The notes beneath the pieces are model-generated. The model searched no databases. It had not been told where the DNA came from and saw only the letters and a list, made by a program, of their open reading frames with translations. The position numbers and the translations under genes were made by a program. A stretch of DNA of 64,000 nt from positions 830,639 through 894,638 of the forward strand of contig OZ241981.1 in the NCBI GenBank assembly GCA_965204345.1. The letters are read 5' to 3'. Each line of letters starts with the position of its first letter. The first letter of the stretch is position 1. Source of the stretch: Nitrosopumilus sp. (GTDB lineage: Archaea > Thermoproteota > Nitrososphaeria > Nitrososphaerales > Nitrosopumilaceae). Shown here piece by piece: positions 1 to 64,000 of this stretch.

Positions 1-1163
<1,163 letters not shown>

Positions 1164-1329
1164 TTATCCACTACTAGACCTTTCAGGAGATATGAACAGC
1201 AACTCAGCTGTAATTATTTATCAGTAATTTCTGATGCACATTTGGTGTTTAATGCCTTAAAAAGATGTGCTAGCATAAACAGCAAGCATGTCAATAATTT
1301 TTTTTGCAATGTCATGTCTTGCAATCTGC

Positions 1330-2013
1330 TCAAAGATCAAATGAGGACTTGAAATTACTGTAAAAGTTCTTCATATTTGATTTTACAATTGAAATATTCT
1401 TGTCAATATCAGATCGGATTTTGGTTGGATTGATATAAGGAATTTTTCGCAATGTTTCTTCTGTATTATCAAGCCAGAGATTTACCATCTCCTCATTGAC
1501 CTCCATATGAAATTGTAGTCCAACTGCACTTTTGTATTGAAAAGCCTGGTTTTCATAATACTCAGATGAGGCCAATTTCACTGCACCGTCTGGCAAATCA
1601 AAAGTATCGCCGTGCCAATGAAATACGGTAAATGGATCTTTAAATCCTTGGAACAGTTTGGAATTGCCAATAATTTTCAAATCGTGATAGAATCCGATTT
1701 CTTGCCTGGTTCCACGATACACATTGGCACCAAAGGTTTTGGCAATTAATTGAGAACCAAGACAGATTCCCAGAACGGGGATGTCTTTTTGAACACAGTT
1801 TTTGATGAGTTTTTGTTGTGCTTGAAGATAGGGTAAATCATCATTTGCACTCTCAGGGGCGCCTAAAATTACAACAAGTGAAAAATCCCGATTCGGAAGT
1901 TTTTCATGCTTTGCGTTTACTGAAGCAACTTGAAACCCATCAGCATCCAAGAGATTGCCCAGATAGCCAGAGCCTTCAATCCTCGTATTTTGTACAAGTA
2001 ATACATCAGACAT
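1330..2013 (-). CDS. Type 1 glutamine amidotransferase (GMP-synthase-like GATase1)
   Basis: LGICLGSQL nucleophile elbow, FHWHGD, QFHMEV (H-x-E) triad. Confidence 0.88.
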   Translation of the reverse strand: MSDVLLVQNTRIEGSGYLGNLLDADGFQVASVNAKHEKLPNRDFSLVVILGAPESANDDLPYLQAQQKLIKNCVQKDIPVLGICLGSQLIAKTFGANVYRGTRQEIGFYHDLKIIGNSKLFQGFKDPFTVFHWHGDTFDLPDGAVKLASSEYYENQAFQYKSAVGLQFHMEVNEEMVNLWLDNTEETLRKIPYINPTKIRSDIDKNISIVKSNMKNFYSNFKSSFDL

Positions 2014-2026
2014 TTTTCTTCTTCTT

Positions 2027-2167
2027 CTAAACGTCTTTTCCCGTGGTTACCCACTCAAGGCATCTGAGGACGCCCTGATAGTATTTCATGGCATCCATGG
2101 ATTCAGCCTTGAGCAGTCTTTCCTCAATCTCTTCTCGGTATTTGGCAACTTCAGACTCGGTTTTCAT
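2027..2167 (-). CDS. Small hypothetical protein (46 aa)
   Basis: Hand-translated MKTESEVAKYREEIEERLLKAESMDAMKYYQGVLRCLEWVTTGKDV; fills the gap between gdhA and GATase in the same orientation. Confidence 0.6.
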   Translation of the reverse strand: MKTESEVAKYREEIEERLLKAESMDAMKYYQGVLRCLEWVTTGKDV

Positions 2168-2233
2168 CAGACATACATGAAAGGTTGTAATGAATTAATC
2201 TATTGATTCGGCCAAGTTGGAAATTATTGTTAT

Positions 2234-3517
2234 TTATGGCCAAATGCCTTTTTGGTTAAAGGCCTCTACTACTCTCTCAACTGCCAAAACCATAGTAGCC
2301 TTTCTCATATCGATTTTGTGCTTTTTAGTTAGGGCATATGCGTCTCTAAATCCTTTAGTGATGTTTGCCTCCATCTTCTTTGCAACCTCATCAAATGTCC
2401 AATAGTACCCCATATTGTTTTGGACCCATTCCAGATAGGAGATACAGACGCCGCCAGAGTTTGCCAGAATATCTGGAATGACCAGAATTTTCTTTTTGAG
2501 AATGATAGGATCTGCCTCAGGCAATGTTGGGCCATTTGCAGCTTCTGCAAGGATTTTACACTGGAGTTTATTTGCAATTTTTGCATTGATTTGATTCTCA
2601 AGTGCTGCTGGAACTAGTACATCACATTTTGTTGTAAGCAATTCCTCAGTTGAGATTTTTTTACTGCCAGGAAATCCGACAACAGAGCCTTTCTTTTGTT
2701 TGTGTGCCAAAATTTCAGAAACCTTGGCGCCTTTTGGAATTGAAATTGAGCCTTTAGAGTCACTAACGCCGATTATTTTTGTACCCATCTTTTCAAGATA
2801 TTCGCCTGCAAATGTTGAGGCATTGCCAAATCCTTGTAAAACCACTTTGGCACCTTTTAGACTAATTTTCAAAGTCTTTGCAGCTTCCCTAACTGTATAT
2901 GCTGCGCCCAATCCGGTTGCCACATTTCGTGCCAGTGAGCCGCCCATCGAGATTGGCTTGCCGGTAATAACACCGGGAGAATGTTTGTTACCATTGAGTT
3001 TGCTAAAAGTATCCATAATCTGAGTCATTTCTCTGCCAGTAGTGTAAACATCAGGGGCCGGAATGTCTTTTTGAGGACCAATAATTTCAGAAATTTTGTA
3101 TGCAAATCCCCTAGTAAGCCTCTCCAGTTCACCGTCGCTTAATTTTTCGGTTTTGGGATTAACATAGATTGCACCCTTGCCACCACCAAGAGGAATATCA
3201 ACAATTGCACACTTCCAGGTCATCCATGAAGAGAGCGCCATGACTTCACGTTCCATGTATTCAACACCGCCCTCGGGATTAAAGTAGCGAATACCGCCTT
3301 TGTATGGGCCCCGGTCATTGTTGTGCTGGCTTCTAAAACCTGTGAAAATTCTAATTTTGCCATTATCCATCTTGACTGGGATTTTGACTCTCAAAACCTT
3401 GTTTGGCATTGCCAAGTATTGGCGCAATTCTTTGTCTTTAATTCCCAAAATATCACATGCATCATTAACCTGTTTTGTTGCATTGGCAAATGGGTCAGAC
3501 TTAACCAAGATAATCAT
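2234..3517 (-). CDS. gdhA: Glutamate dehydrogenase (Glu/Leu/Phe/Val dehydrogenase family)
   Basis: GPYKGGIRY, MTWKCA, GGGKG, DIPAPDV, QGFGNA, EAANGP motifs. Confidence 0.95.
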   Translation of the reverse strand: MIILVKSDPFANATKQVNDACDILGIKDKELRQYLAMPNKVLRVKIPVKMDNGKIRIFTGFRSQHNNDRGPYKGGIRYFNPEGGVEYMEREVMALSSWMTWKCAIVDIPLGGGKGAIYVNPKTEKLSDGELERLTRGFAYKISEIIGPQKDIPAPDVYTTGREMTQIMDTFSKLNGNKHSPGVITGKPISMGGSLARNVATGLGAAYTVREAAKTLKISLKGAKVVLQGFGNASTFAGEYLEKMGTKIIGVSDSKGSISIPKGAKVSEILAHKQKKGSVVGFPGSKKISTEELLTTKCDVLVPAALENQINAKIANKLQCKILAEAANGPTLPEADPIILKKKILVIPDILANSGGVCISYLEWVQNNMGYYWTFDEVAKKMEANITKGFRDAYALTKKHKIDMRKATMVLAVERVVEAFNQKGIWP

Positions 3518-3579
3518 ACTAGAAGGTATCAGATTATATAAGTTTGGTTGGAAATTTTTGATCGCATTTTAAGGAAAAA

Positions 3580-3987
3580 TTACATGTAAACTTTGATATG
3601 ATTCATTTTTTTATCCAATTTGTCAATGGCCTCCTCAAGGGCCCCAATGTTAATTTCAAGGAAATTTGACAGGTGAAATATTGCGCCATATTTTTCACCA
3701 ATTTTGGATACCATGTTGTTTTTTTCAAGGACCTTCATATGATGCTGAGCCGCCTTGTAATCAATACCGAGCTGTTTTGCCAGTTGATGTGTATTGTATG
3801 GCTGTTCCAACAAGTGAATAATTATTCGTAATCGTGTAAATCCGCCCCGTGTACTTGTAAACAGGTACAGCAGTAACTTTCTAGTCTGTCTGTCTATCTT
3901 TCTTGGCTCTGAAACTTGTTTTGATCGAATGATTTCTCTGAATTCGAGTAGCTGATTGACCATATTATCTGAGATAGATAAAACCAA
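3580..3987 (-). CDS. ArsR-like winged-helix transcriptional regulator
   Basis: TRGGFTRLRII...NTHQLAKQLGIDYKAAQHHMKVLEKNNMV wHTH pattern. Confidence 0.8.
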   Translation of the reverse strand: MVLSISDNMVNQLLEFREIIRSKQVSEPRKIDRQTRKLLLYLFTSTRGGFTRLRIIIHLLEQPYNTHQLAKQLGIDYKAAQHHMKVLEKNNMVSKIGEKYGAIFHLSNFLEINIGALEEAIDKLDKKMNHIKVYM

Positions 3988-4074
3988 TTTTGCTTAAAAC
4001 CCTATTTCCATATCTCACCCATATTCAGGCATGACAATTACCCTTAAATTGACTGAGAATGGACTCGTGATATT

Positions 4075-4800
4075 ATGATGGCATCACGTGGTTATGATAT
4101 GACTCCTACCATGTATTCCCCGGATGGCAGAATTTACCAGGTAGAATATGCCATTGAGACAGTAAAAAGAGGAACACTGGCAATAGGCATTGCCACCAAA
4201 CAGGGAGTAATTATGGCAGTTGAAGAAAAGCCCCGTACTTTGCAGACAAGCGACATTACACAAAAGATTTTCCAAGTTGATTATCATATAGGAGTGGCTG
4301 CAGCAGGATATATTCCGGATGCACGAGTTCAGGTAGACGGTGCAAGATTTTTCTCACAGGGAAATAGAATGACTTATGATGAGTCAGTAGAGGTTGCAAC
4401 AGTTGCCAAACATTTGGCAGATCAAGCTCATCAGTTCACACAGTATGGCGGGGTACGCCCAAATGGTGTTTCCATGATCATTGCAGGAATTGATCAGAAA
4501 GGAGAGTCAATCTATGTGACAGATCCCAGCGGAACATATGTACAGTTTGCAGCAGTTGCAATCGGAGCAGGCTCTGATGATGTAAACGGATTTTTAGAAA
4601 AGTATTACAAGGATGATCTGAGTTTGGAGGATGCTGCATCCCTGGCCATAGCAGCAATTAATCTTAAAGCAGAAGCAAAAGACGGAGTCAAGAACATCAA
4701 AATGGCCAAAGTCACATCTGAATCAAAAATCTTTGAAAAGATTTCAGAGGCTGACTTGCAGAATTATTCTCAAAATACTTCAAAATTTGCTACAGAATAA
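4075..4800 (+). CDS. psmA: Proteasome subunit alpha
   Basis: YDMTPTMYSPDGRIYQVEYA alpha-subunit signature; GVRPNGVS. Confidence 0.95.
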   Translation: MMASRGYDMTPTMYSPDGRIYQVEYAIETVKRGTLAIGIATKQGVIMAVEEKPRTLQTSDITQKIFQVDYHIGVAAAGYIPDARVQVDGARFFSQGNRMTYDESVEVATVAKHLADQAHQFTQYGGVRPNGVSMIIAGIDQKGESIYVTDPSGTYVQFAAVAIGAGSDDVNGFLEKYYKDDLSLEDAASLAIAAINLKAEAKDGVKNIKMAKVTSESKIFEKISEADLQNYSQNTSKFATE

Positions 4801-4848
4801 ATCGCTGACTTGAAGACTGTTCAGACAAGCATACAATGAGACGGTAAA

Positions 4849-5538
4849 ATGGGTTTAGGAAGTCATTGGGGAGAAGTAATGGAGGTACTTCGAGAGATTA
4901 TTCCAATTTATGATAAGGTAAACTCCATTATTTCATTAGGCAAAGACAAGGAACACAGAATTCGCGGAATTTCACAGAGAGTGCACCCGGGTAACAAGGT
5001 TCTAGATGCAGGTTCGGGTTTTGGCAACATGTCAAAAACAGCAATGAAGTTAACAGAGGGTAAAATTGCAATAACGCTTTATGATCCGCTTGTGCCAATG
5101 CTAAAAAATACAAGTAAATTTTTTGAAGAGACACCGGACATGGCAAACGGTGTCTTTGAGCACATTCCGTTTCAAGATAACGAGTTTGATGCAGTGCTGT
5201 GTGGTTATTCACTAAGGGATGCAATCAATTTGAGAATTGCCATATCTGAGATTCACAGGGTATTAAAAAAGGAGGGAAGGTTTGTAATAGTTGATTTGGG
5301 AAAGCCAGACAAGGTGTTTTTTAGAGCAGGCGTATCATTTTATCTCAGATGCGTTCTGCCAATTCTAGCGTTTGCTGCAGGAGGCAGACTGGGATTAAAG
5401 TTTGGGGCACTATATGGCACATACAAAAGATGGCCAAAGAATAAAAGACTAGAAGAGCTAATACTAGAAAAATTCTCAAGGGTAGAATTTGAGAAGGATC
5501 TTATGGGCGGTGCGATAATGGTTGCCGCATACAAATGA
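4849..5538 (+). CDS. Class I SAM-dependent methyltransferase (UbiE/MenG-like)
   Basis: YDKVNSIISLG, VLDAGSGFG, IPFQDNEFDAV. Confidence 0.8.
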   Translation: MGLGSHWGEVMEVLREIIPIYDKVNSIISLGKDKEHRIRGISQRVHPGNKVLDAGSGFGNMSKTAMKLTEGKIAITLYDPLVPMLKNTSKFFEETPDMANGVFEHIPFQDNEFDAVLCGYSLRDAINLRIAISEIHRVLKKEGRFVIVDLGKPDKVFFRAGVSFYLRCVLPILAFAAGGRLGLKFGALYGTYKRWPKNKRLEELILEKFSRVEFEKDLMGGAIMVAAYK

Positions 5539-6689
5539 ACCGGGTTCTGATACTAGTCAACATCACAGGTCTAATCATAGGAATCTCATACGGGTTACAC
5601 AATCCAATATTGCCAGTATTTGCAAAAAATGTAATCGGAGCAACATACTCAGAACTTGGAATAATTGGACTGGCAAACTTTATTCCATACATGTTCATTC
5701 CGCTTTTTGTAGGAATTTTACTTGACAGAATTAACAACGGATATTTGCTAGCTGTTGGTGCGGCTATCAATTTTGCATCAATCTATCTTTTGTCAATTGC
5801 ACAGTCAGTGCCGGAGATTATGGGGTTTAGAGTAATTACAGGCGTGGCTCATGCATTTTTCTGGCCTCCGTGCGAAGCAATTATCTCAAATGAGAGTTCT
5901 GAGAAAGACAGAGTAAAAAACATTTCATGGTTTACAATGTTTTTTATAATCGGGTTCATGATAGGCCCGCTGCTTGGCACTGCACTGCTTGAAGGCCTAG
6001 ATACAACGTACAGAACGTTGTTCCAAATTGCCGCATTTATCCTAGCAGCCGCAATAGTCTCTGCACTTTTAGCATCCAGAAAAAATGTAAAAAAACATCA
6101 CGAACGATTCTCATTCTCATCAATAACAGAGATGAGGAAATTTCCAGAGGTCATAATATTGCTAATTTTTTGTACATCAGCCTTTGGAATAATCCTTACA
6201 ATTTATCCGGCGTTTCTTAATGATAACGGAATGTCTGATACGGATATTTTGTTATTATATTTTGTTTTTGGGATTTCACGGGTTGTATCGCTTGCGCTTG
6301 CAGGAAAATTTGCAAAGAAGACAAGTCAGACTTTGATTGGAGGCACCATTGCAGTGGCAGCAGGATTGGCAATATCAGTGGTTTCAGATTCAATCATTAT
6401 GTTTGGAATAGCACTGGTACTGATGGGATTTGGATTTAGCATATTCTTCCCGCTAACTTTGGAGATTATTTTAAGCAAAACACGAAAAAACATCTCAGGA
6501 AAAATGATTGGGGCATACGAGACAGTTTTTGGGATGGGATGGGCCATAGGACCAAGCATTGGGGGTCCAATTACCCAGTCATTTGGAAATGAGGCTCCAT
6601 ACATTGTCTTTTGTATTGTAGGAATAGGTGTTGCAATATTTGCAATAAGTTCCAGAAAGAGATTAGAGCCGCAAAGAACTCAGAGTTGA
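5535..6689 (+). CDS. MFS transporter
   Basis: ~12 hydrophobic segments, GILLDRIN MFS loop motif. Confidence 0.88.
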   Translation: MNRVLILVNITGLIIGISYGLHNPILPVFAKNVIGATYSELGIIGLANFIPYMFIPLFVGILLDRINNGYLLAVGAAINFASIYLLSIAQSVPEIMGFRVITGVAHAFFWPPCEAIISNESSEKDRVKNISWFTMFFIIGFMIGPLLGTALLEGLDTTYRTLFQIAAFILAAAIVSALLASRKNVKKHHERFSFSSITEMRKFPEVIILLIFCTSAFGIILTIYPAFLNDNGMSDTDILLLYFVFGISRVVSLALAGKFAKKTSQTLIGGTIAVAAGLAISVVSDSIIMFGIALVLMGFGFSIFFPLTLEIILSKTRKNISGKMIGAYETVFGMGWAIGPSIGGPITQSFGNEAPYIVFCIVGIGVAIFAISSRKRLEPQRTQS

Positions 6690-6722
6690 CAGGGAGAAAA
6701 GTCAGCGGGATTTGTGTAATTA

Positions 6723-6739
6723 TTTGAATATTATTCAAA
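6723..6739. promoter_or_regulatory. Palindromic putative operator upstream of tatA
   Basis: TTTGAATA-T-TATTCAAA, perfect 8-bp arms, ~55 bp upstream of the start. Confidence 0.4.
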
Positions 6740-6794
6740 AATAGGCGTGAATTTTGAACATTAAGTTTAATTTCAATTTAAAGAATCCCTGATT

Positions 6795-7151
6795 ATGCTA
6801 GATTACTCCCTTAACATTGGAGGCAGTGAATGGATGATTATAATTTTTGTAGCACTTGTTTTGATTTTGGGAACAGGCAAGCTTCCAGGAGCTGCAAAGA
6901 AAATGGGAAAGGCAGTCAGTGAATACAACAAAGCCAAAACTGAAATCCAGCAACAGATGAAAGAAGTTACAGAAGAGACGCCAAAAATTTCAGGTCCGGT
7001 GAAAACGGAACGAGAGAAACTAGAAATGATTGCAAGGACAGCAGGCATAAAGATTGAAGAGCAGACAGATGAGGAATTAAGAAAAAACATAGCATCTGCA
7101 ATTGGTCAAAAAAGAGCAGAGGGATCTGACAAAGATGATCAAGTCAAGTAG
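6795..7151 (+). CDS. tatA: Twin-arginine translocase TatA/TatE family subunit
   Basis: GGSEWMIIIFVALVLILGTGKLPGAAKKMGKAVSEYNKA: TM helix plus amphipathic helix. Confidence 0.85.
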   Translation: MLDYSLNIGGSEWMIIIFVALVLILGTGKLPGAAKKMGKAVSEYNKAKTEIQQQMKEVTEETPKISGPVKTEREKLEMIARTAGIKIEEQTDEELRKNIASAIGQKRAEGSDKDDQVK

Positions 7152-7213
7152 GTCCCAATAAAATTGAAATAACATGACAAATAGCGATCTAATGCCATAC
7201 AGATAATCTTTAA

Positions 7214-8134
7214 TTGATAAAGTTATTTGAATTGTCAGTGGGATTGAGGCTAAATCAGATCAAGTTAGGGGATAATATCGACGTACTATCACAGCTTGGA
7301 GACGAACTAGTAGATTTGACAATAACTTCACCCCCATATAGAAATGCCATTGATTACGGCATGCATGCAAAGCATGGCAACAATCCAAAGAAAAATTATC
7401 GCGGGAAATTGACACTTACTGTTGAGGAATACATTGAGGATATGACAAAAGTTTTTTCTGAAGTGTACAGGGTTACAAAGGAGGGAGGATACTGTTGTAT
7501 AGTAATTGGAAATGAGATCAACAAGGGAACCCTAGAACCGCTGCCTGCCATGCTAACTACGCAACTGGTAAGAGAAGGATGGGAACTTCATGAAGAGATT
7601 GTTTGGCACAAAGTAACAGGAGGAGCAAACAGGGCAGGGAGTTTTGTTCAACACCCATATCCATCATATTTTAGAGCAAACATAATGCATGAAAAAATCC
7701 TCGTAATGAGAAAAGGAAAAAACAGGCTCAGAAGGATGAACTATGCCTTTAAAAATCTAAATCCGGTTGTCTTTAAAGAAATTGCAAACTCAATTTGGCA
7801 CATTGCCCCCGTTCCCCCCGGATTTTTAGATCACCCATGTCCATACCCAGAGGAGATACCATACAGGCTTGCAAATTTGTATTCATATGAAGGTGATTTG
7901 ATTTTGGATCCTTTTAATGGGGCTGGACAAACAACAAAAATTGCAAAGTATCTAAAGAGGAAATTTTTAGGAATAGATATTCAAAAGACGTATGTAAGTT
8001 ATGCAAAAAAACGATTAAAAGAAAAACCACACCTAAGGCACGAGTCGCTAATGCTGCAATTAGATGAAAACAGTACGATACCTACCTGGGTAAAAAAGAA
8101 CACTTGGGAAACCACAGAGAAACAGCTAAGATAA
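7214..8134 (+). CDS. Site-specific DNA methyltransferase (N4-C/N6-A, beta class), apparently orphan
   Basis: Motif IV TSPPY precedes motif I DPFNGAGQT; HPCPYPEEIP. Confidence 0.88.
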   Translation: MIKLFELSVGLRLNQIKLGDNIDVLSQLGDELVDLTITSPPYRNAIDYGMHAKHGNNPKKNYRGKLTLTVEEYIEDMTKVFSEVYRVTKEGGYCCIVIGNEINKGTLEPLPAMLTTQLVREGWELHEEIVWHKVTGGANRAGSFVQHPYPSYFRANIMHEKILVMRKGKNRLRRMNYAFKNLNPVVFKEIANSIWHIAPVPPGFLDHPCPYPEEIPYRLANLYSYEGDLILDPFNGAGQTTKIAKYLKRKFLGIDIQKTYVSYAKKRLKEKPHLRHESLMLQLDENSTIPTWVKKNTWETTEKQLR

Positions 8135-8422
8135 CTGCAAGTGGATGACAAAAAAACAGCATCACAATTTATGAGAATTACCCAAAAAGAAAAAGCAATA
8201 AAAATTTTGGTCCAGTATTTCCCAGAAAAGATTTGATGCAAAAGGAATCAACACGATGGCTTCACAGACATTCTAGTCAGAAAAATCAAGACAGAAACCC
8301 TATGAAAGTCCATGACCTTCAAGGTATCAAATGCGTTTAGACAAAATTCCAGCAAGAAATAATGTAAAATTATAACAATTAATATCAAACAATAAATCAC
8401 TCAAATTATTTCACTTTAACAA

Positions 8423-10933
8423 ATGAAATTTTCATGTCCCAAATGCAAATCCAAAATAGAAATTCAAAAAACATTTAACAAAAAAATGCATGTCTCCTGT
8501 GAGAAATGCGGTATTGAAGATCTGCTGGAATTTTCAAAGAACGTAGATGAAGTATTTCTTGAATTTTTATCAAGATTTGACAAAGGCCTAGTTACAAAGG
8601 GTGGATTGTCTGAGGGGTTAAAAGACGAGGGGATTGTGCGGGGAGAAAAGGAAATCAAAGAGATGATCGGGGATAGCAATCCAGATAAAATTACAGAGAA
8701 GATTCTATATTCAAAAAAGGACTATATCTCAGAATACAAGGTTTTGAGCAATCCTGAGCCTAAAATGGGCTGCAAGATAGAGGATTTGGGATTGGATGAG
8801 GCAGTAACAGAGCATCTCAAAGAATTGCAGATAAAACAATTTTATAAATTTCAAGAAGAGGCAATGGAGGAGATTACATTTGGGGAAAATGTGGTAATTG
8901 AGGCGCCAACTGCATCTGGAAAGACTGAAGCATTTTTGGTTCCGATAGTTCAGAGAATAAAAAAAGATGCAGACAAAGGGAGTGTTTTTGCAATTTTTGT
9001 ATATCCAACCAAGGCATTATCACGTGATCAATATCCAAAAATTCAAAAATTTACAGAAAAGATGGGAATCAGCGTTGATGTCTTTGATGGAGACACAAAA
9101 TTAGAAGAGAGAAGGGAAATTATTGACAAGCCCCCACATATTTTAATTACAAATTTTGACGTGCTACATTATCACATGTGGCATCAGACAAGATTTTCAT
9201 CAATGCTGAGATCAGCTAGAATTCTTGTAGCAGATGAGACTCATGTGTATTCAGGGATTTTTGGAACAAACGTTCATTACATAATAAAAAGACTCAAAAG
9301 AATTTGTACCAACAAACTACAATTTGTGGCAGTCTCTGCAACACTTGATGACGCAAAGGAATTCTGCCAGCAGCTGTTTGGAGAGAAAATGTTTAAGATC
9401 CATGGATCAGGTAAAAAAGGTCAGACAGATTTTGCAATGTTGTTTCCATCACTTAGAACACAAAGAGCCCTAATGGTAGAATTGACAAAAAAGCTAACCC
9501 AAAAAAATCACAAGACAATGGTATTTAGCAACTCGCACCTAAATTCCGAACTACTAGCAATCCAGGCAAAAAGACAAAAGGTAGACATCAAGGTCCACAG
9601 GGCTGGACTGATGGCAAATTATAGGACATCAGTTGAGAGGCAATTCAAAAATGACAGTTTGCAAGCAATTTCTTGCACACCTACGCTTGAATTGGGCATA
9701 GATGTGGGCAATGTTGACTGTGTAATATCATCTACCATTCCGGTAAATAGGCTGACTCAGAGAATTGGAAGGGCTGCAAGAAAAGGACAAAGGGGTTATG
9801 CGTTTTTAGTATTAGGAAATGATCCGATATCACAATATTACAAAAATCATCCTGATGATTATTTTGAGGATATTGAAAAGACATACATCGATCCCAAAAA
9901 TCCATTTGTGGAGAATTTTCAGATATTGGCCATGGCATGTGACAAGCCAATATCAAGACATGAATTAAAAGAACACCAAGAAATAATCAAACATCACATC
10001 ATAAATGAAAATCTAAAAGTATCAAGCAACAGGATAATTCCAAATTTTGACAAAATCAATTCCATGTTAAATGACTATAGCATTAGGGGAATAGGAAGAT
10101 CAGTAGATATCTTCTTGGATGGAAAAAAAGTCGGAGACAGGGTATTGCCCATTGCATTAGAGGAACTACACAAAGATGCGATATATTTTCTGGCAGGCAA
10201 TCGTTACAAGGTAAAGGAATTTGATTATCCAAAGAATAGTTATGCAAGATTGGAAAGAATTCCAAAGGATTATCCATACTATACAAAATCTTTGACAGAA
10301 GAGTGGCCAACAATTGAGACTGTTCTTGAGAAGAGAAAAGCAAACGGAATGGAAATTGCGTTTTGTAAACTGCATATTGAAAAAAAAGTGTACGGTTATG
10401 CAAATATGGAGTTGGGGCAAGAAATTTCACAAGGAGAAAAAATTCAGCTGGATACCCCATTAAAATATGATTTTGTCACAAAGGGCATCGTATTTCATTC
10501 GCCAAGACCGCTCAAAATAATGGAAGAATCCGAAGATCAAGAATACACAGAGGCAAGCGGATATCATGCTACAGAACATGTCGTAATTGAGGGCAGCAAC
10601 ATGATTACAGGAGGAGTATCTCAAGATCTTGGAGGCATATCATTGGGTACATCGGGTCTGATTTTCATTTATGATGGTGCAATTGGAGGGAGTGGTGCCA
10701 GCAAGGCACTTTATGACAGATTTGAAAAGGCACTGGAACGAAGCATGTTTATTGTAAAAGAATGCCCCTGCAAAAATGAATCAGGATGTCCCAGATGTAC
10801 ATTCTCATACAGATGTGGGAACAATAATGAATACCTGCACAAGCATTCAGCATTGGAGATCTTGGAGAGAATTAACGCAGGTGAAAAAACACAACTAATA
10901 GATCCCATAGAAGGGGACAGGCCTCTGGTATGA
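8423..10933 (+). CDS. DEAD/DEAH-box SF2 helicase with N-terminal Zn ribbon and C-terminal DUF1998 (Hrq/SftH-like)
   Basis: APTASGKT, DETH, SAT, TLELGIDVG, QRIGRAAR, C-terminal CPCKNESGCPRC. Confidence 0.9.
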   Translation: MKFSCPKCKSKIEIQKTFNKKMHVSCEKCGIEDLLEFSKNVDEVFLEFLSRFDKGLVTKGGLSEGLKDEGIVRGEKEIKEMIGDSNPDKITEKILYSKKDYISEYKVLSNPEPKMGCKIEDLGLDEAVTEHLKELQIKQFYKFQEEAMEEITFGENVVIEAPTASGKTEAFLVPIVQRIKKDADKGSVFAIFVYPTKALSRDQYPKIQKFTEKMGISVDVFDGDTKLEERREIIDKPPHILITNFDVLHYHMWHQTRFSSMLRSARILVADETHVYSGIFGTNVHYIIKRLKRICTNKLQFVAVSATLDDAKEFCQQLFGEKMFKIHGSGKKGQTDFAMLFPSLRTQRALMVELTKKLTQKNHKTMVFSNSHLNSELLAIQAKRQKVDIKVHRAGLMANYRTSVERQFKNDSLQAISCTPTLELGIDVGNVDCVISSTIPVNRLTQRIGRAARKGQRGYAFLVLGNDPISQYYKNHPDDYFEDIEKTYIDPKNPFVENFQILAMACDKPISRHELKEHQEIIKHHIINENLKVSSNRIIPNFDKINSMLNDYSIRGIGRSVDIFLDGKKVGDRVLPIALEELHKDAIYFLAGNRYKVKEFDYPKNSYARLERIPKDYPYYTKSLTEEWPTIETVLEKRKANGMEIAFCKLHIEKKVYGYANMELGQEISQGEKIQLDTPLKYDFVTKGIVFHSPRPLKIMEESEDQEYTEASGYHATEHVVIEGSNMITGGVSQDLGGISLGTSGLIFIYDGAIGGSGASKALYDRFEKALERSMFIVKECPCKNESGCPRCTFSYRCGNNNEYLHKHSALEILERINAGEKTQLIDPIEGDRPLV

Positions 10934-10975
10934 CAAATCAAAATGGGATAAATATAACAAAAATCAAACAAAAAC

Positions 10976-11806
10976 ATGCAAAGCGTAGCTCTTGTAACAG
11001 GCAGTTCCTCAGGAATTGGACTGGAAACAGCATTGTCATTGGCAAGGGATGGATATCAAACTTTTGCAAGTATGCGAGATCTCAGCAAGTCAGAAGAATT
11101 AGAGAATGCGGCAAAAAAAGAGGGACTTGAAATCAGAATAGTAGAGCTAGATGTAGACAAGGAAGAATCAATCGTTTCAGCCATTGGGAAAATAAATTCA
11201 GAGGTAGGAAGAATTGATGTTTTGGTAAATAATGCAGGATATGGGCAGTTTGGATGTACTGAAGACGTTTCAGTGGATGAATTTAGAAAACAGTTTGAGA
11301 CAAATTTTTTTAGCATTGTAAAAATTATTCAAGAAATAGCTCCAATTATGAGAAAACAAAAATCCGGAATAATAGTAAACGTTAGTTCCGTTGTAGGCAG
11401 AATGGGATTGCCTGGATCTTCGGCCTATATTAGTACAAAATTTGCACTAGAAGGACTAAGTGAATGCTTGAGATATGAGCTGGGTCAGTTTGGAATTAAA
11501 ACAACATTGATTGAGCCGGGAGTTATCAAGACAAATTTTTTCAATTCAATGAAAATTCCCGAATCAAAAACAGATCCAAAATACAAAGAATTGACAGATA
11601 ACATCCTAGCAGGTCTTAAGATGATGGTAGAGATGGGAACCGCACCCTCGCAGGTTGCAGATGTAATCTTAAAGGCAATTCACGATAAAGAGATCTTGCC
11701 AAGATATGTTGTTGGAACGGATGCAACAATGTTCATGGAGGCAAAAAAGATGAAAACAGACCTAGAATTTGAGAAATACATGAGTAAAGAGCTGTTTCAG
11801 AGCTGA
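10976..11806 (+). CDS. Short-chain dehydrogenase/reductase
   Basis: TGSSSGIG, NNAG, YISTK (YxxxK). Confidence 0.92.
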   Translation: MQSVALVTGSSSGIGLETALSLARDGYQTFASMRDLSKSEELENAAKKEGLEIRIVELDVDKEESIVSAIGKINSEVGRIDVLVNNAGYGQFGCTEDVSVDEFRKQFETNFFSIVKIIQEIAPIMRKQKSGIIVNVSSVVGRMGLPGSSAYISTKFALEGLSECLRYELGQFGIKTTLIEPGVIKTNFFNSMKIPESKTDPKYKELTDNILAGLKMMVEMGTAPSQVADVILKAIHDKEILPRYVVGTDATMFMEAKKMKTDLEFEKYMSKELFQS

Positions 11807-11874
11807 CATTGTACTTTTACGTTAAATTGATATACAGATAGAATAAAGTTTTCATCAAAGTCCGCAATTTTAGA

Positions 11875-13563
11875 GTGAAAGAAAAAATGAAAGAAAAAAT
11901 CAAATGGAAAACCCTTCAACACAATGGAATCCTATTCCCTCCTGCATACGAGGCTCAGGGGATTAAGATAAAGATCAAAGGGGAGACTGTAAATCTCGAT
12001 CTGGCACAAGAGGAAATGGTGTATCAATGGGCAAAAAAGAAGGATACACCATATGCACAAGACAGGGTTTTTCAGAAAAACTTTACAGCAGATTTTGCTA
12101 AAACATTAGACTCAAAATTTAAAAAAATATCATATGAGGATATTGATTTCTCAAATGCATACAAAGTAGTTGACAGGGAAAAAGATCGCAAGGAAATGAT
12201 GAGTAAGGAAGAGAGAAAAGTCCTTGCAGTAAAGAGAAAAGAGATACGTGAGAAACTAAAAGAAAAATACGGAATTGCCAAAATGGATGGCAAAGAAGTT
12301 GAGGTTGGAAATTACATGGCAGAGCCTCCAGGAATATTCATCGGCAGGGGAGAGCATCCGCTTAGAGGCAAATGGAAGCCACGTGTAACTGCAAAAGATG
12401 TTACGCTGAACATGGACAAAAACGCAAAGAAAACAATGGAAGGAAAATGGGGCAAAATTGTTCACGATAAAAATTCAACGTGGTTGGCCAGTTGGATGGA
12501 TTTTCTAACACAAAAAAGAAAATATGTTTGGCTTGCAGATACTGCAGGATTAAAGCAGGATAAGGACAAAGAAAAATATGAAAAGGCAGTAAGGCTTGGA
12601 AATGAAATCAGAAAGATAAAAGATAGAATTGTCAAAGACATGAAAAATTCAGATCCTAAAAAGAGCAAGATTGCTACAGTCTGTTATTTGATTTATAGAA
12701 CGGCAATGAGAGTGGGAGACGAAAAAGATCCAGACGAGGCAGACACAGTAGGCGCTACAACTTTAAGAAAAGAACACATCAAAATTACTTCAAACACCAT
12801 AGAATTTGATTTCCTAGGTAAAGATAGCGTCAGATGGCAAGAAACAGTAGTTGCAGAAGGCCACGACAAACAATTTCATGAAAACCTCAAAAAAATTGTA
12901 GAAAAGAAAAAACCCAAGGATGAAATTTTTGATGGAATCACATCCAGAAACGTCAATGCGTATTATTCCAACATTGTGAAAGGTTTAACAGCAAAAACAT
13001 TCAGAACATACCTTGCAACAAACGTAGTCAAAAAATATCTTGTAGAACATGATAAGATAAAAGAAAAAACTGCAACTGAAAAACTATACCATGCAAAACT
13101 GGCAAACCTGGAAGCTGCCATAATGTGTAATCATAAAAGAACTATACCCAAGACATTTGAGCAGTCATTACAAAAGAAAAGAGATACTCTGAAAAAGGTA
13201 GGTAAAGAACAGGCCTGGAAGAAAACTAAAGAGGTGCTCAAAAAAGTGGAAGCAAAGGAACCCAAAACAGACATCCAAAGGAAAAGTAAAACAAAAAGGA
13301 TCAAGACACTAAATGAAAGAATCAAAAAACAGAAAATAAGACACAAAGAAAGATTAGAAAAACTAGGATTACAGATTGATTTATCAGAAAAAACTAGGGA
13401 TTACAATATTGGAACATCTTTGAGAAATTACATAGATCCTCGTGTTTTCAAGGCATGGACTGACGAGGTAGGTGCAGAATGGGAAAAATTGTATACATCG
13501 GCGCTACAAAAAAAGTTCCTTTGGGTAAAAAATGAAAAGACCCCTTGGAAGGACATAAAATAA
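11875..13563 (+). CDS. top1: DNA topoisomerase IB (eukaryote-like); true start may be the ATG at 11887
   Basis: KWKTLQHNG, GRGEHP, MRVGDEK, FDFLGKD, KTFRTY, CNHKR, catalytic NYIDPR. Confidence 0.95.
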   Translation: MKEKMKEKIKWKTLQHNGILFPPAYEAQGIKIKIKGETVNLDLAQEEMVYQWAKKKDTPYAQDRVFQKNFTADFAKTLDSKFKKISYEDIDFSNAYKVVDREKDRKEMMSKEERKVLAVKRKEIREKLKEKYGIAKMDGKEVEVGNYMAEPPGIFIGRGEHPLRGKWKPRVTAKDVTLNMDKNAKKTMEGKWGKIVHDKNSTWLASWMDFLTQKRKYVWLADTAGLKQDKDKEKYEKAVRLGNEIRKIKDRIVKDMKNSDPKKSKIATVCYLIYRTAMRVGDEKDPDEADTVGATTLRKEHIKITSNTIEFDFLGKDSVRWQETVVAEGHDKQFHENLKKIVEKKKPKDEIFDGITSRNVNAYYSNIVKGLTAKTFRTYLATNVVKKYLVEHDKIKEKTATEKLYHAKLANLEAAIMCNHKRTIPKTFEQSLQKKRDTLKKVGKEQAWKKTKEVLKKVEAKEPKTDIQRKSKTKRIKTLNERIKKQKIRHKERLEKLGLQIDLSEKTRDYNIGTSLRNYIDPRVFKAWTDEVGAEWEKLYTSALQKKFLWVKNEKTPWKDIK

Positions 13564-13606
13564 AATTAGAATGGTTTAATTTCCCAAATTTTGAGATGTA
13601 CATCAT

Positions 13607-13721
13607 GCCGGGGTAGCTCAGCCTGGTTAGAGTGCCAGTTCAATTGGTAAACTCTAACGGTTCTCCAACTAAGGCAATACTCATAATCTGGAGGTCGCGA
13701 GTTCGAAACTCGCCCCCGGCA
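13607..13721 (+). tRNA. tRNA-Met(CAT), elongator type, with 40-nt non-canonical intron (13639-13678, position 30/31)
   Basis: GCCGGGG/CCCCGGC acceptor, GCTC/GAGT D-arm, CCAGA/TCTGG anticodon stem after splicing, loop CT-CAT-AA, TTCGAAA T-loop; BHB central helix TGCC:GGCA; CCA not encoded. Confidence 0.92.
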
Positions 13722-13999
13722 CACACTAGGCTTTGAGATAAATCTAAAGCCATTCCAAGTTCCAAATCAGGATTTGTGTATGGCATCAGACTATAACACC
13801 CTTTCAGATTTTGATTCAACTCCAAAAAGGCTCACATGTCAAATTGAGAATGAAAATAAACGCATCTAGTGATAAAACCCAGTTTTCATTTAGTCTGTTT
13901 TTAATATTTTAATTTAATTCTCTCATAGAATTTGCAAACTGTGATTATTTCAGGAATACCAAATGGTAATCCAGTTATCCAATCAAAATGAGATTGTAC

Positions 14000-14488
14000 T
14001 TACATTCCATCAGATGTTCCATTCCATGCACCAATGCCGCCTCCGGTGTCCCATATCTGAAAAGTATCAGACATCAGAATTATCATTATAACTAACGCAA
14101 GATAATATACTGCAACAGTTGTGATGATGATTGCCAGTGATTTTCGGTCTCTATTAATCACATGTTTGTGGGACATAAATGCCACAAATCCTGCAACCAA
14201 TCCCACAATTACTGAAGCCGTTGGTCCTAACACAGCATGAAAAGGAATTATTAAGACTGAAGCTGAAATTACACTCAGAGAAATTCCTTCAACCTTGATA
14301 CTCTTTGATGCCCATGCAAACAAAAACCACGATATCATGGAAAAAACAATCGAGGTTAGCCAAACAGTACTACTACTAACTGAAAAATCTCCGGTCATAA
14401 CCTGATTTCCCATATAATGTTGAAGTAATGCAATCAGTGGGAGCAATACCAAACCAGTAGCAACAATTATCAAAAATCTAGTTTTCAT
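14000..14488 (-). CDS. Small membrane protein resembling an internal segment of Amt ammonium transporters
   Basis: 4-5 TM helices; SVISASVLIIPFHAVLGPTASVIVGLVAG aligns by eye to the Amt motif GALAGLVAITPAAGFVSPWAAIIIGLIAG. Confidence 0.6.
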   Translation of the reverse strand: MKTRFLIIVATGLVLLPLIALLQHYMGNQVMTGDFSVSSSTVWLTSIVFSMISWFLFAWASKSIKVEGISLSVISASVLIIPFHAVLGPTASVIVGLVAGFVAFMSHKHVINRDRKSLAIIITTVAVYYLALVIMIILMSDTFQIWDTGGGIGAWNGTSDGM

Positions 14489-14630
14489 TTTCTAAACTCC
14501 AAAATCATCTCCAACACAGGTATTATGATTTTAGGATTAATCATTCTAATATCAGTTTTGGAGTAAGAGTCTGACACACATCAAATCTCTAATTGAATCT
14601 CAAATGTCTCAGTTCCCAAACATCATAGAG

Positions 14631-15059
14631 TCAGGAATAATATTCCTTGAATCCCTTGTCAGTTGGGTGTATCTCAGTTTTAGGACCAAACATTCCCTGT
14701 TTGTGAACCACCTTCATCAGGCCATCCTTTTCCAAGTCCTCTAAAATGGCATCAAGTTCTTGGTTGTCTAATCCGGTATTTTTTTGAATGCTTTCAAATG
14801 TTTTTGAGCCCCTGTTAAGGGCACCTAAAACAAGATTATTTTTTGTCTGAGGCTTTGATGGGTTTATTTGAGGCTCAAAGGATTCTGATTGGTATTCCTG
14901 GGCAGGCTTGACAAAACTAGGCTCAAATGGCTTTGACTGCTGAGGCTGGATAAAATTTTTTCCTATACCTCTTTTTGCCAATAAGCGCGGAATGATTCTT
15001 GCCAGGGGAATTGCCAAGAAAATTATAATATAAATCCATGAAAAATTGGGATCTGCCAT
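14631..15059 (-). CDS. Membrane-anchored protein with C-terminal winged helix
   Basis: N-terminal TM, Pro/Gln linker, TFESIQKNTGLDNQELDAILEDLEKDGLM wHTH. Confidence 0.7.
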   Translation of the reverse strand: MADPNFSWIYIIIFLAIPLARIIPRLLAKRGIGKNFIQPQQSKPFEPSFVKPAQEYQSESFEPQINPSKPQTKNNLVLGALNRGSKTFESIQKNTGLDNQELDAILEDLEKDGLMKVVHKQGMFGPKTEIHPTDKGFKEYYS

Positions 15060-15163
15060 TAGTTATTTCATGTATGAATAGCATAAATTTGTTAAGAGGA
15101 AAAATTCCAATTTGGGCATGATTTTGATTGTATTGGTATAATAATAGGTAGTATACAGGATAC

Positions 15164-16030
15164 ATGTTGTCAAAATACCAATCACCCAAAGTCAATGTAA
15201 ACATGAGTGCAGCAAAGGGAGTCCTAGTTGCAATTATTATCCTCGTCATTATCGGCGTTGTGGCATCAGCATCAGTCAAAATAGTAGATGCCGGTAACAG
15301 GGGAGTGCTACTACACTGGAATGCAGTTGATATTACTGCCCCCCCACTAGATGAAGGAATACATTTTGTTGTCCCCTTCCAAGATGATATTGTGCAAGTG
15401 GAAGTTCGTACTCTAAAGTATGACAAGGATACTAGAAGTGCGTCAAAAGATCTTCAATCAGTAGAGACGACAGTTACTGTAAACTATCATCCAGATAAAG
15501 AACGAGTTCATGTATTATTCAAGGAAATTGGTTTAGATTATGAGAACAGAGTGATACAGCCAGCTATAGAGGAAACAGTCAAACAAGTAACTGCAAATTA
15601 CAATGCCGAGGAATTAATCACAAAAAGACCATTAGTCAAGTCAGACATTGAGTCTGCAATTAGAGAAAGATTAAATCAGTTTGATATCGTAACAGAGGTA
15701 ATTTCAATTACAGATTTTGAATTCTCGATATTATTTAACAAAGCAATCGAATCCAAGGTAGAGGCAGAACAAAATGCACTAAGGGCAGAAAATGACTTGA
15801 GAAGAATACAAGTAGAGGCCCAGCAACACGAGGCTACGGCAACAGGCATAGCAAATGCAAACATTGCAGAAGCCAAAGGTGAGGCAGAAGCAATTGGAAT
15901 TATTAACAAGGCTTTAGCAGAGAATCCAAATTACTTGGAATGGCTAAAGACACAAACATGGGATGGCCAGCTGCCCCTAGTTGTGGGTGAAGGCGGAACC
16001 CCATTCATACAAATCCCAGTCAAGCCCTGA
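15164..16030 (+). CDS. Prohibitin/SPFH (band 7) family protein
   Basis: N-terminal TM, EGIHFVVPF, SKDLQSV, AIESKVEAEQ coiled coil. Confidence 0.92.
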   Translation: MLSKYQSPKVNVNMSAAKGVLVAIIILVIIGVVASASVKIVDAGNRGVLLHWNAVDITAPPLDEGIHFVVPFQDDIVQVEVRTLKYDKDTRSASKDLQSVETTVTVNYHPDKERVHVLFKEIGLDYENRVIQPAIEETVKQVTANYNAEELITKRPLVKSDIESAIRERLNQFDIVTEVISITDFEFSILFNKAIESKVEAEQNALRAENDLRRIQVEAQQHEATATGIANANIAEAKGEAEAIGIINKALAENPNYLEWLKTQTWDGQLPLVVGEGGTPFIQIPVKP

Positions 16031-16045
16031 GTAACTTGGAAAGTT

Positions 16046-16345
16046 TTATTCTTTATCCCTAGTATTTTCCCTGATTGCATCATACATTGCAAGGAATTGA
16101 TCAGGCTCGTTCTGCCTGTAATTTTTTTCAATCTTTTGAATTTCATCATGAGTAATTTTTTCTCCCTTTTTTTCATAGTATTCCTTAATAATTTGGGACG
16201 GAGTTTTTTTGATATCGTATTTTCGGAGTGATTTATTGACAGATCTTTTACAAAACAAGTCATATATCAAAAACCGATAAGCAAGATAGCCAGACAGGCC
16301 GATAATAGTAACGATAAGAATGGGGATTATAAGGACTGTAGCCAT
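16046..16345 (-). CDS. Small membrane-anchored hypothetical protein
   Basis: N-terminal TM followed by charged domain; typical codon usage. Confidence 0.7.
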   Translation of the reverse strand: MATVLIIPILIVTIIGLSGYLAYRFLIYDLFCKRSVNKSLRKYDIKKTPSQIIKEYYEKKGEKITHDEIQKIEKNYRQNEPDQFLAMYDAIRENTRDKE

Positions 16346-16620
16346 ATTGATTTGATAAATGATTTGATATTTGATTGTTATTCTTCAAATGGGCAACAAC
16401 TCTGCTTTGGCGATTTGGTAAAATGGCTCAAGGGACACGAGTTTACAAAAATTACGGGGCTTGATTTGACGTAAAAAAGAAAAGATGTTATTGCAAATAT
16501 TTGCCCAAAATACATGATCTGATCTCTGAAATTAATATTAAAACCCGGATGTAGGTAAAAAAAATCAAAAAAACAGACAAAAAAATGCCAGGCTAGAATC
16601 ATGATTATAAAAACAAAATT

Positions 16621-17553
16621 TTATTTTTTAGCCATTACAAAGTCAACATCATAATTTAAAATTGCGCGTGGATTTAATTCTAGGTTCCAAGGTATATGTG
16701 CAGGATTGCGTGTTTTTGATAAGATTTTAAAACCCAAGTTATCCAGATACAGGCGTAATGCCATCTCATCAAGAGGCTTTTTCACAGATTGGACACCCCG
16801 GTCAAAATCATAGGGATCAGTGACTACAAGAAAGCCACTAGAGATTTGTTTGGATATACAGTCTAATAATTCAGTAGGTTCAATTAACTCTAAAACATTC
16901 ATGGCAAGAACAAGATCAAATTTTAGTTTGCCAAATACGGGAGACAGAAAATCAGACACAACATAGTCAAGATTGTTCTTGTAAGATTGCTTTGCATATC
17001 TTAGTGCAGTAAAAGATCTGTCAATTCCAAAGACCATCTCATGGGATTTGGCAAGAGACAAAGTCATAATTCCAATAGAGCAGCCATATTCCAACACAAA
17101 ATTTGATTTTTTTATCATCTGGAGATTTTTTTTTATTACAGAATAAAATTTTGAATTTTTGCTATTTTGATATATTAGAGACCAGCGTTCTTCAAGGGCA
17201 GTTCTGTCATCATAAGTAGCGTGACTAATTTTAGAGAGGGATGATTTGACAAACTTTTTCAAAGTTTGATTCTGTACTAATTGATACAGCTTACCGCCCA
17301 AGCTTTTCCTAAAAGACAGATAATCAGAGAAATCATCCCACATGATGGGGATCTTTGCAATTATAGGGAATTGCAGACTGCATTTTTTACATTCTAAAAT
17401 TCCTTCCTCAATTTCTTTGTCAATTTTGAATATGTGAGGGTCTAACCTTGCACCGCATCTGATACAACACAAAAAATCAAGGGTGGATTCTAGCATCTTC
17501 GGACAACAAATCTGCAGTTGATGAACTAATAATTTCTTGGATAAAAAAATCAA
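16621..17553 (-). CDS. SAM-dependent methyltransferase with N-terminal Trm112-like Zn domain (likely start at MLESTL)
   Basis: LCCIRCG...ECKKCSLQFPIIAKIP (Trm112-like); VLEYGCSIG, FGIDRS. Confidence 0.8.
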   Translation of the reverse strand: MIFLSKKLLVHQLQICCPKMLESTLDFLCCIRCGARLDPHIFKIDKEIEEGILECKKCSLQFPIIAKIPIMWDDFSDYLSFRKSLGGKLYQLVQNQTLKKFVKSSLSKISHATYDDRTALEERWSLIYQNSKNSKFYSVIKKNLQMIKKSNFVLEYGCSIGIMTLSLAKSHEMVFGIDRSFTALRYAKQSYKNNLDYVVSDFLSPVFGKLKFDLVLAMNVLELIEPTELLDCISKQISSGFLVVTDPYDFDRGVQSVKKPLDEMALRLYLDNLGFKILSKTRNPAHIPWNLELNPRAILNYDVDFVMAKK

Positions 17554-17592
17554 GGTAGTCTTAAATGGAGTAATTTTGGGATTTTATACAAA

Positions 17593-18789
17593 ATGGGGGA
17601 ATTTCAGGAATTCGTAGAGGCCTTGTTTGGTCAATTGGCAGTTGAAATTGACGAGGAAAAAGAAATTTTGGAGTTGGCAGCAAAGGCCAGGGAGGATATT
17701 TTAGACAAGGTAAAATTTAAAGAATTAGACGAAATTGCAAATAGTGTATTTAGGGATTTTAAGGATAAGATAGAGGGATTTATGGGAATTGAAATTGCAA
17801 ATAGTCTGTCACTAGAGCATTTGGAGTTGGAGGAATTTAAAAAAATGAAAGGCAACAAGGTGTTTGCAGATACAGAATCAAAGGAGTTTGTCAGGGAATT
17901 ATTTAATGCAGTTGCAAAAGAAGACAAGGCAAAAATTGCAGAGTTGATGGAACAAAATACTGCAAAATACTTGGTATATTCCACATATGCAATTCAGTAC
18001 ATATCAAAAATCACAACAACGTATGGGGATTATCTTGATTCTGTGATTTATTTGAATAAATTTATCCTATCTAGATACCCACAAATAATTTTACACAAAC
18101 AAGGCGAGCCGTACGAGTCAAGATTTGAAAATGTAAACTCTGGTTATTTGGGAGCAGTAAAAATGACAGTTATTGAGGAAACAATACACTCAATGCAAGA
18201 AAACCTGCAGCAAGTAAACAAAAACGCAGCAATGCAAGTAAACAAAATTAACGAGGAGCTGGCAAACATAATCTTATCATTGGATGCTAAAACCATTAAC
18301 AATCTCTCAGAATACTGTCAGTTGCAAGCGGTTCCAGATGATTTTCCATTTGCAAAAAAAGCAAACTTGTTTTTCTTTTTGAATCCAGATCATTTCTTGA
18401 TTGAACAAATAGGTCCGGACGTAATGACATTTACGCATGTAGAGATAGACCCGAAGATAGGAGAGCTAATCCCACAACTTTTGGATATTTACAAAAGATG
18501 GCTGGTTCCAATTCAGCAACATCATGCAGCGTTTACTGCAATGGAAGGCATGGCAGGATTTGTGATTGAAAGCATCCTAAGGGAGGATATTGACTTTCAG
18601 AATTATCTTACGACGTTTATGGGAACGGATTTCTCATCATACCAAGTCAGAAAGAGCATGGGAAAGGACTTTACAAAAGCAGTATATCAGGAATTAGGCA
18701 AAAATACCTTCAAAAAAATGATTGAAATTCCGCCAAATACACGAGAGCTTAAAGATCCCCAACTGTACATTAAAAAATTGAGTCAGTAG
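17593..18789 (+). CDS. Conserved hypothetical protein with zincin-like motifs
   Basis: VIEETIHSMQ and distal TAMEGMA resemble HExxH...EG of DUF2342-like zincins. Confidence 0.65.
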   Translation: MGEFQEFVEALFGQLAVEIDEEKEILELAAKAREDILDKVKFKELDEIANSVFRDFKDKIEGFMGIEIANSLSLEHLELEEFKKMKGNKVFADTESKEFVRELFNAVAKEDKAKIAELMEQNTAKYLVYSTYAIQYISKITTTYGDYLDSVIYLNKFILSRYPQIILHKQGEPYESRFENVNSGYLGAVKMTVIEETIHSMQENLQQVNKNAAMQVNKINEELANIILSLDAKTINNLSEYCQLQAVPDDFPFAKKANLFFFLNPDHFLIEQIGPDVMTFTHVEIDPKIGELIPQLLDIYKRWLVPIQQHHAAFTAMEGMAGFVIESILREDIDFQNYLTTFMGTDFSSYQVRKSMGKDFTKAVYQELGKNTFKKMIEIPPNTRELKDPQLYIKKLSQ

Positions 18790-18792
18790 CAA

Positions 18793-19611
18793 TTGGAAGA
18801 AAAATTTGATCCGCTTGTTGCAGAATGGTTTTCATTTGTAAAAAATCCAAACTTCAATCTGGTGGAAAAATGTTTAAAATTTGCTCAGATTTTAGAATAT
18901 CCGGAACTAGACGTAGATGATTACATCCAAAAAATAAATCACATAGGTAAATCATTAAAGGAATCAATAAGTGATGTAAAGAATCCAACGTATGTTATTT
19001 CAATGTTAAATGAGCATCTCTTTGAAAATTTGGGTTTTAGTGGAGACGATGATGATTACTATAATCCAAAAAATAATTTTCTAAACGAAGTAATTAACAC
19101 AAAAACAGGCTTGCCCATTACTATTTCAATTTTATATTCAGAGATTGCAAAATTTGCAGGATTAGATCTTAGAATTGTAGGATTCCCAGGTCACATATTG
19201 GTAAAATACAATGAAGAGATGATTTTAGATCCGTTTTATGATGGACGCCTATTGGACATAGATGATTTGCAAGAAATTTTAGATGTTAATTTCGGGGGAG
19301 AGTTGGAATTTCAACCAGAATTTTTAGACGAAATAAAACCCGAACAAATTCTTGTACGCTTGACTCGAAACCTGAAAAATTCTTATATCCAATCGTTTGT
19401 TTATGACAAGGCACTGCGGTGTGTTAACATGGTTTTGGCAATAGAGCCAGAATCACCTGAAGACATACGAGACAAAGGAATACTAGAAGAAAGGTTACTG
19501 AATCACCAAAACGCATTAAAATATCTGAATAAATATTTAGAAATAAACCCAAATGCAGAAGATGCAGACTTTATCTTAGAATTAATTAGAAGTATAAATA
19601 CAAAAAATTAA
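18793..19611 (+). CDS. SirB1-family transglutaminase-like protein with C-terminal TPR
   Basis: YYNPKNNFLNEVI, GLPITISILY, VGFPGHILV, LDPF, TPR with IRDKG. Confidence 0.88.
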   Translation: MEEKFDPLVAEWFSFVKNPNFNLVEKCLKFAQILEYPELDVDDYIQKINHIGKSLKESISDVKNPTYVISMLNEHLFENLGFSGDDDDYYNPKNNFLNEVINTKTGLPITISILYSEIAKFAGLDLRIVGFPGHILVKYNEEMILDPFYDGRLLDIDDLQEILDVNFGGELEFQPEFLDEIKPEQILVRLTRNLKNSYIQSFVYDKALRCVNMVLAIEPESPEDIRDKGILEERLLNHQNALKYLNKYLEINPNAEDADFILELIRSINTKN

Positions 19612-19781
19612 TCAATAATAGATTCTACATCGGTTCCTTTTTTGATCATTGATATTTCATAACGGGCAATTTTATTTCGTAATGCCCCCTTGAGAATATC
19701 AATTTCACCTCTAAGCAACGCAATTTCATCTTCAAGCTTTGCAACTCGTTCATAGATGGTTTCAGCTTCTGAGCTCATCAT
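19608..19781 (-). CDS. Small coiled-coil protein (57 aa)
   Basis: Hand-translated MMSSEAETIYERVAKLEDEIALLRGEIDILKGALRNKIARYEISMIKKGTDVESIID; heptad pattern. Confidence 0.65.
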   Translation of the reverse strand: MMSSEAETIYERVAKLEDEIALLRGEIDILKGALRNKIARYEISMIKKGTDVESIID

Positions 19782-21107
19782 TATCTATCAACAAAAAAAT
19801 TGTCTTAAAAAGTTATGGGTAAATATCCTGAGGGGCAGATTAGCTTTTTGAACTATGGCCTAACATAGGCAATACAGGCTGCTTTGACTCATTTTTATGC
19901 TTGAAAAAATCTTCAAATTCCGGTCTTGTTTTCTTAGTACCTACAATATGTTCAAAACTGCAAGTTTCAGAAAATACTTTTTTAATTTTTGATTAATATT
20001 TGGAATTGGCATTGCACGGCAATTTTGCTCATAAAGCCAACTTAGCATTCCATCTATTGCAGAAAATATACAAAATAATCAAAGACAGAAATTTCCTTCA
20101 AAATGAGCATTGCTAACAATTAGCATACGTTCTTTGACATGGCAAAAAACACGTTTGTTCACATCATCTACAAAAATACCATCATTATGCTTTATTCTGT
20201 TCTTTAAAGAAAGAATTTACAATGTTGAATTATTCTCAATGGCTTTTCTTCGCTCTTTACTTTCTGCTTTGATTTGCCTGAGTTGTGATTTAATAGAACT
20301 TTGTCTTTCTTTTTGTAGTCTATCTTGCTCTTCTTTTTGCAGATTAATGATTCAAACTGTTTGCATATGGAACCGTAATGACCAACCTTAGTTTATTTCC
20401 CCTCTCGCACATATACAACAACTAGTCTTGTACGGTCTATTGCACATTTCCCATGACAACTTTTGTACACCATAAAGTCACCTAAAGTGAAAAGAATATC
20501 CTTTTGATGAATTGTGCATGAAAGACATTCTTGCAACAATATATGCAAACCGGTTTAGACTAGGAATTTCTGACGGGATAGTCTTAAAGACATCTCCCTT
20601 CTCTGAATTAAGATATGCTTTGAGATTTTGCATGTCATGCTAGCGCTTTTAATTACTGGCTAGATCAAAAATCAATGAAATTACAAGTCAGACTTGATGC
20701 CAAACGCTGTTTATCAAGTATTGCTGATGAGAATTCAGGCAACCGTTTTAGGGATGAAAATGGACACAGGCTATTAGAATCCAATATTAGCATAGCAAGT
20801 TGTATCCGGCAAAGTTTCAGTGATGTGTAGAATTCAGAAAATATCTCAAATATTGTTTGTCTAATTTAGAAATTCCAGTCCTAAACCATAAAAATATAGA
20901 ATGTTTGTATCAGTACAAACTGCAGATTAGAACTTGGATTTTGAGACTAGTCCCAAATGTATTGGGTGGTTTTTCTCATCCTTTCAGTTATAGGTCGCTT
21001 TCCATTCTGAAACAAGTCTGTGGCCTCTTGTTTGGTTATGACTCGTTTGTTAGCTAATATATGCAGTAAAGCAATCATGCGGTTGTCTTCTTCCTTAGGA
21101 TAAGGCA

Positions 21108-21350
21108 TTATGCTGTAGCCGTCCTTTTTGTTAATGCTTTTTCTGGCTCTATGTGTATCTCTTGCCCGTTGTCTCTGGATTTAAAATAGATTCGTGCCCC
21201 CTTCTCAAAATGATATGTTTCAAGATACTGATTGGACCCAAATACAAGCACTTGAGCCTGCGGTTTGATGGCAAGCCATGTTAGATGATTGTTAATAATT
21301 CCCAGGATTCTCCAGTCTCCGATTTTTGGAATATGATCAGTCAAGAGCAC
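21108..21350 (-). CDS. Hypothetical protein (80 aa) downstream of ZnuA
   Basis: ATG overlaps the ZnuA 3' end by 10 bp; no recognisable family. Confidence 0.4.
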   Translation of the reverse strand: MLLTDHIPKIGDWRILGIINNHLTWLAIKPQAQVLVFGSNQYLETYHFEKGARIYFKSRDNGQEIHIEPEKALTKRTATA

Positions 21351-22582
21351 TCTAATGCTATTTTGAGATTATCCACATTTGCTCTCATTTTATCAAAGTA
21401 TGTTATGTTAGGGTCATCTTGCTCTGAAAGTGATTCTAATGGACTAAACAACAGAATATCTCCACCTAATTCTGATGCCAATCTTTCAGCTAGTTTCTGA
21501 TTTTTATTCTCCTCTGTAAAGAAATACTTGATGTCATTTTCTTCTGCAAAATGAATTAGTTCTTCAATATCCTTTGCAGTTACAGGAGTTTCAGGACTAA
21601 ACTCCTGTATTACTGCAAGGGTATGAAGGTTGTATCTCTCTGCAAAATAAGAAAATGCATTGTGAAATGGTACAAATGTGTCCCTTTTGCAAACAGATAA
21701 TTCCGTTCTAATTTCTTGATCCAGCGTGTCTAATTGGTCAGAATAAGATTTAGCGTTGCTAAGATATGCTTCTGAATTTTCAGGATCAGAGGTAGACATG
21801 TGGTTTGCTATATTCATCACCTGTTTTTTTGCCAATAATGGATCAAGCCAAATGTGTGGATCATATACAGAATTAAGTTCCAATTCCTCATCGTGTTCTT
21901 CATGATCATCTTTGCTAGAAACTAGATGATGAATTTCTTCTATTCCTTCTGGACCTTCAATGTGTCCCTCTTTGATTTCATTTAACAATATTTCAATTTC
22001 TTCAATTGTATTTCCACCATGTCCGTGTCCATCGTCTTCATGTTCATGGAGAATTTCTTTGATTGATTCAATGGTTTGTATTTCGTTAATGTGATCATGT
22101 TCAAACTCTTCTATAATATTTGCAATTTCATCCTGAAATTCTTCAACATGTCCATCATCGTGTCTGCCATCATCGTGTCTGCCATGATCATGTTTTTCTC
22201 CTTCAAGCAAAGTTATTCCTTTAGATGAATCAACAAATATGATGTGTGCAAAATCAGGGGAAGATGTTATCTCATCAATGTATGGTTCAAAATCAGCACC
22301 GTTGTAAACTAGCATGTCTGCTTTTGTCAATGCTGCAATTGTTTGTGGACCTAGATCAAATAAATGGGGATCTCCAACAGATGAAATAAGCATCTTTACT
22401 TCAGCTGCATCCCCGGCAACATTTTGAGTGAATTGCTGTAATGGATAAAATGTTGTAAAAACTAGAAATTTCTCCTCAACTAAAACAACCTCATTTTGGG
22501 ATTGTGCTGAAACTAGAATAACAGAGATAATTACAGCAGCTGCAATTCCGCCTCCAATTGCTGCAATTTGTGAACTTTTCAT
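21341..22582 (-). CDS. znuA: Zinc ABC transporter substrate-binding protein (ZnuA/TroA family) with long His/Glu-rich insertion
   Basis: TTFYPL, GDPHLFDL, DPHIWLDP, PFHNAFSYFAERY; N-terminal membrane anchor. Confidence 0.9.
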   Translation of the reverse strand: MKSSQIAAIGGGIAAAVIISVILVSAQSQNEVVLVEEKFLVFTTFYPLQQFTQNVAGDAAEVKMLISSVGDPHLFDLGPQTIAALTKADMLVYNGADFEPYIDEITSSPDFAHIIFVDSSKGITLLEGEKHDHGRHDDGRHDDGHVEEFQDEIANIIEEFEHDHINEIQTIESIKEILHEHEDDGHGHGGNTIEEIEILLNEIKEGHIEGPEGIEEIHHLVSSKDDHEEHDEELELNSVYDPHIWLDPLLAKKQVMNIANHMSTSDPENSEAYLSNAKSYSDQLDTLDQEIRTELSVCKRDTFVPFHNAFSYFAERYNLHTLAVIQEFSPETPVTAKDIEELIHFAEENDIKYFFTEENKNQKLAERLASELGGDILLFSPLESLSEQDDPNITYFDKMRANVDNLKIALECS

Positions 22583-22748
22583 GCTTGAATCGCTTCAAAT
22601 ATTATTAATAAATTTATAAATTCTTAATAACTTATTATATACAAAAAGAAAAAAAATTATTAAAAATTATGAAGATATTTAATAACTAATCTTTTCATAT
22701 TAATAATCATGGAAATCCAATAAATACAGAGAATTTCAAGCATAACCC

Positions 22749-22844
22749 ATGTCAAAGATTGTAAAATGTCCAAGCTGTGATTGCCATATTGTTGTAAATG
22801 ACAATGGGCAAAAAGAATTCTGCATGAAAAATAGTTCAAACTAG
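22749..22844 (+). CDS. Putative Cys-rich micro-protein (31 aa)
   Basis: MSKIVKCPSCDCHIVVNDNGQKEFCMKNSSN; CxxCxC...C; divergent from znuA. Confidence 0.4.
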   Translation: MSKIVKCPSCDCHIVVNDNGQKEFCMKNSSN

Positions 22845-23381
22845 AAAAACTATTGGTAAAGGTACCATTCCATTAAAGCCTGAACCAGTTTTGGACAAAT
22901 GTTTGGTTCACAGACCAATAACCGTTTTGGCCTATAGAGTAACTATTCTAATCATATAGCATTTCAATAAAGATTCATTCAATAATTATTACATCAGTTA
23001 CTCTCAAATGAATGTCAAATCCTTTTTGACTCTTCCTTGGACGGGTTTTTGTTTATCAAAATTCATCCAACTAATAATTTAGGAATCAAAATTAAAATGA
23101 TTGGATGCTTATTCTTTTGATTTGAAACCAACCCCACCATCTTTTCCTAGGCTTGGTTTGGAAAATCCAGTGCATGCACTTACTGCTCCACCTATCAAAA
23201 ATGAAACAATTTCTTTAGGTGGTTGTCTTCCATCTCTAATCAAGCCTCTCTTTTGATAAAACCTTCTTGGATAATTTTTTTAGTTACTTTATTGAATTGC
23301 CACTCTTTTACTTGACTAATCTCTTTTAATGTTTGAGCATCATTGGTATTGTTGATTATTGCCTTTATTACGACATAGATG

Positions 23382-23455
23382 TACTAGTTATTTAGTATCA
23401 TAAAACCACAAATGCTTATATATTTATGTGGTTTGATGATACTAAATTATTAGTA
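23382..23455. repeat. 74-bp imperfect palindrome (hairpin)
   Basis: TACTAGTTATTTAGTATCATAAAACCACAAAT vs reverse complement of right arm TACTAATAATTTAGTATCATCAAACCACATAAAT, around a short AT-rich loop. Confidence 0.85.
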
Positions 23456-24577
23456 AAGCACAAGTTTCATGAGAGATGATTCTGAATTTTTGTAGACAGC
23501 ATATACAACTTGTTTCTCATTTAGAAGGTCATCTAGTTCTGCATTTTTTCTCATTCTTGTAAGGCCAGACCTCATCTGGCGTTTATTGATTGGATTTAGA
23601 AAATTGTTGATAAACAGTGTGTGATTCTGTAAATCATTTCTTTTCCAGTGATTTTTTTTTTGATATCCAAGATAATCAATTAGTGGAGATATTGCATATC
23701 TGTTGAGAAATCCTAAATGAGAGACGATAGTTTTACTCTTCCTAAATCAATCTGAATTGAGCATCTTGACAAATCCCATTCTTCATAGTTTGAGGTTTCA
23801 AGGGTATCAGCTAGTTGATACCACGCTTTAAAATTAAATAAAGCAGCAAGAGTCAAAGAATCCAGCCCTCGTTGAAACCTACAAAGAAAGACAGATTTTT
23901 CAGTTAGTTAATTGCCCAATTGTTATAATTTTTAAAAATTCATCTAATCATGATTCACTCAAAATTATCAGATTCCAAAGACATTTCTGCATTTGGATCA
24001 AATGTGTGGTCTAAAGGCCCATCATTTTTTTATACGCACTGATTGCAAAAAAAGAATTGTTTTGAAATTGGATCTATTTCTCTTTCATTTTAGGTTCCAA
24101 AAAGTAATTTTTTATCAATTTTGCAGTCTAACATCATAATGATTATCAGCATAAATTTTTAGAAAATGCTCAACATCTTCAATGAAAACAGTCATTTTTC
24201 TCTTTTTTGTAAGTAAGGTTTTCTAATTGAATCTCTTGGGAATATTGCAGAATTTTTTTTAAAAATCCAACTGTTAAAGCAATGAAGATGTCTCATCAGG
24301 TGTCTTTAGTTCCATTAGTGATGGATTTTGTTTTTTTTTTCTATTATTTGCTCCAAGCTGATTTCCAAAATATGCAATTAAATCTAATTCCAAAAAATCA
24401 TTGTATAAAATTGGAGTAAAACTAGTAGGAATTTCTTTTAACACTTATTTTCTTGCCGATTGAAATTACTTTGAAAATTACAGAGAGATTTGCCTCCGGC
24501 ATACTTTCTCTTGTGATAAATTCATCTCTATGTTCTTTAACAAGATGATTTGAGGTGATTGTATTCCCTGCTTTCAT
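23450..24577 (-). pseudogene. Tyrosine recombinase/integrase remnant (thaumarchaeal type), multiple frameshifts and stops, lacks C-terminal HxxR/Tyr region
   Basis: Stitched frames: YNDFLELDLIAYFGNQL..KTPDE..YKKNDGPL..LDEFLKII..EKSVFLCRFQRGLDSLTL..FNFKAWYQL..WDLSRCSIQIDLGR/SKTIVSHLGFLNRYAISPLIDYLGY..LFINNFLNPI..LTRMRKNA. Matches my recollection of Nitrosopumilus integrases. Confidence 0.65.
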
Positions 24578-24705
24578 AACTCCCAAGCATTAGCAACGTA
24601 CGTCAAAACCATAATTTCTATCAAAGCCAAACTATGAGAATTTTATGAGCCCGCACGACGGTCTGTGAATCATCCTAGGTTATTTAGTGTAATTGTAGAA
24701 AAAAC

Positions 24706-24867
24706 CTATAATTCAAATTCCTGACGACATTTCTCGCATTTTGCTCTCTCTTCTCCAGGAGACCCAAGAAGGAAAATTTTGCCAATTGTCTTACAAAGAG
24801 GACACATGCCAGTTGTAGCGTTTTTTGGACCAGTACGAATAATTTTTTGGGTTTTTCTTCGTCCCAT
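24706..24867 (-). CDS. Small Zn-ribbon protein, Elf1-like transcription elongation factor (53 aa)
   Basis: Hand-translated MGRRKTQKIIRTGPKNATTGMCPLCKTIGKIFLLGSPGEERAKCEKCRQEFEL: basic MGRRK N-terminus plus CxxC...CxxC..EF. Confidence 0.65.
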   Translation of the reverse strand: MGRRKTQKIIRTGPKNATTGMCPLCKTIGKIFLLGSPGEERAKCEKCRQEFEL

Positions 24868-24902
24868 GTAAAAACTTCCCAAATCGGTCTATTAAGTTTT
24901 AA

Positions 24903-24989
24903 TGGCGCGGGGAGGGGGATTTGAACCCCCGTGTCCTTGCGGACATAGGATTAGCAATCCTACGCCCTACCAGGCTAGGCGATCCCCGC
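24903..24989 (-). tRNA. tRNA-Ser(GCT), CCA encoded
   Basis: GCGGGGA acceptor, TAGGA-TT-GCT-AA-TCCTA anticodon arm, long variable arm GTCC-GCAA-GGAC, TTCAAAT T-loop, G-CCA end. Confidence 0.96.
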
Positions 24990-25021
24990 ATATCAGGCAT
25001 AGAAGTTGTCTGTAAATAAAT

Positions 25022-25768
25022 TCATTCGTCGTCAAACTGGCTATAATCACTGACAATTTCATTGATAGGCAGTCGTTTTCCGCCTACAATTTTGAGATCT
25101 ACCTGAACTTTTTTGTTGGAAATGGTAAGAATATTGTAAGTATTTTCAAAAAATCCACGAACACGTTCAGACGTGGCAGTACCGGCATTAACAACATTAA
25201 GAGTTCCAAAATTCCACGCCCATGGTCTGTGTTTATGTCCGCACAATACAACGTCAACTTTAGAATCCAAGACAGTGCGAAGTACGTCTCCTGCATCAAC
25301 AACGGTGAGCTGGTCAGAGCCGGTGTCAGGAATAGCAATCAGATGATGATGCATTGCAACAATCTTAACCTTGTCTTTATATTTTTTCATTGTTCGCTCT
25401 AGCCATAAATTTTGTCTGTAACCTACCTCGCCCTCGTTTCTATCAGGTCTAGCAGTTCCAACAGTAACCAAAACAACGTCATCATTTAGCTCATTTACAG
25501 TTTCAAACGGAAAAAATTTTTTGAATAATAGATAGCCTGTGTTTCTATAATCATGGTTTCCGCTAATAGTAATAATTTTTTTTGTGCTGAATTTTGTTAA
25601 AAGTGATTTGCATTTTTCATATTCGGGCATCAGTCCTTCGTTTGTTAAATCGCCTGTAACAACAATTACATCAGGATTAAGCTGATTTACTTCATCAACT
25701 AAAATATCAAATTTTTCCTCTAAAAACTGAGAGCCAACGTGCAGATCAGAGATTTGAACTATTTGCAT
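25022..25768 (-). CDS. Calcineurin-like metallophosphoesterase
   Basis: SDLH, TGDL, GNHD, MHHH, GHKH. Confidence 0.92.
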   Translation of the reverse strand: MQIVQISDLHVGSQFLEEKFDILVDEVNQLNPDVIVVTGDLTNEGLMPEYEKCKSLLTKFSTKKIITISGNHDYRNTGYLLFKKFFPFETVNELNDDVVLVTVGTARPDRNEGEVGYRQNLWLERTMKKYKDKVKIVAMHHHLIAIPDTGSDQLTVVDAGDVLRTVLDSKVDVVLCGHKHRPWAWNFGTLNVVNAGTATSERVRGFFENTYNILTISNKKVQVDLKIVGGKRLPINEIVSDYSQFDDE

Positions 25769-25884
25769 CTTGGATGTAACTTATCAAGTTGAGTATTAAA
25801 TCATCACTATACAAAGTATGTAGATGGTAATAGTTTCAAATTCAAGGTAGAATTAAATAATAACTATCTCAAAATTCTGCAGTT

Positions 25885-26916
25885 TTGAGTAAAAAAACAG
25901 CCGTAATGAGAGGAGATGGCATCGGGCCTGAAGTTGTAGATTCAATGCTAAAGGTACTAAAAGAATGTAACTTTCAATCAGAGATAATTCTTTGTGAGGC
26001 AGGCTCTGAACAGTGGGACAAAAATGGCAGAAAAGATGCATCATACATTCCTGATGCAACCATGAAGACTTTGGAGGATGCAGATTGTTGTTTTAAGGGT
26101 CCAACTACTACAATTCCAGTTCCAGGTGCCCCAAGAAGCGTTGCAGTTACACTAAGGCAAAAATTTGATCTTTATGCAAATATCAGACCGACTAAGACTT
26201 ATGACAGACTGACACCGGACAGAAAACTTGACTGCGTATGTTTTAGAGAAGCAACCGAAGGACTCTACACGGGCGTAGAGGCAAAAATTACAGATGATGC
26301 TGCAATTGCAATTAGAAAGATCACCAGACATGGGAGTAGAAGACTGGTTGATTCAGCAGTAGACTGGGCAAACAAATTCAACATGAAGAAGATGGTCACA
26401 GTTACAAAAAGGAACATACTAAAACAAACTGACGGGATATTTTGGGATGAGACGCAAAAGGCAGTAGAGGGAACCGGAATTGAGTTATCTGAAATTTACA
26501 TAGACAACATGGCACAGCAAATGGTAATTGCAACTGAACAGTTTAATGGGTCTGTACTAGTTAGCACCAATTTATTTATGGATATTATTTCAGAACTGGC
26601 ATCAGCCCTTGTGGGTTCAATTGGATTAATTTATTCGGCCAACATTGGAGACAGGTATGCAATGTTTGAAGCAGCACACGGAAGTGCCCCACAATTTACA
26701 GGACAAAACAAGGTAAATCCGACTGCAACGGTATTATCAGGAGCTTGGATGGCAGATTATATGGGTGAAAGGCAGGTAAGAGACGCCATTTTTGCTGCAA
26801 CTGAAAGAGTAGTCAACGAGGGCAAGGCAGTTACGTGGGATATTGGCGGCAGTGCATCAACTACACAAATGACAGATGCGATCATTGCATATGCCAAAGA
26901 AAACTTGCGAAGATAA
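25885..26916 (+). CDS. Isocitrate/isopropylmalate dehydrogenase family protein
   Basis: GDGIGPEV, LRQKFDLYANIRP, FREATEGLY, NLFMDIISE, FEAAHGSAP, NPTA; TTG start. Confidence 0.92.
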   Translation: MSKKTAVMRGDGIGPEVVDSMLKVLKECNFQSEIILCEAGSEQWDKNGRKDASYIPDATMKTLEDADCCFKGPTTTIPVPGAPRSVAVTLRQKFDLYANIRPTKTYDRLTPDRKLDCVCFREATEGLYTGVEAKITDDAAIAIRKITRHGSRRLVDSAVDWANKFNMKKMVTVTKRNILKQTDGIFWDETQKAVEGTGIELSEIYIDNMAQQMVIATEQFNGSVLVSTNLFMDIISELASALVGSIGLIYSANIGDRYAMFEAAHGSAPQFTGQNKVNPTATVLSGAWMADYMGERQVRDAIFAATERVVNEGKAVTWDIGGSASTTQMTDAIIAYAKENLRR

Positions 26917-27450
26917 TCAGAGTTTAGCTTCTACTAAGATTAGCTCTTCATAGAAAAGCTTCTTTCTTGCCATTATGCGGGTTTTCAGGCCTGATTTTTC
27001 TGCATAACCAATTAATTTTTGATGGTTGGACAGTGAGGAGGTCACAAAGATGAATTTTCCACCAACAGACAGATTGTTAACTGCAGAATCAAGTATTTTT
27101 TTAGGAACTTCAAATCCTTCGGTACCCCCATCAGTTGCAATATCCAAGATTTCATCAGTTGCAAGATAAGGCAGGTTACAAACAATAAAATCAAATCTTA
27201 TGTTTAGCGCATCTGAGCCATTACAGCAAACCAAATTACTTGTTTTGTAAGTTTGATTCTTCAATACATCAAAGTTAATATCGGTTCCAATCACAAGTGA
27301 AAAATTATCAGACAGCAGCTTGGTCAGATATCCTGAACCGCTACCCACATCCAAAGCGCGATTACCCTTTTCATTTTTAATATTATCTACAATAAAAAAA
27401 GTATCCTCGGATGGAGGATATTCATCATTTTTCAAGGATTTGCGTTGCAA
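26917..27450 (-). CDS. HemK2/PrmC-like release-factor glutamine methyltransferase
   Basis: YPPSEDT, LDVGSGSG, CNLPY (NPPY-like), DGGTEG. Confidence 0.85.
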   Translation of the reverse strand: MQRKSLKNDEYPPSEDTFFIVDNIKNEKGNRALDVGSGSGYLTKLLSDNFSLVIGTDINFDVLKNQTYKTSNLVCCNGSDALNIRFDFIVCNLPYLATDEILDIATDGGTEGFEVPKKILDSAVNNLSVGGKFIFVTSSLSNHQKLIGYAEKSGLKTRIMARKKLFYEELILVEAKL

Positions 27451-28132
27451 GACTAATTATTTCATCTCCGGAAAGATCATCCACTCGTTTGTTTACTGTA
27501 CTTTTTTTACCAAATTGTTTAAAGATATTTTTGACAGTTTTTCGCCTATATGAAAAAATTTTATTAATTGTTTTGATTAGATCCCTGCCCATATGGTTTC
27601 TTTTGGTTATTTTCAGAACAACAGAATCAACTCTTGGCTGAGGGGAAAAATTATTTTTTCCAACTTTGAATGCAGTCTTGATTTCAAATGCATGTGTTGC
27701 AATAATGCTTACTGCCCTTCTCTGTTTTGAGGACTTTGCCAACAGCTTGTCAGCAAACTCTTTTTGAACCATGATTACACCATGGGAAAAGGAGGTCTGT
27801 GCAAGCCATTCAATGGCATCCTTACTCCTAGAATAGGGAAGATTTGATACAAAGATATCAAAAGAAATCTTTTTCTTTAATCCATCACCAGATTTTAGGA
27901 CAAGATTCTCAAGATTAGAAAATTTTGATTTGGCATCATTAATGAGTGATTTATCAAGATCCACAGAAATTACAGTGCCGGCCTTCTGGCACAAAAGGGA
28001 TGTCAGAATTCCCAAGCCGGTTCCAATCTCAAATACAGTGTCACTTTTTGTAATTTTAGCCTCAAATACTATTAATTTTGCTATGTCATTGGAATTCAGA
28101 AAGTGTTGTCCAAGCTGTTTCCGTTTTATCAT
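27425..28132 (-). CDS. rsmA: 16S rRNA dimethyladenosine transferase
   Basis: LGQHFL, EIGTGLGILT, SNLPY, MVQKEFA, FSPQPRVDS. Confidence 0.93.
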   Translation of the reverse strand: MIKRKQLGQHFLNSNDIAKLIVFEAKITKSDTVFEIGTGLGILTSLLCQKAGTVISVDLDKSLINDAKSKFSNLENLVLKSGDGLKKKISFDIFVSNLPYSRSKDAIEWLAQTSFSHGVIMVQKEFADKLLAKSSKQRRAVSIIATHAFEIKTAFKVGKNNFSPQPRVDSVVLKITKRNHMGRDLIKTINKIFSYRRKTVKNIFKQFGKKSTVNKRVDDLSGDEIISLATQILEK

Positions 28133-28695
28133 CTCTTAACAAAGAGATTCATTCTGCTTTCTCCGGTAATCTCATCTAAAATTCGTTCGGAGATATGCTT
28201 TATAGGTTCCTTGAATCCTACACGCTCTTGCAAATCCTGATAACTTTGAAACTTTTTCTTTTCTCGTTCTTCAAGCATAGTTTTCATGTATGTTTTTCCA
28301 ATGCCTGGAATTAATTCCAAAGCATGAACTCTAGGTGTTAATGGCTGCGCATTATTTAGATACGTGACAAATTTTTCTTCATTTACACTCACTATGCTTT
28401 CAACAACTGCCTCTAACTCACTTTGAGCAGAAGACGAGATTTTACTATATTCCATCTTTCCTAAAACAGATAGTACCTTAGTCCGTCCTTCTTTTCCAAT
28501 GTATATTTTTTCACCAATCTCAAATGTGGAATTTGGAATTCCCAAGATTTCCAACAGGGTTAGTCTGTCCTCCCCAATTGCAGTAACGATTATTCCATCT
28601 CTTCCTCTCACAGTAGAGGACTTTCCTCGTGAATTAAAATCCAAAACATATGCATACTCTTCGTACTTTCTAGCTGAGGGTTGTGCCCGAGACAA
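28129..28695 (-). CDS. DUF655 family RNA-binding protein
   Basis: EEYAYVLDF, HALELIPGIGK; conserved position after rpo4. Confidence 0.9.
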   Translation of the reverse strand: MSRAQPSARKYEEYAYVLDFNSRGKSSTVRGRDGIIVTAIGEDRLTLLEILGIPNSTFEIGEKIYIGKEGRTKVLSVLGKMEYSKISSSAQSELEAVVESIVSVNEEKFVTYLNNAQPLTPRVHALELIPGIGKTYMKTMLEEREKKKFQSYQDLQERVGFKEPIKHISERILDEITGESRMNLFVKR

Positions 28696-28715
28696 AATAG
28701 AACACTCCGAAAAAC

Positions 28716-29051
28716 TTATGAGTGCTCCTTGATAATTTTGAGCATTTTTTCTAGGGTTTCAGCAAGAATCAATTTTTTCCAACCAAATGTAAAGGAGCGT
28801 AATTCCGCCAAACTTGTAGGTCTAATGTTAACTATTTCAACGGATTCATCCTCTGTTAATTCACATTCTTTGATCAGTTTTTTCTTCATGTCTTTTGCGT
28901 CCTTTGATTCAGTTGACACAAATTTTGAAACATAATCATATGTCCAGCGCTGAATTTGATCCATCTCTTCGACATCAACTTTGCCTAAAATTTCTTTAAC
29001 TTCTGAAAGAGAAATAGCTTGTTTCTTTTTTACTTCTTCCATATCATACAC
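28716..29051 (-). CDS. rpo4: RNA polymerase subunit Rpo4 (F); likely start MEEVKKK at 29042
   Basis: ISLSEVKEIL, IVNIRPTSLAELRS; rpl21e-rpo4-DUF655-rsmA synteny. Confidence 0.9.
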   Translation of the reverse strand: MYDMEEVKKKQAISLSEVKEILGKVDVEEMDQIQRWTYDYVSKFVSTESKDAKDMKKKLIKECELTEDESVEIVNIRPTSLAELRSFTFGWKKLILAETLEKMLKIIKEHS

Positions 29052-29343
29052 CGAATGGTTTTATGTGATCCAATCTAGTGATTAAGGTTTTCGATTTCTC
29101 GCCTAATTTTACATCAAGCGTGATTGCACGCCTACCAACATTGGTAATAACGCCTACTTTGCCATGATATCGCCTGTGTGGCAACCCCTTGTGCTGTCTT
29201 GGATCAATTATGACAAGTGCCTGCTGACCTGCATGGTATTCACGTAACAAAAATGAGACTCCTCTTGGGGCCTTTTTCCTCATTACAGATCTTGATTTAT
29301 GCTTAAATCCATGTGAACGGCCATGCGATTTCTTAGTTGCCAT
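29044..29343 (-). CDS. rpl21e: 50S ribosomal protein L21e
   Basis: KGLPHRRYHGKVG, RLDHIKP. Confidence 0.95.
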   Translation of the reverse strand: MATKKSHGRSHGFKHKSRSVMRKKAPRGVSFLLREYHAGQQALVIIDPRQHKGLPHRRYHGKVGVITNVGRRAITLDVKLGEKSKTLITRLDHIKPFGV

Positions 29344-29396
29344 GAGTGTAAAACCTTCGAAAGCCCTATTTTAAGACTTAGAAGAAGATAAAGAAA

Positions 29397-30452
29397 TCAG
29401 CCTTTTAGATCAGTTCGTAACTGACCACAAGCAGCAGAAATTTCTGTGCCCTTCTCAACTCTAACTGTACAGTTTACCCCAGCTTTGGATAAAATCTGTT
29501 CAAATTCATGTATGGTATCCTCAGAAGGGCGCTGAAAATCACCTGCAGTAGGATTAATCGGAATCAGGTTCACATGTGAGCCGTTTCCCTTTAGGAGTCT
29601 TGCTAACTCTGTTGCAATTTCAGGAGAATCATTGACTCCTGCCATAAGGGCATATTCAAAAGTAACACGACGCCCAGTAATTTTAAAATATTTTCTACCC
29701 ATTTTGATTATCTCCTCTACGGAATTAGAGGTGGCAGTAGGAACCAATTTTTTTCTTAATTCATTGTTTGGTGCGTGTAAGGAAATTGCCAGACCAATTT
29801 GCAGGTTTTCTTCAGCAAGTTTTTCAATTCCGGACTTGATTCCAATGGTAGAAATTGTGATGTGCCTTTGGCCTAACCCAAATCCCCTATCATGTGTTAA
29901 AATTTTTACAGCCCTAATCATTTCGTCATAATTTGCCATGGGTTCTCCCATACCCATGAAAACTAAGTTTGTAACGTGTTCTCCTCTTTCTTGCAATAGT
30001 TCTGCAAAGTGTATCACTTGGGATACAATATGTTCTGCCTTTAGATTTGTTTCAAAACCCATTTGTCCAGTTGCGCAAAAGACACATCCCATTGCGCAGC
30101 CAATCTGAGTGGAAACACAGATTGTAGAACGTGGATGACCGCCAATTTTGGATGGGTCATATTGCATCAATACAGCTTCTACAGATTTGTTGTTATCAAG
30201 ATTGAGTAATAATTTTGTAGTGTCGCCATCACGACTTACAATACGATGGGTTTCTTGTGCAGAACCAATCGTGTATCCTGATTCAATCAATTCTTCTCTT
30301 AATTTTTTAGGCAGCTGCGGTATATCATGAAGATCTTTGGGAAATTTGTAATATAATGGAAGTAAAATTTGATCTGCCCTATATCTGGGGTATCCCATAT
30401 CGAGTACAAGCTGTTCCATTTCTTCAGGAAGTAACCTGTAAAGATCAGTCAT
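29397..30452 (-). CDS. rlmN: Radical-SAM rRNA methyltransferase RlmN (bacterial type)
   Basis: CVSTQIGCAMGCVFCATG, FMGMGEP, SLHAP, FEYAL, VNLIP, ISAACGQL. Confidence 0.93.
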   Translation of the reverse strand: MTDLYRLLPEEMEQLVLDMGYPRYRADQILLPLYYKFPKDLHDIPQLPKKLREELIESGYTIGSAQETHRIVSRDGDTTKLLLNLDNNKSVEAVLMQYDPSKIGGHPRSTICVSTQIGCAMGCVFCATGQMGFETNLKAEHIVSQVIHFAELLQERGEHVTNLVFMGMGEPMANYDEMIRAVKILTHDRGFGLGQRHITISTIGIKSGIEKLAEENLQIGLAISLHAPNNELRKKLVPTATSNSVEEIIKMGRKYFKITGRRVTFEYALMAGVNDSPEIATELARLLKGNGSHVNLIPINPTAGDFQRPSEDTIHEFEQILSKAGVNCTVRVEKGTEISAACGQLRTDLKG

Positions 30453-30512
30453 TGGATTTTTCTTATGTTTTGAATTATATTTAATTTAATCAAGAGATGG
30501 TGCAAAATGAGG

Positions 30513-31169
30513 CTAAATTTCCAGATTAAATTTTTTTAATGAAGATTTTAAATCATCCAATCCAATAAATTGAATTGAAGAAATTCCACATTCTTGTGCA
30601 GATTCTACGTTTGATAATTTATCATCAATAAACAACATTTCATGTTCTTTAAAAGGCAAATGTTCGATTACATGTTTGTAAACTCTAGAATCAGGTTTTG
30701 AATGTCCAATTTGGTAAGACATGAATTTATATTCAAAATGTTCCAACATTTTCCAATCTTCAACAACATCATGAGTTACTTTTTCTATATTAGATATTAT
30801 TCCAATTGTAAAGCCATTTTCTCGAAGTGAAGCAGCAAGATTTTGTACATCCTGGTTAGGTTCTGCATTTTTTCTAAAATATGTAGTCCATAATGATTCA
30901 GAACTATTCTGTAATAAAGAGGACGATCCAGTATGATCTGCAACATATTTCCAAAATAGAGGCTCATCTATCTTTCCTGAATCCAATTGAATCAAATATT
31001 TATCAAAAGCATCAATTAATTTTTCTTCGTTAACCTCAAACCTATCTGAAACTTCTTTTGTTATCCATGACTGGTGCCAATCAACTAGCACACCGCCAAT
31101 ATCAAAAAGAATACATTTGATTTGAGTCATACAGAAAGCCCTATCAAAGGAGTATTCAAAGATTACCAA
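30513..31169 (-). CDS. HAD-family phosphatase; true start probably ATG at 31130 (MTQIKCILFD)
   Basis: FDIGGV, ISN, SKPD, FIDD motifs. Confidence 0.9.
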   Translation of the reverse strand: MVIFEYSFDRAFCMTQIKCILFDIGGVLVDWHQSWITKEVSDRFEVNEEKLIDAFDKYLIQLDSGKIDEPLFWKYVADHTGSSSLLQNSSESLWTTYFRKNAEPNQDVQNLAASLRENGFTIGIISNIEKVTHDVVEDWKMLEHFEYKFMSYQIGHSKPDSRVYKHVIEHLPFKEHEMLFIDDKLSNVESAQECGISSIQFIGLDDLKSSLKKFNLEI

Positions 31170-31188
31170 ATAAAAGAAAAAGAATTGG

Positions 31189-32604
31189 TTATTTTTCTAC
31201 AGGATCTAAATCATCAGATTCGATTTCTACTGTAGCTTCTGCCTCAGGTGTCTCTACTGTAGCTTCTGCCTCAGGTGTCTCTACTGTAGCTTCTGCCTCA
31301 GGTGTCTCTACTGTAGCTTCTGCCTCAGGTGTCTCTACTGTAGCTTCTGCCTCAGGTGTCTCTACTGTAGCTTCTGCCTCAGGTGTCTCTACTGTAGCTT
31401 CTGCCTCAGGTGTCTCTACTGTAGCTTCTGCCTCAGGTGTCTCTACTGTAGCTTCTGCCTCAGGTGTCTCTACTGTAGCTTCTGCCTCAGGTGTCTCTAC
31501 TGTAGCTTCTGCCTCAGGTGTCTCTACTGTAGCTTCTGCCTCAGGTGTCTCTACTGTAGCTTCTGCCTCAGGCTCTTTTGCCTTTTTAGCTGCCTTTTTG
31601 GTAGTTGTCTTTTTGGTAGTCTTTTTTGTCTTTTTCTCAACTTCTTCAGGATCAACTATGCCTGCTTCACCTAGAGCAAAGATTACTTCCTCTTCAGGAT
31701 GATGAGGACTGTCCACCATTCGGGCAATTCGTTTTTTGCCAGATTTCTTAAAGTAAATTCTATAGGTACTTGTATGTGCAACTACATTTCCACCAATTGG
31801 GCGAGTTGGATCTCCAAAGAAGACATCAGGGGATGCCATGACTTGGTTTGTTGCAATTGCAGCGCAGTTGTATGTTTCTGCAATTCTAGACAACAAATGA
31901 ACAAAATGATTCAGTTTTTGTTGTCTAACAGATAGTGTTCCTCTACCAAGATATTCAGCACGGAACAATCCAACTGCAGAATCTGCAACAATGAGTTTGA
32001 CGTTGTTTTCTTCAATTACAGGACCAGCTTCTTCTAAAATCAACACTTGATGTGCACTGTTATATGCACGAGCAACTATGATGTTATCTAAAACTTTTTC
32101 AGGATCCATATCATGGGCTTGAGCAATTGCCACAATTCTTTCAGGTCTGAAAGTATTTTCAGTATCAATATACAAAACAGAGCCTTCAAGGCCGCCTTCT
32201 TCTTTGGTTTTTTGAACCATGACAGACAAGGTATGTGCAAATTGTGTTTTGCCACAACCAAATTCTCCATAGACTTCAGTTAATGCCTGGGTTTCAATGC
32301 CACCATCAAAGAGAGTATCTAAACAATTGGTACCAGTTGTAATTTTACCAATACTTTGTCTGTATTTGTAAATCTCACTTGCACTTACAAAATCTTTGGC
32401 AATTAATCCACCTTCAACTAAGTGTTGCCTGGCTTTGTTTACAATTTTTTCAGCAGTATCTTTTTCCATTCCAGTGATATCTGCAATTTCAACAGGTCCC
32501 CTAACGATGAGGTCCATGACGTTGTGGATACCTGCATCGGATAATTTTCTTGTAGTTACAGGACCTACGCCCTCTAAACTATCTAATCTTAAATCTTCTA
32601 CCAT
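31189..32604 (-). CDS. radA: DNA repair recombinase RadA with basic-then-acidic repetitive C-terminal tail
   Basis: HhH N-domain, GEFGCGKT, IDTENTFRPER, VADS, LFRAEYLGRG, GGNVVAHTS. Confidence 0.96.
   Translation of the reverse strand: MVEDLRLDSLEGVGPVTTRKLSDAGIHNVMDLIVRGPVEIADITGMEKDTAEKIVNKARQHLVEGGLIAKDFVSASEIYKYRQSIGKITTGTNCLDTLFDGGIETQALTEVYGEFGCGKTQFAHTLSVMVQKTKEEGGLEGSVLYIDTENTFRPERIVAIAQAHDMDPEKVLDNIIVARAYNSAHQVLILEEAGPVIEENNVKLIVADSAVGLFRAEYLGRGTLSVRQQKLNHFVHLLSRIAETYNCAAIATNQVMASPDVFFGDPTRPIGGNVVAHTSTYRIYFKKSGKKRIARMVDSPHHPEEEVIFALGEAGIVDPEEVEKKTKKTTKKTTTKKAAKKAKEPEAEATVETPEAEATVETPEAEATVETPEAEATVETPEAEATVETPEAEATVETPEAEATVETPEAEATVETPEAEATVETPEAEATVETPEAEATVETPEAEATVETPEAEATVEIESDDLDPVEK
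31222..31572 (-). repeat. 27-bp tandem repeat x13 encoding PEAEATVET
   Basis: Unit TGTCTCTACTGTAGCTTCTGCCTCAGG; 351 bp = 13 units, 12 identical, last ends VEI. Confidence 0.97.
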
Positions 32605-32635
32605 ACCGTATAGTACGGTACTAGTACTTTATAAG
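32604..32635 (-). promoter_or_regulatory. radA promoter: TATA-like box plus two overlapping palindromes
   Basis: TACCGTA-TAG-TACGGTA (32604-32620), GTACTAGTAC (32618-32627), TTATAAA on minus strand at ~32628-32634. Confidence 0.5.
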
Positions 32636-32999
32636 CTTATTGTTCAAGGTACACTATTCCAAACTCGGGACATTTGCACCTAGTGTTCAATTCGGGATAT
32701 GGAATCTAACCTGATCCAATATCTAATTTTATTTCGCTTTCAATGTTTTTGATATGAATACAACATTGTCGCTTTTTGTTATGATTTTTTTTAGTTGTGT
32801 ATAGTAGCATCTATTTTGTTGTAAAATGAAAGTCACAGAGCCATTACATTAAGACAAGATTAGCACATTGGATTGAACATATCATTGCTGAGACATTGCT
32901 AATTTTACTAATTGATGGATTTGTTGCACATAAGCAATCAAGATAAACAGCAATAAAAAATATTTTTATTAATGATGTACCAAAAAATAGGTTAGTTTA

Positions 33000-33557
33000 A
33001 TGTCGCATAAAATCAAATTGTTTTACATCGATGATAACTCACTAAAGCAATTGGGAGAGTTGCTAAGCAATGAAACGAGTAGAAGTATAATTAAAGCATT
33101 AATTGAAAAAGAACATTATACAAATGAGCTTGCTGAAAAACTAGGCATACAAGTGAGTCTAGTAATACATCATCTCAAAAAATTAGAGGAGTTAAACCTA
33201 GTTAATGTAACAAAAAAACGTATTGTAAAAAAGGGAGTTGAACGCAGATTTTTTAGAATAAAATCCGACATTTTCATAACAAAGACAACAAAAGAAGGCG
33301 ATTCCAAAATAGAAGGATTTAAAAAAATCTTCAATGATGGCATAAAATTTGTTGCAATAGGCATTGTATCTGCACTATCTTACATCACTACAAAGTATTA
33401 TGAGAGTACAGAAAAAGTGGTCTCTCATGATAGTGGTGGTGGTATTGAGTATATCCCAGTAATAGAATATCCAATAATAATTGCGCTAGCTGTAATTATT
33501 CTAGGACTTGCAATAGATAGAATTATCTTGTTTAAAAAAAATAAAAGGAGGGGTTAG
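33000..33557 (+). CDS. ArsR-type HTH regulator with two C-terminal transmembrane helices
   Basis: LSNETSRSIIKAL..YTNELAEKLGIQVSLVIHHLKKLEELNLV; TM FVAIGIVSALSYIT and YPIIIALAVIILGLAI. Confidence 0.85.
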   Translation: MSHKIKLFYIDDNSLKQLGELLSNETSRSIIKALIEKEHYTNELAEKLGIQVSLVIHHLKKLEELNLVNVTKKRIVKKGVERRFFRIKSDIFITKTTKEGDSKIEGFKKIFNDGIKFVAIGIVSALSYITTKYYESTEKVVSHDSGGGIEYIPVIEYPIIIALAVIILGLAIDRIILFKKNKRRG

Positions 33558-34730
33558 AGTCCCCAGGATAGTCCAGAAAAATTATTTGTAAATTGATTGT
33601 GTTTTACAAAATAGGCATTATTACTAGAGCCTGCCACATGTATTCCAACAAATCCCGGATCTCCACTAAATGCTTCTGTTACAGGTGCACCACTATCACC
33701 ACCGGCACGAACGTATGTAGTTGATACGACATCCTGCAATATGGTATTAGATTGTGACACGTACAAAAAAGTACTTGGATTTGTAACATAACCCGTCTCA
33801 ACACCTGATACTGCACCATACATCTTTACCCAATCATTTTCAGACACATTATGCGTATGATCTGTAATATCTGTCTGAAAGACCTAGTATTGCTTCAGCT
33901 ACAGATACTGTGGACTCTATAAATGCACAATCACAGTACAATAGCCAGTTGTTCCTATCAAAGGTTTCTCGTACAACTGTTCCAATCACTCTTGCCAATG
34001 TTGGTTGGCCAACATCATCTCCAATACTTCCATCTGTACAATGACCTGCTGTAACAAAGCCTTCTGCACCATTGTATGTTGCCTTGAGACCTACAGTACA
34101 GTAGCCATGATCTTGCATTTGCATTTGTGTACCACCTTCAATTGGATCACATCTAAAAGATGCAGTTGGACATTCATCACTATACACACGATCACCGGGT
34201 TCTACTATTACCTTGATATGATTTGGTACTATATCTGCAATGAAATCTGCATATCTCTGCATGTCTTGGGGAGTTACATGATCAGGATCGATTCCAACCA
34301 GTATGGCATCTGCTACAGAACTATATCCAACAGTTGTAAAAGGAATTACACGCTTGTCTAGACTTTGACGGTTTTCGTCAACTAGTTTTTCAACTAATTT
34401 TGCAGTAGATAGTCTGTACTCTAATTCTTTTTCTGGATTGACTTCAGGCAGTTTGGATAGTGCATCTTGCTTTACTTGCTGCATCTTGTGCAGAATTTCT
34501 TCTTCTTTAGCTGATGTGTCTGCGTCTTCTAGCTTTTGTTCGATCTTAACAAGTTTTTTTGCAGCATCATCCATTATGTGGTTTTTGAACTTTTCTGTCT
34601 TTATGACAACGTTTTTTATACTGTCGGCATCACTTGCCTCTACAAGATTGCTACTGCCAAGTGGCAGTATTATTGTAGCAATCAAGGATGCAAACAGTAC
34701 TGTTTTGAAGTTGTTTCTAGTCATTATCAT
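33554..34730 (-). pseudogene. Secreted chymotrypsin-like (S1, alpha-lytic-type) serine protease split by one frameshift near 33870-33885
   Basis: Signal peptide plus prodomain; His motif FVTAGHC and Asp CDCAFI in 33849-34730; Ser motif GGDSGAP in 33554-33847; frames join as GLS/TDITDHTHNVSENDWVKMYG. Confidence 0.85.
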
Positions 34731-34897
34731 TACAATAAATCATTGATTACTTAAGAAAATCTTTAATTTGAATTGATCATGTTTCACTTGAAAATCCCAA
34801 TCAAAAAATGCCTAGACAAAATAGATTCCTAGTTCTTGAGGCCTTACAGTTGTTAATTACAAGTGAAAGAAACTATTACAATCACTCAAACTTAATT
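34663..34897 (-). repeat. Left copy of ~235-bp promoter + signal-peptide cassette
   Basis: Reverse complement aligns to 37138-37369 with 14 substitutions and one 3-bp indel (hand alignment); ~100 bp core identical. Confidence 0.95.
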
Positions 34898-35009
34898 TTC
34901 TTGGAAATGTAAGACATCAAACATAGATTAAAGATATGTTAACTGCAATTCAAAAAGAAAAACAACAACACAGAAGACACACAGAATATCATAAGCAGGA
35001 TGACCACCT

Positions 35010-35195
35010 ACTAAAAAAGCAACTAAAAAGACAAAAGAGCCTGAGGTAGAGGCTACAGCAGAGACACCTGAGGTAGAGACCAACAGAAATCGAATCTGAT
35101 GATTTAGATCCTGTAGAAAAATAACCAACTCTTTTTCTTTTATTTGGTAATCTTTGAATACTTTGATAGAGTTTTTTGTATGACTCAAATCAAAT
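35010..35195 (+). pseudogene. Inverted, degenerate copy of the radA 3' end, terminator and first codons of the HAD gene
   Basis: Encodes TKKATKKTKEPEVEATAETPEVET../EIESDDLDPVEK* then the intergenic and ATGACTCAAATCAAA; matches reverse complement of 31115-31250 and ~31570-31600. Confidence 0.92.
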
Positions 35196-35347
35196 TGTAG
35201 GACATGATAAAACTAAGAATTCAGAGCACTATTGTATCGATACTAGGTTGAAACATTATGCGATTAATCAAAAGAATATGATGCAAATAAAAGAATGAAT
35301 ATGACAACTAGAAAAATCAAACAATAACATTGTTTGTTTTTTGATAA

Positions 35348-36606
35348 TTAGAGTACTCTGCTTAATTTTTCATGTATATATTGACCATCTTCATCAAATA
35401 AGGGACATTTCATTATTTCAAAATAATTGTAAATCTCATCCATTATAGATGAAGTAATTTTACTATAATTTGCCTTTAGATATGATGACGGAACATTCCT
35501 TTCGACATATGACGTTTTCATATATTCAGTTGGAGAAGTTCCTTCAACAGCTTCTGTTTTGGGGGAAGAAAATATTTGATAATCGTCACTCCGTTCTCCA
35601 TCCTCTAACCCCCATGCAGAATTATTACTTTGTAATTTAACTAATATTTTTACGTCTCCAAAATAATTGTATTGTGAAAAAATATCTTCTGCAAACTGTA
35701 AAACATGCATTAATTTTACAGCCAGAAATGGAAGTCTTATGAAACTAACTTTTAGATTACCATTATGATGTTGTATGTCTTTATCATAGCCTATATCATG
35801 AATATGTTGTATGCATCCATTTCTGTGAACTGCAAGTGCTCTCTTTTCATCCATGCTATTAAAAAAAATCCCTAATTTGTGAGGATTTGGAAATCCTGGA
35901 AGGAAGCCATAACGTCTAGCATTAAAATATCCGGATGGTTCATAATTCACAACATTTGGATTTAATCTATCATATACATTGCGTTTAGTTACATCAATCA
36001 AATTATTATTCAAAATGATAGGAATTACAACGATTTGTGCTTGTAAAGTTTGTGCAATCTCAAGTCGTACTTGATGAAATCGCGTAAGTGGAAACTGTAA
36101 AACAGATCTTTTTAGATATTCTTTGAGATCATCCAAGTTATGAAATCTATTTTTATACATGTCAGATATCTCTTGCTCTTGCATAGGTATTGATTCGAAT
36201 TGAAATCGTTTGTAATATCTTTGAGATTTATTGTCAAAATGAGGCCTGTATCCGCTATCAGGTATTTGTAAAATTAGAAATGAATTGTCTTTTTCATTAT
36301 TTACTATTTTTTGTTTTATCTGTAATCTGGGGAAAATATTTGATAGTATTATTTGTTCAATTCGTTCTTTATTGATTTTCTCAGAAATTCCATTTATTGC
36401 AATAGGATACCACCTTTACCCGATTCTTTTATTCCAAATGCAATATGTCCGCCATGAGTATTTGCAAACGCGCTAACTTGTTTTGTTAATTCTGCGTCCC
36501 CTATAATGCATTCTTTATAATCCAAAATATCGCTTTCAGGCATCTTGTTATCCATTAATGATTTAATATCATCATATTCTAAATAATCAATATTTTTTGT
36601 AATCAT
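35348..36606 (-). pseudogene. Schlafen AlbA_2 (ATP-binding/DNA-binding) domain gene with two frameshifts (~36410 and ~36280)
   Basis: PESDILDYKE..KQVSAFANTHGGHIAFGIKE..GG/YPIAING..ERIEQII../FLILQIPDSGYRPH..YYKRFQFESIPMQEQEISDMYKNRF joins the 70-aa and 278-aa ORFs. Confidence 0.85.
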
Positions 36607-36709
36607 TGTTTTTAGTAATTCCTTATAGATTTAAATTAATTTACTGTTTTGAATATCTCAGATTTGTTTAGATTTATTCGTGATTCAGAATAAAATTTCA
36701 TATAAACAA

Positions 36710-37085
36710 TTTAAATTAATATGATATATTATTTTCTTGCAGTTCCACTTCCAAACAAATACCTTCCCACAGTAGACATTGATGAAAATAATAAAATTTG
36801 TACCATGTAAGATCATCAAGAATCATCGTTTTAGTATCATGTAGATAAACAATAATGAAGCATGTCACTGCTATGCCTAATCCAGCTATAAGAAAAATTC
36901 TTTGTGTTATTGTGGTGTCTATTTCCGTAGTTTTTTAACATCTTCCATTATACCCACCTTACCCGTTTTCTACATCTTGGACATGGTGTCTTACCTTTTT
37001 GAATTACTAGATTGCAGTAAGGACATCGGTATATTTTTGAATCAGAATCAACAATTGATTTTAAAATCGCCGCTCCAATTGCCTG
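36710..37085 (-). pseudogene. Remnants of a small Zn-ribbon gene (RCPYC...CPRC) and a downstream membrane-protein gene
   Basis: AIGAAILKSIVDSDSKIYRCPYCNLVIQKGKTPCPRCRKRVRWV* has no start; next frame MEDVKKLR/IDTTITQRIFLIAGLGIAVTCFIIV is broken. Confidence 0.5.
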
Positions 37086-37137
37086 TTATGGTATGTCGTG
37101 TAGAAGGCGTACTGATAAACAGATCTGAAAATGTAGG

Positions 37138-37369
37138 AATTGAGTTTGAGTAATTGTAATAGTTTCTTTCATTTGTGATTAACAACTGTAAGGTCTCAAC
37201 TAAGAATCTATTTTGTCTAGGCATTTTTTGATTGGGATTTTCAAGTGAAACATGATCAATTCAAATTAAAGATTTTCTTAAGTAATCAATGATTTATTGT
37301 AATGGTAATGACTACAAACAACTTCAAAACAGTACTGTTTGTATCTTTGATTGTTGCAATGATAATGCC
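37138..37369 (+). repeat. Right copy of ~235-bp promoter + signal-peptide cassette
   Basis: Inverted repeat of 34663-34897; includes TTTCAAGTGAAA near-palindrome, TTAAGTA box ~20 bp upstream of the ATG and codons for MVMTTNNFKTVLFVSLIVAMIMP. Confidence 0.95.
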
Positions 37370-38498
37370 GTTTTCTGCAACAGATATGGCTTTTGCAGAA
37401 TCATCGACTGATGTTAAAATCAATGAATACAAACAAAAAGCACTACGAGATAATGAGGTACCATATGATGAACTACTCCAAAGAGTTGGTGATAAATGGT
37501 TATCTAGTTACAAAGATGCGCAGCATTTTGAAATTTCTGAAAAAGCTGTAAACAAATTTGTTGAAAGAAACAAGGTAAAAGACGGTCTGGATAATGAAAA
37601 TGCAAAACTAATTTCTAAAATCCACAACTTTGAGACAATTACAGAATCTGTTGGTGACGGCCACGAAATTGTATTGCTGGTAGCTCAACTAGATAAAGCT
37701 AATGGCAAATACAACCCAAGTGAAACTGTTTCAAGATACCATGATTGGATTGAAGAACAATATACAGTTCCAACAACCGAAAATGGTGTTATAGATAGAC
37801 TAATAGAGATTCTTGGTGACAAAAAACTTGTTAACTTGGCAAAAAAACATGCCAATAATTTTAACAAACTAGCTGAACTCGGTAGCGTTCCAATCGAATT
37901 ATTCATTTCAGATGAAGATTACTGGGGCGAAGTTTCACATGTTGCCTATTGTCAACGAGATTCAAAATGTGATGTTGATGCACTAAAACATCAACCGGGT
38001 GCAACAGCAGAAGAAATTGAAAGAATCCAACAAATAGAGGCTGAAGTAAACGATGTATCATTTGATCTTTGGGATCTAGTTTTACCAGAAGCATACGCTT
38101 GGACCAAAGTTCAAGTTTCATATGATCTCCATGGTAAAATAAAACTAGGTGCATGCTATTATAAAAACTGTGATGAAATCTGGGATGAAACAACCATGGG
38201 GGCAGACTCAATTGATCATGATAGTTATGGCTTCCCCAATTTAAGGCATGTTGAAAGAGATTATAGCATGTATTTCCATGGAAGAGTATGTGACAACTAT
38301 ACTGGTTCACAAACCATTGTCAATAAAGTTGAAACAACTCCATACCTAGCACAATCTTTGCGAACAGATTTGAGTGATGATGATATAAAAATCAACAGAT
38401 GTGCGTATGCTAGTCATAATGATTCCTCAGCATCCCATCCATTTATTGTTGGAATTCTCGTAGAAAGTCCTGGCTCCTATTATTGGACCAACCAATAA
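37302..38498 (+). CDS. Secreted protein of unknown function (398 aa)
   Basis: Signal peptide ending MAFA; Cys-containing C-terminal region (YCQRDSKC, GACYYKNC, RVC, NRC); no recognisable catalytic motif. Confidence 0.8.
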   Translation: MVMTTNNFKTVLFVSLIVAMIMPFSATDMAFAESSTDVKINEYKQKALRDNEVPYDELLQRVGDKWLSSYKDAQHFEISEKAVNKFVERNKVKDGLDNENAKLISKIHNFETITESVGDGHEIVLLVAQLDKANGKYNPSETVSRYHDWIEEQYTVPTTENGVIDRLIEILGDKKLVNLAKKHANNFNKLAELGSVPIELFISDEDYWGEVSHVAYCQRDSKCDVDALKHQPGATAEEIERIQQIEAEVNDVSFDLWDLVLPEAYAWTKVQVSYDLHGKIKLGACYYKNCDEIWDETTMGADSIDHDSYGFPNLRHVERDYSMYFHGRVCDNYTGSQTIVNKVETTPYLAQSLRTDLSDDDIKINRCAYASHNDSSASHPFIVGILVESPGSYYWTNQ

Positions 38499-38500
38499 CC

Positions 38501-38515
38501 TTTTTTTCTTTTTTT
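38501..38515 (+). terminator. Oligo-T archaeal terminator
   Basis: TTTTTTTCTTTTTTT directly after the stop codon. Confidence 0.55.
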
Positions 38516-38529
38516 GATGATACTAATAC

Positions 38530-39081
38530 ATGAAAAATTCAATTCTGCTAATAGTTGGAATTATTGCAATAGTAACAGTGGTGATTCCACTTAATTACAA
38601 TGCATTGACTGATCATTACACATACACAGCACCAATAAAAAATAGTAAAATTTATCCTAATTATACACATGTTGATAGCCCTCTATTCAAAGGAATTAAT
38701 GACACATTTTCAGAGAAATTAATTGACATTACATTGATAGATGCCCAAACTGTGAAAATTAATTTTAGGAATGATGGTGAACTGCCTCCTTGGCCAATAA
38801 ATGATTTTGAAGACTTTGAAAGAGAATTTGGTGTCGGCGATAGTTTTGTTACACGCTGTCAGGAAGATGCAAAAGATTCCACTAGTTATCTTACAATTCT
38901 ACAGTTTAATGGCACAAGACAAATCAAAGAAGATATCTTTGCTGACTTTATTCATGCAGATGCCTCATCCAAAGCATTAATCCCTTGCAATTATCCCCAA
39001 ATAGTGGATTATTCAACAAACATCTTTGAATTGAATACCATAATTGATAATGAATTCATTTGGAAGTTCAAAGAAGGATAG
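38530..39081 (+). CDS. Membrane-anchored extracellular hypothetical protein
   Basis: N-terminal hydrophobic helix, soluble domain with two Cys. Confidence 0.75.
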   Translation: MKNSILLIVGIIAIVTVVIPLNYNALTDHYTYTAPIKNSKIYPNYTHVDSPLFKGINDTFSEKLIDITLIDAQTVKINFRNDGELPPWPINDFEDFEREFGVGDSFVTRCQEDAKDSTSYLTILQFNGTRQIKEDIFADFIHADASSKALIPCNYPQIVDYSTNIFELNTIIDNEFIWKFKEG

Positions 39082-39208
39082 TATTAGAAGAGACATCTAT
39101 GAATAATTTTTTGTCCAACATACTCAAGATTAAAAAAAATACAAGAAGATAAGTTTTGATCAGAGTTAAGAGAGCATTGTGATCTGACAGTGGAAGAGTC
39201 ACAAAAGC

Positions 39209-39464
39209 ATGCCATCTGAAATACTAAAAATTTATTGTGAGGATATAAAATTGATCAGTACAAATTTTGCAAGTATTTCATTCTCATCAACTCATCCAAA
39301 TCAAGCAGTGGAGACTGGCAATATTGCAGAGTCAACACTAGAACTGTCATCAGATGTAATAGATTTGGATACAACGATATCTTCCAAAAGATGACAAAGA
39401 ACAGAAAAAAGTTTGGAAACTTCTTAAGGGAAGGGTTGATTCATATGTGAATCCTAGAAAATAA
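39209..39464 (+). pseudogene. Frameshifted hypothetical gene upstream of the PIN-like gene
   Basis: ..STHPNQAVETGNIAESTLELSSDVID continues in another frame as IWIQRYLPKDDKEQKKVWKLLKGRVDSYVNPRK*, ending 6 bp before the next ATG. Confidence 0.45.
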
Positions 39465-39470
39465 CACCGC

Positions 39471-39746
39471 ATGACAGAGATTGAATTTCTCTTAGATGAA
39501 AATGCTTTAGGTCTGGCAAGATTTTTGGAAAACAGTGTAAAATACAGAAAGGTAGGAGATAATGGATGTCCTGCAAAGGAAGCAGGGGATCCAGAGGTTG
39601 TAAAGTTTGCAAGAGAGAATAATTTGGTTATTGTTACCAGAGACACCAAAATGATAGAGCAATGCAAGTTCGAAAATATAAAATGTGTCACATTTACTGA
39701 CACAGACTTTGCCAGAAAAGTGGTAGATTATACAAAGACTGTTTGA
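39471..39746 (+). CDS. DUF5615/Mut7-C-type PIN-like protein
   Basis: FLLDEN, GDPEVVKFARENNLVIVTRD. Confidence 0.8.
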   Translation: MTEIEFLLDENALGLARFLENSVKYRKVGDNGCPAKEAGDPEVVKFARENNLVIVTRDTKMIEQCKFENIKCVTFTDTDFARKVVDYTKTV

Positions 39747-39841
39747 TGTCCCAAAAGGGTGCTACCTGTTGTTTGTACCACAAAGATAACAGAACCTGTC
39801 TAAAAAGATGATCGTAAAACGGCGAAATATTCTAAGACAGA

Positions 39842-40024
39842 CTAGCGCCTTTTTCTTCTTTGTCCGGGTTTGTTTTGGCCAGGATATCTGCCCAAGACAA
39901 ATCGTTTCTTAAAATTACTTTTGTTACCAACACTAGAACTAGTACCTACAATTTTTCTACCCTCAACCTTGGGGGTTTGACCTCTTACTTTTCCTGCCTT
40001 GGTAAGCGAACCGTGTGTTGCCAT
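39842..40024 (-). CDS. rps30e: 30S ribosomal protein S30e
   Basis: HGSLTKAGKVRGQTPKV. Confidence 0.95.
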   Translation of the reverse strand: MATHGSLTKAGKVRGQTPKVEGRKIVGTSSSVGNKSNFKKRFVLGRYPGQNKPGQRRKRR

Positions 40025-40067
40025 AGTCTGAGTGAAGAATTAGTAAATTTATGTATTTGGATAACTA

Positions 40068-41801
40068 CTACCAGTATTTGGCCTTTACAGTCTCTATGAC
40101 TTTTTCATGCTCCTTGCTCTTTCTACGTGCATATTTCTCCATTGCGCCAAGAGGTACACCGCCAAGGGAGCGGGCTATGGCATTAAAGAAGTATCTCTGC
40201 GGACCTTTTGCTCCAGTTTTAGTCATGAATTTTTGAATACCATATTTGAAGTTGTGTTGCCAAGTCTTGTAAAGGACGCCCAATTGTGCAGGAGTCATTT
40301 CGTTTCCAATATGGAAAAAGTCAGATTTTTCCAACAGGCCAATTGGGACAAAGGTCAAGGCAGTTGCAGTAAACATTGAATCAGGTTGCTCGTGTTCTAA
40401 TTCACTAAGTAGCCTAATGGTCTCCCAGGAATCTTCAGGAGTTTCATCATTATCAAGGCCCATGATTAATGTAAATGCGGGAATCCAGTAATCCTGATTC
40501 AAAGTTTTAACACCCTCCTTGACAACCCAGTGCCACTCAGACGGATCATATGGTGCAAGCTTTCTATCAGCATATTTGCCAATTAGCCTAAGACTGCCAG
40601 TCTCAAATCCTGCTTGGATGCCAATCATATTATCAGGACCTGCCCTCATGATTCTAGATAAATTAGGAATCAGTTTCTCATCTGCAATAGCTCCTGCCAA
40701 GGTACCGTGAGTCGGATTCGTATGCTCAACCCCGGTGGACATGATTGCAGTGAATAGTTCTTCCAAAGCCTCTCGGTTTGGCTCCATGCCTTTTGCAGTT
40801 CTAGGATCCATTCCATAAACAAAAATATCATCACTGTGAATCCATGCAGACTTTGAACCGCCTTTCTTTATGTTGACCTGAATCTCCTTTTTGACTTTTT
40901 CTGGAGAATAGTATCTCAAAGATCGTAGCGTGACATCACAAAACTTGCAGCCCCTGCCACAGCCTCTCATTACTTCAACCATTCCATGCATGCTAGGCTC
41001 GACTATATCAGGAATTTCTTCTAGTTCCGGCCTGTCCCAGAAATTGACAAATCTGCCATGAATTTTTTTGCCTTCCCTCTCAAATTCTTTAATGTTAACT
41101 TTGAAATCGCTTCTCTTTCTGAAAGGATCCATGTTTTCAAAATCACCGTTAATCAAATAGTTAAAGAAACGACCTGCATGTCCATCAATTTCAGGTGCGA
41201 TACCGCCGAGTTCTCCTTCTAGAATTGCATAAATTCCAAATTCTTCAATTTTTGCAGGATCATAATTGTATTGCCAGGTGCCAGATGCGCCAGAAATTAC
41301 TTTGGCCTTACTTCCGGTTCTTGCCTTGGCATCCTTAATTCTGTGATGCAGCTCTGCATTGTAAAATTCATCATAAGATGTCTGCTTTCTGCCATAGGTA
41401 AAGGTCATGGTAACCGGACCCATTCCAAGAGGATCCATCTCATAAGTTCCAATAACTTCAGTCTCAGGACCAATGAATTTTTCAATATGGTTTGGATGCG
41501 CAACTACAACATCCTGTCTGCTAAAGCCGTCACGAAGCAGTCCGGCTTCTAATTTTCTCAAGCCATATGGAGCATACTTTGCAACACCGTCAATGTCAGG
41601 GGACCAATTACATATAAAGTCAAATAAGACTTTGGGAGTTACCTGATTTTTCAAAATCTTGTACCAAAAACTGCTTTTGTCCCTATTAGGATCAAGTGCC
41701 GGAGCACATCCAAAAAAGGTTGCAAGTGATAGCCCCCTATAAGGTGACATCAGTGTCCTATCAGCCGTCAAGACTATCTTTGGATGACCCATACCCTTCA
41801 C
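40068..41801 (-). CDS. Radical SAM protein (archaeal, B12-binding-like N-region)
   Basis: EVMRGCGRGCKFC CxxxCxxC; GFETGS. Confidence 0.88.
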   Translation of the reverse strand: MKGMGHPKIVLTADRTLMSPYRGLSLATFFGCAPALDPNRDKSSFWYKILKNQVTPKVLFDFICNWSPDIDGVAKYAPYGLRKLEAGLLRDGFSRQDVVVAHPNHIEKFIGPETEVIGTYEMDPLGMGPVTMTFTYGRKQTSYDEFYNAELHHRIKDAKARTGSKAKVISGASGTWQYNYDPAKIEEFGIYAILEGELGGIAPEIDGHAGRFFNYLINGDFENMDPFRKRSDFKVNIKEFEREGKKIHGRFVNFWDRPELEEIPDIVEPSMHGMVEVMRGCGRGCKFCDVTLRSLRYYSPEKVKKEIQVNIKKGGSKSAWIHSDDIFVYGMDPRTAKGMEPNREALEELFTAIMSTGVEHTNPTHGTLAGAIADEKLIPNLSRIMRAGPDNMIGIQAGFETGSLRLIGKYADRKLAPYDPSEWHWVVKEGVKTLNQDYWIPAFTLIMGLDNDETPEDSWETIRLLSELEHEQPDSMFTATALTFVPIGLLEKSDFFHIGNEMTPAQLGVLYKTWQHNFKYGIQKFMTKTGAKGPQRYFFNAIARSLGGVPLGAMEKYARRKSKEHEKVIETVKAKYW

Positions 41802-41843
41802 GGAAATAATTTTCTGATTTATTTTAAACCTTGCTAGTCAAAC

Positions 41844-42656
41844 CTAGTAACTCTCTAAGATTCCAGCCTTGTTTCTATGTAAATGACCAAATTCCTTATT
41901 TTTAGACAAATGTTCCCCATCAAAGACGGTCCCATCTTTACATGCAAGATCTTCTCCCACACAGCAACTGCCACATATGCCAACACCGCACTTCATCATC
42001 CGCTCAAGGCTAGCCTGAACAAAGATATTTCTTGAATGGGCAGACTGGACAGTTTTATACATCATAATTTCAGGGCCGCATACATACACGGCATCAAATC
42101 GGGTTTTATCAACCAATTTCTCAACCACATCAGTGACAAATCCCTTCTCACCATAACTGCCATCATCAGTAGAGACAATCACAGAATGTGAATTATTCTT
42201 CAATAGATCATTTGCCAGGTCCTCAAAGAAGACCTCATCTCGTGATTTTGCGCCCATTAGCACGGTAACATCATCAGTGGGCTTTACAAAAGTAAGCAGC
42301 CTCATCATTGGAACAAGTCCGGTTCCGCCTCCAACTAGCAGCAGTTTGCCCTCCTTAACGTCAAATGAATTTCCATAGGGACCACGAATTCCAATTTGTC
42401 CCCCCACTCCAACATTGAATAATCCAGTAGATGAAGGCCCGTGTTTTCTTACAGTAAATGCAGCTTTTCCAGACTCTTTTGAAATCATAACGCTCATCGG
42501 CAGCTCATTTACACCGGGAATCCAGACCATGGCAAATTGACCAGGCAAAACATTTGGCATTACATCATCGGAGAAAACCAGCGTTCTAACAGTAGGAGTC
42601 TCGTCAACTATTTTTTCAACAGTAACAATTGTGGGATGATTAGGATTTCTTTGCAA
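41844..42656 (-). CDS. pyrK: Dihydroorotate dehydrogenase electron-transfer subunit
   Basis: PGQF, RGPYG, GGGTG, CGPEIM, MKCGVGICGSC..C [2Fe-2S]. Confidence 0.93.
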   Translation of the reverse strand: MQRNPNHPTIVTVEKIVDETPTVRTLVFSDDVMPNVLPGQFAMVWIPGVNELPMSVMISKESGKAAFTVRKHGPSSTGLFNVGVGGQIGIRGPYGNSFDVKEGKLLLVGGGTGLVPMMRLLTFVKPTDDVTVLMGAKSRDEVFFEDLANDLLKNNSHSVIVSTDDGSYGEKGFVTDVVEKLVDKTRFDAVYVCGPEIMMYKTVQSAHSRNIFVQASLERMMKCGVGICGSCCVGEDLACKDGTVFDGEHLSKNKEFGHLHRNKAGILESY

Positions 42657-43551
42657 GTCCCACCATATCCTTTATTGTAGAATAGCCTTCCTTGTTCATA
42701 TATTCTAAAATCCCTCTGTTAATATCATCAAAAACCCCGATCCAGTTATCTCCTATGGCACTGCCAAGTTGAACAGCAGAAGCTCCGGCTAGAAAAAATT
42801 CAACAGCATCTTGCCAGGTGGAAATTCCGCCACAGCCAATAATAGGAATGTCAAATTTGGAAGAAATCTCATAGACACATCTTAATGCAATTGGTTTGAT
42901 TGGGGTTCCAGACAAGCCTCCAAACTTGTTGCTAAGAATAGGCCGCTTTGTTTTGACATCAATGGCCATTGCACGTACGGTGTTAATTGCAGTAATTGCA
43001 TCGATTCCGGAATCTATTGCAGCACTAACAGTATTCAAGTAGTTGCTAGTACCCAAACCCACTTTGGCAATTGCGGGAACATTTGTGGAATTTTTAACAG
43101 TGGAGACAATTTCCTTGACTAATCCAGGATCATCGCCTACTTCCAATCCAACATGGGCAACATGAGGACAAGACAGATTTAGCTCATATGCTTTGACTTT
43201 GCAATTCTCAAATTCTTCAAGCATAATTTTAAAATCATCAGGAACCGAACCCACCAAACTGACAACTATTGGAACATCCTGATTTGGCTCAATCATTTTT
43301 GCAAAATTTCTAGCGCCAGGATTTGACAGTCCTACTGCATTAATCCAGCCACCGCCCCTTACGCTGAAGATGGTAGGATTAGCATATCCCTCCCAGGGGG
43401 CAGTGCTTAGAGATTTTGTAACAACTGCACCTGCACCTGACGCATAAAGTCGATTAAACACGTCTAAGGATATGCCTAGAATTCCAGATGCAAGCATCAC
43501 AGGTTTGTCTATTTGAATAGGGCCAATGGAAGCTGCAATGCTGGGTTTCAC
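42640..43551 (-). CDS. pyrD: Dihydroorotate dehydrogenase catalytic subunit (family 1B)
   Basis: MLASG, GAVVTKS, ELNLSCPH, GGLSG, IGCGGI. Confidence 0.95.
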   Translation of the reverse strand: MKPSIAASIGPIQIDKPVMLASGILGISLDVFNRLYASGAGAVVTKSLSTAPWEGYANPTIFSVRGGGWINAVGLSNPGARNFAKMIEPNQDVPIVVSLVGSVPDDFKIMLEEFENCKVKAYELNLSCPHVAHVGLEVGDDPGLVKEIVSTVKNSTNVPAIAKVGLGTSNYLNTVSAAIDSGIDAITAINTVRAMAIDVKTKRPILSNKFGGLSGTPIKPIALRCVYEISSKFDIPIIGCGGISTWQDAVEFFLAGASAVQLGSAIGDNWIGVFDDINRGILEYMNKEGYSTIKDMVGLAKKS

Positions 43552-43636
43552 TTTGATTAATGAGCTTAGTTTCGAATATAATGGTTGATTCCTGATTCTG
43601 TTACCTTTTTTAAAGGTGGTTTAGGATCAACTAGTC

Positions 43637-44956
43637 ATGTATTCTGTAATTTTGACAGAATTGGGAATTTCAGTTTTCAATGATGGAAGACTAGACAAGG
43701 CATTTCCTTTCTCAAACGCAGTCAAAGAGTATCTTTTAGTGAAAAATAAGGAATCAAAACTAAATGAACTTGTAAACTATTTAGCATCAACTCATAGGGG
43801 ATTTTCAGTAAGCGATGAATCATTGCTTGCAATTTTAAAAAAATATTCAATTGACTGTTATTTAATGGAGGGAGCCGAATTAGATGCAATTCAGGCAAAC
43901 AAACCACAAATTATTGTTGATTCAGACTTTGCATCAAATCTACAAGATACGCTTGGTAAGTTAAGGGAGTTTGCACTTGGGTTATCATCCTCAAAGATTG
44001 CCGAAGTATCAGAAAATCCAGATCTTCACGTGATTCAAGCAATTGGTTCCTTAGATGAAATTGACAAGATTGCAAATGTCCTAAGTTCAAGACTTAGGGA
44101 ATGGTACGGATTGCATTTTCCAGAGTTAGAGAACGTAATTGATAGCATTAATGGATATGCACAGATAGTGATGGCAGGAAAGCGGGAATCACTGACTAGA
44201 AAAGTTTTTGAGGAAGCCGGTTTTCCAGAATCAAAAGTAGAGATGCTGTCATTGATGTCATCAAAAAGTAGGGGAGGGGATATTTCAGACGTTAATTTGG
44301 CAATAGTACAATCAATTGCAAAGCAGATTTTGGATTTTCACCAGCTGCGCAAGAAACTTGAAGAACATGTTGAAACAGAAATGCAAGAGATTGCGCCAAA
44401 CCTCTCAGCAATACTTGGTACCGCAGTAGGCGCAAGGATTTTGGGAAGAGTTGGAAGTATTAAAAAATTGGCAGCACTTCCTGCCAGCACAATACAAGTT
44501 ATAGGAGCTGAAAAAGCATTATTTAGATCATTGAGGACAGGATCCCAACCGCCAAAACACGGATTACTATTTCAACATGCAAGGGTTCACGCATCTCCAA
44601 GATGGCAAAGAGGAAAAATTGCTCGTGCAATAGCTGCTAAAGCAGCAATCGCTGCAAGAGTTGACGTTTATGGCGAGGGATTAAACCAAACTTTGCTTGA
44701 AAAACTCAATGTTAGAGTTGATGAAATTGGGGAAAAATACAAAAATCCTACCGAAAAGGATACCAGACCACTTCCATCATTTAGAAGGGAGAGAGGAGGG
44801 TTTAGGGATAATCCAAGAAGAGATGAAAGGAGAGGAGTGCACAGAGGAGGCAGGGATGTAAGTAAGAGTAGTAGGGGAGACCGCAGAGGAGGAGGAGGAG
44901 ACAGAAGAGAAGGATCTAATTCAAATAAAAAGAGAAGCAGGTTTGGAAGAAGATAA
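43637..44956 (+). CDS. nop5: C/D-box sRNP protein Nop5 with Arg/Gly-rich C-terminal tail
   Basis: LREWYGLHFPEL, APNL, PASTIQVIGAEKALF, PKHG. Confidence 0.95.
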   Translation: MYSVILTELGISVFNDGRLDKAFPFSNAVKEYLLVKNKESKLNELVNYLASTHRGFSVSDESLLAILKKYSIDCYLMEGAELDAIQANKPQIIVDSDFASNLQDTLGKLREFALGLSSSKIAEVSENPDLHVIQAIGSLDEIDKIANVLSSRLREWYGLHFPELENVIDSINGYAQIVMAGKRESLTRKVFEEAGFPESKVEMLSLMSSKSRGGDISDVNLAIVQSIAKQILDFHQLRKKLEEHVETEMQEIAPNLSAILGTAVGARILGRVGSIKKLAALPASTIQVIGAEKALFRSLRTGSQPPKHGLLFQHARVHASPRWQRGKIARAIAAKAAIAARVDVYGEGLNQTLLEKLNVRVDEIGEKYKNPTEKDTRPLPSFRRERGGFRDNPRRDERRGVHRGGRDVSKSSRGDRRGGGGDRREGSNSNKKRSRFGRR

Positions 44957-45617
44957 TCAATCATTTTTTTGGATAAAATCAGAGGGAGAAGAAAGACTAG
45001 CTACAGAAAACATGGTGCCTGGAAATCAGGTGTACAAGGAAAGACTGATCATCAAAAAAGGAATTGAATACAGGTTATGGGATCCGTTTAGAAGCAAGCT
45101 GGCAGCGGCAATCATGAATAATCTAGATTATTTTCCTTTTGAAAATAAAAGCCAGGTTTTGTATTTAGGGGCATCGACTGGAACTACAGTTAGTCACATT
45201 TCAGATATTGTAGGACCTAGCGGAATAGTTTTTGGAGTAGAGCATACAAGTAGAGTGGCAAGGGATTTTTTAGACAGGGTTGTAACACATAGAAAAAACA
45301 TTATTCCAATTCTACAAGATGCCAGAAGGCCAAAAGAATATTTTTCAGTGTTTGGAAAAGTCGATGTCGTATACGTGGATATTGCACAGCCGGATCAGAC
45401 ACAAATTGCAATTGATAATTGTGAAATATTCCTAAAAAAGGGAGGTCATTTCTTTTTGGTTATCAAGACTAGAAGTATCGATGTTACAAAGAATCCAAAA
45501 AGAATTGTTGAAGAAGAAAAAGAAAAGTTAAAGCCGGGATTTGACGTTCTGCAGACCATAGACTTGCACCCTTATGATAAAGACCACGCAATGGTAATTG
45601 CAAGATTCAAGGACTAG
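44943..45617 (+). CDS. flpA: Fibrillarin (rRNA/tRNA 2'-O-methyltransferase)
   Basis: VYKE, WDPFRSKLAA, VLYLGASTGTTVSH, DIAQPDQ. Confidence 0.96.
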   Translation: MEEDNQSFFWIKSEGEERLATENMVPGNQVYKERLIIKKGIEYRLWDPFRSKLAAAIMNNLDYFPFENKSQVLYLGASTGTTVSHISDIVGPSGIVFGVEHTSRVARDFLDRVVTHRKNIIPILQDARRPKEYFSVFGKVDVVYVDIAQPDQTQIAIDNCEIFLKKGGHFFLVIKTRSIDVTKNPKRIVEEEKEKLKPGFDVLQTIDLHPYDKDHAMVIARFKD

Positions 45618-46255
45618 TTATTTTCAATTATTCTTTGTACGGGTTTCCAGCTTTTACGCACAAATTTAGGCATCTTGTGATTTTTTTTATAATATTTTGT
45701 TACAAACTTTACGGTTACAGAGTCAGATGGATAGCCACTGCCCAAATTATGATCTTTTCTTAATTTTGTAATTGCCCTATCCCTAGTAACCTTGGCAAGA
45801 ATAGACGCTGCAGATACTACAACAAACCTGCCATCTGCACGATGGTATGACTTGATCTTATGATCATCAGACAGTTTGGAGATTGCTTTTCCAAATCTAG
45901 CTGGGTTAACATCACACGAATCAACATATGAAACATCAGGATTTAATTTGGAGACAACCTTTGCCATGTATTTTGCCTCTAAACCATTCAGACAGTGCTT
46001 TTTTACACTAGCATCAATTGACCTGGGGGAAATTTTTGCAATATAGTAGTCATCTACAATTTCAATGATTTTTTTGTACAAATATTCACGTAATTTAGGG
46101 CTAAGTTTTTTTGAATCCTTTACACCCAAAGCCTTTAATTTTTTTAAATTTTTTTTATCCAGCAATACACCGGCAATTACCAATGGTCCCAGCATGGGAC
46201 CGCGTCCAGCATCATCGATACCACAAATTTGCACGAATTGTGTCCTAAAACACAA
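45614..46255 (-). CDS. rnhB: Ribonuclease HII
   Basis: GIDDAGRGP, VKDSKKL, VSAASILAKV, GSGYPSD. Confidence 0.95.
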   Translation of the reverse strand: MCFRTQFVQICGIDDAGRGPMLGPLVIAGVLLDKKNLKKLKALGVKDSKKLSPKLREYLYKKIIEIVDDYYIAKISPRSIDASVKKHCLNGLEAKYMAKVVSKLNPDVSYVDSCDVNPARFGKAISKLSDDHKIKSYHRADGRFVVVSAASILAKVTRDRAITKLRKDHNLGSGYPSDSVTVKFVTKYYKKNHKMPKFVRKSWKPVQRIIENN

Positions 46256-46294
46256 GTATTAAACCGTTATACGTTTAGAAAAAATGAAATCTAA

Positions 46295-47443
46295 TTGGAA
46301 TTTCCAGATGATACCCTTCAAGAAATAACTGAAGGTAAAACAAAACTACTCGTTCCAAAAAAATCAATTACGGATAAGGCTCCTCCCATGAAACCAGCAT
46401 TTTTTAATCCAAAAGCAAAACTCAATAGGGATTTTTCCATTATTGCATATTCTGCTTTTCTTAACAAATTTCAGGGACCAAAAATTTTCTTAGACGGCCT
46501 TTCAGGAATAGGAGCTAGGGGACTACGGGTTGCAAATGAGTTAGATATTGAAAAGATTGTGATTAACGATCTAAATCCTTCAGCACTCAAAATGGCAGAA
46601 TATTCTTCAAATCTTAATGCCATAAAAAATATAGAATTTTCAGAAAAGGAAGCATGCAGGTTTTTTAGTAATTATTCAAGAAAAGGAGAAAGAGGTTCGA
46701 TTGTAGACATTGATCCTTTTGGCTCACCTGCGGCATTTTTTGACTGTGGGATTAGGGCAACCATGCATGGAGGCATATTATCAACTGCAGCCACAGATCT
46801 TCAGGTTTTAAATGGATTGTTTCAGTCTGCATGTAAAAGAAAGTATGGCGGAATTCCAATTAGAACAGAATATGGCAATGAGATTGCAATTAGATTGATT
46901 TTGGGATCTCTTAGAACAGTGGCAGCAAGACTCGGGGTAACAGTAATTCCCATATTTGTTGAAAGTGAAATGCATTACTATAGAACATACGTCAAAATTC
47001 TCAACAGGCCAGATCAGCAAGAAAACCTAGGATATATTTTACATTGTAAAAGCTGTGGTCATAGAAAAATTTCTCTTAAAGAACGCCAGGAATGTGAGCT
47101 ATGCAAATCAGAAATTAGCATAGCTGGTCCTTTATGGATTGGGAACATTTTTGACAAGGAATTTGTTGAGGATATGCTAAATGAAAACTCCAAACTGGAA
47201 ACAGACAAAATTTGTGAAAAAACATTACTCAAATGTATAGAAGAGGCAAACATGGACGGGATTTATTTTACAGTAGACGAGATTGCATCTTTAATGAAAT
47301 CATCCCCGCCGAAACTAGAAAAAGTAATCACAAGTTTACGGGAAAATAATTTTTTAGCTAGCGTCACTGTATTTGATTCAACGGGATTTAAGACTAATGC
47401 AAACATTAAGGAAATAATTAAAATTTTTAAGACTATCCAGTAA
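46295..47443 (+). CDS. trm1: tRNA (guanine-26-N2)-dimethyltransferase
   Basis: FFNP..NRD, LSGIGARGLR, NDLNP, DIDPFGSP, GPLWIG. Confidence 0.93.
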   Translation: MEFPDDTLQEITEGKTKLLVPKKSITDKAPPMKPAFFNPKAKLNRDFSIIAYSAFLNKFQGPKIFLDGLSGIGARGLRVANELDIEKIVINDLNPSALKMAEYSSNLNAIKNIEFSEKEACRFFSNYSRKGERGSIVDIDPFGSPAAFFDCGIRATMHGGILSTAATDLQVLNGLFQSACKRKYGGIPIRTEYGNEIAIRLILGSLRTVAARLGVTVIPIFVESEMHYYRTYVKILNRPDQQENLGYILHCKSCGHRKISLKERQECELCKSEISIAGPLWIGNIFDKEFVEDMLNENSKLETDKICEKTLLKCIEEANMDGIYFTVDEIASLMKSSPPKLEKVITSLRENNFLASVTVFDSTGFKTNANIKEIIKIFKTIQ

Positions 47444-48026
47444 AGCCTAAACAAACAAGATACAATTCGCTGCTTTGTTTTCTACTAGCAACAGGTTTTG
47501 TAAGATTGGTTCTGGCAAATTTTTTCTTGATATAATCTCTGAATTCCATCGAGAATTCACCGTCAAAAACTTTGAAGACTGCATTGCCTTTGTGAGCTAA
47601 AACTTTGGACATGATTTTTGTGCAACTATAATTCAGGGAAATTTGTCTAGCATGATCAATAGACCAATTTCCACTAACCTGAGGAGAGAGATCGCAGATT
47701 ACAGCATTGACTTTACGCCCAAAGTAAGACATAACTTCATCAACGACATGCTCATCTTCAATATCTTCTCGGATTATATGAGCTCCAGGGATTTCTTCAA
47801 CGTAGGACAGGTCAATCCCCATTACCTTTCCTTGGTTTCCAACCAACTTCATAGCCATTTGAGTCCAACCTCCTGGTGCACATCCAAGATCTAGTACATT
47901 AAAACCAGGACCAATCAGGCGATAAGACCGGTTTAATTCTTGTAGTTTGAATGCAGCCCTGCTTCTAAAACCCTGCTCATGGGCTAATCTGCGATAGTGA
48001 TCTTTGCGTGCATCTGCTAGTTTCAT
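47433..48026 (-). CDS. rlmE: 23S rRNA (uridine-2'-O)-methyltransferase RlmE/FtsJ
   Basis: RSRAAFKL, LDLGCAPGGW, ICDLSP, SRKQSSELY. Confidence 0.95.
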   Translation of the reverse strand: MKLADARKDHYRRLAHEQGFRSRAAFKLQELNRSYRLIGPGFNVLDLGCAPGGWTQMAMKLVGNQGKVMGIDLSYVEEIPGAHIIREDIEDEHVVDEVMSYFGRKVNAVICDLSPQVSGNWSIDHARQISLNYSCTKIMSKVLAHKGNAVFKVFDGEFSMEFRDYIKKKFARTNLTKPVASRKQSSELYLVCLGFTG

Positions 48027-49324
48027 TTAGCCTTCACGGGTTTCTTTAATTCAGCAATTACCCAATCTTCAATGAATTGGCAATTTCTAGGACTAATCTC
48101 ACCGTCAAGTGAACATTTCTGTTCTACAGGACAAACTAAACATGGTGCATTTTCAATTGACTGTGTACTAATTGGAGTTTTCTTTAAAATTAATTTGTAT
48201 GTCCAACGATTATTTTCAAGGAGTTTTTCTCTAGTAATTGTACCCATTCTTTCAAGTTTCAGTGCTAAACGAGAACCAATCTGATTTGTAAGCTTGAGCT
48301 TTTTCCAGAGTTCGCCTTGGAACATTCCATCAGACTCTTTTTCAGCTAAAATATCAGAAACTTTGTTTGTTAACCTTTCCATGTCAACCTTTTCAATTTG
48401 GAAATTTTCAATTTCTTCATCAGTAAGCTGTTCTTCTAATTCTTCTTCGAGGGTTAATTCTTCTATTCTTTTAGCTTCTTCTAATTCTTTTTTGGTTAAT
48501 TTCTTTACTTTAGCAGGTTTTGCCTCAACTACTTTTGCAGGTTTTTTGGCAAGTTTCTTTGCAGGTTTTGCCTCAGCTACTTTTGCAGGTTTTTTGGCAG
48601 GTTTCTTTGCAGGTTTTGCCTCAACTACTTTTGCAGGTTTTTTGGCAGGTTTCTTTGCAGGTTTTGTCTCAACTACTTTTGTAGGTTTTTTGGCAGGTTT
48701 CTTTGCAGGTTTTGTCTCAACTACTTTTGTAGGTTTTTTGGCAGGTTTCTTTGCAGGTTTTGCCTCATCTTTCTTTGTAGCAGATGAATCTGGCATTTCC
48801 TTTTTCTTTTTTAATTTGGCAGGTTTTGTCTCAACTACTTTTGTAGGTTTTTTGGCAGGTTTCTTTGCAGGTTTTGCCTCAGCTACTTTTGCAGCAGATG
48901 AATCTGGCATTTCCTTTTTCTTTTTTAATTTGGAAGCTTTCTTTGCAGGTTTTGCCTCAGCTACTTTTGGAGCAGATGAATCTGGCATTTCCTTTTTCTT
49001 TTTTAATTTGGAAGCTTTCTTTGCAGGTTTTGCCTCAGCTACTTTTGCAGGTTTTGCCTCAGCTACTTTTGCAGGTTTTGCCTCAGCTACTTTTGCAGGT
49101 TTTGCCTCAGCTACTTTTGCAGGTTTTGCCTCAGCTACTTTTGCAGCAGATGAATCTAGCATTTCCTTTTTCTTTTTTAATTTGGAAGCTTTCTTTGCAG
49201 GTTTTGCCTCAACTACTTTTGTAGCAGATGAATCTAGCATTTCCTTTTTCTTTTTTAATTTGGCAATATCTGCCTTTATTTTTTCTGCTTCTTCAATTAG
49301 AGTATCTTTTTTCTTTGCCATCAA
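48023..49324 (-). CDS. RPC34-like / TFE-beta protein with long histone-H1-like Lys/Ala/Pro repeat N-terminus
   Basis: C-terminal wHTH (MFQGELWKKLKL..LALKLERMGTITR) and Fe-S motif PCLVCPVEQKC..ISPRNC. Confidence 0.82.
   Translation of the reverse strand: MMAKKKDTLIEEAEKIKADIAKLKKKKEMLDSSATKVVEAKPAKKASKLKKKKEMLDSSAAKVAEAKPAKVAEAKPAKVAEAKPAKVAEAKPAKVAEAKPAKKASKLKKKKEMPDSSAPKVAEAKPAKKASKLKKKKEMPDSSAAKVAEAKPAKKPAKKPTKVVETKPAKLKKKKEMPDSSATKKDEAKPAKKPAKKPTKVVETKPAKKPAKKPTKVVETKPAKKPAKKPAKVVEAKPAKKPAKKPAKVAEAKPAKKLAKKPAKVVEAKPAKVKKLTKKELEEAKRIEELTLEEELEEQLTDEEIENFQIEKVDMERLTNKVSDILAEKESDGMFQGELWKKLKLTNQIGSRLALKLERMGTITREKLLENNRWTYKLILKKTPISTQSIENAPCLVCPVEQKCSLDGEISPRNCQFIEDWVIAELKKPVKAK
48520..49260 (-). 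repeat. Nested tandem repeats (24-, 48-, 78-bp units)
   Basis: Five exact 24-bp copies at 49021-49140 (PAKVAEAK); repeated PAKKPAKKPTKVVETK and LKKKKEMPDSS blocks; outer boundaries approximate. Confidence 0.93.
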
Positions 49325-49375
49325 ATCACCTTCTTTTTTAATTTAATTTCTTGTTTATCAATCAATATTTCATTC

Positions 49376-49831
49376 CTATCTAACAATAAAAGTTCCTTGT
49401 TCAGAGATAGTATTTAGTTCTACTGAAACCAATTCTGTGACTATATCATACGATCCAGAGGAATCAACAATCTTGGAGAATTTATCTCCAATAGGAAGAA
49501 GGTTATTCTCATTTTCAATGCATTGCTCAAAAAATCTGCCCTGAGTAACTGCATCACTTTTTCCAGAAGGATAGATGGTGACATAAAGATCACCACAATC
49601 AAATGAAGAGTCATTAACTCTTACTTGAATTTCAATAGGTTCTGAAACAGAGTATTGCTTAGATAATCCAATGATTTCAATAGAAGATTTATGTGAATTT
49701 TCAAAAGACATGGGCCACAAATTTAATTCTCGATCATATTCTTGAAGCACATTGGCCAAGACCGCAGATCCAAATACAATAGAGAAAATTACAGGAAAGA
49801 CAAACACTGCAAAAACTCTCTTACGCCCCAT
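49376..49831 (-). CDS. Membrane-anchored/secreted hypothetical protein
   Basis: N-terminal hydrophobic helix, beta-rich domain with two Cys. Confidence 0.7.
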   Translation of the reverse strand: MGRKRVFAVFVFPVIFSIVFGSAVLANVLQEYDRELNLWPMSFENSHKSSIEIIGLSKQYSVSEPIEIQVRVNDSSFDCGDLYVTIYPSGKSDAVTQGRFFEQCIENENNLLPIGDKFSKIVDSSGSYDIVTELVSVELNTISEQGTFIVR

Positions 49832-49935
49832 TTTGTTTTAGAATTGATAATTCCCTTATATCTATTTAGCAAAATTCCATTGATTAAGATCAATATGACG
49901 AATAAGTTAAATCGTAGCCAACTAAATATCGCTAG

Positions 49936-52029
49936 ATGAGACTTAGAAAATTTAGAGTGAGAGCGTATAGATGCATTCACGATTCTGGAGAAATCACGGT
50001 AGGAGACTTGGCCGCCTTTGTTGGGAGAAACGAAAGTGGGAAAACCACAATTCTTCAAGCATTGACACTCTTAAACAAGGATGAAGAGATTTCAGAATTG
50101 GATCTTTGTGATGAAATGAACGAAGAGTTAAAAGAAGAGATGAGATTAGCAGAGGGGGAATTCCAGTTAAGCCAGCATGAGATCAGTCTGATTAAAGCAA
50201 AATTTCCAGGATTGCCAGAAATTAAAAAAATTAAACTGTTTAGAACAAATCGGAGTCCAATAGTCCAGTATGAATTTGATGACATGGAATTCAGTGAAAA
50301 TGATAGTAAGGAATTAAACTCATGGGAGAATTTCTCAAGACAGATTTTTGGATTCTTGGACACGATTCCAAATCACCTAAGAATACAGATCAATACAAAA
50401 TTCTTTGAAGAAGAAGTACCAAAAAATCAGGAAGTGTTTGATAGTGGAATGGCAGAATTTAGCAATCAATTTCATGTAATAGCAATTCAAGAACAAAAAG
50501 TTATTGAAGAATGGGAAAAAATCTATGAGAACCCTGAAAATCAATTTTCAAATCTTTTAAGTGGTGAAAGTCAAAAATCTGCTTTACATAACTTTATTGC
50601 ATCTGAGATACATCCAAGATTTGTTTATTTTTCAGATTATAAAAAAATCTATGGAAATATTAATCTCAATGAATATCTCAGAGAAGAAAAAGGAGAACGC
50701 CCGGATTCAATTGAATTTGTGGAAGAGTTTGACAAGGCAGAAACGGTAAGAAATCTATTCTATCTGGCAGAATTGGATATTAAAGAACTAGATGAAGTAA
50801 AAGAAAGTCCATCAAAATGTATCAAACTGCTTAATTCTGCCAGCAACAGATTAACCAAGAAATTAAATCCCGCATGGAAGGGGGATCCTATTCATGTAGA
50901 TTTACGATATAATCCTGGCAATATCATGAGTGTGGTAATTTCAGATGTACACAAAGATGGAACAATTACTAACACCGGATTACTAAATCGAAGGGCAGAA
51001 GGTTTCAAATGGACATTTTCATTTATTGTAAACTTTGCAGCAGAGACACAAAGGGCAGAATTAAAAGAGGCGCTGCTGCTTTTGGATGAACCGGCAAGAA
51101 ATCTTCATCCTACACAACAGATGGGAATTTCAGATTTGTTAAAAAATTTGGCAGGATCAAATCAAGTCTTGTATGCAACACATTCGCCATTTATGATATT
51201 TGATTATACTCCAGGCAATCTGCTTGTGGTGGAATTGGATAAAAGAAAACATCTGAGTAGAATATTTTATGACTACTGGAATGCAGATGACAAAACACTC
51301 ACACCAATTTTGTATGGACTATGTAGGGGACAAGTTGAATCGATTGTAGACAGAGAAATAGGAACAAATTCCAGGCCCATAATTATTGTAGAGACCATAT
51401 CTGACGCAATGTACCTTAATGCATTTGACAAATTTTTACAGGATCCAAATATATCAATGAATCCATTAAATGTGATTGCAGCATATAACAAAAACTCAGT
51501 CTTGCCTTTAGCTATTTTTTATAGAAATCACGGATACAGGACATTTGTTTTATTAGATAACTCTGAAGAATCCAAACAAATCTCAGCACAGCTAGTATCA
51601 AATGAATTTTCAGCCATCCAGACTATCTTTTTTGAGAGGGAAGGGAAGAAACTAGAGTCTATTGAAGATTATATTGCTCTTGAAGATTACTTGCACCCAG
51701 TTAATCAGACATATGAAATAAAATTAAGACAAGAAGGTTTTTCAAATCTGACACCCCAAGATGTTGCATCCAAAGAAGGAAATGGAATTTTAGATAAATT
51801 AAAAAAAATATGGCAGGAGCATAGGGAAGAGGATTGGGAAGAATTTGACAATGAAGAAATTACCAGATATATTTGTGAGAAGATCACACTTGAAGAAGCA
51901 ACTTTTCTATCAGATAAGACTAAAGATCAATTCAGATCATTGTACAGACTAATTGCAGAGCGAATCAGGCAGTATCAAAACGTGGTCACAAAACCAGACT
52001 TGGACAAATTTCAAAAGACCAAGATTTAA
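49936..52029 (+). CDS. OLD-family-like ABC/AAA ATPase with C-terminal TOPRIM-like domain
   Basis: GRNESGKT, RAEGFKW, LLLDEP, YATHSP, IIVETISD, LLDN. Confidence 0.8.
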   Translation: MRLRKFRVRAYRCIHDSGEITVGDLAAFVGRNESGKTTILQALTLLNKDEEISELDLCDEMNEELKEEMRLAEGEFQLSQHEISLIKAKFPGLPEIKKIKLFRTNRSPIVQYEFDDMEFSENDSKELNSWENFSRQIFGFLDTIPNHLRIQINTKFFEEEVPKNQEVFDSGMAEFSNQFHVIAIQEQKVIEEWEKIYENPENQFSNLLSGESQKSALHNFIASEIHPRFVYFSDYKKIYGNINLNEYLREEKGERPDSIEFVEEFDKAETVRNLFYLAELDIKELDEVKESPSKCIKLLNSASNRLTKKLNPAWKGDPIHVDLRYNPGNIMSVVISDVHKDGTITNTGLLNRRAEGFKWTFSFIVNFAAETQRAELKEALLLLDEPARNLHPTQQMGISDLLKNLAGSNQVLYATHSPFMIFDYTPGNLLVVELDKRKHLSRIFYDYWNADDKTLTPILYGLCRGQVESIVDREIGTNSRPIIIVETISDAMYLNAFDKFLQDPNISMNPLNVIAAYNKNSVLPLAIFYRNHGYRTFVLLDNSEESKQISAQLVSNEFSAIQTIFFEREGKKLESIEDYIALEDYLHPVNQTYEIKLRQEGFSNLTPQDVASKEGNGILDKLKKIWQEHREEDWEEFDNEEITRYICEKITLEEATFLSDKTKDQFRSLYRLIAERIRQYQNVVTKPDLDKFQKTKI

Positions 52030-52109
52030 GGTTTAAGAAGTTTTCTCATGAAAAACACTAAACTCACAAATAGAAAAATAGGAAAATCAATTCAAGGTTT
52101 AAGTTAGAG

Positions 52110-54260
52110 ATGAAAAGTTTGAAATATATGAATAGATCCTCATCTAGAGGAATTTTCCTTTCAACTACACTGTTATTTTCAATAATGCTAATTGCATTGC
52201 CGCCAGACATACATGCTGAAGAAATAACAGTCAGAAGCTTTGCATTAGGTGAAACAACGATTATGGAAATAAAAAACAATTCCAATGAAGAAATTAATAC
52301 GATAAGAATTTGGCTTGCAAGCGATTTTAATTTCAAATCATTTAAAACTGAAAAAGGATGGGTAGGTGATAAAAATCCACAAGGAGTAATTGTGTTTAAA
52401 TCACCTGACCCAATCAGCACAGGAGAGTCTGTAAAATTTGGAATTAAGACAGACAAGCCCGATTCGGGAATTAACTGGAAAGTATTAGATGACAAAGACA
52501 GACAAATAGGCCAAGGTAAAGTCATAGCCGAGAAGATACCAGGAGGGAACCAGGATTCAAAACAAAATAAAGACCCAAAAGCCAGTATGACAAAGGAGTC
52601 AGTATTCAGAATTGTTCCAGAAAAACCAAACATTGGTTCGTCAATTAGAGTGACCGGAGAAAACTTTGGCGCATCACAAGAATTTGATTTTTATATAGAC
52701 GATGATAAAATTGGTACTTTTGAAACAGATGGGACCGGTCATTTCATGACTACAATGAAAATCCCAGATGATCAAAAGGCAGAGAGAGTGGATTTTAAGG
52801 TCATAGACAAAAATGGTGAAGAAAAAAAAATGAGTCTAAGAATAGGGGAAATAAAAAATAGAATAACAGATTCAAAGAATGTTCTACTTACCATTCAAGG
52901 AATCCCAGAGGTGGTATATAGGGGAGACTCTTTAGAGATATTTGGAACAGGGAATCCAGGCAGTACAATAACAGCAGAAATAATAACGCCTGATGGAGAA
53001 GTAATTAATTCTAGAACAGCAGGAGTAGATAATAAAGGCAAGTGGAAGTTAAATGAGCCAGTAATTGTGGCATTGGATACTCCGTTTGGAGAATATAGTG
53101 CAACGATAACAGATGGAAGGGAAGATAAAGTGATTAACTGGACAGTGAAATCAGATAAAAAAATTATCGTGATTCCAACATCTTTAAAATTTGAACAGGG
53201 AGAGATTATGAAATTTAATGGTACAGCTTTGCCAAACATACCAATTGAAATAGTGATTGAAGATCCTCGTGGCAAAGAGATTGTTTCAGACATCATACAG
53301 GTAGACAGTTCCGGATCATTAGAATTTGAATTTCCGACATCACAAAATACAGTAAAAGGGACGTACACTCTGATTGCAACACAGGAAAAAGAAAAAGAAT
53401 TTATCTATGTAGGTTTGGGTCAGTTACCTGTAATTCCAGTTAATTTAGAATTTGATAAATTAAATTACAAAGTAGGAGAAACAGCAATAATCACATTATC
53501 GGGAAAGGCATCAGAAATCATTAGTCTGTTAATTATAGATCCAGCAGACAAACCCATAAGAGATGCAGTGTCAATAACACTACCGGCAGATGGTCGTGGC
53601 ACATATTTGATGGACTTGGTTGGATTTGAATCAGGAGCATATACGGCCGTAGTCAGTAAAGGAAGTGCTCAAAGTAGCGAAGCATTCACAGTAGGCCTAC
53701 AAGTAGGATCTGGAGAAATTGAAATCAATACAACAAAAATAAACTATCAACCAGGAGATTCGGTATTAATTTTGGGTGATACTAGTCCTAATGTTCTTTT
53801 GAACATATCAATGTTAGACTCAAATGGAAATGAAATTAAAAAGAAAGAGATATTTTCAGATAAAGATGGAAAAATTTCTGAGAGTTCATTTAGAATACCA
53901 TCAGATGCACAATCAGGTAAATGGGTAATTAATGCAAAAAGTGGATCAAATTTTGCCAATACCGAAATTGAAGTAATAGCAGTAAACATAGAGGGGATGA
54001 TTGTAGAGGTAGAAAGACAAGACATCCCAAGTATTTACGAAACAGTAAATATTCGTGTTTTTGGAGCTCAGCAAACTGTTCACATTAAAATTATAGCAGA
54101 AGACGGAGAAATTATAGCAAAGCTGTCGTTCCCGGCATCAAGGTCAGGAGGAGAAATTAATCAGCCATGGATTATTCCAGAAAATACAGAACGTGGAACA
54201 TATACGATTAAGGCAAATGATGCATTCAATAATGCAGAGACAACTTTTGAAATCAGATAA
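52110..54260 (+). CDS. Large secreted/surface protein with repeated beta-sandwich (Ig-like) domains
   Basis: Signal-like N-terminus; recurring ~90-aa units with G..Y(T/I)..A patterns. Confidence 0.75.
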   Translation: MKSLKYMNRSSSRGIFLSTTLLFSIMLIALPPDIHAEEITVRSFALGETTIMEIKNNSNEEINTIRIWLASDFNFKSFKTEKGWVGDKNPQGVIVFKSPDPISTGESVKFGIKTDKPDSGINWKVLDDKDRQIGQGKVIAEKIPGGNQDSKQNKDPKASMTKESVFRIVPEKPNIGSSIRVTGENFGASQEFDFYIDDDKIGTFETDGTGHFMTTMKIPDDQKAERVDFKVIDKNGEEKKMSLRIGEIKNRITDSKNVLLTIQGIPEVVYRGDSLEIFGTGNPGSTITAEIITPDGEVINSRTAGVDNKGKWKLNEPVIVALDTPFGEYSATITDGREDKVINWTVKSDKKIIVIPTSLKFEQGEIMKFNGTALPNIPIEIVIEDPRGKEIVSDIIQVDSSGSLEFEFPTSQNTVKGTYTLIATQEKEKEFIYVGLGQLPVIPVNLEFDKLNYKVGETAIITLSGKASEIISLLIIDPADKPIRDAVSITLPADGRGTYLMDLVGFESGAYTAVVSKGSAQSSEAFTVGLQVGSGEIEINTTKINYQPGDSVLILGDTSPNVLLNISMLDSNGNEIKKKEIFSDKDGKISESSFRIPSDAQSGKWVINAKSGSNFANTEIEVIAVNIEGMIVEVERQDIPSIYETVNIRVFGAQQTVHIKIIAEDGEIIAKLSFPASRSGGEINQPWIIPENTERGTYTIKANDAFNNAETTFEIR

Positions 54261-54300
54261 ATATCAAACAATTTTATTTTACCTAATCAAGTGAAATATA

Positions 54301-54813
54301 ATGAATTTAAAAGATAGGATAGCAGATTATCCAAATTTCCCTAAAAAAGGGATTTTGTTTAGAGACTTTGGTCCAATTTTGAAAGATCCATCAGCATTAT
54401 CATTTGTGGCAGATGAGTTCTCAAAGCATTTTCATCCAAAAGACATAGACGTGTTTGCAGGAATTGAGTCAAGAGGATTCATCCTAGCGTCAGTTTTAGC
54501 CTCAAGATACAACAAGGGAATGGTTATGATCAGAAAAGCTGGAAAATTACCTGGAAAAACCGCAAAGCTGGCATATACAATCGAATACGGAAAAGACACC
54601 ATAGAAATTCAAAAAGACATAATAAAAGAGGGGGAAAGGGTGCTCATTTGTGATGACCTGCTTGCAACAGGCGGTACAGCAAAAGCGTCTGCAAAATTGA
54701 TAGAAAAGATAGGCGGAAAAATAATCGGATTTGCATTTATTATAGAACTAGCAGATCTGAATGGAATCAAAGGCATCAGCAAATACAACTGTAAATCACT
54801 GGTGAAATACTAG
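54301..54813 (+). CDS. apt: Adenine phosphoribosyltransferase
   Basis: [36 protein letters not shown]. Confidence 0.96.
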
Positions 54814-55604
54814 TGGAAAAAGACGTAGAGATAGGAATTTTTGGAGGGACTGGAATTTATGATTCAGGACTGCTTGAAAATCCACAAGAGATTGACATAA
54901 ACACACCTTATGGAAAACCCTCAGACGTAGTTACCGTAGGGGTTTTCAACGGAAGAAAGATTGCATTTCTTCCAAGACATGGAAAAAAACACGATATTCC
55001 ACCACATAGGATTAACTTTAAGGCAAATATTTGGGCATTCAAAGAATTAGGAATAACTAGAATAATAGCGCCATCAGCTGTAGGCAGTTTGAGAGAAGAA
55101 TTGGAACCAGGACATTTTGTACTACCCACACAATTTTTAGATTTTACAAAGTCAAGGGATGGTTCATTTTCAGAAAATGGAAGGGTGATTCACATCTCAG
55201 TAGCTGATCCCTTTTGTCCAGAATTGCAATCATCAATTCTTAAAGTGACAGATAGTCAAAATATCAGAATACATGAAAATTGCACATACGTGTGTATTGA
55301 AGGACCGCGGTTTTCAACCAAGGCAGAATCAAAATTCTACAAAAGCACGGGTGCAGATATTATCGGAATGACACTAGTCCCAGAATGCCAACTGGCACGA
55401 GAGGCACAGATGTGTTATGCCTCAATTTCAACAGTTACAGATTATGACGTATGGGCTGAAAAACCAGTTACAGCTAAAGAGGTCATTGAAACATTGTCAA
55501 AAAACGTTAAAACAACAAAGAAGATACTAACAGAACTAGTTGATAAAATTCCTAGGACAAGGAGCTGTTCATGTTCCAAAGCATTAGAAGAGGCAGAATT
55601 TTAG
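54813..55604 (+). CDS. mtnP: S-methyl-5'-thioadenosine phosphorylase
   Basis: GIFGGTG, LPRHG, EGPRFST, IIGMT, TDYD. Confidence 0.94.
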
Positions 55605-55897
55605 TCATCAACAAATGATTCCTTTTTGAGTCCTTCTGGAAGAGTCAGATCACCTTGCAACAGATTTCTTTGAAGGGACAAAATTACCTCTTCAACATCA
55701 TAGCCCAATTTTTCTAATTCTTTTTCAGTTATTTGGGAAAGCTTTGCCCCAATATTTTGTCCGCCGATTCTGCCAAAGGCAATAGCAGTAAAACGAAATT
55801 CGTGGTTATCAATTATGAAATTTCCAGTAATTTTTGCAGCCATCTGGCTTCCATGAATGTTGTTGATGTGAACTTTGAGATCCATTTTACAAGTCAA
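55601..55897 (-). CDS. Conserved hypothetical protein
   Basis: 98 aa ORF in operon-like overlap with neighbours. Confidence 0.75.
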
Positions 55898-56292
55898 ATT
55901 TCAACGGCTTTGTTAACATTCTCATCAATTAGAAAGCTCCAATGACTATCATCCTCGATTTTAAAATCTCTGACTTTTAGCGGTATTACTTTTTCATCCA
56001 AGCACTCGTGTTTAATTTCGCCATTTTCTTTTAGCTTTACTAGTTTCCACTTGTATTTCCCCTTTTGTAGCTTACATACAGTTATGCCCCATTTTGCGTC
56101 AGGATCAATTTTAGGCATGCCAACCAAATCAGCAAGTTCCTCTATCCCAAGTTGTTTTTCTTCACAGAATCTTTTCTTACAAACACCGCACCTCCAAATG
56201 TCAACTGAACCTATGGTTCGTTCGTCAATGTTGATGTTTGTCACGCCAAAGTAGACTGGTTGATGTTTACAGGTTTCTGTATCAATATTCAA
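55894..56292 (-). CDS. Conserved hypothetical protein, probable Zn-binding (CxH...CxxC)
   Basis: TCKH, CGVCKKRFC. Confidence 0.75.
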   Translation of the reverse strand: MNIDTETCKHQPVYFGVTNINIDERTIGSVDIWRCGVCKKRFCEEKQLGIEELADLVGMPKIDPDAKWGITVCKLQKGKYKWKLVKLKENGEIKHECLDEKVIPLKVRDFKIEDDSHWSFLIDENVNKAVEI

Positions 56293-56314
56293 TGTTGTTC
56301 ACCCAACGTTGGTA

Positions 56315-56668
56315 TTATTTAGTTCTTGCATCATCATATAGTTTCTCTAAAACTGCACCAATGTTATCGACAATTTTGTTTCGTTTAAATTCAATGTTTT
56401 TGCGCTCACACATTTTTTTGTACATATTGACTGCGGTAAACCGGGGATGCATTGCCTCAAACTCAGTTGAAGAAATATCAATTAAAGCACCAAGATTCAT
56501 CAGATCTAGGGATGATTTTTTGGCATCTTCAATGGAAATTTTCAAGTTTTTTGCAATCGTTTCTGGCGACATTTTACCATTGCAGGTAATTAACAAGTAA
56601 ACTTTAGCTTGAATTGGATCTAGGTTAATTTCAGAAATAAGATCGTTTTCAATATTAGAATTAGGCAT
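56315..56668 (-). CDS. TrmB-like HTH protein
   Basis: LDPIQAKVYLLI..IAKNLKIS..LMNLGAL..FEAMHP. Confidence 0.75.
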   Translation of the reverse strand: MPNSNIENDLISEINLDPIQAKVYLLITCNGKMSPETIAKNLKISIEDAKKSSLDLMNLGALIDISSTEFEAMHPRFTAVNMYKKMCERKNIEFKRNKIVDNIGAVLEKLYDDARTK

Positions 56669-56712
56669 TATTTTTAAAACAAGTCATTACAGCATAAAAC
56701 ATGATCGAATGA

Positions 56713-56931
56713 TTATTTTTTGACCAGTATCTTTTTAGAAATCTTCAAAGAAAATCCCATTGCAATAAAATGAACAACTGCGCCCGCAATTGCAGCATAA
56801 ATCAGATTATCTAAAATAATCCACGCTAAAAGAAATACAATCAAGGAAGGAACCGTGATGGTAATTCCAATAATGGTGCCCCTTAGTACAAGTTCACGTA
56901 CAGAAAGTTTGGATTGCTTATCAACTGACAA
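56713..56931 (-). CDS. Small two-TM membrane protein (start uncertain; ORF-track start at 57102 overlaps the Hsp20 gene)
   Basis: GTIIGITITVPSLIVFLLAWII..AAIAGAVVHFIAMGFS. Confidence 0.65.
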   Translation of the reverse strand: MSVDKQSKLSVRELVLRGTIIGITITVPSLIVFLLAWIILDNLIYAAIAGAVVHFIAMGFSLKISKKILVKK

Positions 56932-57461
56932 TGAAGAAAATTTCAAAAATGGTAATAAAAACCAAAGATACTTTATATTTGGCAAACCCTGATTTTCAAT
57001 GTTTGGCAAGCTACAAGGGTGCGTATTCAAATGATCAATCATTAAATTTTGCAATTCCCATCGTGATAATTTTATTTTTAGGCATAATCTACATAATGAC
57101 ACAGAGGGCAGATTCTGGATTTGTGAGTTTCATTTTAATTGGTGCAGCGGCACTAACAATGTTTTACTGGGTCAGGGTTTTAAAAAAAATGACAAGAGAT
57201 CAAAAGCCATTATACACACAGGCAAGAGAACAAGAGACAAAAAATTGGGTATATGACCTGATCAAGGGCGAGCAAGAATTTGTTTTTGTTGCAGAGGTGC
57301 CAGGCCCAGAAGATAAAATTGCAGTAAGGCTGGTAGACGGAATATTATACATAAGAGGCACGGCAGGCTTTTCAAAAGAAATACCCATAGAAGGCGCCAA
57401 TGAAATGCAAATATTTGATTTCAAATATAGAAATGGCGTACTGACACTAAGGATAAAATAA
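56931..57461 (+). CDS. Membrane-anchored Hsp20/alpha-crystallin domain protein (true start probably ~57001)
   Basis: Two TM helices then FVAEVPG..I..KYRNGVLTLRI. Confidence 0.8.
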   Translation: MKKISKMVIKTKDTLYLANPDFQCLASYKGAYSNDQSLNFAIPIVIILFLGIIYIMTQRADSGFVSFILIGAAALTMFYWVRVLKKMTRDQKPLYTQAREQETKNWVYDLIKGEQEFVFVAEVPGPEDKIAVRLVDGILYIRGTAGFSKEIPIEGANEMQIFDFKYRNGVLTLRIK

Positions 57462-58583
57462 CTAAAGACTCTTAGATAATTCTAGTTTTTGAGGCAAGTA
57501 CTTGTCAGTGATGTTTGTAAGACCGTATTTTGAAAAGGCCTCCAATTCGGCTTTTCTTTTCAATCTCAAAAATACGTCAAGTTCCTTTTTCCAAATTCCA
57601 TCCTCATACCTGGGATCTTTTTTGAGATCATGACATCGTTTGATGTCAGACTCGGTCATGGGAATTGTAGGCAGCTTGTATTTTTCAATATCAGTAGCCC
57701 ATACACCCACCCATTTTGCATCAGGTACTGTAAGCTCCCTGAGATGTGCAGCATTAGCTGAGCCGGATTTTATTACCATTGCAATATGCTCCCCGTACAC
57801 ATCACCATCAGTAAGAACAATTACTGGCAGTTTCATTTCCTCATGAAGTCTCTTGAGCAGAGTGCGCGTAGAGCGTGGTGCTTGTCCCCCGGTATTAATA
57901 ATAATAGATTTGAATTTTTTATCAACCTGTTCTTCTACGAATCTTGTAAAAAGGCCGCCTTTTTCAATTGCAATAACAATCTCTGCACTAGTGTCAACTA
58001 GTTCAGCAGTGGTCAAACTGGGACCAATGGAATATCCATCAGGATGGTTTGACAGATTCATGGTTTTCCCCTCATAGCCAGGAATGGTATATTCTATGTT
58101 CAGATCACCGAAGATAGAGCTTCTTTCTTCGGGGAATATGTGAAAATCCTCCCTGGGTCTAGAGGTAACTGCTTCTAGGTCAACAATAATATTATCAGAT
58201 TCGGACTGGTCCTCAAATTCTATGGCAAAAGCTTGGGAGGAATAATAGACATCCCTTAGAGTGGAGGATTTTTTTTCATGCGTTAATCTGTTTGCAAAAA
58301 ATGCCAACCACATTAGCTGTGTAAATGATCTTAGCTGCGCAGAATTCCTTGAGCTGCGCAGGGCAGCATTGTTTCCCAAGATGTACTGCCTAATCTTTTT
58401 ATCATAAACTATGTTGCCTACGGATCTGCTAGGTATGGAAAATTTTGGAAAGTTGCCATTGTCTAGATCATCATAGATTGTTGCTCCATGACTCTTCAGC
58501 ATCTCAAGAATATTCTTTTGTTTTTCATCGGCTTTTTTGCTACGCTCTTTAATTTTTTTTGCCCCTTTCTTACTTGTTTTCAA
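57462..58583 (-). CDS. top6A: DNA topoisomerase VI subunit A
   Basis: TLRDVYY, IEKGGLF, GGQ, TDGDVYG, KAELEA. Confidence 0.96.
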   Translation of the reverse strand: MKTSKKGAKKIKERSKKADEKQKNILEMLKSHGATIYDDLDNGNFPKFSIPSRSVGNIVYDKKIRQYILGNNAALRSSRNSAQLRSFTQLMWLAFFANRLTHEKKSSTLRDVYYSSQAFAIEFEDQSESDNIIVDLEAVTSRPREDFHIFPEERSSIFGDLNIEYTIPGYEGKTMNLSNHPDGYSIGPSLTTAELVDTSAEIVIAIEKGGLFTRFVEEQVDKKFKSIIINTGGQAPRSTRTLLKRLHEEMKLPVIVLTDGDVYGEHIAMVIKSGSANAAHLRELTVPDAKWVGVWATDIEKYKLPTIPMTESDIKRCHDLKKDPRYEDGIWKKELDVFLRLKRKAELEAFSKYGLTNITDKYLPQKLELSKSL

Positions 58584-60441
58584 TCTCTTTTTCCTCCTCT
58601 AGCGGTCTTTTAGATTCGACTGCATGCTCATCTAGGATTTTCTGATAGTTAGGCTCTTTCTTCTTTCCGGCAAGCTCAGTACAGAATTCGGCTATTAATG
58701 GAAGGTATTTTGCATACAGGTTTGCGCGTTTTTTTGCCATATCAGCCTGTCCCCTTTTTGACATGTACGCAGATAATTTTCTTGATAAAAACTGCAATCC
58801 CAATCGGAGTTCTCTTTCAATTTCTTGCCGATCAGCGACGTTTTCTTTTCCCGCAGTTTTGTAGGGTATTCTAGTAGAACAAATATGAGATACAATTATG
58901 AACGGAGGATCGCCCTTTACTTTGTATCTGCTCCAATCAGTATCATTAACCACTTTTAAAACGACATCGCTGCCTTCGTCATACAGCAGTGGAATCCTGT
59001 TGGCATACCTGTAAACATGGGGTCCGCCGGATTTAATATCACCTCCATACGCAATTCCCATCTCAACAATAAAGGGAAATCCCGAGTATGCAGAAGGTGA
59101 GCGCTGAATGACTGCCGTAAAATCAGGATTAAAAAATTTCTTGATTCCCTTTTCCAGGGGATCCTCTCCCAGGGGAGCTAGACAGCTTGAATCAGGGGCC
59201 ATAAAGTCGTCAAATTTTTGAAGCGAGTCACTGAGTTGGACTAGTTCTTGGTTTGTCAGGGTACCCATTCGTTTTTCAGGTTTAAAATTTGCAAACTCTG
59301 CAAATTTTATTGCAGTCGTATTGCCCACGCGTTGAAATCTCTTAGTCAGAAATGTGGTTAATGGTTCGCCTTGAACAGTGTTAGTCAATTGCTTATAGTA
59401 TTGACTCTCAGAATCCATATCAACGGATTTGGATTGAGAGTCTCCAAAATCCCAGTAGAATAATTTTTTGTTTGGAATGTCAAGATCTTCGATCTTTATT
59501 TTGCTTAATTTTTCAAAATCCATCTTTAAAAACGACATCAAAGCTATTACTACTCTGACTTGACGTGAAAGGGTTTTCCATTTTTTCTTGGCCTTGTCCA
59601 TAATTGCAGTAAAAATAAGATTCTTCTTTGAGAGTCCCAAATCCTTTCTGACTTTTTCAATCATAGCGTCATCTATTGTAGGAATTTCAAATTGTGATTC
59701 GACAATCATCCTTCGTATGCGTTCAACATCAATACCATGCGGGTGGGGTCTAATTATTGTGGGTGGCGGCGGAATTTCTTTTACAAATCTAGGATGGGAA
59801 AATTTTTGTCCTTTGGGATCATCAAAGGTAATTGAGGCATAAGGAGTAATCAGCGAAGTCTCATAAACATAATCACGGATTTTGTTTCCTGCTTTTGAAT
59901 AATCGCCTTCCAAACAGATACTTACAGACAGTCCTTTTTTGGAGACTTCCTTTGTGGCATGCTTGACAATTACAGGTTTGTTTTTTTGAATGTCTAGCAA
60001 TATTTCAAACTGATTTTGGATTTTACCGTCTGAGGAACTTTTTACAACAACTGGTTTGTTTGTAGTAATTTGCCCGTAAAGAATTGCCATTGTTGCCCCC
60101 AGTCCAAACATGCCTCTTGCTTGTTTTAACCCAAACTTGGAGCCATAAAGCACGGTCCCAAAAGCAAGGGGAATGTGCTCAGCATCTATTCCGGGACCAT
60201 TGTCCTTTACAGTCAGAATGTAGGGCTTGGGATCCGGTTTTTCAGGCTCAACTGCCTTTATAGTCAAATGAACGTCTGGAAGGATGCCTTTTTGATCACA
60301 TGCATCCAATGCATTTTCAACAAATTCCCTTACAGCAGTATACAAAGATCGTGTCGGATTACTAAATCCAGCCAAATCACGGTTGCTGTAAAAGAACTCA
60401 CTTGGAGAAATTTGATTAAATTTTTCTTTAATAGAAGACAT
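58570..60441 (-). CDS. top6B: DNA topoisomerase VI subunit B
   Basis: EFVENALDA, DNGPGI, GSKF, RGMFGLG, RYANRIPLL. Confidence 0.96.
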   Translation of the reverse strand: MSSIKEKFNQISPSEFFYSNRDLAGFSNPTRSLYTAVREFVENALDACDQKGILPDVHLTIKAVEPEKPDPKPYILTVKDNGPGIDAEHIPLAFGTVLYGSKFGLKQARGMFGLGATMAILYGQITTNKPVVVKSSSDGKIQNQFEILLDIQKNKPVIVKHATKEVSKKGLSVSICLEGDYSKAGNKIRDYVYETSLITPYASITFDDPKGQKFSHPRFVKEIPPPPTIIRPHPHGIDVERIRRMIVESQFEIPTIDDAMIEKVRKDLGLSKKNLIFTAIMDKAKKKWKTLSRQVRVVIALMSFLKMDFEKLSKIKIEDLDIPNKKLFYWDFGDSQSKSVDMDSESQYYKQLTNTVQGEPLTTFLTKRFQRVGNTTAIKFAEFANFKPEKRMGTLTNQELVQLSDSLQKFDDFMAPDSSCLAPLGEDPLEKGIKKFFNPDFTAVIQRSPSAYSGFPFIVEMGIAYGGDIKSGGPHVYRYANRIPLLYDEGSDVVLKVVNDTDWSRYKVKGDPPFIIVSHICSTRIPYKTAGKENVADRQEIERELRLGLQFLSRKLSAYMSKRGQADMAKKRANLYAKYLPLIAEFCTELAGKKKEPNYQKILDEHAVESKRPLEEEKEIENK

Positions 60442-61000
60442 CTTGATCTTCCCATAATTGCATTTTTTCGTGCTTTTCTTTTCTATTTGCAGCTTCTAGT
60501 TTTGTATAAACGGCACCATGCATACTTCCATTTGAGATTGAAGAGATGGCATCAACGGCTAAACGCAGCTTGCCTGAGTTGCCTATGATTGAAACAGTTT
60601 TTCCATAAACTGAGATGTGAGTACCGCTAAGATTTTCCATATTTCGTCTTGCTCTACCACCTTCTCCGATAATCCTCCCTTTTATCCTTTCAACATTGGC
60701 ATTGGATTTTCCCACAAATTCCCGAAGATCTATTACATGTAATGCATTGTCACCCTTTAGTAATGTCATTGCATTTTCAGGAGAAAATCCTCTGCCAATA
60801 GCAGTGACAATCTCCATAGCTTTGAAGGGTTGTATTTTTTCAACGTCGCCGCTAGATTTTATAAAAACCTCACCCGTATCACCGTCAATATCCAATGTAA
60901 CACAGCAGGCATGCTCAATCTTTGATTTTACATTACCAGATTTGCCAATTAATACTGCAATCCGATCACTTGGGATTCGAATTAATTTTTCAAATATCAT
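60428..61000 (-). CDS. KH-domain RNA-processing protein (Dim2/Pno1 family)
   Basis: VLIGKSG, IGRGFSPE, RIIGEGG, HGAVY. Confidence 0.92.
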   Translation of the reverse strand: MIFEKLIRIPSDRIAVLIGKSGNVKSKIEHACCVTLDIDGDTGEVFIKSSGDVEKIQPFKAMEIVTAIGRGFSPENAMTLLKGDNALHVIDLREFVGKSNANVERIKGRIIGEGGRARRNMENLSGTHISVYGKTVSIIGNSGKLRLAVDAISSISNGSMHGAVYTKLEAANRKEKHEKMQLWEDQDVFY

Positions 61001-61776
61001 CTAACAACATCCTCAAATATTTTACTTGAATCCTCAACAGAAACGCCTCTCTTATTGAAGAATTTTCCAATGTTATTAATATCTCGTTTAAGAAACTCTT
61101 GAGCGTTGGGATGCCTAAGATCAACGCCGGAACCAAGATCAAAGACTGTCAAACCAGCCGAGGTTTTAAAAATATTATACTCTGAATAGTCGCCATGAAC
61201 CAACTTTGCCTTTTTGTAAAGATCCCCAATTATAGAAATGGCCTGAAGATAGTCATTTTTGTCTACTTTTGAGTATAGCAGGGACTTGGCAGGTGCCCCG
61301 TTGATTCCAACAAACTCCATGGCAAGCACGTTGTTCTTGAGATAAAGTGGTTTTGGTACAGGTATTCCTGCTTTGTAGCATTGGGTTAAATTTCGAAATT
61401 CTTTTTTTGCCCAAAGGTAAACCAAGTTTTTTGTGCCTTTTCTTACATGTGAAAATCTGGGATCCCCAAGAATGTAGGATTCACGTTTTTTGAAATTTGA
61501 GGTACTTACCAAATAAATTTTCAAGGCTACGTCTTTGTTATCCTTGTCTACACCCCAGAAAAGAACAGATTCCTTGCCGGCACTAACTGAACCATTGACA
61601 TACTCAATAATATGATCTGTAATCATTTTGTACAAAGTCATCACGGTGGGTTTGTCCAAGACCTCATTGACAACCTTGCCTTTTTTGAATCCATCCTCCA
61701 AACGTTTTCGACTTTGTTTTGAAACCAGTTTGTTGTCTATTTTAGATTCTAGCTTTTTATCAAGTATGTCAGTCAT
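60997..61776 (-). CDS. rio1: RIO1 family serine kinase
   Basis: SAGKES, KIY, LVHGDYSEYN, FDLG, FLKRDINNI. Confidence 0.93.
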   Translation of the reverse strand: MTDILDKKLESKIDNKLVSKQSRKRLEDGFKKGKVVNEVLDKPTVMTLYKMITDHIIEYVNGSVSAGKESVLFWGVDKDNKDVALKIYLVSTSNFKKRESYILGDPRFSHVRKGTKNLVYLWAKKEFRNLTQCYKAGIPVPKPLYLKNNVLAMEFVGINGAPAKSLLYSKVDKNDYLQAISIIGDLYKKAKLVHGDYSEYNIFKTSAGLTVFDLGSGVDLRHPNAQEFLKRDINNIGKFFNKRGVSVEDSSKIFEDVVR

Positions 61777-61858
61777 GAGATAGAAATACTCCTGCTACAT
61801 AAAAGAGATTCCTATCAAAAATAAAAACAATGTCTGAGGCAGAAAGCAAATCAATCAG

Positions 61859-62155
61859 TTACATGTTAAAAATTATCAAGAAGGGAACGTCAGATATTGT
61901 TTTAACGGCATTCTCAGAGCCTATACCAAGTTTGAGAGACAGCGATACTGTTTCTTTTCCGGCCATGTTAATGATTGAAGAATTTTTTAACAGAGATTCG
62001 GCTTCCTCTTTTTCAATAAATCTCTCACCATAATAATTCTCACTAATGTGCATAGTCAAATCGTCTTGGATGATTTTTTTCCCCAATAGATCAGCATCGC
62101 AAATATTTAACATGATTTGTTCTTGATAGTCAGTTACACGTACTGAAAATTGCAT
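61859..62155 (-). CDS. DUF424 family protein
   Basis: ICDADLLGK, YYG, INMAGKETV. Confidence 0.88.
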   Translation of the reverse strand: MQFSVRVTDYQEQIMLNICDADLLGKKIIQDDLTMHISENYYGERFIEKEEAESLLKNSSIINMAGKETVSLSLKLGIGSENAVKTISDVPFLIIFNM

Positions 62156-62577
62156 TATGCATATTTACCTTTTAACGTAGACTTTGCACCACATGCTTCA
62201 CAAATTAGAAAGGAGATTCTGTTTTCTTTAAGAATTTTTGTATCCGGACTCTTACAGGTAGTGCACTCAAGATAGTCCTTTACATAAATTTGGAACAGTC
62301 TTGTAAAATCATCTGGGGCCCTTCTACCAACAAACATTGCCTTATCACCCAGTCTCTCTGCGGGAACTGCAAATTCTTTTGAAAGATACTGAAGCACCTT
62401 ATCGGGGTCTCTTCGAAGAACCTTGGGAAACTCTGAAAAATTTCGTAAAAATGTTTTCTGGCCTTCCCACATGACATCAACAATAGGAAGCTCAAATCTG
62501 GTCTGGGATTCCTTGTCAGAATCACCCAGTTTATCTTGAATGCGTTTGAGTAGCGTTTTGTAATCGGACTTGGTCAC
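62155..62577 (-). CDS. eif2b: Translation initiation factor 2 subunit beta
   Basis: NFSEF..LRRDPD..LSKE; CTTCKSPDT..CEACGA. Confidence 0.95.
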   Translation of the reverse strand: MTKSDYKTLLKRIQDKLGDSDKESQTRFELPIVDVMWEGQKTFLRNFSEFPKVLRRDPDKVLQYLSKEFAVPAERLGDKAMFVGRRAPDDFTRLFQIYVKDYLECTTCKSPDTKILKENRISFLICEACGAKSTLKGKYA

Positions 62578-62645
62578 TAAAAGATAGTGTATGGTAGACC
62601 CTATATGGGTTTTGAAAAAGAGAAATCGTGTAGTGTGGACTGGTA

Positions 62646-62792
62646 TTACTCCATCTTTCCTATACGGAAGACGTTAGTACCACATGTTGGACACTTGCCT
62701 TTTACAGCAGGACGCCCATTCTTTAATGTAGTTTCCTTGGGATCTTTGATGTCCCTTTTTGCTCTGCATTTTACACAGTATGCTTGAACCAT
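62646..62792 (-). CDS. DUF5679-type small Zn-ribbon protein (48 aa)
   Basis: Hand-translated MVQAYCVKCRAKRDIKDPKETTLKNGRPAVKGKCPTCGTNVFRIGKME. Confidence 0.85.
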   Translation of the reverse strand: MVQAYCVKCRAKRDIKDPKETTLKNGRPAVKGKCPTCGTNVFRIGKME

Positions 62793-63046
62793 TATGAAAT
62801 TTGTCAAACTTTGTGGTATTTAGTAAGAGGCTGTGAAAATAAATTAACTATAGGCTAGACACGCATAAATTTTTTTAGGCATCAAAAGATCAATTTTACA
62901 AAAAAATTCAAATAAAATGGAGATTTTATTGAAAATTATCGGCATGATTATAAAATAAAACAATTTTTTTCAAATATTTGTTGGTTAATTATTGATTTTA
63001 TAGATTATGATCAATTATAAAAACCTCCTAAGAATAAAACAACAAA

Positions 63047-63547
63047 ATGGCATCAAAGAAAGGAATAGCTGTAACTGCAATAATTTTGGCCGTAATTACA
63101 GGTGCCAGTTTTTCGCTATGGTTTATTCCACAAGATTATCAAACAACTTTTGTTGTATCAGATTATGAGGGTTATTTAGACGGTGTAAAAAACATCCAAG
63201 AAGTACTAGAAGAATCAATTGATATAGAATACCAAAATATGCTCAAAGGAGAAATAACCCCACAAGAATACATCACAACAACTGAAGTGACATCATCGCA
63301 GATTACAGCGCAGATAAGTGAATTTGTAACATCAAAACCAACAGAAGAGTGGCAAGATAGCTATATCAACTACATGGATGCAATGATGAAATTTAATTCA
63401 TATGTTATAGAAACCAAGGTATTAGCAAATTTGATTGAAAATCAAAGCTCAGATGAGGAAATTACGCAGATGATAGAAAAAATAGACATGCTAAAGGCAG
63501 AATTTAAGGAATTGGTTAAAACATCTGATAAAACAAGGCCAAATTAG
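63047..63547 (+). CDS. Membrane-anchored hypothetical protein
   Basis: N-terminal TM, helical acidic domain. Confidence 0.75.
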   Translation: MASKKGIAVTAIILAVITGASFSLWFIPQDYQTTFVVSDYEGYLDGVKNIQEVLEESIDIEYQNMLKGEITPQEYITTTEVTSSQITAQISEFVTSKPTEEWQDSYINYMDAMMKFNSYVIETKVLANLIENQSSDEEITQMIEKIDMLKAEFKELVKTSDKTRPN

Positions 63548-63617
63548 CCTCAAGACCGAATTTTACTAGTAAGAATGGTTGGAAATCGTTAAAAAGTGAT
63601 TTTACAATAAAAATACA

Positions 63618-64000
63618 TTGTCTCAAAGAACAGGTAAGATAGAAAAAGATGTCAATGCGTCTGCTGCCAACAAGCTACTTGTAATTTGTATTGATAGAGA
63701 TAATGATGTAGGTGAAAAGGCAGGAATTCTCACACCCGTCATAGGCAGAGATGCATGTATAGAAACTGCTCAAAGGTTAGCATTAGAAGACCCAGAAGAT
63801 GCGGATTCAAATTCCATATTTGCGGCAATTAAAACATATGAAGACTTGATCAGCAAGGGATATCAGGCAGAGGTAATCACAGTGGCAGGAGTCAAGGACA
63901 GAGGAGTTCAGGCCGATGAAAAAATCCTTGTTGAAATAAGAAAAGTGCTGGAGAAGTTTTCAGCAGAAGGGGCAGTAATAGTTTCAGACGGAGAGGATGA
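63618..64000 (+). CDS. DUF373 family protein (partial; runs off window edge)
   Basis: TTG start; LLVICIDRDNDVGEKAG..PVIGR..LALEDPEDADSN..IVSDGED. Confidence 0.88.
   Translation, partial: MSQRTGKIEKDVNASAANKLLVICIDRDNDVGEKAGILTPVIGRDACIETAQRLALEDPEDADSNSIFAAIKTYEDLISKGYQAEVITVAGVKDRGVQADEKILVEIRKVLEKFSAEGAVIVSDGED

What the first reader, a model, noticed from the sequence alone, without database searches (positions are those of the whole stretch)
31115..35195. Inverted fossil copy of the radA 3' end interleaved with the leader inverted repeats
Seen: 35010-35195 (+) repeats the radA tail, stop codon, terminator and the first codons of the downstream HAD gene (native copy 31115-~31600 on -), but with only ~2 degenerate repeat units instead of 13. 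The two repeat pairs interleave (A1..B1..A2..B2). Inference: recombination across A would invert radA-ArsR-protease, give RadA a short tail and turn the B cassettes into direct repeats; recombination across B would do the same to A. This is a shufflon-like geometry next to the recombinase gene itself, or the scar of an inversion/allele import that marks radA as an island hotspot.
Basis: partly seen in the sequence, partly recalled or inferred. Interest (0 to 1): 0.7.

Follow-up and report, generated by a model that had tools for sequence, protein, structure and literature searches.

The report
Decayed inverted radA-end copy in island
A real ~190-base inverted, broken copy of the end of the recombinase gene radA sits in a strain-variable gene island just upstream of radA in a sponge-associated Nitrosopumilus; it looks like a rearrangement scar at a recombination hotspot, not a programmed DNA switch.

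Summary
Window 35005-35195 (+) is an inverted partial copy of the radA 3' end, stop codon, intergenic region and first 5 HAD codons (native 31115-31607, -). It interleaves with a second inverted pair, B1 34663-34897 and B2 37138-37369.

Independent short-read assemblies from 2010, 2019 and 2024 carry both fossil junctions, so it is not an assembly artefact.

- **Location.** The copy lies inside a 7.15-kb flexible island (32650-39800) between the S30e gene and the radA promoter. In 25 of 66 informative Nitrosopumilaceae species this spot holds an insert or rearrangement. One species (L071) has radA alone flipped.
- **Hotspot.** radA does mark a hotspot, but on its 5' side, not its 3' end.
- **No switch.** No site-specific recombinase was found among the ORFs scanned. 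The fossil is frameshifted and cannot supply the conserved acidic RadA end. No fossil RNA was seen. A close co-occurring strain lacks the fossil, and many window-type genomes lack B2.
- **Orientation.** The three repeat-spanning contigs all show the window's orientation.

A 78-nt near-identical core within diverged flanks hints at gene conversion between the arms. Rare homologous flipping therefore cannot be excluded without long reads. It is a scar of ordinary kind.

The parts
30513..31169 (-). HAD-family hydrolase gene downstream of radA. The probable true start is the ATG at 31130.
   Evidence: Pfam HAD_2 3.7e-15. Present downstream of radA in 11 of 80 relatives.
31115..31607 (-). A1, the native template of the fossil. 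It holds HAD codons 1-5, the intergenic region, the radA stop codon and last 12 codons, the 13 x 27-nt array, and the K-rich linker.
31189..32604 (-). radA (Rad51/RadA recombinase) with a repeat tail. It is transcribed.
   Evidence: Pfam Rad51 2.8e-88. Metatranscriptome contigs cover 31543-32592.
32605..32649 (-). Conserved radA promoter and 5' region. Homology to all relatives stops at 32644-32651.
32650..39800 (.). A 7.15-kb strain-variable flexible island inserted between S30e and the radA promoter.
   Evidence: Synteny with 80 loci. GC falls to 0.30. Co-occurring strains show alternative junctions at 32649/32650.
33000..33557 (+). ArsR-family HTH protein with a C-terminal membrane segment.
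   Evidence: Pfam HTH_5 1.3e-11
33554..34730 (-). prot1, a secreted alpha-lytic-protease-like serine protease. It is split by a frameshift near 33848 and transcribed across the break.
   Evidence: PDB alpha-lytic protease E about 0.01 on the read-through sequence. The L058 homologue is in one frame.
34663..34897 (-). B1: the first 23 codons (signal peptide) of prot1 plus about 165 nt upstream.
   Evidence: The outer edge at 34897 is a breakpoint when compared with B2-type strains.
34898..35004 (.). A 107-nt spacer of unknown origin between B1 and the fossil.
   Evidence: No significant similarity to anything tested
35005..35195 (+). A2, the fossil: an inverted partial copy of the radA linker, about 2 units, the end of the gene, the stop codon, the intergenic region and HAD codons 1-5. 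It is frameshifted.
35085..35162 (+). The 78-nt near-identical core of A1/A2 (1 mismatch, at 35129).
   Evidence: Fisher p = 0.016 against the flanks.
35348..36630 (-). Frameshifted AlbA_2/Schlafen-domain pseudogene (three ORF pieces). No transcript was detected.
   Evidence: Pfam SLFN_AlbA_2 on two pieces in different frames. 1-nt indel polymorphism at 35891. No RNA contigs.
36951..37085 (-). Small zinc-ribbon ORF in the outer flank of B2.
   Evidence: DZR_2 0.0016, below cut-off
37138..37369 (+). B2: the inverted partner of B1, holding the prot2 signal peptide and upstream region.
37302..38498 (+). prot2, a secreted protein of unknown function. It shares only its first 39 residues with prot1.
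   Evidence: A C-terminal homologue lies next to radA in L003.
36960..38342 (.). A 1383-bp stretch deleted in part of the population. The deletion removes B2 and most of prot2.
   Evidence: Joint 36959>38343 seen in X2-X7 and X16
39842..40024 (-). Ribosomal protein S30e gene, the conserved right flank of the hotspot.
   Evidence: Pfam Ribosomal_S30 1.8e-9. Synteny.

Best explanation
A2 (35005-35195) is a non-functional, decaying pseudogene fragment: a roughly 195-bp inverted partial duplicate of the radA-3'-end/HAD-5' junction. It lies inside a flexible genomic island that occupies a recurrent insertion and rearrangement hotspot between the S30e gene and the radA promoter.

Inferred origin: the fragment was copied once, in inverted orientation, during an illegitimate rearrangement that also created the B1 breakpoint at 34897. 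That event was probably a replication- or repair-associated template switch, or a duplicative inversion.

Inferred later history: the native tail array was homogenised to a new unit (PEAEATVET), while the fossil kept the older PEVEAT-type units and picked up a frameshift and indels. Short-tract gene conversion between the two arms probably kept a 78-nt core nearly identical.

The arrangement is not a programmed switch. Ordinary homologous recombination across the 44- and 33-nt identical stretches could occasionally flip 31229-35084. Such a flip would leave radA (full tail, stop codon) and the HAD promoter intact and would change no protein.
For: Shown:
- The copy is real and is seen independently in other datasets.
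- It is closest to the window's own native copy, not to any relative. It shares the lineage-specific ...PVEK* ending but keeps majority-type PEVEAT units, whereas the native has PEAEAT.
- It has a frameshift and a scrambled last unit. No further radA or HAD remnants flank it.
- It sits in an island that is absent from 41 of 66 informative species and is replaced by other inserts or rearrangements in 25.
- The island carries pseudogenes: a frameshifted protease and a frameshifted AlbA_2 gene. It has low GC, a toxin-like DUF5615 gene, and polymorphism within the population.
- A 99%-identical co-occurring strain (X22) lacks the fossil. Its contig runs unbroken through the native core.
- No recombinase or transposase was found among the ~36 ORFs/ORF pieces scanned with Pfam.
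- No RNA contigs cover 34914-37370, while radA and prot1 are covered.
- All three contigs that span a whole A-repeat core show the window's orientation: X8 over A2, and X16 and X22 over A1; only X8 and X16 bear on fossil-bearing genomes.

Suggestive: the core has 1 difference in 78 nt against 12 substitutions plus 2 indels in about 110 flank nt, p = 0.016.
Against: The mechanism that made the copy is inferred, not shown. Microhomologies at the patch ends are only about 3 nt, which chance could give. The uneven divergence could also come from selection on the terminator and promoter, or from homogenisation of the native array, rather than from gene conversion. Orientation heterogeneity could not be tested: only k=31 contigs are available, and they break inside both repeats. 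A radA-only inversion in L071 shows that flips of this gene do become fixed in nature.
Confidence: 0.68

Rival explanations
1. A recurrently flipping, recombinase-independent invertible segment. RadA-dependent homologous recombination between A1/A2 and B1/B2 keeps several isomers in the population, changing gene orientation and the promoter context of prot1, prot2 and radA.
For: Both repeat pairs have an exactly or nearly identical core within diverged edges (78 nt in A, 101 nt in B). That is expected if the arms recombine. Relatives show fixed inversions at this locus, in L071 and L003.
Against: No strand-changing joints appear in 16 runs, and the three repeat-spanning contigs give one orientation, although sensitivity is very low. 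A flip at either pair turns the other pair into direct repeats flanking radA, so a further crossover would delete an essential-looking gene. B2 is absent from many genomes. No protein product would change.
Confidence: 0.18
2. A remnant attachment site of an integrative element that once targeted the radA 3' end, as some thaumarchaeal elements target the 3' ends of protein genes. A later recombination across B turned the direct att repeats into inverted ones.
For: The duplicated piece is a gene 3' end plus downstream sequence, as in 3'-distal integrations (14 of 68 thaumarchaeal elements, PMC6563490). Flipping the B-bounded segment would make A1 and A2 direct repeats (geometry).
Against: No integrase or integrase fragment was found. 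After an imagined B flip the direct repeats would enclose the radA body itself, not lie downstream of it. At about 190 nt the repeat is far longer than the att lengths cited for crenarchaeal elements in PMC6563490 (29-69 bp), which also calls thaumarchaeal att/TSD sites generally short. radA did not appear among the target genes in the passages of PMC6563490 that were read. The island boundaries lie at the radA promoter, not its 3' end.
Confidence: 0.07
3. A site-specific shufflon or inverton that swaps RadA C-terminal tails or secreted-protein heads.
For: Only the interleaved inverted-repeat geometry next to a recombination gene.
Against: No serine or tyrosine recombinase was found. The repeats are long, graded-identity gene fragments. 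The fossil tail is out of frame and lacks the conserved acidic terminus. The fossil region is silent in RNA data. The fossil is absent from a 99% identical strain.
Confidence: 0.02
4. An assembly artefact, with a chimeric or misjoined repeat.
For: None beyond the general risk at repeats.
Against: Both unique-to-repeat junctions are recovered in independent runs from 2010, 2019 and 2024 at chromosomal depth. One contig spans the whole fossil with 0 mismatches.
Confidence: 0.01

Closest known systems
Flexible genomic islands at conserved hotspots, with gene remnants (as described for marine prokaryote populations; from general knowledge)
   Same: The flanks (S30e and radA) are conserved while the content varies between species and between co-occurring strains. 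The island has low GC, pseudogenes, a toxin-like gene, and indel polymorphism.
   Different: The remnant here is not a leftover of island cargo. It is an inverted partial copy of the adjacent core gene's 3' end, lying 3.4 kb from its template.
Templated or inverted patch insertions from replication template switching (FoSTeS/MMBIR-type, fold-back copying; from general knowledge)
   Same: A short patch (about 195 bp) was copied from a nearby template in inverted orientation. It sits between two junctions that have no homology.
   Different: The mechanism is not demonstrated. Microhomology at the ends is only about 3 nt, and this process has not been characterised in Nitrosopumilus.
Shufflons and invertons (Rci, Hin/Gin-type site-specific inversion)
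   Same: Interleaved inverted repeats that could, on paper, generate several isomers.
   Different: There is no recombinase, no short defined crossover sites, no in-frame alternative coding segments, and no evidence of isomers.
3'-distal integration of thaumarchaeal mobile elements into protein genes (Krupovic et al. 2019, PMC6563490)
   Same: Duplication of a gene's 3' end next to foreign DNA.
   Different: The repeats are inverted rather than direct. There is no integrase. The island abuts the 5' end of radA. The repeat is several times longer than known att sites.

Membership tests
Shufflon / site-specific invertible segment | A dedicated serine or tyrosine recombinase gene in or next to the segment | tested here: not met
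   Pfam scans of the main island ORFs and ORF pieces, plus about 27 other window ORFs, gave no integrase, resolvase, invertase or transposase. Not every small ORF was scanned.
Shufflon / site-specific invertible segment | Short, conserved crossover sites as the inverted repeats | tested here: not met
   The repeats are 190-235-nt partial gene copies with identical cores and diverged edges.
Shufflon / site-specific invertible segment | Alternative in-frame coding segments for the target protein | tested here: not met
   The fossil reads ...PEVETNRNRI* in the tail frame. The conserved IESDDLDPVEK end is out of frame.
Shufflon / site-specific invertible segment | Both orientations present in one population | tested here: inconclusive
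   Only k=31 contigs were available, and they break in the repeats. The three spanning contigs show one orientation and there are no strand-change joints. No long-read runs were found.
Integrated mobile element with att duplication at a gene 3' end | Direct repeats (attL/attR) flanking the element | tested here: not met
   A1 and A2 are inverted.
Integrated mobile element with att duplication at a gene 3' end | Integrase encoded in the element | tested here: not met
   None found.
Integrated mobile element with att duplication at a gene 3' end | Element boundary coincides with the duplicated 3' end when compared with empty sites | tested here: not met
   The island boundaries are 32649/32650 (the radA promoter) and about 39800 (S30e). 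The fossil is internal to the island.
Flexible genomic island at a conserved hotspot | Same conserved flanks with different or no content across relatives | tested here: met
   41 baseline loci, 16 with inserts of 0.2-8 kb, 7 with no flank within 3.8-10 kb upstream, and 2 rearranged, out of 66 informative loci.
Flexible genomic island at a conserved hotspot | Variation within the population at the same site | tested here: met
   Several alternative sequences join at 32649/32650. A 1383-bp deletion variant exists. The X22 strain lacks 32808-37019.
Flexible genomic island at a conserved hotspot | Compositional deviation and decaying cargo | tested here: met
   GC is 0.30-0.35 against about 0.36-0.40 elsewhere. 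The protease and the AlbA_2 gene are frameshifted.
Silent-cassette gene conversion (pilE/pilS-like) | Silent in-frame donor cassettes that diversify an expressed gene | tested here: not met
   There is a single fossil and it is out of frame. Only the invariant end is shared at high identity.

The most novel reading that the evidence does not exclude
The radA locus of Nitrosopumilus could be a self-referential recombination hotspot. On this reading, inverted partial copies of radA's own 3' end, seeded into the upstream island, act as substrates for RadA-mediated flipping of the recombinase gene and its neighbours. The population would then hold several isomers, and occasional fixed flips would result, such as the radA-only inversion in L071.
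Probability: 0.08. Interest if true: 0.55.

Novelty: new member of a known kind. Interest (0 to 1): 0.22.

Why it matters
This result mainly prevents over-reading. The structure is a genomic scar, not a new switch.

Its modest value is as a dated marker of how a flexible island next to an essential recombination gene was built. It preserves an older version of the rapidly evolving RadA repeat tail. It also pinpoints a short S30e-radA intergenic spacer as a recurrent insertion and inversion hotspot across Nitrosopumilaceae. That is useful for island detection, MAG quality control and strain tracking in sponge symbionts.

Tried and rejected
1. Exact-protein look-ups of two island proteins (orf278 and ArsR) in public assemblies returned nothing on record.
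2. A fossil-specific 30-mer, and the 30-mer of the alternative junction in the X22 strain, had no hits in genome contigs or metagenome contigs. No second assembly of this species was therefore available to polarise the events.
3. A search for long-read runs found none.
4. I first considered the C/T difference at 35129 between runs as a sign of recombination. I rejected it: X1, X2 and X4 come from the same sample yet differ, which fits arbitrary bubble-popping by the contig assembler.
5. I looked for extra radA, HAD or rlmN remnants around the fossil, and for similarity of its 107-nt and 152-nt flanks to other island parts. None was significant.
6. I looked for second radA-tail copies in 80 relatives within ±10 kb and found none.
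7. An Rfam scan of 30000-40500 gave nothing meaningful, and there is no tRNA at the island borders.
8. A head-to-head duplication of the whole radA gene followed by decay was considered. It cannot be excluded, but no remnant of the gene body supports it.
Full report
**Organism and layout.** The window comes from a Nitrosopumilus. RadA relatives are all Nitrosopumilus or Nitrosarchaeum, with best amino-acid identity 96% and about 89-90% at the nucleotide level. The sequence is found in sponge-associated runs.

Around the finding, the minus strand carries rlmN (29397-30452), a HAD hydrolase (30513-31130/31169) and radA (31189-32604). RadA ends in a K-rich linker, 13 identical 27-nt units (PEAEATVET) and the terminus IESDDLDPVEK.

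**Observation check.** The inverted copy is real. Three matches define it:
- 31151-31228 against 35085-35162: 78 nt at 99%.
- 31535-31607 against 35005-35077: 73 nt at 88%.
- 31115-31149 against 35161-35195: 35 nt at 91%.

The BLAST E-value reaches 1.8e-54. The fossil runs from the linker through about two units, the last 12 codons, the stop codon and the T-rich intergenic region, into ATGACTCAAATCAAAT, which is HAD codons 1-5. No homology extends beyond about 35000-35199, and no other radA, HAD or rlmN remnants lie in the neighbourhood.

The second pair is B1 (34663-34897) and B2 (37138-37369). They are 93% identical over 235 nt, with an exact 101-nt stretch at 34728-34828. Each comprises the first 23 codons (signal peptide) and about 165 nt upstream of one of two otherwise unrelated secreted proteins.

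**Not an assembly artefact.** Contigs covering 34799-35162 and 35133 onwards are present at chromosomal depth in runs of three studies (2010, 2019, 2024). In the low-depth run X8 a single 469-nt contig (34831-35299) spans the whole fossil with no mismatch.

**Genomic context.** In most relatives the block orf577-S30e lies about 310 bp upstream of radA, and rlmN follows radA directly or after HAD. In the window, homology to every relative stops at 32644-32651, just upstream of the conserved 45-nt radA promoter region. It resumes at about 39800, at S30e (39842-40024). So 32650-39800 is a 7.15-kb insertion on the 5' side of radA, and the fossil lies inside it.

Of 66 informative loci:
- 41 have the baseline arrangement.
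- 16 carry inserts of 0.2-8 kb.
- 7 have no flank within 3.8-10 kb upstream.
- 2 are rearranged.

In L071 radA alone is inverted between rlmN and S30e. The junction there carries a weak rve_3-like transposase C-terminal remnant, E = 0.0055, below the Pfam cut-off. In L003 the block from radA towards the tRNA-Ser side is inverted relative to S30e, and a 257-nt 93% inverted repeat sits in its distal island.

The 3' side of radA is comparatively stable. HAD is present in 11 of 80 loci and there are two larger inserts. radA therefore does mark a hotspot, but at its promoter side.

**Island content.**
- An ArsR-type regulator.
- prot1, an alpha-lytic-protease-like gene split by a frameshift near 33848, yet transcribed across the break.
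- A frameshifted AlbA_2/Schlafen pseudogene.
- A small zinc-ribbon ORF.
- prot2 and orf183. Homologues of the prot2 C-terminus and of orf183 lie directly upstream of radA in L003.
- A DUF5615/Mut7-C toxin-like gene.

GC falls to 0.30. No recombinase, integrase or transposase was found among the ~36 ORFs/ORF pieces scanned with Pfam.

**Population evidence.** Metagenomes contain several alternative sequences joined at 32649/32650.

The dominant strain in run X22 differs at only 2 of 672 nt across the HAD-radA-tail junction. It has B2-prot2-orf183 but lacks 32808-37019, and so lacks the fossil. Its contig runs unbroken through the native core (30563-31234), whereas in fossil-bearing runs contigs break at 31164-31180.

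A 1383-bp deletion (36959>38343) removes B2 and most of prot2. It is seen in X2-X7 and X16. In X5-X7 it is at the full depth of the window-type island, while the prot2 contig present there is the X22-type allele. The interleaved geometry is therefore not fixed.

B1's outer edge (34897) is a breakpoint. A low-depth strain continues with sequence resembling the outer flank of B2. A third protein body joined to a B-type head is also present (loose end at 34662).

**Transcription.** Metatranscriptome contigs cover radA (31543-32592) and prot1 (33547-34713). Nothing covers 34914-37370. Contig absence is weak evidence.

**Age and history of the copy.** The fossil is closest to the window's own native copy and shares its lineage-specific ...PVEK* ending; relatives have ...EE*. 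Its units, however, are the majority PEVEAT type, while the native array is uniformly PEAEATVET. In the tail frame the fossil reads PTKKATKKTKEPEVEATAETPEVETNRNRI*. A scrambled last unit with a net 2-nt loss puts the conserved acidic end out of frame.

Differences are unevenly spread. There is 1 in the 78-nt core against 12 substitutions plus 2 indels in about 110 flanking nt (Fisher p = 0.016). B shows the same pattern of an exact core with diverged edges.

My inference is as follows. The copy was made before the native array was homogenised. Both copies then diverged. The cores have probably been kept alike by short-tract gene conversion, though selection on the terminator and promoter, or array homogenisation, could explain part of the pattern.

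**Consequences of recombination (inference from the sequence).** The only long identical stretches in A (44 and 33 nt) lie downstream of the tail units. A crossover there would flip 31229-35084 while leaving radA (full tail, stop codon) and the HAD promoter intact, so no protein would change. A crossover further left would produce a frameshifted RadA lacking its conserved terminus.

A flip at either pair turns the other pair into direct repeats bracketing radA. One further crossover could then delete radA. The present state, with both pairs inverted, is the deletion-safe one.

**Orientation test.** The three contigs that span a whole A-repeat core show the window's orientation: X8 over A2, and X16 and X22 over A1. 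The X22 contig comes from the strain that lacks the fossil, so only X8 and X16 bear on orientation in fossil-bearing genomes. No strand-changing joints were reported in 16 runs. Because k=31 contigs break in both repeats, this says little about minor isomers. No long-read runs were available.

**Comparison with known systems.** The structure fails the defining features of a shufflon or inverton: there is no recombinase, no short crossover sites and no in-frame alternatives. It also fails those of a 3'-distal att duplication by an integrative element: the repeats are inverted, there is no integrase, the island borders lie at the radA promoter, and radA did not appear among the target genes in the passages of PMC6563490 that were read. 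It meets the features of a flexible island at a conserved hotspot. The fossil is best viewed as a templated or duplicative rearrangement scar, with the exact mechanism unresolved.

**Verdict.** The 'shufflon-like' half is not supported. Rare homologous flipping remains possible and is testable with long reads. Interest is low to moderate.

Noticed in passing
window 31189-31640; loci L001-L071 radA 3' ends: The RadA of this clade carries a C-terminal extension: a K-rich linker, then (PEVEATVET)n, then a conserved acidic end ESDDxxPVEE. The unit number n ranges from 2 to about 27 between species (13 identical PEAEATVET units here). The array is transcribed.
   Followed up: partly
L071 8275-13286 (NZ_CBDCVU010000004.1): radA alone is inverted in place between rlmN and S30e/orf577. 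The 590-nt junction holds what looks like the C-terminal remnant of a DDE transposase (FHNYFRPHMSLGGKTPAE; rve_3 E = 0.0055, below cut-off). This hints at an IS-mediated flip.
   Followed up: partly
L003 10001-21197 (OZ242186.1): The conserved block from radA to near the tRNA-Ser side is inverted relative to S30e/orf577. A 257-nt 93% inverted repeat (17218-17474 / 19670-19922) lies in the distal island. A truncated prot2 homologue and an orf183 homologue sit right upstream of radA.
   Followed up: partly
window 36960-38342: A 1383-bp deletion polymorphism (joint 36959>38343, 4-nt microhomology) removes B2 and most of prot2. It is seen in runs from 2010, 2019 and 2024 and is absent from run X1.
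   Followed up: partly
window 33554-34730: The alpha-lytic-protease-like gene is split by a frameshift near 33848. The His motif (TAGHC) is in one piece and GDSGAP in the other. All runs agree with the frameshift, yet the gene is transcribed as one RNA in sponge metatranscriptomes.
   Followed up: partly
window 32650-32708: A 59-nt stretch just outside the radA promoter appears in several different left and right contexts in co-occurring strains (loose ends at 32650, 32670, 32697, 32708). It has no Rfam or tRNA match. Its nature is unknown.
   Followed up: partly
window 39100-39770: The region holding a DUF5615/Mut7-C (PIN-like toxin) gene is hypervariable between samples, with dozens of substitutions and indels, while the neighbouring sequence is near-identical.
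   Followed up: no
window 34662 (B1 inner edge) and 34897 (outer edge): The B 'head' (promoter plus signal peptide MxMTxNNFKTVLF...) is joined to at least a third, different protein body in the metagenomes. Similar leaders occur in the radA-adjacent islands of L058, L023 and L016.
   Followed up: partly
window 35348-36630: An AlbA_2/Schlafen-domain gene is broken into three frames. There is a 1-nt indel polymorphism at 35891 between samples.
   Followed up: partly
window 48501-49265: A diverged tandem or internal repeat (about 71-78% identity over 280-615 nt) lies inside overlapping ORFs 48023-49324 (-) and 48294-49346 (+).
   Followed up: no
window 23382-23455: A 74-nt imperfect palindrome (78% self-complementary) lies about 1.4 kb from tRNA-Ser (24903-24989), in a low-GC stretch.
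   Followed up: no

Follow-up and report, generated by a model that had tools for sequence, protein, structure and literature searches.

An inverted repeat and the genes it heads

The locus lies in a 64-kb stretch of DNA, referred to here in its entirety as the window, and is built around two divergent genes whose 5′ ends fall within the arms of an inverted repeat (Table 1). The repeat, described in an earlier note on this DNA as approximately 93% identical, was recovered by both a repeat search of the window and pairwise alignment. The arms are 92.8% identical over 235 nt, and a 3-bp indel splits them into segments of 172 nt (34663-34834/37198-37369, 95% identity) and 62 nt (34836-34897/37138-37199, 92% identity). 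Each arm comprises 164-167 nt upstream of the first ATG followed by 67-69 nt of coding sequence. The alignment contains a perfectly identical core of 101 nt, two sub-sequences of which occur exactly twice each in the window, where shuffled sequences are expected to contain none. This core, a putative promoter, holds the start codons and, at roughly -39 to -31, the A/T-rich, TATA-like element AAATTAAAG.

The arms are not assembly artefacts: the proximal left arm (from ~40 nt upstream of the ATG) is joined to the protease gene in the same way in an independent Logan contig, and the right-arm junction is reproduced in a JGI contig. Exact searches for the cassette core returned no match in JGI metagenome contigs, among which the sample that gave L095, the locus of the right-gene orthologue in another strain, is evidently not represented. 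An RNA element within the arm was considered and rejected (no Rfam match, no nearby tRNA and a fold z-score of +1.3).

Table 1. Coordinates of the features of the locus, numbered within the 64-kb window
Feature	Position	Strand	Remarks
ArsR-type HTH membrane protein	33000..33557	+	Convergent with protease; from Pfam and comparison with L096
Pre-pro alpha-lytic-protease-like (S1E) serine protease gene	33554..34730	-	Frameshift near 33863
Left arm of inverted repeat	34663..34897	-	167 nt upstream of protease gene and first 22-23 codons
Recently copied tract, left copy	34691..34897	-	-167 to +40
Identical 101-nt core, left counterpart	34728-34828		Pairwise alignment
Left-arm counterpart of MPRQNRF mini-ORF	34808-34912	+	
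Spacer between arms	34898..37137		2.2 kb, low GC
278-aa ORF	35348-36184	-	In spacer; no family
AlbA_2/Schlafen fragment	36394-36606	-	In spacer
Start-less Zn-ribbon ORF (CxxC...CxxC), YRCPYCNLVIQKGKTPCPRCRKRV	36951-37085	-	~50 nt from right arm
Mini-ORF (MPRQNRF...)	37048..37224	-	Outward from right arm; starts 78 nt upstream of leader gene
Right arm of inverted repeat	37138..37369	+	164 nt upstream of 398-aa gene and first 22-23 codons
Recently copied tract, right copy	37138..37341	+	-164 to +40
Identical 101-nt core	37204-37304	+	Pairwise alignment
398-aa secreted protein	37302..38498	+	Leader; helical domain ~33-260; C-terminal beta-sandwich 267-398
183-aa protein	38530..39081	+	N-terminal membrane anchor; downstream of 398-aa gene

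The left arm heads an S1 protease, as had been claimed, but the gene is not intact. A 293-aa ORF (34730-33849, minus strand) encodes the leader, the pro-region and the His and Asp of the protease, and the GDSG serine motif lies in the next frame (33883-33554, minus strand); the break sits where homologues have the Pro codon of ‘RYYPDHTH’. A profile of the protease family matched the alpha-lytic protease chain 3ure_A in the PDB (E=1e-16) over the catalytic domain, and the TAGHC, CDCAF and GDSG motifs are conserved in the family alignment, as is a long N-terminal pro-region. At the level of the family, the left cargo therefore has the chymotrypsin fold, His/Asp/Ser triad and pro-region of the alpha-lytic proteases and streptogrisins (MEROPS S1E), with the Ser out of frame in the window. 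It differs from them in being archaeal, in carrying a Nitrosopumilaceae leader and in the frameshift of the window copy. The protease is at its ancestral position, because its pairing with an ArsR-type HTH gene recurs beside the orthologue at L096.

The right arm heads a 398-aa protein for which no Pfam, NCBIfam or PDB match was found and which lacks protease motifs. Its predicted structure (pLDDT 78) is a novel model of a helical domain and a beta-sandwich, the latter with conserved Cys; a Foldseek search of the PDB with this model returned only jelly-roll-like matches, none of them significant (best E=0.012). The 398-aa family has a conserved partner in the 183-aa protein encoded downstream, whose counterparts in two other genomes are 73% and 66% identical to it. 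The mature proteins headed by the two arms are unrelated, as had been proposed: BLASTP aligned residues 1-39 only, and profile-profile comparison (hhalign) aligned 34 columns, all in the leader. Full-length homology between them, the outcome that the earlier note had set against its own reading, was not seen.

The spacer is apparently gene debris, and it sits within a low-GC island. The start-less Zn-ribbon ORF that had been noticed beside the right arm is present. The mini-ORF that runs outward from the right arm may be the remnant 5′ end of a divergent gene, to judge from weak homology. Pfam searches with nine of the larger ORFs across 33000-39746 identified the ArsR HTH, the AlbA_2 fragment and a PIN-like domain, and found no recombinase, transposase, integrase or invertase domain in these nine. 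No orphan or promoter-less cargo cassettes were found in the window.

A conserved leader on many secreted proteins

Both genes open with ~30 codons for a leader with the consensus M..K..KTILFASLIAAMILPFSxMxxAxA. Sec-type (SPase I) signal peptides have a short basic n-region, a hydrophobic h-region of 10-15 residues and a c-region with small residues at -3 and -1 (AxA). Inspection of the alignment revealed the same layout in the leader, with an n-region M..K..K(T), the h-region ILFASLIAAMILPF and a c-region S.MDFAEA or ATDMAFA; the leader is thus probably a Sec-type signal peptide, with putative cleavage after AxA. Other classes were rejected. Class III (type IV pilin-like) archaeal signal peptides have a [KR][GA] cleavage motif immediately before the hydrophobic stretch, whereas here T precedes the h-region (K-T-I-L-F) and an AxA c-region follows the hydrophobic stretch. 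A lipoprotein leader would have a lipobox Cys at +1 and a Tat leader a twin-arginine motif in the n-region; neither the c-region nor what follows it contains Cys, and the consensus has no RR.

A profile search with the leader retrieved at least 494 representatives of protein clusters at E<=1e-3, of which 225 reached E<=1e-10; in every one of the 150 matches listed, the match began within the first ~35 residues. The proposal that it heads many unrelated cargoes was borne out: 87 long representatives fell into ~34 BLAST families. Pfam identified trypsin, reprolysin and A4 peptidases among these 87, and a matrixin (M10) cargo was found separately at locus L036, so that the recognisable cargoes are S1, M10, M12 and A4 peptidases, accompanied by many others of unidentified fold. 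When concatenated leaders were searched against proteins by a word index, only 21 candidates came back, most of them short fragments; these illustrate the range of cargoes and are not a count. Within the window, a leader HMM found only the two arm-headed ORFs. The homologues of both proteins in other Nitrosopumilaceae have the same leader, although they were collected via their mature parts. Since trypsin-fold, metzincin, A4 and other cargoes cannot share ancestry, the leader must have been joined to them by recombination on an evolutionary scale.

Third-codon identity in the leader core is only ~0.66-0.69, and the peptide is therefore conserved despite synonymous change. Even so, genes with no other relationship retain ~80% identity over the ~70-nt coding stretch. 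The leader matched no model in Pfam or NCBIfam, and neither its motif string nor a conserved thaumarchaeal signal peptide came up in searches of the literature; a conserved Nitrosopumilaceae leader on many cargoes appears not to have been described previously.

Approximately 40 bacterial loci that matched a degenerate leader pattern were discarded as chance matches inside membrane segments, away from N-termini. A search of viral contigs gave only three identical matches, judged to be chance, and no prophage context for leader genes. Leader loci were often recovered in variable, IS-rich regions, and the source names of some suggest host- or sediment-associated genomes.

Extent and origin of the shared 5′ region

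The identity between the arms stops inside the signal peptide, as the earlier note had stated, but the recently copied tract ends at +40 (codon 14) and not at codon 23. Over this tract (~205 nt, 96% identity) the right copy differs from the left by eight substitutions and a 3-nt indel. Between +41 and +67 there are six differing sites; the right copy agrees with its own orthologue, L095, at all six, and the left copy with the protease orthologue, L096, at three. From +41 onwards the left copy resembles the leader of L096 and not that of the right copy. On this comparison, what the two copies have in common between +41 and +67 is of older date and reflects conservation of the leader across the family. 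Non-coding DNA is indeed better conserved than the leader codons, and this is because the recent tract ends at +40; relaxed constraint on the codons is not the cause.

Orthologues provided some indication of the history of the cassette. It also accompanies the right-gene orthologue in another strain (L095), and upstream DNA of right-gene orthologues in other species is unrelated to it. From -55 to -1 the cassette is ~70% similar to the DNA upstream of the protease orthologue L096, which is unrelated beyond -55. The evidence on which copy gave rise to the other thus points both ways (L095 against L096). At the distal end of the tract (-167) no homology is visible, though classical gene conversion would need some, and a template switch or an illegitimate junction is equally possible there. 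The distance between the arms is about the same as that to the other-strain orthologue (11-13 differences), which argues against frequent or continuing homogenisation, with the 101-nt core as a possible exception.

Shared upstream DNA was also sought in other genomes by comparing local alignment scores. Upstream-140 similarity was higher within than between genomes (Mann-Whitney p=2e-6; 23 within-genome pairs of leader genes, from other genomes and the window). Six of these pairs scored above the 99th percentile of between-genome pairs, with unrelated downstream DNA, and the other 17 had no shared upstream DNA. In several other genomes, genes that lie side by side or scattered, and whose mature parts are unrelated, have near-identical upstream and leader DNA, with the similarity ending within the signal peptide or shortly after it, as at L062 (-184 to +69, 95.7%) and L036 (-68 to +92, 93%, with at least four module copies in 8 kb). 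In several genomes, leader genes with different cargo families have a promoter motif, AAAGGCATACCGCAAGTCAATATCAATTTTAATATAAT, in common upstream; the window cassette does not contain it. With 17 of the 23 pairs having no upstream DNA in common, it is chiefly the leader peptide that is portable, and promoters are shared only in some cases.

The explanation that we favour, with a probability of about 0.7, is that ectopic recombination (gene conversion) anchored in conserved leader DNA homogenises promoter and leader. As the leader stretch is ~80% identical between unrelated genes, it could serve as a homology patch for such recombination. A single non-allelic gene conversion, or a short inverted duplication, would have copied ~205 nt (-167 to +40) between the head-to-head leader genes, transferring the promoter region and the leader n-region and leaving one tract end inside the leader. 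The protease copy would have been frameshifted afterwards, and the inverted orientation would merely reflect the divergent gene arrangement. Both genes now share a putative promoter and the beginning of the export signal, and should therefore be transcribed and exported alike.

The earlier note had envisaged a portable module for expression and export, onto which cargoes are grafted by recombination in the leader. Its portable aspect is borne out by the many cargoes, by the 5′ modules that are repeated within genomes and break off inside the leader or shortly beyond it, and by the clustered copies at L036. Leader-only stubs (34-63 aa, 8 of ~50 leader genes) and the IS-rich surroundings would also suit an active cassette-swap or phase-variation system driven by programmed recombination. 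Such active swapping is nonetheless unlikely. The window holds two copies and no cassette array, no recombinase or transposase domain was found in the nine ORFs searched, and both copies have a promoter, so that there is no silent/expressed asymmetry. An inversion between the arms would turn round the 2.2-kb spacer alone, with nothing exchanged, since both cargoes are encoded beyond the repeat. The stubs that were examined are decayed paralogues or orthologues (L078 resembles L072, and L068 resembles L009) and not promoter-less cassettes, most within-genome pairs share no upstream DNA, and the arms, ~4% diverged, are not being kept identical. The same arms might instead be the terminal inverted repeats of an invertible or mobile 2.7-kb element, or a switch that inverts the spacer, since long inverted repeats could recombine; the debris-like spacer in its low-GC island and the loss of synteny with L095 within ~13 nt of the right arm's outer edge would be in keeping with this. 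That interpretation is very unlikely: the nine island ORFs searched, which include the two main spacer ORFs, have no transposase or recombinase domain, the arms hold functional 5′ ends of genes that lie outside the segment, no target-site duplication came to notice, and inversion would have no predictable effect on either gene.

Two further accounts do without recombination between the genes. Selection could independently have retained a common regulon promoter/operator and a constrained signal peptide, as the recurrence of AAAGGCATACCGCAAGTCAATATCAATTTTAATATAAT on different cargoes, the persistence of the leader peptide through synonymous change and the proximal similarity to L096 would allow. 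We consider this quite unlikely, as it cannot account for a 205-nt tract that is 96% identical and includes 101 nt without a mismatch: the upstream DNA of right-gene orthologues is unrelated, that of L096 is unrelated beyond -55, and the window lacks the motif. A simple duplication of one gene, after which the mature parts diverged, would explain why a helical N-terminal region follows the same leader in both proteins. It is extremely improbable and, at the sensitivity of hhalign, already refuted, given that only leader columns align and that an alpha-lytic protease fold stands against a helical and beta-sandwich protein.

As a rule, signal peptides evolve fast and unrelated proteins do not have one in common. 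That hundreds of different secreted proteins carry a near-invariant leader points past generic Sec targeting, to a dedicated recognition step, shared regulation or the recombination-based building of secreted proteins as possible roles. We tentatively raise a broader idea, which is possible though doubtful: that of a ‘leader-tagged’ secretome, in which the leader would mark hundreds of fast-evolving secreted proteins for a specific route of export, processing or regulation, and its DNA would be a recombination handle for the exchange of promoters and cargoes, assembling new secreted proteins. The leader also offers a simple sequence tag with which to list a previously unrecognised, protease-rich exoproteome in the ammonia-oxidising Nitrosopumilaceae and, if export is efficient, would be a candidate secretion tag for organisms without genetic tools. 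Ectopic recombination being the favoured explanation, the window would be a clean, datable case of promoter and leader copying between unrelated archaeal genes; to our knowledge, such copying has so far been documented mainly in bacterial pathogens.

Relation to known systems

In polymorphic toxin systems, a conserved N-terminal trafficking domain precedes a C-terminal toxin that varies, an immunity gene lies next to it, and orphan C-terminal/immunity cassettes occur. At this locus only the signal peptide is shared, the window has no orphan cassettes, and the conserved small downstream gene accompanies only the 398-aa family. The YSIRK-G/S, KxYKxGKxW and SipW-cognate leaders are bacterial and have curated models; they are conserved signal-peptide classes on unrelated secreted proteins of one lineage. 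The present leader differs in being archaeal and in having no Pfam or NCBIfam model, and resembles them in suggesting a function beyond generic Sec targeting.

The nearest known analogues are found in Borrelia (erp) and Mycoplasma (vsp/vpma). In the vsp, vpma and vsa families of Mycoplasma, the 5′ untranslated and signal-peptide region is conserved, the mature parts differ and recombination occurs within the 5′ region (PMC2268961). The conserved 5′ region on differing mature parts is the point of likeness. A Mycoplasma locus of this kind has a single promoter and silent copies, and a tyrosine recombinase encoded next to it (Xer1, Mbr or HvsR) drives high-frequency site-specific inversions, whereas here the cargoes lie outside the repeat, Pfam found no recombinase in the nine larger ORFs, and in place of a single expression site with silent promoter-less genes there are two divergent genes, each with the whole upstream region and its putative promoter.

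The erp (OspE/F-related) genes of Borrelia burgdorferi are also named Elp (PMC12242104). They too place one conserved promoter/operator (the ‘upstream homology box’) and leader on mature parts of independent origin, in several copies per genome and with frequent recombination. One leader on independent mature parts is also what was found here (494 clusters; ~34 families in 87), whereas promoter/operator DNA is not common to all the members of a genome (6 of 23 pairs above background). The erp products are lipoproteins with an SPase II lipobox, encoded at one allelic site on cp32 prophage plasmids and with known operator proteins; the genes described here are chromosomal and archaeal, with a Sec/SPase I-type leader without Cys, many protease cargoes and only occasional promoter sharing. 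A leader-tagged secretome, if it exists, would be the archaeal counterpart of the principle seen in Borrelia erp and Mycoplasma vsp.

The inverted repeat and the extent of recent copying

The inverted repeat described in the earlier note is present. The two segments returned by the repeat search were resolved by alignment into a single 235-nt repeat broken by a 3-bp indel, with a perfect run of 101 nt in the alignment of the arms (Table). Each arm comprises 22-23 codons of leader, counted from the first ATG, and the 164-167 nt before them. Two core sub-sequences each occurred exactly twice in the window (0 expected from shuffles), and a leader HMM run against all window ORFs matched just the two leader ORFs; the window therefore holds only two copies. 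The arms are genuine and not assembly artefacts, because their junctions recur elsewhere: Logan contig L004 reproduces, with one SNP, the protease gene joined to the ATG-proximal portion of the left arm, starting ~40 nt before the ATG, and JGI contig L095, from another strain, has the right arm joined to its gene at 96.5% identity. The arms were not associated with any RNA family, stable fold or tRNA, and no viral carriage was found.

The limits of the copied tract were examined in a four-way alignment of the left arm, the right arm, L095 (the right-gene orthologue) and L096 (a protease orthologue). The arms agree through nt +40, counted from the first ATG, ending ...CAGTACTGTTTG. From +41 to +67 they differ at 6 of 28 sites, the right copy matching L095 at all six and the left copy matching L096 at three. 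As each copy resembles its own orthologue beyond +40, the alignment places the recent tract at -167 to +40 (~205 nt), and the similarity from there to codon 23 is older, family-level leader similarity. The identity reported to stop inside the signal peptide does end within the leader, at +40 rather than at codon 23; non-coding DNA indeed seems better conserved than the leader codons, because the recent tract stops at that point.

Private changes within the tract comprise five substitutions and a 3-nt indel in the right copy, three substitutions in the left copy and eight in L095. On these counts the copying dates from about the time when the window strain and the L095 strain separated, and the tract is not being continually re-homogenised, with the 101-nt core as a possible exception. 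This core holds no differences where ~4 would be expected at a uniform rate (our own estimate), which suggests that it is constrained or was converted again in a later, nested event. In other species, the DNA upstream of the right-gene orthologues is unrelated to the cassette, and L096 resembles the cassette in the proximal ~55 nt only. Homology between the window and L095 stops ~13 nt past the outer edge of the right arm, and the adjoining genes differ.

The two genes and their island

BLASTP and hhalign aligned the two mature proteins in the leader only. The right copy thus heads a protein unrelated to the protease, as first claimed, and distant homology between the two was not detected by either method. 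The 398-aa protein belongs to a small family (18 matches) that matched nothing in Pfam, NCBIfam or PDB sequences. Its AlphaFold model (pLDDT 78, pTM 0.77) predicts a helical domain and a C-terminal beta-sandwich, and gave no significant Foldseek match. In three genomes the family is followed by a conserved membrane-anchored protein of ~170-183 aa; the partner in the window shows 73% and 66% identity to its counterparts in two further Nitrosopumilus genomes and weak similarity to one in a third.

The left copy heads an S1 protease gene, as proposed, albeit a frameshifted one. Its family consists of Nitrosopumilaceae pre-pro-proteases of 385-406 aa, and a comparison of the family profile with the PDB picks out alpha-lytic protease and streptogrisins (3ure_A, E=1e-16) over the catalytic domain only, in line with an S1E assignment. 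The 293-aa ORF terminates at 33849; the C-terminal portion with the GDSG motif lies in a different frame, from 33883 onward, and one stray base (33863) stands where homologues have a conserved Pro codon (RYYPDHTH). An identical lesion, one SNP apart, is found in the independent contig L004 (SRR061720). Judged by its reading frame, the window gene is a pseudogene. The ArsR-type gene convergent with it also adjoins the protease orthologue in L096, which argues that the protease occupies the ancestral position.

Both genes lie in a low-GC island (29-33% GC vs 38-43% in the flanks) bounded by radA on one side and by S30e and radical-SAM genes on the other, together with pseudogene debris and a PIN-like/DUF5615 gene. 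The 2.2-kb spacer between the arms, which appears to be debris, contains an AlbA_2 fragment, a 278-aa ORF without family and a Zn-ribbon ORF. The 278-aa ORF begins ~210 nt downstream of the AlbA_2 fragment, and the two probably derive from a single disrupted gene that encoded an AlbA_2-type DNA-binding protein. The start-less Zn-ribbon-like ORF of the earlier note was recovered ~50 nt from the right arm; it may be a gene remnant, or else a small gene that starts in an unusual way. The neighbouring radA gene closes with a perfect tandem array of a 27-nt unit (12.9 copies) that encodes PEAEATVET repeats, an acidic C-terminal tail of ~116 aa preceded by a lysine-rich stretch. RadA proteins do not usually carry such a tail, and since its repeats are 100% identical the array appears to have expanded recently.

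Features of the window and of retrieved loci (window positions unless a locus is named; signed positions are relative to the first ATG)
Feature	Position	Strand	Description
radA	31189-32604	-	RadA recombinase
radA repeat array	31226-31572	-	27-nt unit
Low-GC island	~32700-39800
ArsR-type gene	33000-33557		convergent with protease
Protease frameshift	33849-33883	-
Inverted-repeat segment 1	34663-34834/37198-37369		172 nt, 95%
Inverted-repeat segment 2	34836-34897/37138-37199		62 nt, 92%
Perfect core	34728-34828/37204-37304		101 nt
AlbA_2 fragment and 278-aa ORF	35348-36606	-
AlbA_2/Schlafen N-terminal fragment	36394-36606	-	70 aa
Zn-ribbon ORF	36951-37085	-	45 codons, no start codon, CPYC...CPRC motif
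Partner of 398-aa family	38530-39081	+	183 aa, N-terminal membrane anchor
PIN-like/DUF5615 gene	39471-39746
High-similarity pair	window pair
High-similarity pair	L062, -184 to +69		tandem genes, 95.7%; one gene a 398-aa family member
High-similarity pair	L036, -68 to +92		inverted, 93%
High-similarity pair	L010/L090
High-similarity pair	L010/L078
High-similarity pair	L048/L060
~270-aa divergent gene	L036 4443-5258
~270-aa divergent gene	L061 182-979
~270-aa divergent gene	L026 2347-3156
~270-aa divergent gene	L062 4012-4485 and 5921-6040
Histidine kinase and response regulator	L036 5261-6870		Nitrosopumilus sp. UBA526

A conserved leader on diverse cargoes

The leader (consensus M..K..KTILFASLIAAMILPFSxMxxAxA) was present on homologues of both families, which had been retrieved via their mature parts and not via the leader. 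Short proteins and fragments with this leader and different continuations were also seen. A leader profile searched against 1.84 billion cluster representatives returned 494 proteins at E<=1e-3 (225 at E<=1e-10), the match starting within the first ~35 residues in every one of the 150 matches listed. The 87 representatives of at least 200 aa formed ~34 BLAST families. Just a few of these cargoes were recognised by Pfam, as S1 (trypsin-like), M12 (reprolysin-like) and A4 peptidases; locus L036 separately yielded an M10 (matrixin-like) cargo. The leader itself has no model in Pfam or NCBIfam, and a literature search found no paper with the motif. Within the reach of these searches, the leader appears to be undescribed.

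By inspection, the basic n-region, 14-residue h-region and AxA c-region predict a classical Sec/SPase I signal peptide; class III, lipoprotein and Tat signals were rejected on the same basis. A degenerate DNA pattern of the leader core was found at ~45 loci in Nitrosopumilus, Nitrosarchaeum and other Nitrosopumilaceae, always at gene starts, and bacterial matches were discarded as chance. Third-codon identity in the core is just ~0.66-0.69, which suggests that the peptide is kept despite synonymous change, a caveat being that the amino acids were set by the search pattern. In the two families, gathered without reference to the leader, its core is somewhat more conserved than the mature part (0.57 vs 0.48 and 0.50 vs 0.37). 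A sub-class of leader proteins (P0097, P0103, P0105, P0106, P0108, P0113 and others) also shares the first residues past the predicted cleavage site (...PFSGMMMAEA-APNENAN...), which suggests that the mature N-terminus is conserved or that a second signal, for processing or sorting, is present.

Sharing of 5' regions and its likely origin

Upstream similarity was assessed over the 140 nt preceding the leader core for all pairs of archaeal leader genes. It was greater within than between genomes (Mann-Whitney p=2e-6), and in 6 of 23 within-genome pairs, all with unrelated downstream DNA, it lay above the between-genome 99th percentile (Table); one between-genome pair (L058/L094) also combined shared upstream with unrelated downstream DNA. 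Locus L036 holds at least four module copies in 8 kb, and leader n-regions are genome-specific (e.g., MILMTKYNAKT occurs in three leaders of one genome, MTYKNAKTV in two of another). Stubs of 34-63 aa make up 8 of ~50 leader genes, those examined being decayed paralogues or orthologues; together with the frameshifted window protease, they are consistent with a fast-turnover gene class.

In four genomes a conserved ~270-aa gene of no known family is transcribed divergently from a leader gene. A recurrent promoter motif (...AAAGGCATACCGCAAGTCAATATCAATTTTAATATAAT...) contains GGCAT, the reverse complement of the ATG-CC (Met-Pro) start of this gene, and partial 5' ends of the gene accompany duplicated leader modules. 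The window arms have a divergent mini-ORF (MPRQNRF...) at the equivalent position, possibly a remnant of the same gene. The histidine kinase and response regulator pair in L036 lies between two inverted leader modules and may be a candidate regulator of that cluster.

The most economical reading of these observations has three steps. Selection would hold the leader peptide nearly constant, possibly for efficient or dedicated recognition; the resulting ~80% leader DNA identity between otherwise unrelated genes would permit occasional ectopic recombination; and this would copy the adjoining promoter region between leader genes, or attach the leader to new cargoes. In the window, one event of this kind would have taken place between two neighbouring genes arranged head to head in the low-GC island. 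An active switching system at this locus is unlikely: Pfam scans of nine larger island ORFs found no recombinase, both copies have the putative promoter, and the cargoes lie outside the repeat, so that inversion would flip the spacer only. The evidence favours sporadic homologous recombination rather than a dedicated cassette-swap mechanism. The portable module envisaged in the earlier note therefore holds in so far as a single leader heads many cargoes and genes acquire 5' modules from one another by copying, without the dedicated swapping.

After the Borrelia erp genes, the next nearest known systems are the Mycoplasma vsp/vpma/vsa loci, where recombinases drive inversions through the conserved 5' UTR and signal-peptide regions (PMC2268961). 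The Nitrosopumilaceae case differs in being archaeal and chromosomal, in its predicted Sec/SPase-I-type leader, in its many protease cargoes, in sharing promoters only sporadically, and in the absence of a recombinase among the nine ORFs scanned and of silent cassettes in the window. Common to the Nitrosopumilaceae leader genes and the known systems are a single leader with diverse cargoes and recombination, probable in the archaeal case, in the 5' region.

Follow-up and report, generated by a model that had tools for sequence, protein, structure and literature searches.

The C. symbiosum orthologue of the gene considered here was identified as an archaeal RPC34 on marginal, sub-threshold similarity, and one sentence of that study mentions a “low complexity” region in the thaumarchaeal protein (Blombach 2009, PMC2770514). 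The RPC34 family was later recognized as TFE-beta, the partner of TFE-alpha, in Saccharolobus (Sso0944; Blombach 2015, PMC4495717), and it is in Saccharolobus only that the [4Fe-4S] cluster, the dimerization with TFE-alpha and the stimulation of the open complex have been shown (PMC4495717). In crenarchaea, as in the other families of Nitrososphaeria, TFE-beta is about 125–185 aa long and has no basic arm. Besides its winged helices, TFIIE-beta/Tfa2 contains a short Lys-rich region at its C-terminal side, which is free of repeats and has a conserved sequence. Human RPC6 (7a6h chain P) is composed of three winged helices with an insert before its Fe-S domain, and lacks a Lys-rich repeat arm. 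Lys/Ala/Pro-rich repeats of the PAKK type are found on DNA-binding proteins such as histone H1, in its C-terminal domain (CTD), AlgP, mycobacterial Hlp/HupB and Ku with its PAKKA repeats (PMC3553676, PMC9239181), and their copy number differs between relatives.

Here, we describe the TFE-beta gene of a Nitrosopumilus sp. within a window of 64,000 nucleotides (GCA_965204345.1 OZ241981.1:830639-894638), i.e. the whole stretch of DNA that was analysed and to which the positions below refer. On its minus strand, an open frame at 48023..49324 opens with TTG, and the next codon, at 49321, is an ATG that is likely the start of the TFE-beta ORF (48023..49321, minus strand; 432 aa followed by a TGA stop). 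A Shine-Dalgarno-like GGTGAT (49325..49330, minus strand), invariant in 7 Nitrosopumilus orthologues, is located 3 nt 5′ of this ATG. The 50-nt intergenic region 5′ of the gene is A/T-rich, and its TATA-like run lies too near the ATG for a confident transcription start. Directly downstream, a gene for an FtsJ/RlmE-like methyltransferase (47433..48026, minus strand) starts at an ATG that shares bases with the stop codon TGA of TFE-beta (ATGA at 48023-48026), and the two genes are paired in this way throughout Nitrosopumilaceae and in other families of the class. The gene upstream of TFE-beta, encoding 151 aa, is conserved within Nitrosopumilaceae. An antisense ORF on the plus strand (48294..49346, “FAGFASATF..”) was discarded as a mirror artefact of the TFE-beta repeats.

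The protein is composed of five parts, namely an N-helix, a repeat arm, an acidic helical block, a winged helix and a CX2CX5CX10C motif. Like archaeal TFE-beta (Sso0944 and thaumarchaeal RPC34), it combines a winged helix with a 4-Cys Fe-S domain C-terminal to it and is single-copy, as the core query gave one match in the source genome, where TFE-alpha is present as well (TFIIE_alpha domain at G000:C1:1100415-1100699, 58.5 bits); to this plan it adds the N-helix, a Lys-rich repeat arm of 243 aa and the acidic block. The winged-helix domain (residues 313-380; 48182..48385, minus strand) was delineated from profile, AF2 and Foldseek matches, whereas the C-terminal CX2CX5CX10C..W domain (48026..48181, minus strand) carries the RPC6/TFE-beta Fe-S motif, with C394, C397, C403, C414 and W420 invariant both in 37 and in 55 homologues. 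Human RPC6 shares the WH2-like domain and an identical CX2CX5CX10C..W spacing. When the C-terminal 153 residues were compared with PDB sequences by phmmer, their Cys-rich part aligned with human RPC6 at residues 279-314, and a profile of 37 homologues matched RPC6 (7a6h_P) at an E-value of 7e-12, at WH2 (88-156) and at the Fe-S stretch (277-314), and the RPC39 winged helix 2dk5 at 6.8e-5, ranked above MarR proteins. An AF2 model of residues 262-432 (pLDDT 84) is composed of three short acidic helices, a winged helix of the helix-helix-helix-strand-strand type and the Cys-rich C-terminal domain. When this model was compared with PDB by Foldseek, the best four matches were RPC6 chains of Pol III structures, with low TM-scores (~0.33) because the relative orientation of the domains differs. 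Source TFE-beta had no match to Pfam RNA_pol_Rpc34 (PF05158) at E<=1 and none in NCBIfam, and its relatives scored 19.9-27.0 bits against PF05158, below the cut-off of 28.4 and at model positions 291-331 only; PF05158 is a weak test here, since the model was built on full-length eukaryotic proteins. A Pfam match to Plasmodium HRP is spurious and due to low complexity.

The only other Pfam match is to MarR, and databases name the relatives “MarR family transcriptional regulator”, which would make the gene a gene-specific regulator rather than a general factor. We rejected this reading as extremely improbable. At 20.9 bits, the MarR score falls short of the cut-off of 24.6, and RPC6 is indicated by the Fe-S motif as well as by the top matches of profile and fold. 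Besides being single-copy and syntenic with FtsJ, the gene is near-universal in the class (TFE-beta domain in 149 of the 151 genomes sampled). Moreover, the model has no MarR dimerization helices, and its order of acidic helical block, winged helix and Cys-rich domain is unlike MarR. The gene is TFE-beta, a homologue of RPC34/RPC39/RPC6 and of TFIIE-beta, an assignment that is sound and already published for Nitrosopumilaceae. The preliminary description of this locus, which proposed a TFE-beta/RPC34 homologue with a C-terminal wHTH and a 4-Cys motif, was thus right on both counts, and the possibility that the C-terminal domain is not RPC34-like is answered by RPC6 being the best match by profile and by fold.

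The N-terminal part begins with an amphipathic helix (residues 3-36; 49214..49315, minus strand; AF2 pLDDT ~85), conserved in most genera of Nitrosopumilaceae with a consensus of about 30 residues, MAKKKDxLxEEAxKIKAxLxxLKKKK. It is followed by the Lys/Ala/Pro-rich tandem-repeat arm (residues 30-272, 243 aa; 48506..49234, minus strand), in which K accounts for 33.7%, A for 22.2%, P for 12.3% and D+E for 10%, with a net charge of +57. In the full-length AF2 model, residues 37-276 are coil with a pLDDT of 41-53, so the arm is predicted to be intrinsically disordered, and the winged helix lies at 314-379, ahead of the Cys-rich end; acidic helices are found at residues 277-305. The latter belong to the acidic helical block (residues 273-312, KKLTKKELEE..TLEEELEEQLTDEEIENFQIEKV; 48386..48505, minus strand), which is near-invariant across Nitrosopumilaceae.

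At the DNA level, Tandem Repeats Finder detected in this assembly a 24-bp unit (AKVAEAKP) repeated 5.3 times at 100% identity (49020..49146, minus strand), a 48-bp unit (AKKPAKKP[A/T]KV[A/V]E[A/T]KP) repeated 5.4 times at 96% identity (48508..48767, minus strand), a 114-bp unit repeated 2.1 times at 94% identity and 78-bp units (48851..49263, minus strand) in two arrays (2.6 copies at 96% and 1.9 copies at 97%). The 78-bp units repeat the last part of the N-helix (LKKKKEM[L/P]DSSA), and this motif is found five times in all. The arrays are nested, every period is a multiple of 3, and they are far above chance. In a close relative (L059, the same locus as L068), a longer stretch of the N-helix is re-copied than in source TFE-beta. 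All the repeat motifs listed in the preliminary description were counted in the protein: PAKVAEAK five times, PAKK 14 times, EELTLEEELEEQ once, LKKKKEMPDSS three times (five if L/P is allowed) and PAKKPAKKPTKVVETK three times (five counting A/T variants). The repeats are therefore real, yet the arm spans about 243 aa (residues 30-272) rather than the ~270 aa proposed, and the expansion suggested at that time, there as ongoing, is supported as a recent one by the exactness of the DNA repeats, such as the 24-bp unit. Its comparison with histone H1 holds for the Lys/Ala/Pro-rich composition, whereas source TFE-beta has no match to Pfam Linker_histone at E<=1; as a linker-histone globular domain is absent, the resemblance to the H1 CTD is one of analogy and not of homology. 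Unlike H1-like tails, the arm is N-terminal, contains regular Glu/Asp and is carried by a basal transcription factor.

Such a repetitive arm raises the question of whether it is translated at all. In every orthologue examined, a single frame runs through N-terminal segment, repeats and core, whatever the unit or the copy number, all repeat periods of the source arm are multiples of 3, and no Met is found between Met1 and the acidic (NFQIE) block in 47 of the 53 full-length Nitrosopumilus orthologues. With this shared frame, the Met-free arm and the conservation of both the N-helix and GGTGAT, a start 3′ of the repeats is very unlikely. The acidic block, TLEEELEEQLTxEEIENFQIEK, is near-invariant across Nitrosopumilaceae and is therefore translated. 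A codon count over the N-helix (203 synonymous versus 416 non-synonymous) indicates mild constraint only and was left aside as evidence. Conservation of frame and start thus indicates that the arm is translated from the upstream start.

The comparative survey showed that the arm is far from being confined to the source gene. Of 121 Nitrosopumilaceae genomes, 116 yielded a single orthologue with the core query (93 of the 95 high-quality ones), with open frames of 145-1025 aa; three unpublished genomes (G077, G092 and G093), with frames of 215, 191 and 187 aa, respectively, are counted in these family tallies only and support no claim made here. Sixty orthologues were read directly, and a basic low-complexity stretch N-terminal of the core was seen in every member read and in all 26 genera with a match. 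The arm units differ and are unrelated between genera, for instance KKTTKKAEAKPA, EKPTKEKKKT, KEAAPKEKKPAK, ARAEKKAAAEK, KQPEKKKPEKAKQPVKP and TKKSTTKKS; other genera have a 21-aa unit repeated seven times or a charged helical arm of the KEETERKAKR type, and one open frame of ~1000 aa contains about 60 copies of GGKKAAPAP(S/A)PAP. Across orthologues, the Lys fraction of the N-terminal part ranges between 0.17 and 0.39, and its net charge is positive in nearly all those examined, the exceptions being a short one (L008, -4), one truncated at a contig edge (L003, about +1) and three mis-parsed rows (L025, L039 and L053). Even the shortest arms, found in 0.8-0.9-Mb genomes (L049 and L050 at 0.8 Mb), still have about 40 Lys-rich residues. 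There is a weak correlation between open-frame length and genome size (Spearman rho 0.44, n=59), a descriptive value only, as phylogeny was ignored.

Eleven other families of the class were covered by 69 genomes, in which the frames are 125-186 aa long, the N-termini are short and not basic, and the basic arm is absent. Two apparent arms outside Nitrosopumilaceae (G140, 588 aa; G168, 385 aa) were dismissed as chance open frames in GC-rich DNA, in which Gly/Arg-rich junk stands in front of a TFE-beta of the usual short length. On these comparisons, the arm stands as a trait of Nitrosopumilaceae and not of “Thaumarchaeota” as a whole, which refines the sentence of 2009, written when two genomes of the family were available. 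We infer that the arm is selected for its basic, Lys-rich composition and not for its sequence. The preliminary description was correct in regarding the arm as length-variable, and its view of the arm as something special to this gene did not hold, the trait being family-wide and already noted, if in one sentence only.

Within Nitrosopumilus, 58 ORFs were parsed from 80 loci, of which five were mis-parsed at 119 aa, leaving 53 reliable full-length proteins of 204-509 aa with an overall median of about 248 aa. Source TFE-beta, with its 432 aa, is among the longest, and the other long alleles (509, 470, 430 and 380 aa) are all on complete, presumably long-read chromosomes. A contig ends inside the gene in 22 of the 80 loci; as the repeats often break short-read assemblies, arm length is probably under-reported in them, and the lengths published so far are probably too low. 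Among the proteins that share 97-99% core identity with the source, length is 240-306 aa, and the main difference is the number of AKKTTKKAEAKP-type units, of which they have 3-10 copies; this shows that copy number has changed within a very short evolutionary time. Relative to these near-identical-core proteins, the 8-, 16- and 26-residue units of the source arm are new, and the source arm is a recent and large elaboration.

Given these data, we favour, with a probability of about 0.62, a TFE-beta core extended by a lineage-specific module whose arm most likely binds nucleic acid non-specifically near the promoter. The winged helix and Fe-S domain form the conserved core which, if it acts like Saccharolobus TFE-alpha/beta, would pair with TFE-alpha and assist in the opening of promoter DNA. 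The module N-terminal to it in Nitrosopumilaceae comprises the amphipathic N-helix, the polycationic disordered arm and the acidic helical block. The short in-frame tandem repeats expand, contract and are replaced, probably via replication slippage or unequal recombination, so that the length and sequence of the arm drift fast while its basic, Lys-rich composition is kept. The arm would make sequence-nonspecific electrostatic contact with nucleic acid near the promoter, either raising the local concentration of TFE on DNA or stabilizing the pre-initiation complex, and the adjacent acidic block might moderate this binding. Two points speak for this role of the arm, namely the analogy with Lys-rich PAKKA-type tails, such as those of M. 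smegmatis Ku and Hlp (PMC3553676), of AlgP (PMC9239181) and of the H1 CTD, and the positioning of TFE-beta/RPC34 winged helices on promoter DNA (PMC4495717). In M. smegmatis Ku, the PAKKA repeats touch DNA and favour the joining of ends (PMC3553676). Nonetheless, the acidic residues (10% D+E) are regularly spaced, so the charge density of the arm is lower than that of the H1 CTD, and a ~20-fold length range among viable lineages is also what would be expected of a loosely constrained linker.

The arm could instead be a tolerated, largely neutral and slippage-prone linker, an entropic spacer between N-helix and core. Its basic composition would then follow from which repeats do no harm in a genome that is AT-rich and rich in Lys codons, and not from selection to bind nucleic acid. 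The ~20-fold variation in length, the unrelated units of different genera and the copy-number differences among 99%-identical cores all agree with such a spacer, as does the weak correlation with genome size (rho 0.44), which would arise if streamlining removed sequence that can be spared. Lys-rich repeats are also not restricted to TFE-beta in the source genome, since a crude six-frame scan retrieved about 10 other ORFs carrying them: three small stand-alone proteins with (A)APKRKAA repeats, a 127-aa protein that is half basic repeat and has an acidic tail, a coiled-coil protein with seven copies of AAKKKAAPKTRPAKKK at its end, a DHH-family protein with a Lys-rich N-terminus and topoisomerase IB were among them. 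Charged low-complexity repeats on nucleic-acid proteins seem to be a habit of the lineage. Yet a dispensable spacer would hardly be kept in all 26 genera with a match, 0.8-Mb genomes included, nor would it stay basic in GC-rich genomes (L031, L032 and L036) where AAA/AAG codons are not favoured, and no comparable expansions at this position were found in Nitrososphaeraceae and other relatives. We therefore regard the neutral linker as unlikely.

Alternatively, TFE-beta could act beyond promoters as a nucleoid-associated or condensate protein, compacting DNA in the manner of H1, AlgP or HupB or serving as a scaffold with polyphosphate or RNA. The composition of the arm resembles that of an H1 CTD (K 34%, A 22%, P 12%, 14 PAKK, net +57), the arm is predicted to be disordered, and a polycationic arm beside an acidic block is a block-polyampholyte layout. 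Histone is reported to account for <0.06% of the N. maritimus proteome (PMC7613761), and this very low investment leaves room for other DNA-coating proteins, although the same scarcity weakens a literal “linker histone” reading; the source genome has one histone gene. Against a bulk role, a basal factor is normally far scarcer than a nucleoid protein, arms of only ~40 aa are found in many genera, and the small dedicated Lys-rich repeat proteins of this genome are better candidates for coating DNA. We regard such a role as quite improbable, and non-specific binding near the promoter is the reading that we retain.

The RPC34 assignment and the existence of a low-complexity region were already known, and the comparative survey is the main new result of this work. 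In the open-access literature, we did not find the thaumarchaeal arm characterized beyond the sentence of 2009, nor a description of it as an array of Lys-rich tandem repeats, of the conservation seen in the N-helix and the acidic block, of its restriction to Nitrosopumilaceae or of its extreme turnover in length and units, near-identical strains included. On the practical side, public databases wrongly list these genes under “MarR family regulator”, and the repeat array could serve as a marker in strain typing.

TFE-beta is an essential and otherwise compact basal factor, and it is unusual for such a protein to have a family-wide disordered arm of ~40 to 880 residues whose composition is conserved while its sequence and length are in rapid flux. 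Perhaps, although we consider it rather improbable, Nitrosopumilaceae have turned a basal initiation factor into a tunable polycationic protein that coats DNA or RNA or forms condensates, with slippage-driven changes in arm length by which evolution could quickly adjust global promoter opening or the organization of the nucleoid. If this is true, the protein would partly make up for the very low histone investment of these mesophiles, and the arm would track genome size or lifestyle, being longest in large, possibly host-associated genomes. The arms of Nitrosopumilaceae constitute a natural deletion and expansion series for the role of polycationic tails in transcription initiation, in ammonia-oxidising archaea that are globally abundant.

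The TFE-beta gene is followed on the same strand by an FtsJ/RlmE gene (window 47433-48026, minus strand), whose start overlaps the TFE-beta stop in an ATGA motif. This pairing is kept across Nitrosopumilaceae and in other families of the Nitrososphaeria (loci L051, L053 and L055-L058), which suggests a conserved operon in which a factor of basal transcription and a methyltransferase acting on rRNA are linked. Directly upstream of TFE-beta lies a 151-aa ORF with a hydrophobic segment at its N-terminus (window 49376-49831, minus strand); it gave no match in Pfam, and its place right next to TFE-beta is kept throughout Nitrosopumilaceae.

In family f5 of the Nitrososphaeria (e.g. genomes G122, G126, G129 and G132), the match to the TFE-beta core profile is limited to the Fe-S part (model positions ~65-126) and falls in open frames of 71-98 aa, often with two matches per genome; TFE-beta may be split or strongly divergent there. 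Some short TFE-beta relatives outside Nitrosopumilaceae (proteins P0028, P0038 and P0040) end in a short basic tail at the C-terminus (..KKKQVRKTKLTTKHTPKNKLKRTKRN is one example), which may be an independent gain, located at the opposite protein end from the Nitrosopumilaceae arm. The longer proteins P0113, P0116 and P0148 (310-395 aa) have several winged helices N-terminal to a TFE-beta-like winged helix and Cys domain, a multi-winged-helix architecture resembling that of RPC34.

Lys-rich stretches are also found elsewhere in the source genome, as seen in a crude six-frame scan. A 127-aa protein with Lys-rich KTSKSKAKTAKSKAKTKK repeats and an acidic tail is present in two copies (G000:C1:246716-247096 and G000:C6:27138-27518), a coiled-coil protein ends C-terminally in seven Lys-rich AAKKKAAPKTRPAKKK repeats (G000:C1:1785193-1786155), and a DHH-family protein is Lys-rich over ~60 aa at its N-terminus (G000:C1:647392-648543). 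Within the window, a 573-aa open frame identified by eye as eukaryote-type topoisomerase IB-like (window 11842-13560, plus strand; G000:C1:842480-844198) has a Lys-rich stretch close to its C-terminus.

Finally, three small ORFs of 121-173 aa outside the window (G000:C1:361657-362019, G000:C1:518059-518439 and G000:C5:6670-7188) are composed over nearly their whole length of (A)APKRKAA(A)KRK repeats. Polycationic and stand-alone, these proteins could serve to coat the nucleoid of this Nitrosopumilus sp.
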